Assembly (NCBI GenBank): GCA_002245135.1 | Contig: NGBS01000871.1 | Location: 248,001-312,000, forward strand | Origin: Proteromonas lacertae | Taxonomy: Eukaryota | Length of the DNA: 64,000 bases | Direction of reading: 5' to 3' | Part shown: positions 1 to 64,000 of the stretch, in pieces | Layout of the letters: each line of letters starts with the position of its first letter | Numbering within the stretch: the stretch's first letter is position 1 | Notes under the pieces: model-generated | What the model saw: only the letters and a program-made list of their open reading frames with translations | What the model was told of the DNA's origin: nothing | The model's database searches: none | Made by a program: the position numbers and the translations under genes

Positions 1-3000
1 TGAAGGTAATATTGACCACCAATAGTTGTAGATTTGTTCTTCATTATTGATCATTATTCTTTGTAATGAATCTAATTACAGTAAAAATGATATGTTTTAT
101 ATTATATACGAATATAACTGTTATACTGAACAACATTTCGTTTTGGTGGATAATGTAATCTTATATGATTTTCAATTATGTTTAACTTTATTGAGTTTAT
201 CCAGTTGTTGTATGATTTGTCATTATTATCATATAATAATCTTCTATTCTCCATTTCAGGCTATTTAATATAATAATATATATATATATATATTATACTT
301 TATCTGCTTTATTATCATTTTTATCATTTTCATTTACACCTAAATCAAATTTCTTTAAGAAATTGGCAAAGTCTTTAATCTCGTCATTATTCTTGTCTTT
401 ATCTTTTTCTTCATTTATATTTTGCAGATTATCTTTGTTTAATTGTTCTTTTTTATCATCTCTATCACCAATATCTTTATCTTTCTTCTTTTCATCGCCT
501 TTTTCATCCTTTTTATTCTCATCTTTAATATTATCATTTCTATTATCTTCTTTCTTTTCTTTATTGTTATTGTCATCATTCTCCTTTTTGCCATTCTTTA
601 CATTATCCTGTTTTACTTCACATTTATCTTTATCATCACAATCAATATCTTTATTTTCCTGTTTATTATTGTCTTTCTTATTATTCTCAACATTTTCATT
701 ATCTCTTTCATTCTTTTCATCTTTCTTTTCATTATCATTAAACCACTTATTATCATCATTTCCATTTTCTTTCTTTTCTTCATCTTTATTCTCCTTTTTT
801 ACTTCACATTTATCTTTATCATCACAATCATTATCTTTCTTATTAACATTCTTATCTTCTTCTTCTCTCTTTTCAACTTCATTCTTTTCATTTCCTTTAT
901 TCTCCTTATCATTTTCATTATTAAATTTCCATTTATTATCAAAATTGTTGTTATGTTTCCACTTATTATCATCATTTTCATTATCCTTTTTCTCATTCAC
1001 ATCTTTCTTTTCATTTTCATTATTGTCATTATTCTTCCACTTATTATTATAATTATAATTATATTTCCACTTATAATCATCCATATCATCTTTCTTTTCA
1101 TTCTCATTCTCTTTACCATCTTTTTTCTCATTTTCATTATTGTCTTTATTCTTCCATTTATTATCATTATTATTGTCTTCATCATTTTCTTCTTTCTTTT
1201 TCTTCTTATATTCCTCTATTAATGATGTATTATTGTTAATATTATTTAATTGACATGATGTTATATTGCCATTAATTGTAGTGTTTGTACAATTGGCTGT
1301 TGTATTAATAAGAAGAATTGGATCAATTATATAATCATATTCATCTATATAATAATAGAGAGATAATAATAATAATATATATATACTCTTTCTTAATATT
1401 AGATTATCCATCAAAACATCAATTGTTAAATTCTGTGTAATATTAGGTAATAATATGAATTTATTAAATAACAGATTCTTTTCATATTTTGATATATTAC
1501 AATATAATAATGACTGTAATTTTATTGGATTATATGATATCTCTTCTTCTTCTTCTTCTTCTATTTCTATTTCTTCTTTATTTTCTTTATTTTTATCATT
1601 TTCTTCTTCAAGTTGTCTATTATAATAGCTATACCAACTCTTTTCCTTCTTTTCTTCTTCTTTCTTTTCATTTTCATTATCCTTCTTCTTTTCATTATTA
1701 TTATCATCATCTTTCTTATTTTCTTTGTCTTTATTCATCTTAGTTGGTTTAATTACATGTTTTTTAATTGATAGAAAATACTCTGAAGTTACAGTTCTAG
1801 AATAATAACTATCACTATTCTCTTTATATTCCACTGATATTGTATCAACTTTATATTCTATACCTTTCTTCTTATTATTACCTCTTTTAGCGATAGATTT
1901 AGCGAATTCTATTTCATTTTCCCAATATTTATAATAATTATTGTGTGATGGAAATTTAACTGGAATGTATAGATGATTTACTAATTTTAATAAACTATAT
2001 ATATAATCCTCTAATTCATGAGGTAGTAGTATTTCATTATCGATATTATCATTGACTAAACTGTTATAATCAGTAATAATAACAGAATGAAAGATATCTT
2101 TAAAATATCTCTCTAGAATTGGTAGTAGATTATTGTAATTGATTGTACATGTTATATCATTAGATATTGAACGGTTTCTCTTGTTGAAGATATATCTATA
2201 AGATTCAGTTTCATTTGGCTCAATTGTGATAAAATTAAGCTTTGAATAGTGTGATATTAATGAAAATCCATAGTTACTATTAGCTGAGAGTATTAATATA
2301 TTTGTATCACTCTTCAATTTCGAGAATTCAGCAGTAAATGCATTACCTACATTTTCACTAATTTTTATCACTTCTGGTGTTGTTTTAAGTGATTCATTGT
2401 ATTGACTACCATAATGTATAACATGGTAAAGATTTGAAAGGAAATTCTCATTGGGTGGTGCTGTGTTATTACCAAATAAATATTTTGAGAAAATATCTTC
2501 TGAATTAGAGAGAAATGGTATGTTATGATTGTTTTGTTGGTTGTTGTTACTAAATGACGGTTTTTGAGGAGTTTTACGAGTTTCAATTATAACAGAATAT
2601 GGTGCAGTTGGAAGTGGCTGTTTTGTAGGTTTTGGTTCTTCATTTATAATTTTTGTTGGAGGAATGGTTGTAGGATTGAGAGGATTTGGAGGAACTGTTG
2701 CAATATCTGGTGGTTTTGTTCTTTTAACAGAATATATAACTACTTTATGTGGTTTCTTCGCACTAAATATAAGAAATAAGAAAATACTCTTCTCCGTTGA
2801 TAGCAATCTTATCTTCTTGTTTTGGCGAATCAGGTTCCTCATTTGGTAATTTATGAGCGGATCTTTCATTTTCTTCAATCATCACAGGAGTAACTAGTTA
2901 ATTAAAGAATATAATTATACGTCTAATCATAAAACTGAGAGAAACTACAACGAATGTTATTATTACACAGGCAAAAATGGTGTACCTCTTCAGTAAGTTC

Positions 3001-3005
3001 ACCAT
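1..3005 (-). CDS. Type II membrane/secreted protein with a long K/E/D/N low-complexity region; 3' end runs off the left edge of the window
   Basis: ATG at 3005 gives MVNLLKRYTIFACVIITFVVVSLSFMIRL (signal anchor). Introns 2894-2920 (27 nt) and 2763-2787 (25 nt) splice it into the 861-aa ORF. Further introns near 265-298 and 73-110 keep the frame open to position 1. Confidence 0.75.
615..830. repeat. Coding direct repeat (DCDDKDKCEVK twice) inside the low-complexity tract
   Basis: acttcacatttatctttatcatcacaatca occurs at ~615-644 and 801-830; the peptide motif NKWK/NKWF also recurs nearby. Confidence 0.8.
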
Positions 3006-3311
3006 ATTTGAAAAAAACACAGATGAATGTTTGAGTAAGCTTGATAGTTAGTTTTATGAAAGAATGGTAAAAAATAAAAAATTTTGTTGTTGTGAGTATA
3101 TTTAAGACTATATACATCAGATATACAAAAAATATTGATGAGTTTGAAAATCACTTCAGTGATAATGTATTTATGTATTTTGATTGTGATTGATGTGTAT
3201 ATAGATAAAATGGTATTATATTATATTTTTAAATCTAATTGAGTTTGTTTTACTATAATAATAAAACAAGCCGTTTCAAAATTCAAACAGTTTTTTCTTT
3301 TTTTCGAAATT

Positions 3312-5015
3312 ATGATGAATTATATTTTAGTTTTAGCGATTTTAATAGCATCTACACATGCCATAATAATTGAAAGATCAGTATAGAATAAATATTACTG
3401 TTTTAGATAAAATCTACTAATTCATGGTTGTTTGTAGGTGCATACAGTTTTAAAGAATATGAAGAAAATGATTTTGGTACATTATTGTATATAAAATCAC
3501 ACTATATTGATAAATAGAGTAGAAGCTGCTGTACCGTGTAGTAGTAGATATAAATTCGTATTATATTACGATAGTGTTGATTGGGATGAAATGTATAGTT
3601 TATTAAGTTATTATACTTACTGTGTATAGATCTTCTAAAGGAAAAACCTGTGTGGATAAAATTTACAACATAACAACTGGCTTTCATCTATATTTTGAAA
3701 TGATCCCGAATGTAGATGATAAGAATTACTGTATTCACCGATCTTCTTATAGTATTCGTACATCCTCTGCAAGGTATTTCTATTACGCAATCGCCAATTG
3801 TTTATTACCAGAAGAATGTTATAAAAAATATTGTCAAGGATATATAACAATACCAAGGTTAAAAATAGAGTTTTATAATGGAAATAGTGATTTAAGAAAT
3901 TTAGAATATGTTGATTTTGGTGAGTATTATTTAAGAGAAACGATGATGATAATGTATATTATACTATCAGTATTTTCATTGGTATTATTATATGCTTTAT
4001 ATAACTGGAAATTATTACATTTTGTCCACTTCACAGTTGTGTTGAGTATAATATTTGCATTATGCGAAAATTTAATTTATTTTGTTTATCTAAAAACTGC
4101 AATTGACACTGAGACATATACAAATGCTATTAAAATAGTTGCAATGTCATTTAAATTTATATCTGAAAGTTTTATGATAATGCATTTATTTATGGTTTGT
4201 CATGGATATAGAATAATTAGAAGAAAAATAAAAATGATAACTCGATTAATAATCATTACTTATACATTTTCATATATTGTAATTGGAATATTTAGTTATG
4301 TTTATTTTGAAGTATTTATTCCAGTAGAAATTCGTCCAACTTCATTATTTAATCATCCATCAAGTGCTTATTATTATATAATTCGTTGTATTGGCTTGAT
4401 ATGGTTTGTTTATGGTTGGATTCATACATATAGAAGATATAAACCAAGTGAATATTATTTCAAATATATTGTTATAATTACTGGAGTTATTTGGTTTATT
4501 TTACCTTTGATTGTATATGCATTTGTTTCATGGACTAATACTTGGAATAAGTATAATATATATATATATTCTTTTATTTCTTATTATAGAATATTTGTGA
4601 ATGATTTATCTCATTCAATCATCAATATATTATTCTATACAATAATATTTTTATGTATTGTTCCATATTACAAGATAATGAGTAGTAGAGTAAGTACTTA
4701 TACATTCCTACCAGCTGATGAAGTAATAGCATCAACGAATGGAGGAGAATCAAAAGCAATATATAAATCAGAAATTGAATATTACTTTAAAAATGGAATT
4801 CAACAGAAGATTCAATATGAAGTGATGATTCAAAAAGTATATTATACTTATTATTTTATATTAATTAATAGTTAAAACTAAAGATTTCTATGTATTATGA
4901 TATTGTACAGCTGCTTTGCAGAGATTTGCATTTAGTTGCTGATGAAATACCTTCTGATAATGAAAGAGTATATAATGATTTTAAGACTGTTAAATTAAAT
5001 GGAATTAAAGAATAG
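3312..5015 (+). CDS. TMEM145/GPR180-like seven-transmembrane protein
   Basis: Signal peptide MMNYILVLAILIASTHA, then IKSTNSWLFVGAYSF, SARYFYYAIANC and about 7 hydrophobic helices. About five short GT-AG introns join to the 417-aa ORF and a last exon ending at TAG 5013-5015. Confidence 0.7.
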
Positions 5016-5114
5016 AAGCACTTATTTATAGTTTTACATAACATTTTTGTATGTACAAAAAATACCAAACCATAATCGAGCTTATTATATCTTTTTTACT
5101 TATTTTCAAAATTA

Positions 5115-8100
5115 ATGAGTATTGGGATTGACTTAGGCACTTGTACATCATTAATTGCAGTTACAAAGACAAAAACTGTTAAAATATTGCAAAATGAAAG
5201 AGGTTTGACTGTTACACCATCATATGTGAGTTATGCTCATCCTGAGGTAGTAGTAGGTTCAGTAGCTAAATATGAGGTGGTTAAAAATCTAGATAAAGTG
5301 GTGTATGGTGTTAAAAGAATTATGGGTAAGCAATTTGATGATCCAACAGTAGAAGAAGATATAAAGAATTGGTCATTTAATGTAATTAATAAGAATAACC
5401 TGCCATATATACAAGTAGATCATAAAGGAAAGAATTTGGAATTATTACCTCAAGAAGTATCTGCTGAAGTATTGAAGTATTTAAAAAAGATAGCCGAACA
5501 AAATTTGAAAGAAATAAGTAGTGTAGTCATTACAGTTCCTGCTCATTTTGGTCAATTACAAATAGTAGCTACAGAAGAAGCAATTAGATCAGCTGGTTTT
5601 AAGAATTATAAAATATTAAAAGAACCAATTGCAGTAGCACTTACATACAGTGAATATCGTATGAAAAATGAAGATCACAAGATTTTGATATATGATTTTG
5701 GAGGTGGTACTTTTGATGTATCAGTTGTTGAATTAAGAGGTAAAATAATCGAATTAATAGCAACCAGTGGAGATGGTCACTTAGGTGGAGAAGATATAAC
5801 AAATGTGATATATGAACACTATTATGAAAAATATAAAGAACAAAGAGGTGGAACTGAAGGGAATGCTAGTGCAAAAGCTCACTTAAGAAAAGCTTGCGAA
5901 AGTGCAAAAATACAATTAAGTGAAACAGAAGAAACAACTGTTGAATGCAGTATATTGGAAAGTAATGGAATTGATTCTACTCTTACAAGAGCAGAGTTTG
6001 AGAAATTGATTAAAAATATTATAAGTCGAACAATATCAATTGTAGAGAATATGTTAGAGATGAAGAATATGAAGAAAAGTGATATTGGTGCAATTATATT
6101 AGCTGGTGGAAGTAGTAGAATTCCATTCGTAAAACATTTATTAGAAGAAGAATTTAAAGGAATACCTGTTTTTAAAACTGTTAATCCAGATGAAGCAATA
6201 GCGTATGGAGCTGCATTTTATGCCAATTTAATTGGTAAAACAGATCCAAATTTACCACAAATAGTAGATGCTAATGTAGAAATACAACATCCATCCATAA
6301 CAATCCCACAACAACAAATGAATAGTCCAAGACCATCTGTACCTTCACCAATATTCAACTCAAGAGAAATGAGAGAGAATAAAGATTGTGCAGCAATTGG
6401 AATTGATCTCGGTACTTCAACTTCATTAGCATGTTTTGCAAAAGATGGTGTACCAAGTCTTATCCAAGATGTTACTGGTAAAAATGAAGTTCATTCATGT
6501 GTATTGTATGAGAATGAAGAAAAAAAGATAATTGGAGTTACAGCAAAGACAAACGGAGCTAATGATGCTAAATCATTTGTTTATGATATAAAGAGAATAA
6601 TAGGAAGAAAATGGAATGATAAAGTATTACAGAGTTTAATAAATGAGTTGAATTACAATGTAATAAAAGATGCTTCTGATAATCCAGTAGTTGCATTTAA
6701 TGAAAAGATTCCTCCGTTTAATAAAACACCTGAACAAGTATCATCCGATATTTTAAAGCATTTAAAAAAGAATATTGATGGAAAATTAAATGGTAAAAAA
6801 TATAAAGTTGTTTTAACAGTTCCAGCTCATTTTACAGATTCACAAAGAAGAGCAACACAAGCAGCAGCTGATTTAGCAGATTTGAATGTCTTACAGTTAA
6901 TAAATGAACCAACAGCAGCAGCAATAGCTTATGGTTTAACAAATAATTTTAATAATGAAGAGAATACAATTGTTGTTTATGATTTTGGAGGTGGTACTTT
7001 TGATGTATCAATTATTAAAATAAAAGGTAAAAATATCGAATTACTTGCTTCTGATGGTGATGATCATTTGGGTGGCTCTGATTTGACTGAAAGAATATAT
7101 GATTATTTCTTGGAGAAATACAAAGAAGCTAGTAATATTAATTTCATAAACGCAAAAGCATCTCATCATTTGAGAAAAAGTTGTGAATATGCAAAAGTAA
7201 ATTTATCAGAATTTGAAGAGGTCGATGTAGATTGGAGTTTATTAGAGAATTATCATGTTGATAATGTACTGACTAGAAATAAATTCTATGAATTAACAAA
7301 AGATTTATTTAATAAAACAATCACAATATTAGATAAAACAATGAGAAATAATAATATTTCAAAAGAATCAATCAATGAAATTGTATTAGTTGGTGGAAGT
7401 AGTAAAATACCTTATGTTACAGAAATAATAAAGAATTTCTTACCAAAAGCTAAATTAAGTAAAGCAATCAATCCAATAGAAGCAGTGGCACTAGGAGCAG
7501 CAATTTTAGCTGATGATTTATTAAGAAATGGTGAAAATGCACAAATCTTTGAAAGATCTTATCTTAACCCACCTCCAGCTCCACCTTCATTGAATTCATC
7601 ATTAAATTCTTCTTTATTAGCTCAACCAGCTCCAACACCAACAATAGCTCCATTACAATTACCACCTGCAATGATTGATTCACTTGGATCAAGTGATGGT
7701 ATAAAATCTTCAGGTAGTAGAAAATCAATTCCACATTCTTTTTCAAGTAATAATAATAGCAGTATTAAAGAATCATTTATTATTAGAGAAAAGATTTCTC
7801 ATAGTTATGGTGTTCTTGTGATTGATTCTGATACAAATCAAAGAAGAATTGATATTGTTTTGAAGAAAGGAAGTAATATACCATGTTCAGAAAAGAAACA
7901 ATATATTACTGCTCCAAATTATGATAAGACAAAAATAGCAATTTATGAAGGAGAAGATATTGAAATAAAACCTGAGAATTTTCTTCATGATTTTATTTTT
8001 AGTGGTATAACTAGGACTCCAGAAGGTACTCCAATAGAGGTAGAATTTTCTGTAAATAAGAATGGATGTTTAGTGGTTAAAGGTATAGATTTAAGTGATC

Positions 8101-8141
8101 CAAGTAATACCAAAGAAGTAAAAGTAGCCACTAAAAAATAA
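5115..8141 (+). CDS. Atypical Hsp70-family protein: two tandem nucleotide-binding domains, Pro/Ser linker, truncated substrate-binding beta domain
   Basis: Single intronless 1008-aa ORF. GIDLGT, EP(I/T)A, DFGGGTFDVS, GGSS(R/K)IP and NP.EA.A.GAA each occur twice. The C-terminal ISHSYGV...IYEGE...IEVEFSVNKNG resembles SBD-beta. Confidence 0.9.
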   Translation: MSIGIDLGTCTSLIAVTKTKTVKILQNERGLTVTPSYVSYAHPEVVVGSVAKYEVVKNLDKVVYGVKRIMGKQFDDPTVEEDIKNWSFNVINKNNLPYIQVDHKGKNLELLPQEVSAEVLKYLKKIAEQNLKEISSVVITVPAHFGQLQIVATEEAIRSAGFKNYKILKEPIAVALTYSEYRMKNEDHKILIYDFGGGTFDVSVVELRGKIIELIATSGDGHLGGEDITNVIYEHYYEKYKEQRGGTEGNASAKAHLRKACESAKIQLSETEETTVECSILESNGIDSTLTRAEFEKLIKNIISRTISIVENMLEMKNMKKSDIGAIILAGGSSRIPFVKHLLEEEFKGIPVFKTVNPDEAIAYGAAFYANLIGKTDPNLPQIVDANVEIQHPSITIPQQQMNSPRPSVPSPIFNSREMRENKDCAAIGIDLGTSTSLACFAKDGVPSLIQDVTGKNEVHSCVLYENEEKKIIGVTAKTNGANDAKSFVYDIKRIIGRKWNDKVLQSLINELNYNVIKDASDNPVVAFNEKIPPFNKTPEQVSSDILKHLKKNIDGKLNGKKYKVVLTVPAHFTDSQRRATQAAADLADLNVLQLINEPTAAAIAYGLTNNFNNEENTIVVYDFGGGTFDVSIIKIKGKNIELLASDGDDHLGGSDLTERIYDYFLEKYKEASNINFINAKASHHLRKSCEYAKVNLSEFEEVDVDWSLLENYHVDNVLTRNKFYELTKDLFNKTITILDKTMRNNNISKESINEIVLVGGSSKIPYVTEIIKNFLPKAKLSKAINPIEAVALGAAILADDLLRNGENAQIFERSYLNPPPAPPSLNSSLNSSLLAQPAPTPTIAPLQLPPAMIDSLGSSDGIKSSGSRKSIPHSFSSNNNSSIKESFIIREKISHSYGVLVIDSDTNQRRIDIVLKKGSNIPCSEKKQYITAPNYDKTKIAIYEGEDIEIKPENFLHDFIFSGITRTPEGTPIEVEFSVNKNGCLVVKGIDLSDPSNTKEVKVATKK

Positions 8142-8217
8142 GTAAGAAAAGGACAAAACAACAACAATATAAATATAATAATAATAATAATAATTACATA
8201 AAACATTATTCATTCTT

Positions 8218-9546
8218 TTAAAATTGAATTGATCTTTGTTTTTCACAAGCAGCTCCATAGTATTGTGAAAAACATTCACATAAACCTGTATCTGTATTAC
8301 ATAGTCCATGATTAGCACATTCTGTTGGTTTGTATTCCATTGGCATACTTAGTAATATCTCACCTTCTACTTCTTCACCAGGAATACTTACTTGAATAGC
8401 AGTATCAGTATTATCACTTTTAACTAATGTATTATCTTTACTTAATGAATATCCAACAGATGAATCGCATGTCAAATCAGCATTTCCATCTAAAGCTACA
8501 TATTTATCATCTTCATTTCCTAATATTAATGATAATTTTGATGTTTTTAATTTGTCATATTCAGCATAATCTACAGTTATTCTAATTTTATAACCAGAAA
8601 CTTGTTGAGCTGTTTTAGGATCAGAACTTCCACAATTCAATGTTAATTTATCATTATTTTTAGTTAAATAATAAAATTTTTCACAACTTATTACATTCAC
8701 ACTAACTTGAGCAAATGGGGTCATTTTCCTCAAAGCAGATTGAATTTCAGTCTCATAATCAACAGATTTACCTCTTTCATTCAAATCACATGGAATACCA
8801 ATCTTTCTAGCAGAAATAACAGGAGTTGAATATTCAATATCATCAAATACTAAAGTAAAAGAATGACTAAATCCAACAGGGACAGTATATTCATAAGTTA
8901 CTGGATCAATTTTTAAAGAAGGATCAACACCATAATAACATGTTCTTTTAGAACAATCTATTCCTGACCAACCTTTATCACATTTACATGAATAAAATTT
9001 CTCTACTTCCCAACCATAGTATCTATCACCTTTAGAATATGTATCTACAAAGGCTGATGTACAAATACCATGACCAGAACAAATAGATTCTGTGGAGGAA
9101 GGACATGATGCTATTAATAATGTTATAAATAGAATTAAATACTTCGAGAACAATCTTCACCTTCAAAACCAGGGAAACATTTACATTCTCCAGTTTGTCT
9201 GTTACATAAACCTGCATTTGAACACTCTGCATAACCATGAGGTCGAGTCCAACCATCTTCTCTTCTACCTTTTATAAACCATTCATTCTTCACCTCTTCA
9301 TCCTCAACAGAGCCGTCATGGTTTAAATCACCAATGTATGTATCTGAAAAAGCTTCACCATACGGACATGCTCCTATAATATCAATAAAACAACAATTAA
9401 TTACTTAATGAACAATCTGCACCTCCCCAACCTAAATAACACGCACATCTGTCATTCTCCTCGCATTCACCGTGGCCGTTACAGTAATTGTTGCAAGCTA
9501 TACAACAAACAGCTAGACAAGTCACTAATATCACCAGGCTTCTCAT
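8218..9546 (-). CDS. Secreted EGF/tenascin-like Cys-rich protein of the stramenopile Sig1/mastigoneme family
   Basis: Signal peptide MRSLVILVTCLAVCCIA, then CNGHGEC..C.C..GW.GADCSLRACPYG..F.D...GDLNHDG, HGYAECSNAGLCNRQTGECKCFPGFEGEDC, C.YGVDP and terminal ECANHGLCNTDTGLCECFSQYYGAACEKQ. Two introns of ~31-32 nt. Confidence 0.75.
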
Positions 9547-9595
9547 ATTAGAGTTATTTTATTTACGTTAACTCAAGCCAAATATTTTTTTCAAA

Positions 9596-10562
9596 ATGTT
9601 TCATGCAATAAATCATCCCCAAACCTTTAAATATATATTTAGAGGTTTTGCTAAGGTATTTTATTGCAACACTAATGTATTTTTGAATAGAATTCAGGTC
9701 CAGCTCATCATCTCTCTCTTTCTTCTCTTGCTACAAAATCTTCTGGTGTTATAATAGATTTATATGATCCAAAACCTCCATTAAAGCCATTTACACAAGA
9801 ATGGTGGAAATCTGTCCCAATTCTCTTAAAACAGCAATGGATGAGATTTGCTTTTTGGTCAATGTTTACTAGATCAGTATTTTATAATCTGTTAATATAT
9901 TTATGAAATAGGCAAAGAATTTTGATAAAAGATTGTTTTTAAGACAAGCTCCAGAAATATTCAGAGACGCAACTCGTGCAATTGTCAAACCACAGAATAT
10001 TGTTTTATCAAACATATTTACACCTGCCTTTCAAGAGATTTTTGAAAATAGATTTTATTCTCTCAATGTTCCAGTAAACCAAGCATATCAAATGAGTTAC
10101 TTATTAGAAAAACCAAAGATAGTGCAATACAGAATAGCTCAAACACAGTTTGATAAAGAAATGATTGAATTTGCTCAAGTTACAGTGAAGTTGCATATTG
10201 CTCAAACTCCAGTGATGTACAATAGGAATAAAGAAGAAGAAAAAACTCCAACAAATATACAAAATGTATATATAATCCAATTAATTTTATAGATTGAAGA
10301 ATATCCGTTATTAGGAACAATCATACCAGATGAAAAGCCAAAAGAATTTGAATGGAATAAAGCAACAATAGAAAGAGAATTAGATCAAGGTAAAACAGTT
10401 GAAAAACAAACAATCTCATATTACTACAACAAAAAGACATGGGAAAGTCTGTGGAAACAACCAACCATTACCAATTTTGATAAATCAACTTTGAATTATG
10501 TAATATTTGAACAACCGTGTAATATACCAAATTCAAAGTGGAGAGTTGCTTCTATTGTTTAA
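9596..10562 (+). CDS. Tim44-like domain protein (mL45/Mba1-like), probably mitochondrion-targeted, with a WW-like insert
   Basis: Three short introns. Motifs FDKRLFLRQAPEIF, FAQVTVKLH and YVIFEQP...KWRVASIV*. Basic N-terminal presequence-like segment. Confidence 0.65.
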
Positions 10563-10604
10563 AAAACATTTTTTTCTATATATTTATTAAATATGTTAGT
10601 AATT

Positions 10605-10612
10605 TGTTTGTT
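10605..10612 (+). promoter_or_regulatory. TGTTTGTT 3'-end/polyadenylation-associated motif
   Basis: ~43 nt after the stop at 10562. The same motif lies on the minus strand at 15988-15995 and 37326-37333, downstream of the stops at 16007 and 37367. Confidence 0.5.
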
Positions 10613-10670
10613 TGATAATACAGTTAAAACATAGATATTAAAAGAAAAACTATTAATCTAATTATTGTAA

Positions 10671-11438
10671 TTAAGAGGAAGGAGGTTGTGGTTCATTTAT
10701 AGTATTATTATTCTCGTCATTAGATTCTTTTTCTGCTTTCTTTGCTTGTCTTAAAGCAGGTGGAAGCGATTCTTCATCTTCTTCAATTTCTTTATTTCTC
10801 TTTCTCTTCTTCTACATATAAATAATAATAGCATTAATATATATACCTTTCCACCAGTATTACCTGAAGAAGATGAAAATGAACCTTCTCCACTGGCACA
10901 ACCTCTACATCCACAATGAATACATTGTATTATTTTATCATCTTCTAATTTATCATGGGGAACTCTACATATACAGGTTGTTCCATAAATATGATCTTTT
11001 GCTTGAATACATCTCAAACAACATAATCTTTCATATCCTGGCTATTTCGAATTATATAATTTTGTGAAAATATACTTTTCTCCATTTAGCTATTAAAGAA
11101 GCATCAATAATTTTCTCATTAATACAATAATCATAAACTTCTTTTGATATTTCTTTCTTTTTGTAATACATTTCAAATACATATCGACTATTTATAAAGA
11201 AAGAAAAAACTATACGATTTTTGATTATGAAGTCTAAATATTGGCCATACAATTTCCTGTTTACGTTTACCTTCATGAGGTTCATTTTCAGCTATAATAA
11301 TGATTAAAAAATAAGAAATATACCATCCCTCATCTTTGCTTCTAATTCATCTATTTTGTCTGCAATTATTTCATACCCCTATAAATATTATATCATTTAT
11401 AATACAGGAGGAGGTGTGGATCTTGCAAATTTTGACAT
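10671..11438 (-). CDS. BUD31: Pre-mRNA splicing factor BUD31/G10
   Basis: Spliced protein contains [51 protein letters not shown] and [11 protein letters not shown]. Five short introns. Confidence 0.95.
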
Positions 11439-11536
11439 TATTAAAGTTTGGTGTATGAAAAAGTACTCTGTTTTTGATTAACCAAATTCTATTTTTTCAT
11501 TTTTTTCTAATTACGTAATATTGAAGGATTGACACT

Positions 11537-12894
11537 ATGTTTAATCCATTTGCTTATTGCTACTATTTGTTTTTTGATATACTGTTCGAATTTATTAATC
11601 GAATATGCCTTTGGTTTATTGAAAATGCATTTCCCACAACCTTTGCCTATATGTTTTTGAGATTGGTTAGATTCATCTTCCCGTCATTAGTATTTATGAT
11701 ATTAATATCATGTTAGAGAATACATAGAGGATTAAATCTAAAACAAACTGAAACAAAGGTAGTTCTTATCACAGATGGTGTAAAGGGTATTGGATTGGGA
11801 TTAGCAGCAAGATTATTAAGTCGAGGAATGAAAGTGTATATAACAAGCAATTCAAAAGCAAGATGTGATAGGTATAATTCAATATATTATTAATGTTTAT
11901 AAATTAGAGCAATTCATAAACTAAAAGCAATATTTCCTGATGCAGAAGTGTCATATATAGTTATTGATTTATCAAATCCAATCTCTGTAATGAATGGTGC
12001 TCAAGAATATCAAAAGCATGAGCAAAAACTCGATTACTTATTCCTCAATAACAATTTCATGCCGATAGCCAAGTCGTCAACATTAACCACATTTTTCAGA
12101 ATGTTTCTCGAATCCTTCAAAACATATTCAATTCAAAGATTATTATTAACAGGAAGATCTACGAATGATGATAAAACAATATTTCCACAACAAGAAGGCT
12201 TAAAAACAAGTCAAGGATATGGTATGTTATTTTCTGAACATGTTTTTGGTCATTTCATTTTACTACAAGAATTAAATGTGAATTTATTACTCTCCAAGTC
12301 ACAAGGAATGATTATATGGACTGGTAGTCTAATGGCAAGTAAGAATTCGTTTAGTTTCAATGATATACAGTGCTTAGAAACAGATGATCCATTTGGAGCA
12401 ACTCAATATATGATTGATTTAGTAAATATTGCTATTAATGAACATTTTTATTCAAATGGTATTAAATCTATTGTTTGTTGTCCAGGATTAGTGTTGACTA
12501 GACAATCTCCTTTAATGTTCAGAATGTCTGAGATTGGATTGTTGCTTTTAGCATTTTTTGTGCCAACTGTTAGAGTGTTTGGTAGTAGAGGAGCTGCTAT
12601 TCACTGTGAATTAATTAACATGCTACCTAATGGTTTGGATTATAAAAAGAAATATATGATGAAATATGATGAGATAGATACTTCTGATTCATTTGAGAAT
12701 GAAATAAACCCTAAGGATGGTGATAAATTATACCAAGTATACTTTTTTTTTCGTTTATACACTTTTAGTATTTATTGCAGATGTATACAATTGTATACCA
12801 ATTATATCATCACAAATCTATTGACGATATAGCTGATAATATAAGTCCGGATATTGTTGATCAGCTATACCCCAAGCCCACAAGACCTATTTAA
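11537..12894 (+). CDS. 3-ketosteroid reductase (HSD17B7/ERG27)-like SDR with degenerate catalytic motifs
   Basis: VVLITDGVKGIGLG Rossmann-like motif, LDYLFLNN, HVFGHFILL, IIWTGS, FSFNDIQ..DPFGATQY..DL and CPGLVLT. N-terminal hydrophobic exon, three introns. Confidence 0.7.
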
Positions 12895-13009
12895 TTAGAA
12901 GCTATTGTGTAAATAAAATTAATATTTAAATGAATGTGTCAAAATCTTTTTAATGGGCTGATAAAAACTCGCGAATTGAAGATATTTTGCTAGAATCATG
13001 TAAATAACT

Positions 13010-13058
13010 ATGGTGGCAATGTCAAAAACACTCTTTTAGTGGAGATGAATGGTGGCAA
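13010..13058 (+). promoter_or_regulatory. Direct repeat ATGGTGGCAA (2 copies), candidate cis-element
   Basis: Identical GC-rich 10-mers at 13010-13019 and 13049-13058 in the 330-bp intergenic region upstream of the Cys-rich gene. Confidence 0.3.
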
Positions 13059-13224
13059 GTGAAAGAGTGTAAAACGAATATTTTTCAAAAAAAAATCTTT
13101 TGAATCGTCGTTACAAACACTACATTTTTGTAAGTGTTTATCAATTATTTCTCGATAAATACAAGGCCATTCTTCACTGTCTCTTAGTAATCTACATTAT
13201 TTAGGATAATATTACGATTATATC

Positions 13225-14361
13225 ATGTCTGCCTTTGTTTTAAGCGCTATCCCTACAACTTCTTTGGTATCCACCAGATACTTCCCAATCCAAACTGGAA
13301 GTATTATTACATGCTCAAGGTGCAACTCAAAAGTCCACAAAAGTGCTTTTAGTATGGTATCTTCAGATTTCGAATGTCAAACCTGCAAAAGGATTAGAGA
13401 ACAATCAGACTTGGGACAATCAAAAATGTGTAAACTTTGTCTAAGATACTGTCCTTTAGCAAAATTTCTCAATGTTGGTGAATTTGGAAGTATAGTTGAA
13501 GAAGATATTTGCACTCCATGTAAAGCCCAAATAATTGCTGGTTTTCTTAATCAGAGTTTGATGTTAAACAATAGAAATAATGAATGGAATGAAATGAGAA
13601 GAGTAAGCAATAGTTATGATAGAATGAATAAAAAAGAGAATATATACCGTAACATAGCAAAGTCTGATGTACGTCGTTCTCCTGTATCTGTCACAACTCC
13701 AGAAATTCTGCCAAAACCAAGCAACAACAGCAATAATGTAAACAATAATGTAACTGCAAAGAAATATCAACCAACACCATCACTTAAGTCTCCAAATACA
13801 TCAACTCCTTCTTCTACAACTTCATCAACAAGAACTACTCCTTATAAGCAATCAAATGCCCAGAAGAACTGCATGGATCTTAAAATAAGTTACAATGAGC
13901 TTCAATTGATTGTTACTGAAGATATTTTTACTTGTTTATATGATGAGAAAGCAACTGATTTAATCATCTATTCAAGTAGTACTCATGATATAGAAGAGTT
14001 ATATAGTGACCCCACAGAAAGAAGAGAAAAAATAATTGATGAATTAGTGTCATTTGTAAAATCAACAATTGAGAAGGTTCATTGTAAGACATGTAAAAAA
14101 GCAGTTGCTAAAGCTGATTGTTTCTTACATCATGGATCATTTTTATGTAAAGATTGTTCCATGAGAGTAGCTGCAAATCATTTAATGGATTGGACTAATT
14201 ACTCAACTGTATTGATAAAGTGTGGTAGATGCAAACATTTCGCTCCATATAGTAAATTCTTAAAGATGAATGGAATTGGTGACATTAAAAGACAAAATAC
14301 CTGTTCGTTTTGTTGTTTAAAGAAATGGAGAGAATATTATCTTGGTTCCAAGGTATGGTAA
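13225..14361 (+). CDS. Uncharacterised multi-CxxC (putative zinc-binding) protein with central Ser/Thr/Pro-rich linker
   Basis: Intronless 378-aa ORF with eight CxxC pairs in two clusters of four. Confidence 0.75.
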   Translation: MSAFVLSAIPTTSLVSTRYFPIQTGSIITCSRCNSKVHKSAFSMVSSDFECQTCKRIREQSDLGQSKMCKLCLRYCPLAKFLNVGEFGSIVEEDICTPCKAQIIAGFLNQSLMLNNRNNEWNEMRRVSNSYDRMNKKENIYRNIAKSDVRRSPVSVTTPEILPKPSNNSNNVNNNVTAKKYQPTPSLKSPNTSTPSSTTSSTRTTPYKQSNAQKNCMDLKISYNELQLIVTEDIFTCLYDEKATDLIIYSSSTHDIEELYSDPTERREKIIDELVSFVKSTIEKVHCKTCKKAVAKADCFLHHGSFLCKDCSMRVAANHLMDWTNYSTVLIKCGRCKHFAPYSKFLKMNGIGDIKRQNTCSFCCLKKWREYYLGSKVW

Positions 14362-14475
14362 ATTATATGTAATTAATTTGTAGTTTTTTATGTGTCATAT
14401 TGTTTAAATTGTTATATATGATTGTGTGTTGATTTTGGTAGAAATAATTTAAAAAAAACACTATAATTATATATT

Positions 14476-15846
14476 TCACATATAAAATTTAATTATTATT
14501 GATAATAAAACAACTAGAATTACTATTTCAAATATTAAATTATCTTTTCCATTTTTCTTATCTTTTTTTATACCATCATTCTCTTTATTCACTTCTTTCT
14601 TGTTTATTTTACTACTACTACCGCCACCGCTATTGCTACTGTATATACTGTACAAATATAACTTCGTAACACTCAAGAGATTCTTATCTTCACATATAAT
14701 ATATGGATTATCATCGATTGTAACACAATTACCATTTTCACTTTTTAATTTCACTTTCTCATCTTTAATCACTTCACATTCACAAATTATCATAAATGGA
14801 AAATCAAATTTATTCAAATCCTTCACAAAAGTTGAGTTTTTCCAGTAATAAGGACAATTATTGCAAAAATGCAAACATGTTTTCATATCACTAGAACTAT
14901 ATATTCCTTCACCCATTATTGAACCATTCCTTTCATTTTTACTACCACTCATGTTCAATAATCCATTGTGTATTATATTATGATAATTTTCAATATTACT
15001 ACCATGATAACTGACATAATAACCTTTACTATTTTTCATCTTTTCAAAATTTATAGAATTATAGAATTTGTCAATTTTAAAACAATAACTATAATCATGA
15101 TGATGTTGATCATTCTCTTTATATAATTCTAATTTTGTATTCAAATCATTCACAAGCCATAATAATGTCATTAATTGATTATCACTTAGTAATTTATAAT
15201 CAATAGAATCAAATGAAGGAATATTAACAATTTCATCAATTACTGGTTGTGGAAAATCTTTTAATATTTTGGGATATGGATCACAGATCCTCATATGTCG
15301 ATAACTTCTTATGGACATTGTAAATAAGGAGAATAATAAATCATATCCAATCAAATTGCTTTTTAAATGATTGTCTATTATTGTTGAACAAACTTCTCTT
15401 GTGTTTATTGTTGGATGGATTATTTCTTTATGTTCTTTTTGGAAATATTTCTCTAGTTCATTCTTGATATTGTTTATTATTATGAATATTGTTGAGGTTG
15501 GAGTTATTTCTGTATTTATTTTTTCTATGTAAAGATCGAAATCATATATCTCGCTTGTGTAGTATACAAAGAATGTATCGTCAATACTTTCTATATTCAC
15601 ATTATATTATAAATAAAAACCAATACTTGGTAATACTACTGTAATTGTCATTTCATATTCATTGTTACCACTTGAAGATACACAATACAAATTAATTGAA
15701 CTATCTTTTTCATTGTAATTTAAACGACGAATAATCTATAAAGATATAGTCAAAAAATGGATATTAAATACACTTTTATTCCTGGAAGCCAACAAATCAT
15801 CATATAGTTTCTGTTGAATATATCCAATGCTGTCAATTATTTCCAT
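14476..15846 (-). CDS. PARP16/PARP6-like mono-ADP-ribosyltransferase with C-terminal membrane anchor
   Basis: YHGSNIENYHNIIHNGL..MS....NG..MGEGIY motif, third triad position PYIIC, C-terminal TM IFEIVILVVLLSIII. Two upstream introns extend the ORF to ATG 15846. Confidence 0.8.
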
Positions 15847-16006
15847 ATAACGAGAAATAAAATGAAGAAGAAGAAAAAAGCTTGAAATAAATCAAATCAT
15901 AACGAATTATTATTTTTAAACAATGATAATCTATTATACTGATTGAATAACAACACATCCTTCATAAAATAAAATACTCATTAAAATAACAAACATTTTA
16001 TATTAA

Positions 16007-17231
16007 TTACTTCTGAAATGGTTCTAAAACAACACAAAATTCTTCACAACTCTTATCACAACTATCAGGACAACTAAATATCAATAATCCAGACCAATCC
16101 ATTCCACCATTCTTAATTACTTTTTTATGACTTATTGGATCTATTTCAATAATTAAATCTTTATCAGCATCTAAGTAGTTCAAACTGGAAGGTAATATTT
16201 CACATTCAAATATTCGTTTCTTACCACATTTACAGTTTGGAACATTCAGTTGAAATGGCACAATTGGCCATAAAACCTCACCTTCATAAGCATATCTTAT
16301 GATTTGCTTTGGATTGGAAGAAATGACTTTTTCAAATTTTAAAAAGTATTTTACTGAACCTGGTAATCTTTCATATCCTTCACCATTATCTTCACCTTTT
16401 TCTACTGTTATTTCTGATGATTTTGATGTGAATTTTGATGATTTTGGTTTTTTATTTTCTTCATAATAATACTATACAAATAATATATATATATAATATT
16501 ATACATCTACAATATATGATGGAAATACAAATTCATTTGATGTTATTGACGGCGAATTAAATGATAATATAGATGATGGGTGAATTGGTGTATTATTTTG
16601 AACTGTAGTTGATATTGTTTTTGTCTTTAAACTATCTAGTAAAGATGATAGATTTTCCATTGGATTTGTTGTTTCTGTAGAAGTAGATGGAATTGAAAAA
16701 TCAAATAATGAACTTGTCATTGTATTTCCTGTAGTTGTTGATGATGTATCTGTAGGAATTCCCCAATCATCTGTTTCTATTGGAATTGATGGATTTGGTG
16801 GTATTAATGGTGAAGGAAGAGGTTCTGATGGTTGTCCTACTGTTGATTCATCTTCACAGTTGTATGGAGTATCTCTTAATTCATCTCTTATACATATAAA
16901 ACTATTATAAAGTAATGACAATAAATACCATCCTGGTTTAATACGACATGTTGAAGTATTACATCCAAAAACATATAATGTTCTGTAATATGTTGTTGGA
17001 GCAAATATCTAGAAGTTATAAAGAAAAAATACTTGTGAAATTAGATACAGTTGTTTACCACATGCTGAACAATTTGGAATGGTTATATTATCATGATAAA
17101 ATTTCTAAATGATTTACTATAATAATTTATACAGCTAATCCACCTAATTGTGATTGATATGGTTGATTTATTTCTCCCTTTCCTACAACTTCACCTACTA
17201 GAACTTGTTCTGATGATCCTTTCGGAAACAT
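16007..17231 (-). CDS. PDCD2/PDCD2L (Tsr4-like) ribosomal-protein chaperone
   Basis: SQLGG, CSACGKQLYLISQIFAP, RTLYVFGC, QIIRY, PNCKCGKKRIFECEILP and MDWSGLLIFSC. Several 24-40 nt introns. Confidence 0.85.
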
Positions 17232-17416
17232 TTATTATATATAAAGAGAAAAACGAAAAATGAAAAAAATCAAACTTTTGCTCGCTAAAACGAATATAAA
17301 TATCAAAACAACTGTCTCTTGTTCTATTTGATTTTTCTATTTACTATCATTATTACTGTGATTATCAAACACAAATAATAACAAAAAAATAACAGCAATA
17401 AATAAAATTAGAAAAA

Positions 17417-17994
17417 TTAATGATTCTTTCTTCTTCTTTTACCTCTTCCTGCAATTTCTATATATTTATCACGAGCGTAATGTCTAAAAGATGTGTCTTT
17501 CAACACTTCATCCATCATTGTTTCACCTCTCTTTTTTTTCTCTACTTTCTCTAAATCAAATGCTCCATTGATAACTGTTCCTAATTCAAACTTCTTTGGG
17601 ATCTTTGTGTGCTTTTTGGTTTTGAAAAACTTCTTTGGATCCATAAAGTCTCTCAGTTGTATTAATTGCAATTCATGTTTCACTTCATCTGTCATTTCTG
17701 GTGTGTGTAAACTAAAGTGTTGCTCGATTATTTTCTAATGTAAATATGGTAATATATACTTGATTGTCAATATGTCTTTTTTTAGCTTCAACCTTCTTAG
17801 GATTTGATTCTATTATTTCAAATTTTGGGTTGATTTTTTCATCAATTGGAACATCTGGAACATCAACAGTAGGTAAAAAAGGATCATCTGTAATATTTTG
17901 ACCAGCTGAAGATTCGAATGCCTTAAATGCAATCTCTGCCTAACATAAAATAGTGTTTTTAATATACTAATTCTTCAATTGAACTTTCTGGCAT
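17417..17994 (-). CDS. FCF2: Fcf2 pre-rRNA processing protein
   Basis: PEMTDEVKHELQLIQLRDFMDPKKFFK...PKKFELGTVING matches the Fcf2 domain. Two introns (28 and 25 nt). Confidence 0.85.
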
Positions 17995-18059
17995 TATTTT
18001 CAAAATGAAATTGAAAATATTTCAAACTTTGCTTGATTTCTTTTCTTCTCATTTTCTTC

Positions 18060-20478
18060 ATGAGAGTCAGAGATTTTGTGATTATCATAGTTTCAATGTC
18101 AGCAATACTGATGACATTCATGGTATATCCAAGAATATTATATTTTATCAGGGAAATGAAAGATTTAAAGGTCGAAAAGGTTTTTCTTATACTTTAAATA
18201 CTGCTGACTTTAGTAATGGAATGTATCCGCTTGAGCACGAAAAACTACCAAAGCCAATTGTCACTGATTTGGTATTTTCATATTTGTAATTAATTATATT
18301 TAGTATGGAGATAAACAGAATGTAATAGTAATGGTTACACCAGATTTACATCTTAAAGTATTGAAGTATGTTGAGAATAACCAATTAAACGAAGATATAA
18401 TGGATTTCAAAGTACTTCATGATGTTAGTCTAGTTCATGATGGAATGACTTCAGAAGGAAGATATCCTGTTGGGTTACAATGTGGATATATTGATGCTTA
18501 TAATAATATCAAAAGCAGAAAACAAATCATCACAGTACTAACAGAGAATTGGAGTGTATTATGTTTCAACAGTGAATTAGAATTACTATGGGAGACTACA
18601 GTTAGTTATATGGAAGATAATCTTCAATTAGGCAAATTATATCATAAAGAGATAGGTATTAATATTAGTCCAATGTCAATCATAAGAAATGACCATGGTA
18701 CAATATTTGTAGGTGGAAGCATGGAGTTAATTAGTGAAGAAAAATTACCAGAAGGAGATCATGATGGTTTCTTCAACGTACATGATGAAAATGAGGTGGA
18801 AAATAACGGAATAAATAATGCAGATAAAAGTAATGTAAAAGCGTATAATTATATATATATATATTTATTTATTTAAATAGTGGAATAAAGAATGAAGATA
18901 TAAGTGTATATAAAATCCTATTCCTTTTTAACTATTATATATATAGAGTTTTACACTAAGACAGCAATATGCGCATCATTTTACACTATTTGCATTAAGT
19001 GGAAAAACTGGTGAAGTGATTTGGGAACATACTTCTCCACTATATAAAGATTTATCCAATCAAGACAATCAAAATATACCTCATCCGTATAAGATACATT
19101 ATTTATTATTATTTATTAGAGCTGGAGATTTCTCATTTGATACAGAATTTCATCCTACAGAAAAGAATTGGAAAGATTTCCAGTATATATTTATATATTT
19201 ATATATATAATTATGTTTTTAATATGTTATTAGTGATTATGTAATGAAACAATTGCCTCACAATTGGGTTAATAGATATTCAACCAAATTAGATTTCGCT
19301 CATTTCGAGAAACAACATATGGGAAAACGTGAAAATGCATGGCATAAGAAAGAAAAACCATTGGGAAATCATTATTTATCAGGTATTTATTCACTCTCAA
19401 AGAACTTAAAATTTTCCCATTCTGAAAGTGAACATGATATTATTCCAAATGTAATTGTTGCTCATTTGAAGGATGGAATTGAAGTAATTCATTTTTGGAG
19501 TGGAAGACCGTTAACTCATTTGAGTTTACCAGCTGGACCATTGTATATTGATATTAATGGAGATGGTACAATTGACACACTTCGAGTATATTTTCTAGAA
19601 TTTAAATGTATTATTTTTTAAATAGAGTTTAAGTGGAGTTAATGCTTATAAACCCAATGACGATGAAGGAATCATGTTGAATAACAATAGAAATATGAAT
19701 AATTTAGATTCATGTTCTATTGAAGTAGTTAGTGGAATTCCAGTGATTGAACCATTATTTAATGGTACTGTTTGTCATAATATATATTCAACTGATATAA
19801 AGTTTGGAAATGGAGATAGTATTTATTATTATTTATTTATTTTTATTTTATAGATTTTGTTGATGTTGGTGTATTACCAGCTATTGCAATTCCAGTTAAT
19901 TCATTTAATAATAATAATGACGAAGATAATGAAGATCGTCAGATTGAATATAATACAATAGTTGGTAATAGTCGAGGAATAATCACAAGTTATTCAAGTG
20001 ATGGTTCATTCTTATGGCAAATTAGAAGTAGAGTTACTTGGCCTTCCAAAGTTGGTTTAATTGAAGTATAATTAATATTTATTATATATATATATATATA
20101 TAGACTGGTTTTACACCCTCATTATCAGTATTTCCATCTAAGAAGAAGAACGATATGTTTATAATGAGTGGTTATAACACAATTGGATTATTCTCAAAGA
20201 AAGGTGAAGAATTAGGAGTTATTGATACTGATGGATATGCACCAATAAGTCCACCAATCATTGGAGATTTTAATAATGATGGAGAGAATGATATTATTCT
20301 AATAACTAGAAATTCAATTGATGGATATATTTTGAAGAAAGAAAGTGGATCAATTTTGTTTGAAGTGCTGATTGGAATATTGCTATTTTCTATGATTGTC
20401 ATCTGGTTGACTGTAGCTTTTGATTCTGATAATTTGTTTGAGAATAATGGAATTAAATTCAAAAGAGCTACTGATTAA
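18060..20478 (+). CDS. FG-GAP repeat-containing membrane protein (At3g51050-like)
   Basis: N-terminus MRVRDFVIII, PKPIVTDLYGDKQN, PNVIVAHLKDGIEVIHFWSGR, IDINGDGTID, IIGDFNNDGENDIIL and C-terminal TM. About 9 short introns, including a 25-nt micro-exon at 18881-18905. Confidence 0.85.
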
Positions 20479-20563
20479 ATGGTAATAATAAGATAAAATT
20501 ATTTATTATGATGATTTTTTATTGTTTTTTTCATATTTCAGTTAGTTGGGATTTCTAACAAAA

Positions 20564-22694
20564 ATGAATAAAACTGTTTTAAAGTCAAATCTACAATTCT
20601 GTTGCTTTTTTATCTTCATTGTTTTTGCTCTATGTGCAACAATTGGTATGATTATATACCCCACTTATTCAAGGAAGCATTACAAATCAAAATGTGAAAT
20701 GAACTCTATGTATGGATTATAATTGAATATATTTAGGAGGCCAAGCTATGAAAAAGTGTATTTCAATATACCAAATAAAGGTAAAGAGTATACTTGTTTA
20801 GATTATACAGTTGTAGTTTTGGCTATGAATTATATCATTATCATGATACATCAATGGAAGGTAAAGGTGAACCAATACAACCAGTAGTGTTTGTACCAGG
20901 ACATGGTGGAATATACAGTCATGGTAGATTTATTGCTTCAATGGTATATATAAGGATATATAACATATAATAGACAAAATCAATCGAATTTGAAAATGGT
21001 GATTATTTCTATGATTTCTATTTCATTAGTTTCAAAGAAGAATTAACTGGAATATCAGGTAATACCGTATTAGACATGTCAACGTATGTATGTCATTCAT
21101 TATCATACTTAAACAAACGATTTGAGAAACATAATTCATCATTTATACTACTAAGCCATTCTATGGGTGGAGTAATCAGTATGTATGTTCCATTTTTGAA
21201 ATTATGTGAAAATGTGACAATCAGTGAAATAATAACATTATCTAGTCCATTAAAAGTCCCTCCATATTCAATTAATACTTATGCAATTCATATGGAAAAC
21301 TTATATCAATATTACTATAATTCTGTATATAATAATAATAATAATAAAATGAATGAATATTCAAAATACATAAACTATCCATATTATTCATATGCAATTT
21401 TAAATAAAATAACACCACTTTTAAACGAAAATGGAATAGTAAGAAAAATAGAAAATATCACATTCTTATCACTTGTTTCTGATTTTATTGATTTGGATAT
21501 TTATCCTATGAATAGTGAAATTTCATCATTCATACCTAAATCTCATGGGATTACTGTATATTTATCTAATATAAGAGAATTAAAACATTATCCATTAATT
21601 ACAGATCATTATTCAGTATTATGGTGTCATGAATCATCTGTGTTTATTGGAGAATATTTATATGAAATTATTAATAAAAGAAGTAGTAAAATCTATACTA
21701 GTGTAAAGAGAAGAATGAATATTACATTAGAAAAGTTTGAAAGTGGTTTGAGAAATAAAACTGAAATGAATAGAATGAATCATTTGAATGGTTATAATGT
21801 AAAAACATTCAATAAATTGCCTAAAGAATTTAGATATTTATATCTCAGTTTTAGATTACAAATTGATGTATTACCTTCTATATTGATATTTATATTGTTT
21901 TTAATACTTAATAATGATAGTTATTACTGTAGAAATAGTTATTCATTTATACCTAAAAAATGGTTTAGTGATTTATTTGGATATTATGCAAAACTCTTTT
22001 TATTTCTGTTATTATTGATAATTGTTAGTTTTATTAATAAATACACTATGAATATGGAATATATAATAGATCCTTACCATTTGTTGTTTTTGTTAAGTTT
22101 TGGATATTTAGGATTATTTGTATTTGATATAATTGTGAATATTTCTCGTCTATTGATGAATAATGTAATTGTTGTTATTGCCTTTTTCATTCCAATAGTT
22201 AGTATTGTAATATCTTATTATCATATTAAATTAAATATAAAACATATTGATTTATATAATTGGAATAGTTTAATATATTATTTCTATATATTGACTATAT
22301 TATTTGATGTATAATATATAGTTTATATTTTAATGTGTAATAGGTTTTTGTTAGTTTGTATATGACTAGAAAATGTAAGTTTTTGTTATGTAAAATCTTC
22401 ATATTTTCAAGAATGTTGTTGCTAGTATATCAAATAGGTGATATTTATTATGTAATTACCAATATTATAAAGAATGAATATAATGGTTATAGTATAATAT
22501 ATCCATTAATATTGGAATTGATTATTTCTAATGTTTTTCATATAAAGAAGAAAAAAATAATGGATGTCAATAATAAGATGAGTGATATAAAGTTGATTAT
22601 AGTAAAAATGAATATATTATTGGTGTTATTCTTGAGTAATACCACATTTTACTATCCATTTTATAATGTGATATTAATAATGTTGTTATTGTAG
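20564..22694 (+). CDS. PGAP1: GPI inositol-deacylase (PGAP1/Bst1)-like alpha/beta hydrolase
   Basis: CEMNSM..PSY, PVVFVPGHGG.Y, SHSMGG nucleophile elbow, IITLSSP, TDHYSVLWCHE and a multi-TM C-terminus. Four short introns. Confidence 0.85.
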
Positions 22695-22872
22695 AAATAA
22701 TTAGAATTTACTAACCTTTGAATTATTATAGAAATAATTATGTTGTGGCTTTGTTGGATATAGTGTATAATGTAAATATACTGTAAAATGGTAAATACAT
22801 GTAATTACATTCCCGCCTTTTCCTTATATTAAAACACTAATTAAATAATCATAAAAGTAATTATAAAAAACA

Positions 22873-25800
22873 ATGGAATATACGGTTTATTTAACTATTA
22901 AAGGTAAACAGCCATATCCATTTAAGATAGAACAATCATGTACATGTAATAATTTCATTCAAAATGTTGCAGTATAAAAATTACATTTTACACTATTTTA
23001 GAGACAATTTAACTTATCTCCTCAACATCTATCTTTGAAAAATTGTTCACAAACACCTATTCCAAGTAGTGATATTCCCATCTCATCGTTTATTAAAGAT
23101 AATGAGATTATTTTTGTTTCTTTCCAACAACAACAACTATCTACACAGCCACAATATCAACAGTTGTATAGTCAACCGCAACAACAATTATCACAATCAT
23201 ATTCTTATCAACAACCTCAAACTCAGCCATATCAAACACACAATCATACTGAACCTCAACAATCATCAATCCCTATTTCAAAACAACCTCCATCTACATC
23301 ACCTCAACAACCATATATACAACCAACTCAACAACAACAAAAGGTTAATAAGTATATACAAATTGTACAGAATATGAATCCTGTTTATATTCCTTTCAAT
23401 TATAATGGACAAACTAATTATACAAACCAATATCCTTATATCAATAACCAACAACCTGTAACAGCTTATCAAAATACTTCAAATGTTATACCTCCTCAAT
23501 CAAATTATCAATATCCAAATCCACCTCCTCCTGTTCCTCCTCCATCACCACCATATGATGTAAATCCTCAACAACTTCTTCCAGCATTTGGTGTAAATCC
23601 ACTACTACCACCTCCACCTCCAACATTTGATAATTCAAATCCTCCCCTTCCATCTTCGATAAGCGAAGAACAACAGCATATAGTTGATAATAAACCTGAA
23701 GATAATAATGGTAATATACCAACTGAAAATAAACATATGAAAGGAATGAGAAGAAGAAGAAAAATAAATCCTGATTCAGATTCAGATAGTTCATATCATT
23801 CAGAGGAAAATAGTGAAGGTGATAACAATGAAGAGAATGAAGAAGAAAATGAAATGAATAATATTCTAGAAGAAACTTCAAATGTGAAAGCTGATTATAC
23901 AATTAACGATGTAATTCATTGTCATCCATTTGTGGAATATTCTATTTTGATTCAATATAATGATACTAAAAAAATTGATTGTCTTTCATTAGATAATTTA
24001 TACATTAGGAATGATGATGGAAAAGTATATCCATCATTACCATCAACATTAGTTTGTGGATTAGATTATGTAGTAAAAGATTCTATAATTGGCTTTCTAT
24101 ATAGACAAGATAATAAATATAAAAATTTCACATTACCATTATTAGAAACAAGAAGTGATAATAACATTATTCCTGAAAAGATATATTTCCATCAAATATG
24201 TGAATGTAAAGAAAAATCCTATCGTTTTCCATCATTAAGAAATAAATCTGTTACTTGTCATAGTGATATAATGATTATTCACTCTCCAGATGAATCATTG
24301 GAAGTAATTGATGAAGATACAGGAAAGAAAATAATCTGTGAACCATATAGAGATGTAACAGCTATAAATAAAAGGTCTCAAGCTGTTTTAACTGAAAATG
24401 CATTAAAAAGAATGAAAATCATCGAAGATGGAATAGAAAAGAATACTCCATTATTAGTTGAAGGTAAAACTTCAAGTGCCAAAACATTCACCGTTGAACA
24501 AGTGTGTATGAATGGTCAAATTCCATTAATTCGATATAATTTCAGTCCATCATCAGTAATTGATGAATTGATAGGAAATGTGATAATAAAAACAATAGAT
24601 GGTAAATCAACTCCAATATTCCAATTAGGTCCATTTTCTGAAGCTTTTATTGAAGGAAAAGTGATATTATTGGATGAATTATCATTAGCCAATGCTGAAG
24701 TAGTTCAAGCAATAATAAATGTTTTAGATTCTCATGAATTATATGTTGATTCAATAGGAAGTGGTTATACAAAATATGATATGAATCCTAGTTTCAGAAT
24801 AATAGCAACTCAAAATCCAGCTGGTTCAATATATAAAAGAACCAAAATTGATGAAACAATGATGTCTAGATTCAGATATATTGATTCAAGATTCTTCCCA
24901 GAAATAACAAGAGAAGAATTAAACAAGATATTAGAATCAATTGGAAAAATCTCAAAAAGTAATGTGAATGATATTTTAAATTTTCATCAAAATGCATTAG
25001 CCAATCATCCAGATAGAGTTTATACATTGAGAGATTGTATTAGAGCAAATACTCTAATAACATCAGCTAAATGTTCTTCAAAAATAGCTGCAGAGATTGT
25101 TTATGGTGATATATTACTAACAAGTAAACTGAATTTATCTAAATCACCTGAAATTAGTAAATCTACTTTATTTCCATTGAATGAAACTATTTGGAATAAT
25201 CTTTGTCAATATATTGAAGCAATATTCAAATCAGGTTGTCATATTTTATTGTGTAGTGAGAATGAATTTACAGCTAGAAAGTATGTATTATCATATCTCC
25301 AATCTATTCATGATAATGAAAAACTCAATATTATAAGATGTACAAGTGGAACAACAACTGAGAATTTGGTTGGAATGTTTCAATTAGAAGGAAATAATAA
25401 TAATGAAGAAAATGGAAATGATATTAAAATAGCCCCAAAATGGCATGATTCTCCTTTAGTAAAAAGTATAATCAATGGAGAAACTTGTTTTCTTCAATCC
25501 TTAGATAATATGAAATCTAATTCAATCGAAAGATTGAATTCTTTATTAGAAATAATACCAAATGATGGATGTAAACAGAAAGTGAGATTTGATGAAAGAA
25601 TTGAAGAACCAGAAATTGATATTCATCCAAATTTCAGAATAATTGCAAGTGTTTCAAAAAATGGTTTAATGAAATTCTCTCCTGCTTTGATTAATAGATT
25701 TATATTGGTTAATTTACCAGATGAAAAAATAGAAAATGCATTTGAAGAAAGTGATGAGAATAAAAAAGAGATGATAAATACTTTCTGTGAATCATTCTTC

Positions 25801-28800
25801 AAAGAAGATAGATATATATGTATGAATGAATTAACAAAATATTATGAAACACCCTCAAAATATTTAGAATGTTATGAAGGATTATTTGAAGGAGTTGAAG
25901 AAAGAAGAGAGTTATTAAGTGAAATATTAATATCATTAATCACACACAGATCAATAGCTTTATTTGGACATAAAGAAAGTGGTAAAAGTTATTTAATAGA
26001 ACAACTGTTGAATGGAAGTTATAATCCAATAAAATCTCTAGCATTATATATCTCTCCAGAAACTGAAATTGATCAATTGTTAGGATTCTTCACAAAGGAT
26101 AGAGAATTTCATCGAGGTGTAGTTATATCAGCAATGGAAGAAGGTGTAGTATTGGTGATTGAACATTCTCATTTATTATCAAGTGATATATTACAATTGT
26201 TTGAAACATTTATTGATCCAACCACTAATGAATTTGAATATATGAATAAAACCTTCAAAATACATCCATTATTCAGAGTGATATTCAATTTCACAACATC
26301 TGGTGATAGAAAACCAAATCAATCAATACCTTGTTATTGTCCAAGTTTTGAAATAAAAGAATATACCAATGAAGAAAAGAGTAAGATATTTGACTTACCA
26401 AAAGAAATATTTGAAAATGATTTATTCTCAATGACTCAACTTCATTATTTAATTCCATTAAAATCAATATATAAAGAAAAAGATAAGTTCCCTTATTTGC
26501 TTGGTTTATTTTGTGATGAAAGTAAAATATCATTATTAGATGAGATGTTCGAAGATATAATCAAAGAAGTAACAATAGAAACATTTCTGAAAAGTAAAAT
26601 TCAAATCACAAAAGAAAAGAATCATTATACTCTATCAAAGTATAACATATCAACAACATGTGAATTAAATAAAATATCTGATAATGTTGATAATTGGTAT
26701 TTGGAAAGTCTATTTCGATTATCGTTATTATCATCAAGTGATTGTCAAGCACCAGTTTTATATATCACATGTGAATCATTCCAAATGTCTTTAATGAATG
26801 ATTTATATGAAGATAATGGAAGATTTATCGAATTATCAAGATCTTATGATTCTTCTTATTTGATAGGAAGTACTTTAATTTCCAGTCCATCTGAGTTATT
26901 AACAACAATGAATCAAATAGCAACATCATATAAAAAATACAATAATCATAATCCAAGTGATGCATTTGTTAAATGGAAGAATAATATGGAGGAAATAATG
27001 AAATATAATGAAGAATCTTGCTTATTCTTCAAACCTGGTTTGATAATGACAAGTTTTATAACTGATGAAACATTGATATTAAATCATTTTGATCTTATAA
27101 GTGAATCTGTTTTACCCAGAATAACAGGATTATTGGAATTATACAAAGGAAATATGTTTTATAATAAAAATGATAATAATCAATATGTTTATTCAGTTTA
27201 TGAAGATATAATGAATCAAATAAAAGATATAAGGAGTTTTATTCCACCCAAGATGATAGGAGTAATAAGTGATAGTGATTTTAATAGAATTAATGATAAA
27301 TCTTTATTCTTGCCAATCTATTGTCCAAATCCAACAGAAACAGAATTAATCAAAAGATTTCCATTATGTAAAGATATAATTGGATACCCATTACACTTTT
27401 ACATATTGGAGGATAGAATACAGAAGTATTTTAGTAATCCAATTAATTCAATGTTTTATTTAGATTATATATCAAGAAATCATCAATCAAGATATGAATT
27501 ACTAAGATCTAAGAAAGCCAAATCTGTTTCTCAACCATTACAAAGACTATTGAAATTGGATGATAAGAATTTTGAAGAAGTATCAGCGATTTTGGATGTT
27601 GATAAATTATTGAAAGAAGTATTTAGTGTTAGTTTTATGGATGTGTATGATAAGATTCAAGATTATTTGAATAAGAATATTCAAGAATCATTTTATATAG
27701 TTCCAACCACAGTTCATATGATATTGACATTATTATTAGGAATACAATCGAATTTACCAGTGATATTAGAAGGTGATCCAGGTGTTGGTAAATCAGTAAC
27801 AGCTCAACATGTTTATAATGCTTTGGATATTCCAATATTCAGATTTAATTTATCACCAAATATAACAATTCAAGAATTATTTGGTAGTTTAACAATTGGA
27901 TCTGATCAAAATCAAGAAAGAAAACCAGGTATAATAACAACAGAATTAGAAAATCATAAAGATGATGAAGAAATAGGATTTCTATTTGATGAATTGAATT
28001 TAGCTCCACCTGATGTATTGGATGAGTTTTACACATTTATAAAATGTTGTACTGATAAGAATAAAACAACATTTGATGCTCCTGGATATAGGAGAATAGA
28101 ATTGCCAAAGAAAGTTCATATAATTTGTACTTTAAATCCTGCTTCAATGACAAGTAACAGATCTTCTTTATCAAGTAATTTATTAACAATTAGTTTATAC
28201 CATAATGATATATCATATCAATTATCTGAATTATTGACAATAGGCAAACAAATATTAAAGCAAAGTGAAAATCCAGAAGATGGAGCTGAAGATATAGAAA
28301 AGTTCAATCAAATAATCAATCAATTATTTGAACAATCCTTAAGACTTGGAAAACAAATAGGTATTGGATTTACATTGAGAGAACCAATCAAAGCAATAGA
28401 AGTGTGGAGAAGTTTTGATATAAAAGCTGATATAAAAGCAGCTTTATGGTTGACATTCGGATGTAAATACAATCAGAAGGATATTCAAGAAATTGAGAAA
28501 GTTTTATCAATCAATAAGGAAATGAATATAAAACTGATAGGTAAAGAAGAAAATACATTATTAACAGGTCCTTGGTCAATTCCATTCTCAAAAGAATCTT
28601 GTGGATTTGATTTTAATCAATTCACAACCTCAGAAAAATCCTTAGCTTATAAAATAGCTTTATCATATATATCCAAAAGAGCAGTGATATTATACGGTCC
28701 ATCTCCATCTGGTAAAAGTTATGTATTAAGAAGATTAGCAGAATTATATAATCAGACATTGATAGTTGTTCCATTGAATAGTGAAAGTACAAGTTCTTTA

Positions 28801-31800
28801 TTGATAGGTAGAATGGAATTAGTTTCATCTGGAAAAGAAAAGAAAACTTCATTAGAGTTTAAGAAAGGTCCATTATTAACAGCTATAGAAAAAGGATGTT
28901 GGATAGTAATAGAAGATATAAATCTAGCAAGTGGTGATATTTTGGAAAGATTAAACTCATTATGTGAAGAAAATCCAGAATTGAAAATAACTGAATATAA
29001 TGGTGAAAATGGAGATGAAGAAATAAGATATACAAGAGATAATCCCAAAGCTGAATATAGAATTCATGATAATTTCCGAATTTATTTCTCTTTTTCAACA
29101 ACCAATCTAGCAACAATTCCAGCTCCATTGTTAAGTCGTTGTATAGAGATATATGCTAATCCATTAAACACAGTAGAATCTGCTCAAGAATTGTGTTATA
29201 TAAAAGAGAGAGAAAATGAAGTGAAATGTTTTGGAAAAGAAATTCCAATTAATTTTAGAAATATACTGAGATATTTGAATAATCCAAATGATGAAAGCTA
29301 TGAATTTGAATTTCATATGAGAAGAGAATCAAAATATCCAATATTAGTAAAACCTCCAGAAACTAATACATCGAATATAAGTATATTAATCAAAAGATTG
29401 AAAGATAAGAATGTTGATAAAATTGAAGATTTGATAGAACAAGTAATGAATGATAGTATATTGATGTTTAATAGGAAAGGAAGTAATAGTGAACATTCCC
29501 AAATATACCAAATAATCAATTCTAAGTACACATCATCATTATTGTATTATCCACTTTATCAGATATATTCAACAGTGAATAAGAATTTTGGTAAAAATAC
29601 AACAATAATTGAATGTAATTCAATTCTTCAAAGATGGATTTTATTCAAATATTTCAAAATATCTTCATCAGACAAGATGAAATATATTCACAAATGTCCT
29701 TTGATTGATATAAAAGATAATGAAATATGTAAATTGAAAGAATATTATAAATTAAAAAAAGATTCAGATGAGTTGTTGTTATGTTATATAATAGGTAAAG
29801 ATAAAGTATTATTGAATAATAAAGTTTCTCAATGGAATAGATATCAAAATGTGTTTAGTGATATAATTGAAAAGATAGATGAATTAGGTCCAATAGAAGT
29901 AATAGAGAATATAATAAACAAAACACTTCGATTATTGAATAAATCCTCATATTTATTAAGAAAATCAAAAGGAAATGAAGTTATAACAAATTCTTTATTT
30001 AATGATATTCAAAGAATATATGATGAATTTGATGAAGCAATGAAAGATACAAGTTTAAAACTGAATAGATTCTATGGAATGGATAAATATTTTGAAGAAT
30101 ATTCTACATTTTATACTGATATGAAAGGATCAAAAAATACATCAATGATAAGAGATCATAAAAAGAGAGAAAAAGTAATGAATTATAACAAAATCAAAAG
30201 AGAATTAACAAATATAAAGAGTGGATTTGAAATGGATTTTGAAGAAAAAAACAATATAGAAGGAATAGATGATGATGCTTATGATTTATTAAAAGATATA
30301 AAACAAATAAAAGACACAGGAATAGATTATAATGAAATTGAAGATAAAGAAGCAAGATTGTATTTAGAATGTAGTCATTTCTTATATGCGTTAGAAGTGT
30401 CAAATACAGCATCAGCAATAGTTCAATATTATGAATTATTGAGAGAATTAGAAATATCAAAAGATAAGTTAATTCATGATTTTGATAATTTTAAAGTTAT
30501 GAAAGAATCTTTAGAAATATATGTGACAGCTAGAATCAATTATTATGCTAAAACTGTAGATTTGAATTATTATTATTCCATAATTAAAGAAGCTCCATTT
30601 TATATTCATAGAAAAATAACTCAACAACAATTAGATAGTGCAATAAATACTTTATTAGATAATGAATGGATTAAATCGAAACAAACATTTATCAATGGGA
30701 GAGTTGATTATGATTTATCACATATAACTGATAAATGTAATACAGATTATTATGAAGATAATTTGGATTTACAAGCATTGAGAATTATTAGATATGTAGA
30801 AGAAGAAAATGAAAGAGAATTGGATTTACATAAGATATTATCATTAGAACCATACAATTACACAAGTAAATGTGAACCAGGAACAATAGTATCATCATCT
30901 GATTTAAAATATGAATATCAAATTAGAAATTATAATATGAAAAAAGGACCTTTGTTTTATATCTATGAAGGAATATATAATTCATCATTACCATTTCATG
31001 ATAAATTAGTTTTAATATGTCCATTATTACACAATGAATTATCAGATATTGTGTTAGAAATATTGAGTGAAAAATCATTGAAAGATTTCTTTAAAACAAA
31101 TCCTATTCTAAAATCAATAGATGATATAATTCCAAAAGCAGATGAATATCTTGAAAATGAATATAAAAATAGAATAGAAGGAATAGATCAGAAGATAAAG
31201 AGATTAGAAAAAGAGTATAATGAATTGAAGAATAATAAAAACAAATTAGGAAACTATTGCATTCTCATGGAAGATAAATTAAAAAGAGGTGCTAAAAAAG
31301 TTGTTGAAAGAGAAAATAAAGAATTTGAAAAGAAATATGGATCAATAGAATCAATAGAGAAAGCTAAGAATTATATTTTGACATTATATTATCATGAATC
31401 AATAAATCATATGATTGAAAAATCAAGTCCACATGATTCTGAATTATCAGAAAATGATATTAAAAAATTATTAAATTCAAAACCAGACTCAATTTATTTT
31501 AAAGTTGCTGTTTTTAGATATAAAAAATATTCTAGTTTCAAATTTAAACTTCATTGTGGTGATGATTCAGTATTGGGATTTACAAAACATGAAATAAATA
31601 TTTCTTCTAAAGAAGGAATGTTTAATAAAGTTAAAAATTATTTTGGTTATGGTGATGAAAAGAAAGAATTATATGTTGTTTTGCCATTATCAACTTATGA
31701 TGTGGATGTTGAAATAACAAAACATAAATGTGATGCGGAAATGGAATATAAATATTATCCATTTAATTCAGATAATAAAGATGATTATATCTCTCGTTCT

Positions 31801-34800
31801 TTGATGTTAAATATGATAAAATTCTGTAAAGAAAATAAGATTAGATGTGAAACATCATTGAATAAAACATTAATAGAAAAATATTCATTCTTACTTAAAG
31901 GTGGAAATAAATCTGGAAGTTTAAATAAAGATTATAGATTATATAAATTTGATAATAATTATGGATATAATGGAATTAATCTACATAATTCATATTTTGA
32001 TTCAGATTTAAACATATTTCCTATTAACCAAATGTTCACTTACTTTAAACTTTCAAAATGTATTTCAATACCAAGAAATGCACCAAAAGCAAATAAAACT
32101 GAAATGAGTAGATTAACAGAAGATATATATAAAATATTTATCAAAAAGTCATTTGCTTCTATAAATGATTATTATTCATATATTACAAATACTTCTACAT
32201 ACGTAAAAGGAATAAGGAATGATTTTGGAGATATAATAGAAGAGATAAATAAATCTAAAAAGCAACTAGATGGGATTGTAAAGAAATATTCAATAAAGCT
32301 TCAAGAATTAGAAAATGCAAAGAAAGAAAAAGAGAGTATTGATAGATTAAAACCAATACAATCAAAAGTGTTTATTCCAGAAGGATATGCATATAAAAGA
32401 GATAATTCACAATCAAAGAAAGAAAAAATGAAATTAGCTAACATGATATTTATAACGAATATCAAAGATCATGAATTTATTCTTCCTGAAGATGATTATA
32501 TTGAATTACCTCCATTAGTCAAATCCAGATCTAATCCAATTATAACAATTCCAATAATCAATCCATCTAACATCAATATATCTGTTGAATCAAAGAAATG
32601 TCATGTTAGAATAACACCATCAAGTGAATTAGAAATAATGATTGATAATCCAGAAGTAGGAGAAATAGAAATACCAATAAAAATATCAATTCCAAACAAA
32701 TCTGTAGAAATGAAAGTAAAATTTGAAGTGAAAGAATATGATGGTGTTTTTTTCACAAATTATCAATGTGGAATTGATGAAAGTCATCCAAATAGATTAA
32801 TCTATACATGTGAATATAATGATTCTCTATTTGAATTAACATGGTTTGATGAAAAAGGAAAACATACAAAACAACATAATAGGAAAGATGATATTAAAAT
32901 GGAAGTTGATGATCATTATTCTGTTTATTATGTTTCTTCTTTAAATCAACCATTAGGTTTTAAATTTATTGAGAAAAAAGGAAGATGGAAATTATATAAT
33001 CCTGATAAAGAATCTCCATTAAATGATATTGTTGGTTTACCAAAAGATATAGTTGATGTAGATGAAAAATTAAATCAAATACAACAAAAGAATAGTTTGA
33101 CAGAATATGTTAATGGTTTAAAGAATATATTCTTATCAAAACTATCAAATAATGAAGATGTAAGTGATAAAATTGATCAAATAATTTCCTATTTATATCA
33201 TATTGCCAGTAATAAAGAAGATTATCTGAATAGTATATTCAAATTAGTAAATGATAATCTTCAATACATAAACACTCAAAATCATCCATTAATATGGAAA
33301 CAAAAACGAGAATTAGGAAATGAAGTAAGAAAGAATATAAACAATCCACAAAATGATAGAAAGAAAGCAGTTGCTGAAGTAAAACAGAACGACAATATTA
33401 CATTATTAACAAGAGTTAATAAAGTAGATAATAACAATGGAAAAGGAAAATTAGTGAAATTGAGTAAAAGAGAGTGTGATAAAGATATAAATGTTATAGC
33501 AAGTGCTTTTATAGGTGATATGAATCCTGAAATAGAAGATAAAGTAAATGAAGAAAATGAAAATGATGAAAATGAGAATGAGATGAATGAAGAGGATATA
33601 GAAAGACAGAAAGATAATTTGAGAGATATGAATGTAAGAGATATATTAGAACATTTCAAAGCGATGACATTAGATGAATATTTCAAATCAATAGATGAAA
33701 GAAGAAATGATATAGATGCAACAAAGATAATGAAATTGAATGAAGGAGAGAATAGAATTCCATTAACAGAATTTAAACCAATAAATGAAATTGATACTAA
33801 TATGATGAAAGAATATAGAAAATCATTATCGAAATATGTTTATTATATGACAAATGAAATAAGAAATCTAAATTCAAAGAGAGAAAACCCATTACAACTG
33901 ATTCAAACATTGACAATAATAATTGATACATCATTTACACATAAGAAATACAAAGCCAGATTAAGATCATTAACAGCATGTATATTATTATTGATTTGTA
34001 AAGAGTTGAATATATCAACCCAAATATTAGCATCATTATCTCATGGTCAATGTATATCAATAGCTGAATATAAAGAAGATTTATATATAAAAATGAGTAG
34101 AATATTTGATTTAGAAGGAGTAGAGAAAATGCCTTCAACTCCATTAGATGTATTTTCATATCCTGAAGATACACCAACAAATAATCCAAACCATGATCAT
34201 ATGTATATAATAGTAAGTGATTGTTTTTCAGAACAATTATTAACTTCCAATGATGATGTATGTAATTTCATAAGAAGTAATTTGAAAGTATTATTTTTGA
34301 TGAGAATTAATGGAAATAAAGATCATCCAGATGAATTATTATCACCTGATAATTCTGCAATGATGAAAAAATGTGTTGAATACAATTTTACATCAAATAA
34401 CAATATAATGATTGATAATGAAAGATGTTTTGAAGATATGAAATATTTTGTGAAATTATATCCTTTCTTCTATTCTGAAAGAGTAATAGAATATAATATA
34501 CCAAAAGATATAAAACCCCAATCCAATCCAAATATAAATGATAATTCAAAATCAATAGGAATAGGATTATATGAAGTAAAAGAAAAAGATATATATGCAG
34601 TTTTAATTGATGATAGTAAATATCATGGAAATACAATAAAACTACCAGCTGTTGGTGATAAAGATTTAGATTTCATAAGTCATGGAAATGGTAATGTTGT
34701 ATTACATAAATATTTGACAGAGAATATAAAGAGTAATTTGTTATTTTATCCATTGAATTCTTCTTTAACAATTCCAAACAAACCAACAACATGGATAGCT

Positions 34801-37302
34801 AGTGTATCTGGAACATCAATTCATTTCCAGAATTTCATAAAGTTCATAATAACAGGAATAAGTGATGGAAAATTTTTCAAAAAGAAAACAGGAAATAAGA
34901 TAAGATCTTATAGTTTATCAATAGTGTTAGATGCATCTTCATTCACAATGAGTCCAATCAATATATCTCATACATTAAAGACATTTTATACCTTATTAAG
35001 AGGAATATGTGAAGTGAATGTTCCAGCCATAGATATTTGGATTGCAACTGATCAAATAAACAAAATAGGAACAGGTTTAAACTCAACTGATGCTTGGAGT
35101 CCAATAATAATGAGTTCAATAAATCAAATAGTAGAAACATGTAAAGATCATCCAATTGAAGTGACTTGTTTATGTGAAACATTACAATATTCAATAGCAA
35201 CTTGTACATCCAGACCATATAGTCCAATAGTATTTGTATTAACCAATAATTGTGTCATGAATAAAGAAATGAAGATAAGATTGAAAGAAGTGATAAAATC
35301 AACTGATTGTAATATAATTGGAATGGGAGTTGGATATAATTTATATGTTGATAATATGAAGAATTTATTTCCTCATTATTTATGGAGTTATAATCCTGAT
35401 AATTTAGACAAAGTAATATCTTCAATGAGTAATCCAATCATAAAAGAGAAAGAGAAAGGGGATTGGCAAAAGTGTCCATATCCATTTGAAAATGGTTCAA
35501 TCAACGATTTAACAATGCCAGTTTCAATAATGGATGAAATAATGGTGAAATTTATAAGTGAATTATATTCTGCGTATGAATTTAGAGCTAAGTTCTTTAA
35601 TGTATTAAAAACCAGAGATGGAGATATAAATGCTTTAGAAGAGAATGTGGCAAGTAATGAATATGATTTAGGTAAAGATGGTGCATTTAAAGGATTTAAT
35701 GTATTGATAGTGATATTATATTTATGTCGTGGAATAAGAGATTCAATAACAGGAAATATAATAGATCCAGATATAACTGATGCTATATTACAGAATGGAA
35801 AAGCTGATGAAAAAGGAGTAAATCATAGTCCAGTAAAGAAACTTGAAGAAAAAGGCTTTATGGTGTTAGTAGTTTATGATTATTATACAGCAATTCAAGA
35901 AATAGCTACAAAACAATATAGAAGTGTAATAGTAACATGTAGTGATGGAACTGGAGTATTTCCTAAAGAAGCAGCTAATACAGAATTTGGTTATTTATAT
36001 TCATTTATTGATGTATTAAAACAGTTTTATGAATGTGGAGGAGGTATATTTTGGATGTTAGAAAACTATCCATATACTTATGAAGCAGATATATTCTTTG
36101 AGAGAGTATATGGAATAAAAGAATTATGTAAAGATGTGAATATAGCTGGTGGAAAGACAATGAGTCGAGATGTAAATGCAACAGCAGGTCATTTCTTAAC
36201 AGTTGGACAAGATGCATTCCAATTTAATATAAACAATTTGAAGATTGATACAGGTTTGAAATATATATATGAAGGTAAGACTTTAGCTTGTTTAGATGAA
36301 GAAAAACTTGGAGAAAAAGGTTTTAAGAAGTTTGCATGTGAATCAACAGGTAAAGCTTCAATAATGTTGAAAGAACAAGAAGGAAATAAAGGTAAAATGG
36401 TGATAGATACAGCTTCAACGAAATTATTTTTAGAATTCACAAGTGATGGAACAAGTAGATGGATTAGTAATGCTGTTGTTTGGTTATTGAATATTGATAG
36501 TTATTTCTCATGTAATAGATTTAATGGAAATATTCCAAATACATTACCAATTCAAGTTGATATGAGTAAGATAACAATTGATAATTCTTATGTAAAGAGA
36601 GTATTGACAAAACCAGTAAATTTCTGTTTGACTGTTGTAATGGATTGTACTAGATCAATGAGACCTTATATTGAAAGTACAAAGAATCTTATTATGTCAT
36701 TATTCAATGAATTAAATGAAATAAAAAGAAAAGCTGGTGTTGATGCTTCATCAAAGATATGTGCACAATTCGTTGGATATGGCGATTTCTATGATGATCC
36801 ACCAAAAGGAGATAAATGTATTTACAAACAGTCTGGAGTTATGGAGGATATTCAAAAGTTAATAGAATTTATGAAAGATGTAAAAGATGATGCAGAAAGT
36901 GGTGAAGATGTAATAGAAGATTTGAATGATGGCTTTGATTGTGCTGTTAATAATATAAGATATTTAACAGATAATTATAAACATATGATATTAGTTGCAG
37001 GAGATTTTCCTGGTCATGGTGATGGAAATGGTATTGTTAGTGATTCTTTTCCATCAGAACATCCAATTAAGCATGTTAGTTGGGATAGTTTTTGGAGTGA
37101 CGTATGTGATAGATTTAAAAAAATAGATGCTGATGTTCATTGCTTATGTATTAACAATTGTGGTATTTCAAATACAATGGATAGAATAAGAAAATTCTAT
37201 CCAAAAGTTAAAGATTACCGAACAAATGATGCTTCACAGTTTTCCAAAGTAATGAGAGAAGCAATAGTATCTCAATACAAAGCATATGTAGGAGTTACAT
37301 AG
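22873..37302 (+). CDS. Giant (~4,799 aa) UBL / six-AAA+ (midasin/MoxR-like) / multi-vWA / GATase-like protein
   Basis: Exon 1 22873-22971, 30-nt intron 22972-23001, then one open frame to TAG 37302. Walker A/B pairs: GKTSSAKT/ILLDE, GHKESGKS/LVIEH, GDPGVGKS/FLFDE, GPSPSGKS/IVIED, plus two degenerate modules. vWA-like IIIDTS, IVLDASSF and VVMDCTRSM. Confidence 0.85.
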
Positions 37303-37366
37303 TATTATACAAAATTATTAATACAAACAAACATAAAGTCATTCATTATATTTATATTAATTATTT

Positions 37367-38964
37367 TTATTCTAAGAAACAAGGTTCAAAATTATCATCA
37401 TTCAAATCAATACTCTTCTCCCTCATTATCATCTCTTTCTGTATTTCATTTCTATCATATTCATTCTCATTTTCATTAAACGAATTAATCAAATTCTTAG
37501 TCACATTTGGAGAAAAACTTTCAATTGGATCTTTAAATCTAACTCTTTTCTCATTACTACTTCCTATACCAATTATATTATTATTATTATCTATAAATTC
37601 ATCAATAATTGAATGATTTGAATAATTATTATAAGTATCATTATCATCACTGTGATGAATATGTTTATCTAAATTATACAAATCATATTTCTTTGGCAAT
37701 AATAACGAAGTTGGTGGTGTAAATTTTGGTGGAGAAAATGATGATATTGATGTATTAATTGGTGGAGAATTATAATCATTTAAAACGGATATATTTTCAA
37801 TATATGATGGTGATGAATTAGACACTGTACTGATGTTAGATGTAGAAGATGGTGATATTTTATATGTATTAATTTCTTCAATTTTATTATTGTTGTTTAT
37901 TTTTTCATCTATTTTTCTCTTATATTCATTCCATTCATCTTTTATTTTTATATTATCTTTTATACATCCTTCTAATTCATTCTTCAACTCATTATTCTTC
38001 ATCTTTTCTTCATCTAATTCTTCTTTTATTTTCAATACATAATCACTCAAATATAAGCAATTATTCATCAATCTTTGTATCAATTCTGTACTACTTCTAC
38101 ATGGAATACATATATCATTATTATCATCATTTAACTCATTATTAAACAGTGATGATATCTTCTGTATTTCCTTCTCTAACAATATTGAGGATAATTCTAT
38201 TTCATTATAATCCACTATTTGACTTTTGATTTGTTTTAATTCTTCATATTTTGAGATTTCTTTTTCTATTAAGGGATATTTTCCTTTTGGTATTGATTTA
38301 GATAGTACTGTATTAGGTGTATTCACTGTATTAGGTGTATTAGGTGTATTTATTATTGGTTTATTTAATGTGTATGGAGATGAATTATCTTCTTTTGAAT
38401 TTATTTCTTTATTCTCTTTTTCTGTTTGAACTATTACATCTTTGTTGTTTTCTTCATTTGCTTTAGTTGGAGTACTCGATACTGTTGTTGTAATTGAAGT
38501 TTCTGTTGATTTTACTTCCTTCACAGCATTTGAATTTTGTGTATTGTGTTTATTTGCTCTTGTTGTATGTTTTCGTTTATTCTCTTCATATTCTCTCATT
38601 TCTTCATCAAAATCAACTTCATGAAGAGATAAAGCACTCAAATCTGAAGAAATTATTGATAAAGATGAGTCTTTTGATATATTGATTCCTGTTATTGTGT
38701 GATGCTTTGGATTTTTTATTTCTTTTTCTTTATCTATATTTGTAATATGCAGATTATACTCTTACTTAACAATCTTGTAAAACTACTATTCTTCGAAATA
38801 CTCATTAATTTCTTTCTATTTAATTCTTCTTTGCTGAGTCTATATTGTGACAAATCATGAACCGAATCATCCCAAGCATGTTTTTTAATCATTTTCTTCG
38901 TTCTTTTTGGTGTTTGAGGTTTAGATTTAGTTCTTTGAATTTTTGCACTTTGCGATCTATGCAT
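37367..38964 (-). CDS. Coiled-coil protein with SPICE1-like N-terminal motif
   Basis: Exon 1 KKHAWDDSVHDLSQYRLSKEELNRKK.MSISKN resembles the SPICE1 N-terminus as recalled. The 26-nt intron 38734-38759 joins it in frame to the 424-aa coiled-coil ORF. Confidence 0.6.
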
Positions 38965-39226
38965 AAGATGTGTATATTAAAATGAAAATTTGAATTTGGA
39001 GCGAAAATTTAAAAAAGCTTGATTATGTTTGAAAATTTAAATCTCATTTATTGAATTTATTAAAAAGAATTGTTGCTTAAAACAAACCAATATATCATAT
39101 TCGTATCATTTTGATTACTATATATATTTTATTAATCAATAAGAATTTTAACCAACTACTTCAGGAAGTGTATTTAATCAGAAATTTAAACGGTACAATT
39201 GAAAATCTTGTGATTTGAACAATAAA

Positions 39227-39283
39227 GAACGATCTAGAAAGTGTATAAGAATAAAAAAAAGAAAAAAGAACTTTAGAATATTC
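39227..39283 (+). promoter_or_regulatory. Heat-shock-element-like nGAAn arrays upstream of BiP (present in both arms)
   Basis: GAAcgATCtaGAA at 39227-39239 (one mismatch to GAAnnTTCnnGAA) and GAAtaTTC at 39276-39283, followed by CCAAT at 39290. Confidence 0.4.
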
Positions 39284-39384
39284 TTTAAGCCAATAGAATT
39301 GTGACAAGTGAAATGAGGCTTAATTAGTATTTGTTTGTTAATTAAATAGTTTCATTTTCTATTTTCATTAATTTCATCTCAAAT

Positions 39385-41488
39385 ATGAAGAAATTTTTGA
39401 TATTTTTAATTGGTATGTATATAATTATATTAATGAATGCATATAATTGAATAATATGCATTGAATCTATATTATAAGACTGTTTTGTAATTTTTTATAG
39501 TTTTCAGTTTAGTAGTTTTCGCGAAAAGTGAAAAGAAAAGTGACGATGGTGATGAAGAATCCGAAAAAGAGAGTTTAGGAAGTGTAATTGGTATAGATTT
39601 AGGTACAACTTACAGTTGTGTTGGTGTATTCCAAAATGGTCATGTAGATATAATCGCGAATGACCAAGGTAATCGTATTACTCCAAGTTATGTAGCTTGG
39701 GATGGTGATGATCGTTTAATAGGTGATGCTGCCAAGAATCAAGCTACAATCAATCCTGAAAGAACAGTGTTTGATATAAAACGTTTAATTGGTCGAAAAT
39801 TTGGTGATAAGACAGTTCAACACGATATGAAGATGTGGCCTTTCCATGTAGTTGATAAAGGTAGCAAGCCTTTTATTCGTGTGAATATCAAAGGTGAAGA
39901 TAAAGATTTCAGTCCTGAAGAAATCAGTGCAATGGTTTTAGGTAAAATGAGAACAATCGCTGAGAACTATTTAGGTAAAGAAATCAAGAATGCTGTAGTA
40001 ACAGTTCCAGCCTATTTCAACGATGCTCAAAGACAAGCTACAAAGGATGCAGGTACAATTAGTGGTATGACAGTTCGTCGTATAATTAATGAACCAACAG
40101 CAGCAGCTATTGCTTATGGTTTAGATAAGAAAGGAGGTGAAAATAACATTTTAGTATTTGATTTAGGTGGTGGTACATTTGATGTAACTTTATTAACAAT
40201 CGATAATGGTGTATTTGAAGTATTAGCAACAAATGGTGATACTCATTTAGGTGGTGAAGATTTTGATCAACGAGTGATGGCTTATTTAATGAAAATCTTC
40301 CAAAAGAAATATAACAAAGATATGTCAAAAGATAAGAGATCAATTCAAAAATTACGTAAAGAAGTTGAAAGAGTAAAGAGAATGTTAAGTAGTCAACATC
40401 AAGCTCGTGTAGAAGTTGAAAGTTTATATGATGGTGTAGATTTCAGTGAAACCTTAACTCGAGCTAAATTTGAAGAATTAAATATCGATTTATTCAAAAA
40501 GACATTAGAACCAGTAAAGAAAGTATTAGAAGATGGTGATATGAAGAAACAAGATGTAAATGAGATAGTGTTGGTAGGTGGTTCAACTCGTATTCCAAAA
40601 GTTCAACAATTATTAAAAGATTATTTCAATGGTAAAGAATTAAACAAAGGTATAAATCCTGATGAAGCTGTAGCTTATGGTGCTGCAGTTCAAGGAGGTA
40701 TTTTAAGTGGAGATGCTAGTGAACAAACAAAAGATATCTTATTATTAGATGTAACTCCATTGAGTTTAGGTATTGAAACTGTTGGTGGAGTAATGACAGT
40801 GTTAATCAAAAGAAACAGTGTAATTCCAACCAAGAAAAGTCAAATCTTCAGTACATATCAAGATAATCAACCAGGTGTTTTAATCCAAGTATTTGAAGGT
40901 GAAAGATCTATGACAAAAGATAATCATTTATTAGGTAAATTTGAATTAAGTGGAATTCCTCCAGCTCCTCGTGGTCAACCTCAAATCGAAGTAACTTTTG
41001 AAATCGATGCCAATGGTATATTACAAGTAAGTGCTGAAGATAAAGGTACAGGTAAGAGTGAAAAGATCACAATAACAGCTGAGAAAGGTCGATTAAGTGA
41101 TGATGAAATCGAGAGAATGGTAAAAGAAGCTGAAGAATTTGCTGATGAAGATAAGAAGACAAAAGAACGTGTAGATAAGAAGAATAGTTTAGAAGGTTAT
41201 GCTTATAATTTAAAGAATACTTTGAATGATAAAGAAAAAGGTGTAGCTGATAAACTAAGTGAAGATGAAAAAGAGACCTTAGAAAAAGCTGTAAAAGAGA
41301 CATTAGATTGGTTAGATGAACATGATGAAGCTGATGCTGAAGAATATGAAGAAAAACAAAAAGAATTAGAAAGTATAGCTAATCCAATAATGGCTAAGTT
41401 TGGAGGAGGTGGTGCAGGTGAAGCTCCTGGTGGTGGTGCTCCAGGTGGTAGTGATGGAAGTGATGAAGATTTTAATGAAGAATTGTAA
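39385..41488 (+). CDS. BiP: ER luminal Hsp70 (BiP/GRP78), copy 1, 671 aa
   Basis: Signal peptide [17 protein letters not shown] split by intron 39413-39500. [28 protein letters not shown] and complete NBD/SBD. C-terminal NEEL. Confidence 0.97.
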
Positions 41489-41771
41489 AAGATATTATAT
41501 AACACAATTTTGTTTCTAAATTTTATTATTTTTTTTATTTTTAGTATTATTTATTTGATTGGGTTCGTGATTAAGATAGATTTGTTAAGTAGTATAAAGT
41601 TTGTAATACATATTTTATGTTTATTTTTATTTTTATACAAAATATACTGCAACTAAAAATAAGAGTGTGATTTATTGATTTATAATCGTTTATCTTGTTG
41701 ATATGATTAAGGTGAAAAATGAAAATAAATTCAGTATTTTTTCGCTCATTTCAGTTGACCCCCAAATTTTA

Positions 41772-43559
41772 ATGAATTCAAAAATCTTAGGCTATTCAGT
41801 TAAAACGTTATTGGGAAGGGGTTCTTTTGGTGAAGTTTATATGGTAGATAAGGATGGAGAAATATATGCATGTAAAAAACTGACGTCCAGAATGAATCAT
41901 GAAACAAGAAAAGCTTTACACCAGGAAGTATATTTAGCTTCATTTTATAAAATAGTTGAAAGCTTTACAAACCATTTCTAATAGATATATAGTTCATTAT
42001 GTCGATTCATTCGTTTACCAAAAAAGTACACACATAATAATGGAATATTGTCCTAGTGATATAGATAAAATAATCAGAGAATTAAGAACTACAGGCAGAA
42101 GGCTTACTGAGAGAGGTATTTTAAATATACTCGTTCAGTGTTTATTTGGATTAAGTTATTTACATGAAATTAATTATTTACACAGAGACATAAAACCAGG
42201 AAACCTTCTGATTACCTGTGATGGAGTAACAATATTAGGAGATTTAGGATTGACTAAGATGAATATAGACGATATAAGAAGACAACAGACGTTATGTGGT
42301 ACACCATCGTATATGGCACCAGAAGTATTAGCAAAGAGGTGTTATAATTCAGTAATTGATATTTGGAGTTTAGGAACAACGATATATGAGTTATGTACAT
42401 TAGAGCCATTATTTACAGGTCAATACCATGAACTATACGAGAAACAGAAAAAAGGACCAGTAATTCCAATACCAAATATATATTCAAGTGAATTAAAAAC
42501 AATCATTTTACATATGTTAATATATGAAGAATGTAATAGGCCAACAGTGGATGAATTATTATCTAATCCATATATAAAGGAATATATTAATAACAATATG
42601 GGTAAAGCATATGATAATGTAATGTTACAGGATGTTCAATCATTATTTGCAGAATCAGATTCATCATCAATGTCTGGAGTATTTTTATTATTAATATTAT
42701 TATGAATAGTCTTATAGAGATATCACACATACAACAGCTAGACCTCCTCCACCAATCATATTTGAATAACCTTTATCCTCTTGTTCAGATTGTTCAATAA
42801 TATTCAATGGAAATAATAATAATAATAATAATAATAAGAAAAGTGATTCACAAGATGAAGAAAGTATTGAAATTGATAGTGATGGTATAGAATCAGAAGT
42901 TCCAATATCTGATGTAATATCACTCTATAATACTCCTCATTACTTTATTGATTATTATCATAATAAGATGCCTGGACATAGTGGAAAATTGTATAGAAAC
43001 TTGGTAGTTGTTGGAGGTGAAGATGAAAGGATGATTGACTTTATAAATATTTATAATGATGGTTGTGTATATATTATTAATATATTATTATTAATATAGT
43101 TGTTATTTCCATGTCAAAGTAAATATGTATATTGTGATTGTGGGGTTAATCATACAATTTCTCCATTACAATTATCAGAAATTGACTCAATTCAAGAATT
43201 AATACAATCTACAATAAAATATTATGGAAAATTCCTTGGTTATAAGATAGAGTATTATTATATCATTTTATTTCATTTTTAATAGTCTAACACATGATAA
43301 AGTAATGGTTTTAGCTGAAAGAGATGAAAAGTTATTCAATTATGCAAATCGTCCAGAACAACATCATTTACTTGCTAGATTTTTTGAATTTCTTCAATTA
43401 TTTGATTTGACTAAAATACAAGAGCAATTATTTATTCATATTTATTGGTCAATTAAACATAATCCAATTTTATTTAAGAATAGTGGAAATGCATTGTTAT
43501 CTCTTCTTACTCCTTCATTAAGATCAGATTTCAGTATTCCATCCAGTGGTAAATTATAA
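41772..43559 (+). CDS. NEK/NIMA-like Ser/Thr kinase; C-terminal extension interrupted by an in-frame TAA at 42767
   Basis: LGRGSFGEV, YACKK, HRDIKPGN, GDLGL, CGTPSYMAPE and DIWSLG. Introns 41928-41955, 42679-42709, 43067-43099 and 43252-43285 keep one frame except for the TAA. Confidence 0.8.
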
Positions 43560-43729
43560 ATACATACATATATACATACAACAATGTAATTATTCTAATT
43601 TAATCATTTTCATTATTCATTTTGTATTTCATTGAATATTGTTAAAACCAAAACAGACAACTGTTATTTATATAATAATATCAAAATTAGAGAAAATTAC
43701 ATAACTGTTAAAAAATTGGATTTTAAATC

Positions 43730-46051
43730 AGAAACAAAATTGTGTTATATAATATCTTTTACAATTCTTCATTAAAATCTTCATCACTTCCATCACTACC
43801 ACCTGGAGCACCACCACCAGGAGCTTCACCTGCACCACCTCCTCCAAACTTAGCCATTATTGGATTAGCTATACTTTCTAATTCTTTTTGTTTTTCTTCA
43901 TATTCTTCAGCATCAGCTTCATCATGTTCATCTAACCAATCTAATGTCTCTTTTACAGCTTTTTCTAAGGTCTCTTTTTCATCTTCACTTAGTTTATCAG
44001 CTACACCTTTTTCTTTATCATTCAAAGTATTCTTTAAATTATAAGCATAACCTTCTAAACTATTCTTCTTATCTACACGTTCTTTTGTCTTCTTATCTTC
44101 ATCAGCAAATTCTTCAGCTTCTTTTACCATTCTCTCGATTTCATCATCACTTAATCGACCTTTCTCAGCTGTTATTGTGATCTTTTCACTCTTACCTGTA
44201 CCTTTATCTTCAGCACTTACTTGTAATATACCATTGGCATCGATTTCAAAAGTTACTTCGATTTGAGGTTGACCACGAGGAGCTGGAGGAATTCCACTTA
44301 ATTCAAATTTACCTAATAAATGATTATCTTTTGTCATAGATCTTTCACCTTCAAATACTTGGATTAAAACACCTGGTTGATTATCTTGATATGTACTGAA
44401 GATTTGACTTTTCTTGGTTGGAATTACACTGTTTCTTTTGATTAACACTGTCATTACTCCACCAACAGTTTCAATACCTAAACTCAATGGAGTTACATCT
44501 AATAATAAGATATCTTTTGTTTGTTCACTAGCATCTCCACTTAAAATACCTCCTTGAACTGCAGCACCATAAGCTACAGCTTCATCAGGATTTATACCTT
44601 TGTTTAATTCTTTACCATTGAAATAATCTTTTAATAATTGTTGAACTTTTGGAATACGAGTTGAACCACCTACCAACACTATCTCATTTACATCTTGTTT
44701 CTTCATATCACCATCTTCTAATACTTTCTTTACTGGTTCTAATGTCTTTTTGAATAAATCGATATTTAATTCTTCAAATTTAGCTCGAGTTAAGGTTTCA
44801 CTGAAATCTACACCATCATATAAACTTTCAACTTCTACACGAGCTTGATGTTGACTACTTAACATTCTCTTTACTCTTTCAACTTCTTTACGTAATTTTT
44901 GAATTGATCTCTTATCTTTTGACATATCTTTGTTATATTTCTTTTGGAAGATTTTCATTAAATAAGCCATCACTCGTTGATCAAAATCTTCACCACCTAA
45001 ATGAGTATCACCATTTGTTGCTAATACTTCAAATACACCATTATCGATTGTTAATAAAGTTACATCAAATGTACCACCACCTAAATCAAATACTAAAATG
45101 TTATTTTCACCTCCTTTCTTATCTAAACCATAAGCAATAGCTGCTGCTGTTGGTTCATTAATTATACGACGAACTGTCATACCACTAATTGTACCTGCAT
45201 CCTTTGTAGCTTGTCTTTGAGCATCGTTGAAATAGGCTGGAACTGTTACTACAGCATTCTTGATTTCTTTACCTAAATAGTTCTCAGCGATTGTTCTCAT
45301 TTTACCTAAAACCATTGCACTGATTTCTTCAGGACTGAAATCTTTATCTTCACCTTTGATATTCACACGAATAAAAGGCTTGCTACCTTTATCAACTACA
45401 TGGAAAGGCCACATCTTCATATCGTGTTGAACTGTCTTATCACCAAATTTTCGACCAATTAAACGTTTTATATCAAATACTGTTCTTTCAGGATTGATTG
45501 TAGCTTGATTCTTGGCAGCATCACCTATTAAACGATCATCACCATCCCAAGCTACATAACTTGGAGTAATACGATTACCTTGGTCATTCGCAATTATATC
45601 TACATGACCATTTTGGAATACACCAACACAACTGTAAGTTGTACCTAAATCTATACCAATTACACTTCCTAAACTCTCTTTTTCGGATTCTTCATCACCA
45701 TCGTCACTTTTCTTTTCACTTTTCGCGAAAACTACTAAACTGAAAACTATAAAAAATTACAAAACAGTCTTATAATATAGATTCAATGCATATTATTCAA
45801 TTATATGCATTCATTAATATAACTATATACATACCAATTAAAAATATCAAAAATTTCTTCATATTTGAGATGAAATTAATGAAAATAGAAAATGAAACTA
45901 TTTAATTAATAAACAAATACTAATTAAGCCTCATTTCACTTGTCACAATTCTATTGGTTTAAAGAATATTCTAAAGTTCTTTTTTCTTTTTTTTTATTCT
46001 TATACACTTTCTAGATCGTTCTTTATTGTTCAAATCACAAGATTTTCAATT
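43730..46051 (-). repeat. Right arm of the ~2.32-kb inverted repeat
   Basis: Reverse complement of 39197-41517. Confidence 0.95.
43759..45862 (-). CDS. BiP: ER luminal Hsp70 (BiP/GRP78), copy 2
   Basis: Same 2104-nt span, same 88-nt intron and same protein as copy 1; the two coding differences seen are synonymous. Confidence 0.97.
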
Positions 46052-46508
46052 ATACTTACTCTTTTAATTGTGATTAGTGTATTTATAGTTTTGAAATTAG
46101 AATGTAATGATTAGCAAATTATGAAGTATAAAAATAATATTGTGCTTTAAGATATGAATTTATTATGTAATGTTATACTATTATCATCTAGAACAATAAT
46201 GATTTTTTGTGAATGTTTCTAATAACAGTGTAGAATCCCTCATTAAAATCTTTTAATCATTTCTAAATATAATTATGAAGTAAAAACAGAAGAATAATCG
46301 AATATATAAATACAAACCATTTTTTCCTTCTTGTATATGGACTATTATTCGATTTGTGAGATATAATAACTATTAGTTTTAATTTATACCATCATCTTTG
46401 TTGATTTATTAATTGAAATACAATTCGTTGAATTTCTTTGATAATCAAGAAAAGTGCTTTACACTATACGTTTTTAAATCTAAAGATTCTTTTACTTCTA
46501 AGTTCATA

Positions 46509-47505
46509 ATGTCAACTCCAAAAATTCTTGTAACAGGTGCAGCTGGTCAAATTGGCACAGATTTAATACCCAGTATTTTTTTAATTGATAATAATTTATA
46601 TTATAGAATTAAGACAATTATATGGAAATGAAAATGTAGTTGCTTCAGATGTTAGATTCCCAAACAAGGCATTAAAAAATGCTGGACCATCTGCTTACTT
46701 AGATGTAATGGATCTTGAAGGAATTAAGCGTATCATTGTTGAACATGATATCACTTGGATTTTCCATTTAGGTGCTTTATTATCTGCTGTTGGAGAAAAG
46801 AATCCAAAATTAGCCATGGATGTAAATATTAAAGGTTCAATGAATATTATTGAAGCTGCCAATATGCACAGATGCAGATTATACATCCCATCAACCATTG
46901 GTGCATTTGGACCATCTTCTCCAAAAGATAATACACCAGATGTTTGTATCATGAGACCAACCACAATGTACGGTGTAAGTAAAGTATCAATTGAATTATT
47001 AGGAGAATACTACCACAATAAATTCGGTTTAGATTACCGTGCATTAAGATATCCAGGTATATTATCATCAGCTGCTTTACCAGGAGGCGGTACTACTGAT
47101 TATGCTATTGCTATTTTCTATGGTGCATTAATTGATAAGAAATATGAGTGTTTCTTAAGTGAAAACACAACATTACCAATGATGTACATGCCTGATTGTT
47201 TAAAGTGTACAATTGACTTTATGGCTGCTCCAAGAGAAAAGTTAACTCAATGTGTATATAATATTGCTGCTTGGTCATTCAGTCCAAAAGAAATTGGTGA
47301 TTTAATTAAAAAGAGAATTCCCGAGTTTGAAATGATCTACAAACCAGATTCAAGACAAGCAATTGCTGATACATGGCCAAGAACTTTAGATGATAGTAAT
47401 GCTCGTAAAGATTGGGGATGGAAAGAAACTTACACCTTAGATGCTATGATTGATGATATGCTTAAAGAAATAGCTGAAAATATAAAGAAAGGAATTAAGC
47501 CATAA
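46509..47505 (+). CDS. TDH: L-threonine 3-dehydrogenase (SDR type)
   Basis: ILVTGAAGQIG, HLGALLSAVGE, PSTIGAFGP, RPTTMYGVSK, PGGGTTDYA and RQAIADTWP. One intron after DLIP. Confidence 0.92.
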
Positions 47506-47784
47506 ATAATAGGAAATAATAGTTATTATGACTTATTTGAAATTGTATGTTTTGTTTTTAAGATTTCTTCTGATAATTCTATCTTCTCCAATTCCATCTA
47601 ATTTGATTATTCCAAATGCTGAGAATTTTTAAAAAAATGATTACTATTCTGATTTATCTATATTCTCTTTTACTGTTATTGATTATTCATCTAAACAGTT
47701 AAATATTTCTTTGTTTCTTTTGGTTTACTATTGTATGAATTTATCAAATCATCTCGAATTTCTTCCCATTTATCATTTTCAAGA

Positions 47785-48480
47785 TTATTCTGATGGAAAT
47801 AATATTGTAAATTTTATAATTGCATTATCATTATTATATAATATTTCTTTTCTCTCTTTATATATCATTAAATAATTATCATCATCTTTCAATATTTCAC
47901 TCTTTTTTATCAATTCTTTTCTCAATTCTTTTAAACTCAATCTATCTTTGTTTTTCACTTTCAATATTCTATCAATCATTTCTGTCATGTCATCATTACA
48001 TTCTATATCTAAACTGTATTTACATCTCATAATATTCTCTTTTGTTTTATTCATACTATCATCTTCATTAAATGGTAATTTCTTGTTTATCATTTCATAT
48101 ATTATACATCCAATTAACCAAATCACACTACTTTCATTACATTCTAATCCGTTTAATTCTTCTTAGCTTTTAAAGAAGATAACATATTTATGAATAAATC
48201 ACATAATTTTACACTATCTCTCTTTGTATTACTAACCACTATATTATATTCACTCAATATTATCAAAATATTTTCTCTCCATTATCATATATTCACTACA
48301 TTTATTATCTCATAAAGTATACTCACTACAAATATCTAATAAAAAATAAATTGTTCTATAAGATTTTCATTATTTATTTTATATGCCACATATATCTATG
48401 ATTCTCATCATCTTTATGTCATTTTGATGTTGTATTATTAAATCTGTTTCATTATCACTCTTTTCTACTCTTTCTTTTAC
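47785..48480 (-). pseudogene. Degenerate protein-kinase-like fragment
   Basis: IWLIGCIIYEMINKKLPF...DRLS resembles kinase subdomains IX-XI. The upstream sequence has stops/frameshifts and no intact HRD/DFG. Boundaries approximate. Confidence 0.5.
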
Positions 48481-48674
48481 CTAAATAAATAAATCAACTA
48501 AAATATTTCAGTATCATATGATAAAAATGAAGATAATATCTCATCTACAAAAGAATTCAGCATTTTAATTTTTGTTAAAAAAGTATTTTATAATGACAAT
48601 TTTTTATACATTTATAACAGAAAACTCATTTTATATTTATACTTATATTAATATAATATCTATATTAGTATTTA

Positions 48675-49979
48675 TTATTCATCTTCACTATTATCTTCAA
48701 CTACCAACAAAGCAACATTACCAATTAACTCATGTTCTTTTAGACTTTTATTATTTTCATCTCTTCTAAACACAGTTTTAGGATATCCTAAGTTCAAAGT
48801 AAACTTATTTAATTTCAAATTTGTTTTATCTAATATAAATTCAACGTAATCAAATAATGTCTATACAATGCATAATCAAAAATATATGTAAAAATACATT
48901 CAAATTTTCTTCCAATAAGAACTTTCTTTGTATTTTTGTTCCATTTGGAAAGGAGAACCTGAAATTACCACATAATCCTTCAATATTACTCGGTTCATGT
49001 TCAAATTTCTCTTCCCATTGTTTTAATCTTACTTCTCTTTCATGTTGTAAAGAAATTGTAATTGCACTTTCTAACTGCTTCTTCTCATCTTCCTGCTGTT
49101 TTGCTAAGAGCTATGAATAGAATATAAATATAAATATAACATAAATTTAATAACTAGGTTGAAATTCAGATTTGAATTATTAAATATAAACGTGATATGA
49201 TATGATATATATAGCAAATATATATATATATACTCTTTGTCTATCACTCTCCATTGCCCTTGCATACTCCATTTCCATTTCTTCCTTCATTCTTCTCTCC
49301 GTTTCACGTGCTATTCTTTCAGCTTCTTCTCTTTCACGTTGTTCTACATGCTGATTATAACAATTTGTCATATTAGAAATTAATTCGTTACATTTTGGTA
49401 AACCTTCCCATTGACCGACAATTGTACCACTTATTGTATTTCGTGTATTATTTTCTGAGGTAAATGAGAAGAGCAATAACAAGGGGAATTCAACTGCATG
49501 AGTTTGATTTACCAAACTATAACCATCTGAAGATAATGCGCTTGTAATCCAACAACAAAATTTTTCTGAAACAAATGATATAAAATCAGGATTACATAAA
49601 ATATCTTCTACAAATTTATCTGTATTTTGATTAAATTCAGAATGAACATAAATTAGAAGTAATTTCTTTTCTTGTTGAGAATGGCCAATCTATATATTTA
49701 TTAAAATATGTATATACAGCTCCTTTGAATGAAGATGGAATGAAATTAGGACAGTTTCTTCCATACTTTCTATGAAACTCATTAAGAATATTCTTTGATT
49801 CCAATTCTCGTTGTGCTTCATATTCATCAGTTCCAGGAAGTATAACAGGAAAAACTACGGAATATAGAATCTTTACATTTATACATGATCTAAACGTATT
49901 AGTTAATAGCGTGACTATTGATTTGGTTCTATCTGCTGCTAATAAAATAAAATTGGATTTATATACCAACGTCTTCCAT
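48675..49979 (-). CDS. UBX/UAS domain p97 cofactor (FAF2/UBXD8-like)
   Basis: KKLLLIYVHS (UAS), coiled coil EMEMEYARAMESDRQR, and UBX FRFSFPNGTKIQRKF...LFDYV...GYPK. Four introns, one of 123 nt. Confidence 0.85.
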
Positions 49980-50048
49980 TGTAAAGAAGTGATTTAACTA
50001 TCAAACTAGTTTGAGTTTAAAAAAAGAATATCGTTTATTCTAGAACAA

Positions 50049-50507
50049 ATGTCTGCTTTTAAGTTTTTCTTTTTATTGTTTGTCATTTTTGCTATTTTTT
50101 CAGCAACAGTAGATGCTAAGAAGACTGGTAAGAAAGGAAAGAAAGGAGGTAAAAAGACTGGATTAGACTCTGACGATCCAGATGAGGTATTAAAGCAATT
50201 TATGTGATTAATATGAAATAGAAAAGAGCAGCTGTAGAAGAATTGAAACGTAAATTACAAGAATCAATGGATAAAACAGCAAAAGAAACTGGACAAAAGC
50301 CATTTAAGTTAGAAGCTTATACTCCTGATGATATTGGTAAATTATCGTATTTATTATTGCATTATTGTCGTTGTTAGAAAGAAAATGGAAGAAAAACAGA
50401 AAGTAGAAGAAGAACAACAAAAAGAAGAAGAAGAAGATTTAAAGGATGATACTTACATTCCAACAAAGAAATCGAAGAAAGCTAAGAAAGGCAAGAAGGC
50501 TAATTAA
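50049..50507 (+). CDS. Small secreted/ER K/E-rich protein (not in the ORF track)
   Basis: Signal peptide MSAFKFFFLLFVIFAIFSATVDA. Introns 50187-50221 and 50347-50377 give a continuous frame ending KKAKKGKKAN*. Confidence 0.75.
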
Positions 50508-50636
50508 GATAAAATATCACTATAGAATTTGATTTTTACTTTTTTTAAACAATGTTTTTCTATTTAATTCTAAATACACTCACATAAATAAAAGTAATAA
50601 TAATACATACATATTTATAATTATGAATATTTCTCA

Positions 50637-53600
50637 TCAACTGGTAGTAATAGTCTTTCTGAATTTATAACAATGATAGGCAGATAATATTTTAGTAACT
50701 GAAACATAATGCTGAATATTATATTCAATATCCTTATCAGTAACATGCTTCAGCTTTTTAAATTTCTTTTTCCAGGCTTTATTGGCTCTATGTTCTGGTG
50801 GTAAATCTAAATACACGTCATTTGCACCCTTTTCTTTCAAATCATCTTCTACAATTCTTCTGGCACATGCTAAAACAACATCACTGAAATAAACTCTTGG
50901 TTCATCACCACCTCTTTTATACATAGGAATTCGAAGTTTTGAGATTCTTTCTCTCAGATCTGGTCCAATTATTCCTTCACCAAAGCCCATTGGAGGTGGA
51001 ATAAGTATAAATAAATCATCGACTGAAGATAGAGGAATTGAACACTTTGCATCAACATCAATTTCTATTTAATAAAAGATATATATAATAATAAATATAC
51101 GATTCCAAGCTGTTACAAATTGATCATATTGTTCTGGAGTTAATTTTGCATTTTCTGATGAAGATGTATTACCAAATCCATCAAGAATAACTCCAATAAA
51201 TAATTGTAAAAGTACAAATGTTACTACTGTGGTAAAACCAAAGAAAAATATATAAGCCATCCAAGTACCACATCCATTTAATGGAATACAATCAGGACTA
51301 TCATTAAAACCACACATATGTGGATTATATGTTAAATTAGGATCACATTCTTCACTATTCAAACAATCATACATCAATAAATCCCAAATTTCACCAGTAG
51401 CACATCTGAATAGCGTTAAGAATGATCTACCAAATGATCGGAAATGAATTGCATAATTCAAAACTACACCATTTTTTACTGTTGCAAATAATTGAACTCC
51501 CATCACAGCAAAGATGAAAAACATTAATATTAAAATACCTGTTACATTTGCCATTGATGGTAAAGTCAAAACTAATGTATTGAATAATGTTCGAAGTGCT
51601 TTTGCAGATTGAACTAATCTAAATACTCTACCAATTCTAAATGTTCTTACAACTAATAATGCACTAAGATTTGCATTACCCATCGTCAATTGTAATATAA
51701 TACCAATATCAGAACCAATAGTAACTAAGAAATCAAATATATTCCAACCATCACTAAAATATTGTTTTAAACCAAGTCCAAGTAACTTCAATATCATTTC
51801 TATTGTGAAAAGACTAGCAAATATATAATTCAATATTTCTACAGCTTTTGTAAACTTATGTGGTTCACCAAATGATTTAGCTGCCATGAAAACTGTGTTA
51901 ATGATAATGGAAATCATTATAACCCAATCAAAAGCAGTTGATCTTATCAAATTGAAACATCTTTTTCTTATATATTCTATAATATTATATAGTAAAGAAA
52001 TAAATATAAAAATATACGTGTGGGTCTTTTGTAAGGTTTTTGTACTTTCATTGCTAATAATGCTTCTTGCATTTCTACCCATTCTCTTTGTTCATCTGTT
52101 AAAAACACATGATCTTTACCTAATTTTCTTTTCATATTATTGAAATTATCAATCACAACACCAGTAAATAGATTCAATACGAAGAATGCACCAACAACAA
52201 TAAATGCCATAAAAAAGAATGACCAAGCAATTTGACTATCAGGAATAGGTTGCATACCAATTCCTCTTCCATCTGTAGCTATATACATTACATCCATCCA
52301 TCCTTCTGTTGTAATTAATTGAAAGAATGTTGATAATGCTTGAAATACATTATTAAAGTTTTGTGGACAATGAAATTCTTCATTCCATTCACATCCCATC
52401 CATTCACAAACAGCTTTTGATTTTTTACCTTTATAACTTCCATCACCCCATAATCTTTCTGCATCTGTTAAATTACTATAATATCTTGGATATGTAATTA
52501 AATCAACTTGATCTTCACTTAATGCATCAAAACAATCACCCATACAACCACCATTCAAACCTTTCATATAATTAACACCAACAATTGAGAATATTAAGAA
52601 TATCAACAATGCAATCAATGCAACATTGGCAATACCTGGCACTGATGATATTAATGCATTAACAACTAATTTCAAACCAGGATTTCTACTTACCATTCTT
52701 AAAGGTCTTAATGCTCTAAATGTACGTAATGCTCTTAAAGCAGTTAAATTTGAACTTACACTTACTGATGGAATTAAAGCTAATATTGAAACAATAACTA
52801 CAAAACAATCAAGAAAATTCCAAGCACTTCTTAAATAAGCATGTTGACCTAGAATCAAACCATAAGTTATCATTTTCATTACCATTTCAATGGCAAATAA
52901 TACAGTCAAAACAATATCAAGAACTTCTAAAATATCAGAAATAACACTATCAGGATCACGAAGTGGATTTTCTATTGCTAAACATACTGAACTAATCAAA
53001 ATAAGTGCAAGAACAATATTATCAAATATTTTAGTTTGTACCATTCCAGCTATATGTTCTCTTAACCAATTATCTGGTGATAATAAAAAGAATGCTTTTC
53101 CTTCAATTTTTATTTTTGTATCATCAGTTACTGACATGTTTGTCATAAAATAATCAGCTGTAACATCATCACCACTATCACTACTCATAGAAGTACCTGA
53201 AGACATTCTACTGTTACTTCTTCTGCTATTGCTACTTTTATTACTCTATTTACGTGACAAATAAATAGTTATATATATATATATATATATATATACTTTT
53301 CTACTTGTTCTTCTACTTACCATTGACTTATGACTAGGTGTAGCTATTCCATATTCAATTTTTTGTTTTTTTAAATAAGCAGCTGCTGTTAATTGTTTCA
53401 TTTGTAATTTTCTCTTATCTTCAGCTGTAAGATTAGAGGATGGTGTAAATATTGCTGCAACTGTTGATGCTCTCTATTTTAATATTTATATTATGAATAT
53501 ATATATTTATTTATACTCTTGCAACTGCTTTACCATATATTTTTGATGAAGGAATTGATTGTATTTGTGGACTTGGAGTAACTGGCGTCATTGTACCAGT

Positions 53601-56452
53601 ATTCTCATTTTCATCACTTTCAATATTCTTATTTATTTTACCTATAGAAATTGCTCTTTTTGGTTCATCATCTTTATCTTGAGTTTGCATGATTTGAGCT
53701 GATGGTTCTTGAATTGATTGACTGTGTCTTACATAATTGTGACTGATTAATCTTCTAGGAACATTTCCTGGTCTTTGTTCAGCTGTTTTACATCTTGCAC
53801 TGTTGATTGGTTCTATTCCAATTGCTGAAACATGTTTCATTATTGGTCGTGGACTTACTCCATCAGCAACATATGGGAAATTAGAAGCAACTGTTTGGGT
53901 TGGTATATGAACAGATCTATTATCGTCAAAACAGGAAGATTCTGATAACTGTGATTTCATTTTCTTTAAAGATGTTGTTCTACTCATTGCTGTTGATTCT
54001 GGTGCAATACTTTCTTCTTTCTTTTGAAAACATCCACAACAGTTCTTTGCATGATGATAAATAGATGAAACAAATTTTACCCTATAAAATTAATAACAAT
54101 AAATATATACATTGTTGAAACACGGCTTTCTTTTGAAGAAAATGTATCACCTTCACCAAAATTACCAAGTAAGATAGCTAAAAATAAGTTCAATACAACC
54201 CAATTACCAACAATAATCAAATTGAATGTATAAATTTCACTCACCCAAGTTGTAGCTCTTCTTTGATCATACATTACTAAGTTATAATTATCAACAGCTA
54301 AATGTTGAAAAACTGTCATTAATGAATAATAAAAATCATCATATCTAGATCGTGGAATATCTGCTTCAAGATATCCTTCTTCTTGAATATGAATAACATA
54401 ACCACTAACTGGATCAAAATGAAATAAATGTGAAAAAAATGTACATCCTGTTAATGTTTCAACAAACATATATAACATCAATAAAACAGAAAAGTTTAAA
54501 ATATCTTCAACTGATTTTCCTAATGTTTTTATAATCTCTTGCAAAGATTTCCATGATCTTGCTAATTTGAATAAACGAAACAATCTAAATGTTCTCAAAG
54601 CTGATATACCTGAAGTATTCATTTCACCTGTTGCAACTAAAAATTCAGGAGGAACCATAATCAATTCAACAATACTAACAATTACAATAATTGCATCAAA
54701 TATATTAAAACCATCTTTTACATATAAGAATGGACCATATCCAATTAATTTCAATACCATTTCTAACATAAATATACAGGTTAATGTAAAGTTAATATAT
54801 TCTGCTTTTGCTGTCATTGCATCATTTGGCGGGTATTTATCAAGTGCCAATGTAACAGAATTAATCAAAATACATAATATAATAAAAGCTTGAAAATAAG
54901 AATGACTTGATATTCTATAACACCATCTTCTTATGAAGTTTGGTTGATCATATAGTAATTCAATTTGTTGACTTGTTCTTTGTCTAACTGCTTCATTATT
55001 CATTTTCTTGTTTTCTAATTCTAACTTCTTCATAAGCCTTGATTCTTCTTGAGCTTCATTAAATTTGGTGAAAATAACAGCTAACATTAAGTTTAATACA
55101 AAATAATTACCACAAATAACTAATAAACAATACCAAATAATAGGAAACCATTGTGAATAGCAATCCATATAAGCATACATCAAATCACTCCAACCTTCTA
55201 ATGTCAATGTTTGAATAACAGACATTGCTACATCTCCTATATTATCAAAGATAGGATAACCATAACCAAATTCTTCATAGAATGTTGCTTCTTGCATGTA
55301 ATTCCTTACATCTGATACAAATCTTGGATTGCCATAATTATCATAATTTGATTCACAATACATATTACTTGGACATTTATAATCACCTCCATTCTTATCA
55401 CCACATAATCGTATTGTTTCTTGATCAGTTGGCCAAACACAAGTTCGAGGTGTTGTCCAATCAGAAGTACCTTGATTCCATGATTTATCATCCAATGGAA
55501 TAATAGCTGATACATTATTATCATAATGACAAAATGGAAATTTTTCTCTATTATAAATAATATCATAAACTATTGAATTATTTGGTTTACCATCAGTATA
55601 CCAATCCATTTCTAAATCTGTATATACATGATAAAGTGAATCATTCACAGCTATAGGATATGGAGTTAATCTACATCTATAATGAGTTGTTCCAATCAAA
55701 AAATTAAGTGCTAAAATACCAAAAATAGCAAAAATGAAAACTAATAAAACCAATACATTTGCTAAATCTGGTATTGAAGTTAATAAAGCTGTTATAAGCA
55801 GTTTCATTCTTGGAACTCTATTTAATGTTCTTAAAGGCCTTAAAACTCGAAGTGCTCTTACGAAAGAGATCTTAGGAAATCCTGGAAGACTTGATAATAA
55901 GCTTGTTACTACCACAATAAAATCAATCCAATTCCAACCATCTCTTAAATAAGAACCTCTATATAAATAATAAATATATACAAATGAAAATATATACTTT
56001 CCTAATATAAATCCCATTGCAACTATTTTAATAACAGCTTCAATAGTGAAAATAACCGTAAATGGTATTTCCATTGAATCTGCAAAATTATTTCTCACTG
56101 ATGTACAATGTTCGAGTGTATAGGGGTTAATACCATTATGATTAGGAGACTAAATAAAAATAAAATACTATTATATATACTAATGTCCTTAGATCTACAC
56201 ATCCATAATCTCCTATAGCCAAAAATATAGAATTTAGTAAAATAAGTAGTAATATAAAAGCATTGAATAGCATGCTATTCTCTATCTTTACACATAGCTT
56301 CCTAAATTTATTATCAACAGAAAAAAGGAAAAGGGATCGATCAGCATAATTTAGAGGCTTCCCGTTGACAAAAAAATTATATTGTTCCAATTTATATATA
56401 GGGTCTTCATTATCTCTATAAAAGTATAATGTATTTATCAATACTTTCCCAT
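50637..56452 (-). CDS. Four-domain voltage-gated cation (Cav/Nav-type) channel alpha subunit
   Basis: Four 6TM repeats with Arg-rich S4 segments (RALRVLRPLR, RTFRLFRLFK, RALRTFRALRPLR, RTFRIGRVFR). Pore loops TLEGW, AVDNY, TTEGW and TGEIW. C-terminal PPPMGFG and IQ-like segment. About 8 short introns. Confidence 0.93.
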
Positions 56453-56926
56453 TTAAATGAAAAAATCAAAAAACAAATAAAAACTGTTTTAAATTAGTCC
56501 TTTCATAGTGTTAAAATTTAGATTAAGATATCTTTTTAAAATGAAAAACTACATGAATTTTGGTTATTTTAATATTTTTAAGGAGTATTTTTTCTAGTGA
56601 TTAAAAGAATTGAAGGTATTTTAGTATTTTCTTCATATTCTTCATATGAGAATAACTTATGATGTTAATAATGAGTAATTTTCATATAAAAAATCACATC
56701 AAAAGCAGTCTTGCTGTATTAACTTCATTATTACTATATAAACAAATTTTATTACATCTTCTAATAATGCTATTCGAAGTATATTTATATTTCTATTGAT
56801 ATCCTATTCACATAACTCCAAGGTATTAAATTATAGTAAAAACAAAATTACTAAACGATTTTTGTTGTTTATCAAAGATTCATTAATCACTGTACGTTAA
56901 CACTTTTAAAAGAGTTTTATCCGATT

Positions 56927-57408
56927 ATGACTGAAGTACTAGCTAACATTAACCTTAATCCATCTTCTTTCAAGCCTGACTTTGATGGTTATCTTATGAA
57001 GCAAAGTATCTTAATAATTCACTCTAATTACTGTTTTAGGTATGTGGCTTAAACAATGGAGAAAAAGATATTTTAGTTTAAAAGGAAATAAATTATATTT
57101 TGCTACATCACCCAAAGTATTGCTTCTTTGACTAGAATTTAGGCTCATCCTCACGGCGTAATAAACCTACAAGAATGTCTTACGGTTAAATCATCTGATA
57201 AAATTGCTAAACGGTATATCACATGATATAATGATTTTAGTTTTTGTTTTGAATTATCAACACCAGAAACAACTTATTATATTTGTGCTGATTCAGAAGA
57301 AGATAAAGATAAATGGATAAGAGCAATAGGTCGGTATATATCTATATAATATTCATATGTTATAGTGCAATTGTTAAGTTTTCTAATTCGTTTCAAGAAG
57401 ATGAATAA
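56927..57408 (+). CDS. Small PH-domain protein (not in the ORF track)
   Basis: Four introns join DGYLMKQSMWLKQWRKRYFSLKGNKLYF...PHGVINL..CLTVKS...FCFELSTPETTYYICADSEEDKDKWIRAIG. Confidence 0.9.
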
Positions 57409-57571
57409 TTTAAAAGAAATTAACAATGTCTCTTCTATTTATGATTTATTAAATGTTTTTGGTATTTATTGTGATGATTTACTCCAAATTCAATTTGATC
57501 TATTAATCATCCCAAAACAACAATATTTCATTTATAATTTTCACTCGAATAGTTATTTTTCATCATTCTTT

Positions 57572-59343
57572 TTAGTTTAATTCAACGTAAGTTGGCATAG
57601 CAGTAATACCACAGTCATTACTAACTTTTCTAATGATTTTTATATATCCTTCATCACCCCAATGAGTACTCCAACTGTTCTTAATCAACCAATAATCTTT
57701 GTTATCTTCTCTTCCATAACCAACTAATAAAACACTGTGATTTAACTCATCCATACCACCAGTACATTCAATATCATCTAAAACACCACTAGAATAGAAT
57801 GAGAATGATTGAATCACATTAACACTCACACTAATTGGTCCACGTTCTTCTAAAGCATTCAATAAACTCAATTCATCATAATTACTAATATTGACATATG
57901 CTCTAAGGCTAACCTTGCTTAAACTCTTATCAAAGTGACAATAACCATCTTGACCAATATAAGGACCATAGGTATCCTCACTTTCTAAACCACCATTGTC
58001 AATGATCCATTGATAGGCTCTAAAGTCTTCGCCACCTTCACAACCATTGTTACCATAGTTCCAAGCACAATCTAATATATTCTGAGTGGATAAATTGTAT
58101 AATTTTCCACTTTGTAAGAATAATGATCCTTCAATTGTACCAACTGTACCATAAGTCCAACAACTACCACAGAAAGCTTGATCCTTTACTGGTGTAACAG
58201 CTCCTTTTTTTCTCCAATCTAAACTCTCAGCTTTAATTGGGTTGTGATTTTTGTATAATTTTTTAGCACCATTACTCTTTTTACCGTCATTTCTTAATTT
58301 ACCAAATCTCATCATCATTTCTTCCTTTGATAAATCACCGAAACTGTTCATTGCTAATGTATATCCACGATTTTCACTGTTCTTCTTTTCAATATATTTC
58401 ATATTATTCACAAAGTTTTGGTATCTTTCATTCTTCTCTGTTGGACTGTATACTTTATTGTATTTTCTTAAATATTCATGATATTGGTTCTTGTATTTAT
58501 TGTTATTTTGAGGGAAAATTCTCTTGAATGTTAATGATGGATTCATTTTCAATTCAACTTTACGTGGGCCATTACCTGGTCCTGGATAATATCCACAGTC
58601 CATACCACTTGGTGGTTCAAATACACTTGGTGGAATATTGTCTAATAAGAAATTAAAGTAGAATTTTATACATTCTTTGTAACTTCGATATTCTACAACA
58701 TATTCATCATAATGACTTCCTTGTAAGTTGTTGTATCCCATCATATGGTATTTTACTGGAAGATTTGTTTTTATATCACTAATTATTTAAAAAATAAAAA
58801 AATAAGTTATACAAGTACATGGTGTAGTTGTGTGTTGTGTTGAATACATGGTTAATATATTCCCAACGATTACAGCTTTTACCATCAATATCATAAACAC
58901 CAGTTTGTAAAGTGAAACCAGTGAAATCTGGGAACATGCTTAATAAAGATTCTTCCTCGTTGGATGGACCTTCTGGAGCAGTACCATTAAAACAGACTTT
59001 CTCGTAAATCTCTGGAACAATGGCAAGTTGATATCCTTCTCTAGCATAGAAAATGTATGTGTTTTGTCCTCCCCCTATAGTATGGTATAAACAGAATAAA
59101 ATACAATAATCAACTCTGGCTCTATGTTGAGTGGCACTTCTCCTATAAAATAATATATAGCAAAACAATTGTTCATACCATAATATGACAGGTTGACTTA
59201 AATGACTGTATGGTAAAGTCATTGTGGCTTGAACCATATAGTTGTCAGCTGGTTGGAATGGTACAGCAATAACTGTAGCAACCAAACTAAGCAATAAAAT
59301 AACATTATTAGTAATACAGTAACAATAAGCAAGAAGATTTCAT
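57572..59343 (-). CDS. Papain-family C1A cysteine protease, 26/29-kDa proteinase/CfaD type
   Basis: Signal peptide, N-terminal extra domain, I29-like prodomain (ERYQNF..N), QAFCGSCW, LNHSV and KNSWSTHWG. Four introns. Confidence 0.92.
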
Positions 59344-59444
59344 TTTGGAACACAGTTTTATGTTTGATAGTTGGCTTGATATAAATACATCTAATACAAT
59401 TTATACAAATTATACCGTTTTTTATAGCTGTTTGTTTTTTATAA

Positions 59445-61069
59445 ATGATTGTTCATCCATCAAACGATTGGAATTACGGCTCTTATGACAGTCCTAGAAT
59501 CTATAAAGTCATATATCTAAAAGTATACACCCCTATAATCTGTCTAGAAAGATGTAAATGAACCAAAACCGCAGAATACTCCTATAGATCCAAATAGATG
59601 GAAGACAACATATGCTGATTCTTATAACTATTATATTCCAAAACAAATATCGAGAAAATCAAATAAACTTCCAAAAGATGCTTCTTACACTCCACCTCCT
59701 AGTATATTACATTTGAAATAAATTATTAGCACCTCCATTATCCCCTGAAGAGGATAAATCCGAATGCACAAATAAAACAAATGAAAGTGATTTATCTCAG
59801 TCGTCTGTAAGTTCATTTGAATCTTCATCACAATCTTCACAATCTCCAAAATCAAATCAAAACAAATCTCCTAAATTTGTTTATTCAAAGAATGATTTAA
59901 AAGGGATTATAGATAAAACTAATCCAAATTACATACGAAGGATAAAAAATGATCCTTCTACTCTGTTCTATTCACCAGTGAAGAAAGTAAAGAAACATCC
60001 AAGATCACCAAAAACTCATCCATTAATACAAAAACCATTTTGTCCATATGGAAGTGGGAATGATAAACCAGTTGTTGATAAACATCTCTACAAAACATTC
60101 AATGTAATGTGTGATAATAAAGAAGTATATCCAACAGCACAAACTGTAGCAATCTCTAAACAAAATCAGAGAAGAAAATTAAGAGGAGGAAGTATTTATT
60201 ATACATATAATATTGTAGATGGTTTACCAGCTCCACAAATGAAACCTGTATTACCAAATGCTTCTGAACAAGCTGAATATGATAAATATATAAATTCTGA
60301 TGAATATCATACTTTGAGACGTATTGATTTGCAACAACAGCAACCAACATTATGGAATGATAAAATTGTGCATATGTATTCACCAGATACACTATTGGAT
60401 GAACAACCAATTGTAAATCAATTAAAGAATGAGAAAAAAGCATACGGAGTAAGAGGACAGTTCAATAAACATTCGTTATTGAGTATATATATATATATAT
60501 TTATTTATTTATTCTGTTTAATAGCAAAGAATGATAAATATGATCCACCAATGTATCAACTATTAGCCAATCAATATGCCAATACAAAATTCGAATATGA
60601 TGATAAAAGCAAGGAAAATGATGAAGATGTTCATGTAAAAATAAGTCCAGAACCACCAGTGATAATAAATAATGAGCCAAAAAGTGTTTTGGTTAAAAAT
60701 ACTGAATCTAAACATTCTCATCATCATCACCATCATAAAAGGCATATTTCATTCGATGATGCAGATGTTCATGATAATAATACTCTCCAAAACCAAGTAT
60801 TTGGGTATAGCAAGGATGAAAATCAAAAAGAAGAGAATAATAATTATAAAGATAATAATGAATCAAATAAAGTGATAAGACCAATTAAAGTTCCTGGATT
60901 ATCTCCTAATTTGGAATATACACTATATGTTCCAACAGATTATTCGCAGTTTGATCCTCATAACTTTCCTAGATTTATTAATTACTCTTACATTGATGAA
61001 ATTCCTGCTGCTGGAATATCGACAATTCCTAGTGAATCAGTCAAAAATCTACTACATCAGTATAATTAA
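59445..61069 (+). CDS. Uncharacterised Ser/Pro-rich protein with His run
   Basis: ATG 59445 with short introns near 59523-59547, 59702-59729 and ~60483-60524 joining the 363-aa ORF. First-exon boundary uncertain; no family recognised. Confidence 0.6.
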
Positions 61070-61144
61070 GTCTATATTTAAGATTTCTTATGTTTTCATT
61101 ATGGAATGGCAAAAATCAAACATTTAAAATACATAAAATAAAAT

Positions 61145-61541
61145 TTAGAGTGAAGCACCACCTTGTTGTTCCAATACACAATCCAATTGATCCATATCAT
61201 CAATTTCAAGCTATAAAATAAATAAATTTGGTCATACTTCTTCAGGAGTTTGATCTGGACTTACTCTTACCCCGTCTAGTAAAAATCTAAGAGTGTTGAC
61301 ATCTTTGCCATGTCTCTTTGCATAATTTTCAAACAACTTTCGCATTTTGGTTGTTTTTCTAATTCTGAACACAGTAGATTCACCATCCTACAATATATAA
61401 CAAAATTAAAGTAAATACCATATCAACTACCTTTATCATAATGTTCTTATCGTCGCCTTCTTCTCCTTCCCCTGGTTTCTTTTCTTCTCCTTCCTTCTTT
61501 TCTTTTGCATCTACTTTTGGCTTTACATCTTGGTCAGACAT
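61145..61541 (-). CDS. SUMO: Small ubiquitin-like modifier
   Basis: VKPK N-terminal arm, IKVVDMDGESTVFRIRKTTKMRKL, RFLLDG.RV...TPEELEIDDMD.LD and EQQGG followed by ASL propeptide. Two introns. Confidence 0.93.
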
Positions 61542-61603
61542 TTCTCAAATAATAAAAATGATAAATGTCAAAATGAAACGAATTTTTTTTATTAACAATT
61601 GGG

Positions 61604-62287
61604 ATGAATGTATTTTTTACATCAACTATCGCCTATAGTCAAAAACACTTAAGACAAGAGATAAAATTCCAATCATTGGACTCGGCACTAGATAATGGGA
61701 AAGTCAAAGAAGCTGTAATTGAAGCTGTTAAGCTAGGGTAAGATATTAATTATGTAACATATTAGATATCGTCACATAGACTGTGCAAGAATGTATAATA
61801 ATGAAAAAGAGGTTGGAGAAGCATTGCAAGAGTGTATTTCGTTATTGATTTACTGAATAGTATTCAAATCAGGAATTGTGAAAAGAGAAGATCTGTTTAT
61901 TACAAGTAAGGTATTCAATAATTGTCAAGAAGAGTATTAGACATATTTTTTTATTGTTTCATGAATAGCAAGTATGCAAGAGAGTCAGTGGATATTACAC
62001 TAAAAGAATTACAACTAGATTATTTAGATCTATTGTTAATCCATTGGCCAATCAAATTTGTTCATGATATGCCAAAACAACCTCGCCAACCAAATGGAGA
62101 GCCAGTTCCAGGTTTAGAAGCACATTTCGAATATAAAGATACGTGGAAGACATTTGAAGCATTAAAAGAAGAAGGAAAAGTAAAGAATATCGGAGTTTCT
62201 AATTTCACTGTTTGTCAATTAGAAGATTTATTGTCAAACTGCAAGATAGAACCATCTGTTTTACAAGTGGAAGTACATCCTTATAAT

Positions 62288-62325
<38 letters not shown>

Positions 62326-62713
62326 TTTTAGACTGAATTAATTGATTATTGTAATAAACATAATATTATCGTTGAAGCTTATAGTCCATTAGGATCAGGC
62401 GATAGTTATTCAGGAAAGTTAAAAGAACAAATACCACTATTGACATTACCACTCATTACTGAAATGAGTGGAAAATACCATAAGACTCCTGCACAAGTAT
62501 TATTGAGATGGAATATTCAACATGGTTGTGTAGTTTTACCTAAAAGTGTTACTCCTTCAAGAATAGATGAGAATATAAAGATTCTAGATTTTACAATATC
62601 AGAAGATGATGTATTAAACATATTATTATATAAATGAATAGATGAATAAGATAAGTAACTTGAATATTAATTATAGATATGGTAAAGGATGGATGAAAGG
62701 ACATTTCTTATAA
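61604..62713 (+). pseudogene. Aldo-keto reductase, apparently disrupted (frameshift and lost splice donor)
   Basis: KIPIIGLGT, GYRHIDCA..Y.NE, LFITSK, LDYLDLLLIHWP, IGVSNF, AYSPLG and LPKSVTPSRI. One extra base at 61690, and intron 62294-62331 starts AT rather than GT. Confidence 0.75.
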
Positions 62714-62875
62714 ATTATTTGATAATTAAACTAATAATTATTAAATTATAATATATTTTGTTGAATTAATATTAGATGTAAAAACATTATTAAATAAAAA
62801 CAATAAAGATTATTAATATCAATAGAATTAATTAAAATATTATATTTAATTAAGAATTCATTTCATCGGTTCACT

Positions 62876-64000
62876 TCATATATACTCTAAATACTCATTA
62901 ATTATATTATTAACAAATTTTATATATTCATTCATTTTATGATTTTTCAATGATAATATTGAGTGTATTTCACTAAAAATTTCACTTATTTTATCACTAT
63001 CTTTACTACTAAACAAGGAATTATCTTTCATATTTATATGATGAATCCCCATTGCAATACTTGTTGGTTTAAATATTGATAATACTGTAACTGGAATACT
63101 TGTAAGAATTGGAGTCTTATTGGCTACTGGAACAACATCAGGAACTTTTTTTTCATCTTCATCAGTTATTGTTCTTATTTGATTATAATACTCTTCTGTT
63201 ACTATTCTTAACATTTTTACTTCCTTTAAATTATTATCGTCATAATCATCGTCTTCTTCAATGTCATAATTTCCTTCATCTAATGAATCACACATGAACA
63301 TTACTTTAGCTGAATCTATTTCTGAAGGTTGCTTTGATTTATGAAGGTATAAAATTCTTTCAGCATCTCTAACTATTTCTATTATAGGATCATTAAACTT
63401 ATCAATAGAATGCATTTGACTGGAATATTTTTCAAATCTGTCTCTTATTTCAATACTTGTGTTTATAGGAGCTGCATATACTATATAACTACATTTATTT
63501 TTATATCTGCTAGCTGTATTTGCTGAGAAATTTTCACAAAATGTGATATAACGAAGAAAACTCAATTCAGCTACTGCTCCTCCCAAACTATGACCAGTAA
63601 ATATCAATCTTTCACTTTCACTTTTTTCAATCAGATCAAGTATACTTCCTTCATCATATTTATCTTCTTTTGCATCGATTGAAATACCAAAATTATATCT
63701 GCTTCTTTGAAAAAATCCTTCATGAATTAAACCATTTCCTTTTCCAAAAGGATGGACCTTTTTTGCATTTAGATCAGCTAAAATATCAGATATACTTGTT
63801 ATCTCAGTTCCACGATAAGTAATATATGTAATCTTGTTAATTGTCACAACAAAACATCTACTTCGCTCAAAAAATGTTCCTTGTGGATATTTATTTTGAA
63901 TTTCATCCTAATGCAAATCATTTCATAAATTATACTTTGTTATAAACTAAACTAGCAAGCTCACAGGTCGTAAGAAGATCTTCTTTCTATAGTACATATA
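62876..64000 (-). CDS. Lipase class 3 family protein; 5' end lies beyond the window
   Basis: YRGT..ISDILADL, IHEGF, IFTGHSLGGAVA nucleophile, NDPI (Asp) and NHKMNEY (His). Upstream exon ~63936-63987 is flanked by introns. Confidence 0.85.

Follow-up and report, generated by a model that had tools for sequence, protein, structure and literature searches.

A lidless Hsp70-like gene with two nucleotide-binding domains on a Proteromonas lacertae contig

Introduction

The architecture of Hsp70 is usually considered fixed: one nucleotide-binding domain (NBD), a short linker, a substrate-binding domain (SBD), and a lid. DnaK linker stimulation needs the residues VLLL. Two described systems come closest to the protein reported here. 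Ssz1 is described as lidless, with an unusual linker, tuned to low-affinity binding, and with a Leu-Pro pseudo-substrate; the same source gives on and off rates 10-100 times faster for lidless DnaK (PMC7083937). Hsp110 is described as keeping the NBD of its partner open through added contacts of an α-helix bundle (PMC4753570).

Here, we analyze an ORF in a 64,000-nucleotide stretch of P. lacertae DNA (contig NGBS01000871.1, positions 248,001 to 312,000; hereafter, the window). The encoded protein shares with the canonical Hsp70s (HSPA1/HSPA8, BiP, and DnaK; approximately 38% identity) an actin-like NBD complete in its audited catalytic residues, as well as a hydrophobic linker and an SBD-β. 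It differs from them in having a second NBD, a linker about 80 residues away from NBD2, a divergent substrate pocket, and neither lid nor tail. Judged by its predicted sequence, with a second NBD, a displaced linker, and no lid, it is not a canonical Hsp70. It has the absence of a lid in common with Ssz1/HSPA14 of the ribosome-associated complex, but Ssz1 has one NBD and does not hydrolyze ATP, whereas the predicted protein keeps the catalytic set in both NBDs. As in Hsp110/Grp170 bound to Hsp70, two Hsp70-type NBDs occur together; Hsp110/Grp170, however, acts in trans and needs its α-helix bundle, which the two-NBD protein does not have. By predicted architecture, it is not an Hsp110.

Results

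A single stop-free frame of 1008 aa occupies positions 5115-8141 of the window on the plus strand and scores 735 bits against Pfam HSP70. An earlier note on this DNA had described a double-headed Hsp70 in one ORF, and the open frame and its profile-placed domains bear this out. The domain order is NBD1, a 49-aa spacer, NBD2, a 73-aa Pro/Ser spacer, and SBD-β. NBD1 (aa 2-373; 5118-6233, +) was placed by a family profile and is followed by a linker-like remnant, QIVD (aa 382-385; 6258-6269, +), and an in-frame Pro/Gln/Ser-rich inter-NBD spacer (6270-6386, +) with an internal Met at aa 419 (nt 6369). NBD2 (aa 427-803; 6393-7523, +) was placed by a family profile match at 6396-7523 together with a residue audit. 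The tract of about 70 Pro/Ser-rich residues noted previously is present as the 73-aa spacer (7548-7766, +), delimited by model and profiles and predicted to be disordered. A hydrophobic interdomain linker, FIIRE (aa 888-892; 7776-7790, +), leads into SBD-β with its divergent pocket (7791-8141, +), after which the frame stops with no EEVD or KDEL-type tail. With profiles derived from 70 canonical matches, the boundaries are similar (NBDs at aa 2-372 and 427-800, SBD-β at aa 911-1004), and the canonical SBD-β profile matches 7845-8129.

The α-helical lid and EEVD had been reported missing, and this holds: the chain ends after SBD-β, and a six-frame search of the window gave no lid-profile match near 5115-8141, with matches in two BiP copies only. 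The same search found no hidden lid exon. The first NBD strand begins at the very start of the ORF; the protein is therefore likely to be cytosolic. The gene had also been called intronless in an intron-rich genome. A crude census found no candidate intron inside the ORF and 38 (+) and 48 (-) in the window, some of them overlapping; the candidates are short and AT-rich, in DNA of 27% GC. The absence of introns is nevertheless not special, because the body of BiP and a 14.3-kb ORF in the window are also single frames.

We then considered whether one gene is really present. The inter-NBD junction has a GC content of 35%, compared with 24% in flanking DNA, and it is stop-free for 55 codons, a length matched by 13 of 1,705 overlapping 55-codon windows of flanking DNA, which includes some exons. 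At the DNA level, NBD1 and NBD2 reach at most 69% identity over 351 nt and 86% over 36 nt. Together, the GC content, the rarity of such an open frame, and the low DNA identity make a misjoin or chance read-through across the junction unlikely. An assembly misjoin of two paralogous loci is extremely improbable in our judgment, as the identity is too low for repeat collapse, the frame is continuous over the junction, and multi-NBD frames in relatives occur on many separate contigs.

Two transcripts, the first closed by a polyadenylation-made stop of the Blastocystis type, could also mimic one ORF. Neither the gene nor the junction contains TGTTTGTT, which we take to be the Blastocystis motif for such stops, and the rarity of so long an open junction speaks against this reading as well. 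In a quick tree of one gene (43 rows), the BiP of the window and a 90%-identical Logan protein are sister to a clade with Blastocystis sp. Blastoise (SH-aLRT 99), which suggests a host of the Opalinata type among gut stramenopiles. This placement lends the two-transcript reading some weight, since missing stops are described as merging adjacent gene models in Blastocystis, but the same source describes such a motif as absent from tortoise isolates and Proteromonas (PMC10690189). We consider two transcripts very unlikely. At the level of genomic sequence, the two-NBD, lidless Hsp70-like gene is real.

To compare the two nucleotide sites, we audited residues in Hsc70 numbering, mapped on P0101, at 10 catalytic, 9 pocket, and 9 coupling (allosteric) positions. 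Among them, we take D10, T13, K71, E175, D199, T204, and D206 to be the Hsp70 catalytic residues of the actin-like NBD. NBD1 and NBD2 each retain all 10 catalytic positions (D10, G12, T13, K71, E175, D199, G201, G202, T204, and D206). As the earlier note had stated, the phosphate-1, catalytic Lys, EP Glu, phosphate-2, and adenosine motifs are every one present in both NBDs, and profiles and audit alike support a non-canonical Hsp70 in which both nucleotide sites are intact. The remaining positions differ between the domains. NBD1 keeps all nine pocket residues and two of nine coupling residues, its losses including N151G, D152Q, R155I, N174K, and T177I. NBD2 keeps six of nine pocket residues (E231S, R342K, and D366I are changed) and six of nine coupling residues, with the D152 and R155 equivalents present and R171 gone. 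Without R171, E231, and D366, NBD2 may be the weaker ATPase of the two.

R155 and D152 are the equivalents of DnaK R151 and D148, which are described as carrying NBD-SBD coupling; in the same report, the isolated DnaK NBD with its linker and without an SBD hydrolyzes ATP 40-fold faster (PMC12406271). In P0375, a relative whose single NBD is accompanied by an SBD, the same coupling residues are missing (4 of 9). The losses in NBD1 may therefore predate the fusion.

NBD1 and NBD2 are identical in 147 of 380 columns (39%). The earlier claim that this is no fresh duplication stands for the domains; two old paralogues could still have fused recently, because the identity speaks to the age of the domains and not to that of their joining. 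Such a young or neutral read-through fusion, joining adjacent paralogues of a family with fast turnover in frame, would leave NBD1 as a passenger, with NBD2-SBD doing the work, possibly from Met419. The two domains are no closer to each other than to relatives (34-44%), as this reading expects. Separate phylogenies of the NBDs neither recovered nor rejected their sisterhood (p-AU 0.444), and their nine private shared states rank fourth of 45 pairs. The internal Met lies eight residues upstream of NBD2, NBD-NBD joins recur in other proteins, and the upstream NBDs of relatives have decayed, all of which also favor a passenger. Yet the NBD1 frame is unbroken by stops or frameshifts, its catalytic and pocket positions are conserved throughout (19 of 19), the GC content of the spacer resembles that of coding sequence, and three relatives hold multi-NBD frames open across long divergence. 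On balance, we regard a passenger NBD1 as rather unlikely.

The path from NBD2 to the SBD is unusual. The gap of 94 residues compares with a median of 14 and is the third longest of 400 junctions. No short hydrophobic linker directly follows NBD2, and FIIRE is kept adjoining the SBD instead. GSRKSIP, at the end of the 73-aa spacer, aligns with G-[RK]-K-V-V-type segments of three relatives. After NBD1, QIVD begins 20 residues past the Gly of the last NBD1 helix, approximately at the position of the Hsp70 linker Asp, and has just two hydrophobic residues.

When NBD2, the spacer, and the SBD were modeled (pLDDT 88, pTM 0.87), the spacer was disordered and the distal linker, FIIRE, formed a strand. 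The model matches docked, ATP-like structures of lid-truncated BiP (TM 0.88) and DnaK (TM 0.77), both by target and with an rmsd of about 3, so the predicted ATP-state fold is like that of canonical Hsp70; most of the rows behind it were canonical Hsp70s, which it may simply mirror. QIFE, which lies proximally after NBD2, was not supported as a replacement linker, the stretch being helical in the model. The Pro/Ser spacer of the two-NBD protein contains Leu-Pro-Pro runs. A role for the spacer as a pseudo-substrate in cis was not seen, as the model left it disordered and did not place it on the SBD. Peptide binding by the SBD, given its divergent pocket, is assumed.

An AlphaFold model of the full-length protein was dropped, because single Hsp70s were aligned across both NBDs and its best NBD was a chimera spanning residues 1-803; it bears on neither NBD packing nor QIVD docking. 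A complex fold of NBD1 with NBD2 scored 0.39 (best of three controls, 0.00); this was rated weak, and no interface is given. The runs agreed in at least 85% of contacts, with a partner pLDDT of at least 85. Of 78 solved complexes, 51 passed the mark of this test, as did 2 of 108 mismatches; passes at 0.60 or lower, however, came from only 5 of the 78, together with every one of the 4 mismatches that passed. Moreover, the NBD1-NBD2 score could stem from solved Hsp70-Hsp110 and Hsp70-Hsp70 pairs already known to the predictor.

These results bear on the suggestion that the NBDs face each other in cis, one controlling exchange or hydrolysis at the other, as in Hsp70-Hsp110 or an Hsp70 dimer. The score above controls is in keeping with such an arrangement, as are the 49-aa spacer, which is likely to be long enough, and the unequal conservation of the two pockets. 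Against it, a pass at this score is rated more often wrong than right, both NBDs carry the canonical DxGGGTFD, and the bundle to which Hsp110 exchange is ascribed (PMC4753570) is missing. The earlier proposal of a Hsp70-Hsp110 NBD-NBD contact mimicked in cis thus fared poorly, and we consider cis control doubtful.

Protein database searches found no close relative of the two-NBD protein. Both NBDs cluster with Logan proteins that form a lidless, mostly long-spacer Hsp70-like family. The grouping appeared in a FastTree of 185 rows (8 rows, support 98), a mixture-model tree of 44 rows (11 rows, support 95), and a careful tree of 32 rows (10 rows at 99/93; the AT-rich controls fell outside), which omitted the upstream NBDs of P0035 and P0272 with their long branches. 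In a 16-row tree, support was lower (93/92, unstarred). The rows of these trees included no known Hsp110, Ssz1, or HSPA14. We also built family profiles from five single-NBD relatives, leaving out the two-NBD protein, and scored them against three control profiles. With the NBD profile, the best of 165 NBDs was NBD2, NBD1 came third, and all of the first six were domains of multi-NBD members; with the SBD profile, the SBD of the two-NBD protein ranked first of 132, by a margin of only 2.9 bits. On sequence grounds, the two-NBD protein groups with this lidless, long-spacer family.

The five single-NBD members (P0144, P0375, P0267, P0260, and P0359; 541-587 aa) have a long NBD-SBD spacer and end right after SBD-β. 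Three members have more NBDs: P0035 has two and P0272 three, and P0291 has two full NBDs plus a broken one. Full-length copies make up 9 of 12, 7 of 10, and 12 of 12 cluster members, respectively; the copies differ by few residues and lie on 7-12 contigs. The family thus shares with our protein a clade, a lidless end, and one to three NBDs, with the long spacer in the five singles. In contrast to NBD1, with 10 of 10 catalytic residues, the four audited upstream NBDs of these relatives keep 4, 0, 3, and 1 of 10; the broken P0291 repeat is not among the four.

No orthologue with the same NBD-NBD-SBDβ arrangement was found, the best identity to any relative being 42-44%, and selection on the joined form is therefore at most a possibility. 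Scans of JGI metagenomes and IMG/VR, which detect close relatives only, returned no DNA-level close relative of the two-NBD protein; likewise, there was none for P0267 in JGI metagenomes or for P0035 and P0144 in IMG/VR. On these scans, a viral origin is unsupported. The ESM Atlas returned generic Hsp70 clusters only.

Tandem NBDs recur elsewhere. NBD-NBD starts occur in 17 of 385 collected proteins, the two-NBD protein included (16 of 384 others), and most of the others are plant or animal gene models outside its tree group. Six plant or insect pairs have each NBD sister to its partner. The scattered hosts and the sisterhood within pairs indicate that the layout arose many times. Models from Salvia, Citrus, Mikania, Papaver, Carex, Thrips palmi, Trinorchestia, and Panagrolaimus also show NBD, linker remnant, NBD, and usually SBD, but fall outside the Logan family; several near-identical plant pairs may be annotation merges. 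As an architecture, then, tandem Hsp70 domains are not unique to this gene, but a described family of this kind was not found in the literature. Titles and abstract openings on tandem-NBD Hsp70s, atypical protist Hsp70 expansions, and Opalinata/Blastocystis genomes described neither the architecture nor the family, and "hsp70" is absent from the current main text of a Blastocystis genome preprint, whose first version counted 6. Within this literature, the lidless family with one to three NBDs appears to be undescribed.

Two further cases were noted. Thrips palmi P0024, which likewise has a Pro-rich spacer and no full lid, shows a convergent layout of decayed NBD, linker remnant, Pro-rich spacer, NBD, SBD-β, and truncated lid. 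P0009 and P0399 (ENA; 1002 and 1006 aa), both on a 202-kb contig, are NBD-NBD-SBD-lid proteins close to animal cytosolic Hsp70 and represent an independent tandem-NBD case.

Discussion

We propose, with a probability of roughly 45%, that tandem paralogues of an expanded family were joined in frame, yielding a fast-release, low-affinity NBD2-SBD-β unit together with an ATPase, NBD1, that is uncoupled from the SBD. In the modeled ATP-like state, the distal FIIRE linker would let SBD-β dock onto NBD2, with the Pro/Ser spacer looped out. Lacking a lid, the protein would bind and release clients quickly. ATP-driven peptide release is proposed from the coupling residues kept in NBD2 and from the docked model. 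NBD1, without SBD-docking residues but with a linker remnant, would bind and turn over ATP by itself; a partner, or NBD2, would dock on this module in a nucleotide-dependent manner. A decayed pseudo-ATPase at the same upstream position in relatives fits a scaffold role that needs no catalysis.

In a bolder version, which we hold to be improbable, gut stramenopiles would have made the Hsp70 ATPase domain a repeatable module, in a lidless family of one-to-three-NBD arrays. The protein described here would be its form with two active sites, the NBDs packing in cis and gating each other, and would act as a self-contained machine with no need of an external exchange factor.

A natural Hsp70 family that lacks the lid, has a stretched linker, and repeats its NBDs reveals which elements of the architecture are open to change. 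Under our preferred reading of joined paralogues, two intact sites, one predicted to be SBD-coupled and one not, allow NBD-NBD communication and ATPase activation by the linker to be tested within a single chain. Should the gene be no more than a recent fusion, it would be another by-product of turnover among Hsp70 genes, and the lidless family would then be the more useful result.

The rest of the window contains several other genes. Two BiP genes (39193-41517, +, and 43730-46055, -) form a 2.3-kb inverted repeat with 99.7% identity, and a kinase-like ORF (41956-42705) lies between them. The frame at 23002-37302 (+) encodes a midasin-like protein of 4766 aa with several dynein-related AAA_5 domains and a C-terminal segment that is vWA-like by eye. 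A multi-exon gene at approximately 50600-56150 (-) resembles, also by eye, a four-repeat voltage-gated cation channel. An 858-aa frame at 293-2869 (-) has no Pfam match and a long low-complexity tail of Lys, Asp, Glu, and Asn, and a protein with a PARP catalytic domain is encoded at 14476-15318 (-).

What the first reader, a model, noticed from the sequence alone, without database searches (positions are those of the whole stretch)
22873..37302. Giant UBL / hexa-AAA+ / multi-vWA / GATase-like polyprotein that is not a canonical midasin
Seen: a hidden first exon adds a ~75-aa ubiquitin-like-looking domain (MEYTVYLTIKGKQPYPFKIEQ...IKDNEIIFV). Then come a Q/P-rich linker and six tandem AAA modules. 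Four keep Walker A lysines (~24451, ~25964, ~27769, ~28693) and two have lost them. After a long helical/coiled-coil region there are vWA-like units at ~33915 and ~34921, an extra alpha/beta domain (~35650-36500) and a final vWA (VVMDCTRSM..., ~36630-37300). Established: Rea1/midasin has six AAA modules, a long D/E-rich tract and one C-terminal MIDAS domain that binds UBL domains of other proteins; MoxR-clade AAA ATPases work with vWA adaptors. Inference: this is a self-contained remodelling or conflict/immunity machine carrying its own UBL and several vWA adaptors, possibly an undescribed family.
Basis: partly seen in the sequence, partly recalled or inferred. Interest (0 to 1): 0.85.

Follow-up and report, generated by a model that had tools for sequence, protein, structure and literature searches.

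The report
Giant midasin-like motor of gut anaerobes
This real gene encodes a 4,800-residue ring-shaped ATP motor of an apparently undescribed family in oxygen-avoiding protists and gut fungi; it is related to, but separate from, the ribosome-building motor midasin, and it likely uses three gripping domains to pull other proteins out of complexes.

Summary
Real, and not a canonical midasin. Exon 2 (23002-37302) is one open frame of 4,766 codons; a likely 30-nt intron adds 33 residues (no RNA check possible). Six MoxR/midasin-type AAA modules, three vWA domains and a class I GATase-like fold are supported. That fold is closest to ThuA/GIFT scaffolds and lacks the catalytic triad. The UBL is supported in the closest orthologue but inconclusive here, and is not family-wide. 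The protein belongs to a multi-copy family seen in Blastocystis (4 copies in one strain), Tritrichomonas, fornicates and the gut fungus Orpinomyces. It forms a clade apart from MDN1 (100/100). Only AAA1 has a complete ATPase site in 16 of 16 members, as in dynein and opposite to Mdn1; AAA5 is also complete here. The Rea1 AAA2 insert and the D/E tract are absent. The second vWA is the midasin MIDAS homologue with a degenerate metal site; the last vWA keeps one. Best reading: a Rea1-like protein extractor with non-ribosomal targets, possibly for defence. Not found in print in my searches; this scan noted a similar family twice before on other DNA. A separate MDN1 in this genome could not be checked.

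The parts
22873..22971 (+). Exon 1 (33 codons), first half of the putative ubiquitin-like domain
   Evidence: ATG in A-rich context; in-frame join; not RNA-confirmed
22972..23001 (+). Putative 30-nt GT..AG intron with two in-frame stops
   Evidence: 5' GTAT is the commonest start among 76 ORF-joining candidates in the window (30 of 76); modal Blastocystis intron is 30 nt (PMC5608401 passage)
23002..37302 (+). Exon 2: uninterrupted 4,766-codon frame ending in TAG
22873..23127 (+). Putative UBL domain (spans the intron)
   Evidence: exon-2 half: Pfam Sde2_N_Ubi E 0.098; closest relative P0001 has two Pfam ubiquitin stretches at its N-terminus, E 5.7e-8; own profile test inconclusive
23128..23898 (+). 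Q/P-rich and acidic low-complexity linker with one basic cluster at 23749
   Evidence: sequence
23899..24351 (+). Small pre-ring domain conserved in the Blastocystis clade
   Evidence: 31-33% identity to P0001 and P0002
24364..25176 (+). AAA1: complete site (Walker A K 24481, Walker B DE, sensor 1 N, sensor 2 R; arginine finger from AAA2 at 25696)
   Evidence: all six residues in 16 of 16 members
25204..25836 (+). AAA2: no Walker A lysine, no long Rea1-type H2 insert; donates the arginine finger
25879..26646 (+). AAA3: Walker A K 25984 but no catalytic Glu and no arginine finger here; complete in 9 of 16 members, none of them of the Blastocystis clade
26674..27636 (+). AAA4: degenerate module
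27664..28581 (+). AAA5: complete site here (K 27790, DE, N, R; arginine finger from AAA6 at 29137)
   Evidence: catalytic Glu in 10 of 16 members
28603..29301 (+). AAA6: Walker A K 28714 (16 of 16), Walker B not conserved
29302..33768 (+). About 1,500-aa fast-evolving linker; no match to MDN1 linkers or to non-Blastocystis members
   Evidence: 25% to P0001; profile hits only in 4 of 24 tested proteins, all Blastocystis-like
33769..34581 (+). vWA1, divergent; keeps the Asp of strands 1 and 4
   Evidence: hhalign 86% to vWA2; Atlas vWA/CobT_C 0.92-0.93; no Pfam hit
34744..35511 (+). vWA2, homologue of the midasin MIDAS domain including its N-terminal extension; metal site degenerate here (D-S-F, N)
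   Evidence: profile hits MDN1 C-termini; hhalign 86%; Z 14.4-14.5 to Rea1/MDN1 MIDAS
35614..36516 (+). ThuA/GIFT-type class I GATase-like domain without catalytic triad; most conserved tail part (47% to P0001)
36604..37299 (+). vWA3 with intact MIDAS-type residues (D-x-T-x-S, E, D)
   Evidence: Z up to 17.6; 49-50 of 52 related domains keep each residue

Best explanation
This gene encodes a member of a separate, multi-copy family of single-chain six-AAA giants, sister to midasin, that likely works as an ATP-driven protein extractor on targets that are probably not the ribosome factors of midasin. Shown: six AAA modules, with complete ATPase motifs only at AAA1 (family-wide) and AAA5 (this copy), then a long linker, vWA1, a MIDAS-homologous vWA2, a ThuA/GIFT-type domain and vWA3. 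Inferred steps: (1) the modules close into a ring as in Rea1 and dynein; (2) vWA3, which keeps its metal ligands, grips an acidic residue of a target, while vWA1 and the triad-less GIFT-type domain add binding surface; (3) vWA2, which keeps the midasin-specific N-terminal extension but not the metal site, docks the tail on the ring; (4) hydrolysis at AAA1, tuned by a second site (AAA5 in Blastocystis, AAA3 in most other members), pulls the target from its complex; (5) the variable N-terminus (UBL, kinase or nothing) sets regulation or hand-over, for example to the proteasome. The host is likely an AT-rich Blastocystis-like protist.
For: Family and MDN1 are separate clades, 100/99 (33 rows) and 100/100 under a mixture model (20 rows), with the fast-evolving Mikrocytos midasin staying in MDN1. 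There are 4 copies in Blastocystis sp. Blastoise, 3 in Tritrichomonas musculus and 2 in T. foetus. The AAA1 site is invariant in 16 of 16, whereas Mdn1 needs AAA2-5 and lacks Walker B at AAA1 (PMC5116814 passages; control 9 of 9). The best 400-aa D/E fraction is 0.14-0.22 in 16 members against 0.31-0.46 in 10 midasins. Folds. MoxR-clade ATPases generally work with vWA adaptors (PMC7159879 and PMC3495828 passages). IFT52's GIFT domain lacks catalytic residues and binds proteins (PMC4818760 passages). The same domain order recurs in human-gut contigs, as a single frame of over 4,174 codons in 2 of the 3 loci long enough to show it.
Against: No target, localisation or activity is shown; every mechanistic step rests on analogy. 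A separate MDN1 in this genome or in any family-bearing genome was not demonstrated, and the trees are unrooted and hold no labelled stramenopile or metamonad MDN1. The register of AAA1-3 against MDN1 D1-3 is ambiguous. vWA3 is absent or replaced in several members and metal ligands of vWA2 are intact in most (D 113/113, S 99, S 87, D 90 of 113), so the gripping domain may differ between clades. One of three long gut loci is interrupted by stops. With only two complete sites the ring may act as a switch, as proposed for RNF213 (PMC7311170 passages), and not as a processive puller.
Confidence: 0.62

Rival explanations
1. A cell-autonomous defence machine, an anaerobe counterpart of RNF213 or of MoxR-vWA conflict systems: the vWA/GIFT tail senses a viral or bacterial protein, the two-site ring switches, and the UBL or kinase relays the signal. 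This is compatible with the best explanation but more specific.
For: Lineage-specific expansions; swapped N-termini; fast linker; patchy spread, with Orpinomyces grouping with Chilomastix at 100/100; two-site wiring like RNF213; MoxR-vWA cores of conflict systems.
Against: No RING, nuclease, protease or other effector hit in the window protein; no membrane segment; expansions are modest (2-4 seen per genome); no expression data.
Confidence: 0.2
2. A highly diverged, duplicated true midasin that has taken over pre-60S remodelling in anaerobes, using vWA3 in place of the decayed MIDAS.
For: Best PDB match is Rea1 (E 2e-31); vWA2 is the MIDAS homologue with its basic extension; modules 4-6 are in MDN1 register; one member carries the UniRef name Midasin; no canonical MDN1 was shown in these hosts.
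Against: Essential Mdn1 sites are lost; no AAA2 insert (67-87 against 148-195 residues); no D/E tract; several copies per genome; module scores at most 82 bits against 260 for Mikrocytos midasin; separate clade.
Confidence: 0.1
3. A metal- or cofactor-insertion chaperone for anaerobic enzymes, like NorQ/NorD or CobS/CobT fused into one chain.
For: All named carriers are anaerobes; vWA1 resembles CobT_C/CoxE vWA by features; weak PDB hits to NorQ, CbbQ and CobS.
Against: These likenesses are generic to the MoxR clade; no organelle-targeting signal seen; N-terminal UBL or kinase and copy number fit poorly; no prokaryotic relative in one pattern scan.
Confidence: 0.05
4. The GATase-like domain is an active hydrolase of a new type, making this an unfold-and-cut machine.
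For: It is the most conserved tail domain; E4424 (0.97), T4427 (0.91), D4469 (0.85), N4490 (0.82) are kept among 97 sequences.
Against: No Cys or His reaches 70% conservation; top folds are ThuA, S1P/IFT52/OST48 GIFT domains (Z 15-16) above catalytic GATases (Z about 12).
Confidence: 0.03

Closest known systems
Midasin / Rea1 / MDN1
   Same: Single chain with six MoxR-clade AAA modules, a long linker and a MIDAS-homologous vWA with the midasin-type N-terminal extension; similar size.
   Different: Complete sites at AAA1 and AAA5 instead of AAA2-5; no AAA2 H2 insert; no D/E tract; unrelated linker; three vWA plus a GIFT-type domain; several copies per genome; separate clade.
Dynein heavy chain
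   Same: Six AAA modules with AAA1 as the conserved complete site; AAA3 complete in most non-Blastocystis members.
   Different: No stalk between AAA4 and AAA5, no N-terminal tail; carries vWA domains.
RNF213 / mysterin
   Same: Giant six-AAA chain with only two complete sites and a C-terminal accessory region.
   Different: RNF213's sites are AAA3 and AAA4 and AAA1 is dead; no E3/RING module detected here.
Prokaryotic MoxR-vWA systems (NorQ/NorD, CobS/CobT, RavA/ViaA, ternary conflict systems)
   Same: MoxR-clade ATPase coupled to vWA adaptors.
   Different: Six modules and adaptors fused in one eukaryotic chain; no effector gene or domain identified.
ThuA-like and GIFT domains (IFT52-N, OST48/Wbp1, site-1 protease)
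   Same: Class I GATase-like fold without catalytic triad (Z 15.2-16.2).
   Different: Only 11-16% identity; no Pfam match; I found no report of one attached to an AAA-vWA motor.

Membership tests
Midasin/MDN1 | Six tandem MoxR-clade AAA modules in one chain | tested here: met
Midasin/MDN1 | [quoted passage not shown] | tested here: not met
   AAA1 complete in 16/16; AAA2 and AAA4 degenerate; definition PMC5116814; control 9/9
Midasin/MDN1 | Long H2 insert in AAA2 | tested here: not met
   Walker A to B distance 77 here, 67-87 in 16 members, against 148-195 in 9 midasins
Midasin/MDN1 | Long D/E-rich tract before the MIDAS | tested here: not met
   best 400-aa window 0.20 against 0.31-0.46
Midasin/MDN1 | One C-terminal MIDAS domain with intact metal site | tested here: not met
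   homologue present but degenerate and followed by two more domains
Midasin/MDN1 | Groups with MDN1 in a ring phylogeny | tested here: not met
   (AAA5+6 only; unrooted)
Midasin/MDN1 | Midasin lid Pfam domains | tested here: inconclusive
   only PF17865 at E 0.1
Midasin/MDN1 | Sole orthologue in its genome | not testable with these tools
   no genome held; relatives are multi-copy
Midasin/MDN1 | Removes Rsa4/Ytm1 from pre-60S | not testable with these tools
   needs experiment
Dynein heavy chain | Stalk and microtubule-binding domain between AAA4 and AAA5 | tested here: not met
   modules 4 and 5 abut
RNF213 | Active sites at AAA3/AAA4, dead AAA1 | tested here: not met
   against PMC7311170
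RNF213 | C-terminal E3 module with RING | tested here: inconclusive
   no Pfam hit; linker not folded
Class I glutamine amidotransferase (enzyme) | Fold | tested here: met
Class I glutamine amidotransferase (enzyme) | Cys-His-Glu triad | tested here: not met
   no Cys or His at 70% or more among 97 sequences
ThuA/GIFT-type domain | Closest structural neighbours | tested here: met
   ThuA 16.2, S1P 15.7, IFT52-N 15.4, OST48 15.2, tied within 1 Z
ThuA/GIFT-type domain | Sequence-family membership | tested here: inconclusive
   no Pfam hit; Atlas DUF4960 0.95 with 168 shared features
Ubiquitin-like domain | Profile or fold match of the window's own N-terminus | tested here: inconclusive
   E 0.098 for the exon-2 half; 6.9 bits, with at least 5 of 500 shuffles as high; closest relative positive
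vWA domain | Fold or profile for units 1, 2 and 3 | tested here: met
   vWA2 and vWA3 by fold; vWA1 by profile and features only
MoxR-vWA ternary conflict systems | Third component and effector domains | tested here: inconclusive
   none recognised; N-termini vary

The most novel reading that the evidence does not exclude
A fourth class of single-chain six-AAA machine beside dynein, midasin and RNF213: midasin body, dynein-like AAA1 wiring and a vWA-vWA-GIFT-vWA sensor tail, passed sideways among gut anaerobes (metamonads, Blastocystis, rumen fungi) as a cell-autonomous defence or quality-control extractor.
Probability: 0.3. Interest if true: 0.85.

Novelty: new variant of a known kind. Interest (0 to 1): 0.62.

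Why it matters
Dynein, midasin and RNF213 are the familiar single-chain six-AAA machines (own knowledge). A further conserved family, with its own ATPase wiring and adaptor tail and expanded in common gut protists including human-gut Blastocystis-like contigs, would bear on how these motors evolved from MoxR-vWA pairs. It gives a natural test of how ring wiring sets function. It also flags a likely mis-annotation: one member is named Midasin in UniRef, the rest hypothetical or AAA+ domain proteins.

Tried and rejected
No genome was held, so MDN1 and paralogues in this genome were not searched. No RNA holder was listed, so the intron is unchecked. Complex prediction of the closest relative's second UBL with its vWA2-GIFT-vWA3 tail gave no verdict (0.01; alignment not used). 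Pfam found nothing on vWA1, vWA2, the GIFT-type domain or vWA3 of the window; PDB sequence search of the exon-2 UBL half gave only an irrelevant hit. A three-sequence UBL profile did not separate the spliced peptide clearly from shuffles. Pattern scans found no relative among prokaryotic genomes (0 of 252 stretches) or viral contigs (0 of 70); each used two patterns, so this is weak. Seven weak vWA hits (P0287-P0293) matched none of my segment profiles. A possible in-frame 30-nt intron at 27434 was rejected because relatives align through it. The window intron scan shows no peak at exactly 30 nt: lengths spread, mostly 31-38 for GTAT/GTAA starts. Blastocystis plus two T. musculus copies was 99 in the quick tree but only 91/85 under the mixture model, so that transfer is not established. 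A supplement search of PMC5608401 for midasin gave 0 hits but covered only about 3 of 33 files; unseen supplements may list a Blastocystis MDN1 or this family. PMC117441 was not held. The linker and vWA1 were not folded.
Full report
Gene. The window is AT-rich (22-31% GC per 2 kb). One stop-free frame runs 23002-37302, 4,766 codons, ending in TAG. An ATG at 22873 opens 33 codons; removing the 30-nt GT..AG segment 22972-23001, which holds two stops, joins them in frame, for 4,799 aa. Two other in-frame splice choices exist (36 and 117 nt). GTAT is the commonest 5' end among 76 ORF-joining intron candidates in the window (30 of 76), but their lengths do not peak at 30. The intron is likely, not proven. 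Residue numbers below count from 23002.

Host (inference). The closest named protein is from Blastocystis sp. Blastoise (P0001, collinear, 33% and 28% identity). The window protein sits in an all-Blastocystis-labelled clade (100/100). The Blastocystis poly(A) motif occurs 12 times against 6.6 expected (2 of 100 shuffles). Blastocystis introns are modally 30 nt and 85-95% of genes have introns (PMC5608401, passages), so a 14.3-kb exon is unusual.

Ring. Pfam gives AAA_5 (5 stretches, E 2e-56) and the PDB gives Rea1 (E 2e-31, patchy). I aligned the rings of the window protein and 15 full-length or near full-length relatives. AAA1 keeps Walker A Lys, Walker B Asp-Glu, sensor 1, sensor 2 and the arginine finger from AAA2 in 16 of 16. 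AAA2 has no Walker A lysine. AAA3 has the catalytic Glu in 9 of 16 and the finger in 11 of 16, but neither in the five Blastocystis-clade rows. AAA5 is complete in the window (Glu in 10 of 16, finger 11 of 16). AAA6 keeps the lysine (16 of 16) without a conserved Walker B. Mdn1 is the reverse: AAA2-5 are conserved and required, AAA1 and AAA6 lack Walker B (PMC5116814, passages; 9 of 9 controls for D1-D5). In dynein AAA1 is the main site, and RNF213 has only AAA3 and AAA4 (PMC7311170, passages). The long AAA2 insert of Rea1 is absent (67-87 against 148-195 residues between Walker motifs). Modules 4-6 best match MDN1 D4-D6; modules 1-3 are ambiguous. Against MDN1 module profiles the window scores at most 82 bits, while the very divergent Mikrocytos midasin reaches 260.

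Tail. No D/E tract: best 400-aa window 0.14-0.22 in 16 members, 0.31-0.46 in 10 midasins. The linker profile hit 4 of 24 tested proteins, none a midasin. A model of the last 852 aa (pLDDT 66.7) shows vWA2 and vWA3 as vWA folds (Z up to 17.6; Rea1/MDN1 MIDAS Z 14.4-14.5 on vWA2). vWA2 matches midasin C-termini including the N-terminal extension, which in Rea1 carries extra structural elements and an NLS (PMC6920918, passages). Its metal residues are mostly intact family-wide (113 domains) but read D-S-F and N here; vWA3 keeps D, T, S, E, D as do 49-50 of 52 related domains. vWA1 is supported by hhalign (86%) and Atlas features (0.93), with no Pfam hit. The domain between vWA2 and vWA3 folds confidently (pLDDT 89.5). 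Its best matches are ThuA-like (Z 16.2, rmsd 3.1, 210 aligned), site-1 protease (15.7), IFT52-N (15.4) and OST48 (15.2), above catalytic GATases at about 12. No Cys or His is conserved among 97 sequences. IFT52-N likewise lacks catalytic residues and binds proteins (PMC4818760, passages).

UBL. P0001 has two Pfam ubiquitin stretches at its N-terminus (E 5.7e-8); the window's exon-2 half gives E 0.098 to a UBL family; my own profile test was inconclusive. Other members begin close to the ring, or carry a kinase by source name and sequence. The UBL is plausible but an accessory.

Family. A profile of the tail found 87 representatives at E 1e-30 or better among 1.84 billion. Of those 900 aa or longer, most show vWA2-GIFT, often with vWA3, and the longest carry the ring. 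Of 28 proteins looked up for names, named family members come from Blastocystis sp. Blastoise (4), Tritrichomonas musculus (3), T. foetus (2), Kipferlia, Aduncisulcus and Dysnectes; add Blastocystis subtype 1, Chilomastix and Orpinomyces. Many members are unnamed. Ten metagenome loci carry the tail; three are long enough to show ring through vWA3, two of them in one frame. AAA5+6 trees separate family from MDN1 (100/99, 33 rows; 100/100, mixture model, 20 rows), with a second odd clade (P0004, Copromyxa P0043) between them. They are unrooted and use two modules. In the tail tree Orpinomyces groups with Chilomastix (100/100, 26 rows), which suggests transfer among gut anaerobes; old duplication with loss is not excluded.

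Mechanism. MoxR-clade ATPases generally act through vWA adaptors (PMC7159879, PMC3495828, passages). I therefore read this as a Rea1-like extractor: vWA3 grips, vWA2 docks on the ring, AAA1 powers, a second site tunes, and the N-terminus regulates. All of these steps are inferred. A defence role fits the expansions and swapped N-termini but no effector was found.

Novelty. Nine paper searches (listings and abstract starts only) showed no description of this family. PMC9896827 only lists a 'Midasin-like protein' in a SNP table (passage). The library lacks most subscription papers. Two earlier notes of this scan describe a similar family in other genomes; they are not independent support and I could not compare sequences. 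Verdict: new variant of a known kind, interest 0.62.

Noticed in passing
window 39491-41488 (+) and 43759-45756 (-): Two BiP/Hsp70 genes in inverted orientation, differing at 2 of 1,998 bases, flank a kinase ORF at 41956-42705: a recent inverted duplication or gene conversion.
   Followed up: partly
window 5076-8141 (+): 1,021-aa ORF with two tandem Hsp70 nucleotide-binding domains (Pfam HSP70, 3 stretches), an unusual double-Hsp70.
   Followed up: partly
window 51069-56149 (-): Multi-exon gene that looks like a four-domain voltage-gated Na/Ca channel, by eye.
   Followed up: no
window 57572-59339 (-) and 62876-63907 (-): A papain-like cysteine protease gene (by eye) and a class 3 lipase (Pfam).
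   Followed up: no
window 293-2878 (-): Long ORF with K/E/N/D-rich repeats.
   Followed up: no
proteins P0004, P0043 (Copromyxa), P0003: Further non-canonical midasin-like giants of 6,700-7,800 aa: P0004 and P0043 form their own clade with vWA but no GIFT-type domain; P0003 has six or more similar AAA modules late in the chain.
   Followed up: partly
proteins P0179, P0228: The GIFT-type domain also occurs before a vWA in proteins where no AAA module was detected, once after a calponin-homology domain.
   Followed up: partly
proteins P0154, P0165: Shrunken members of about 2,300-2,500 aa keep ring, vWA1 and vWA2 but lack most of the linker and the GIFT-type domain.
   Followed up: no
L009 2-12544: Family copy interrupted by two in-frame stops; pseudogene or short in-frame introns.
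   Followed up: no
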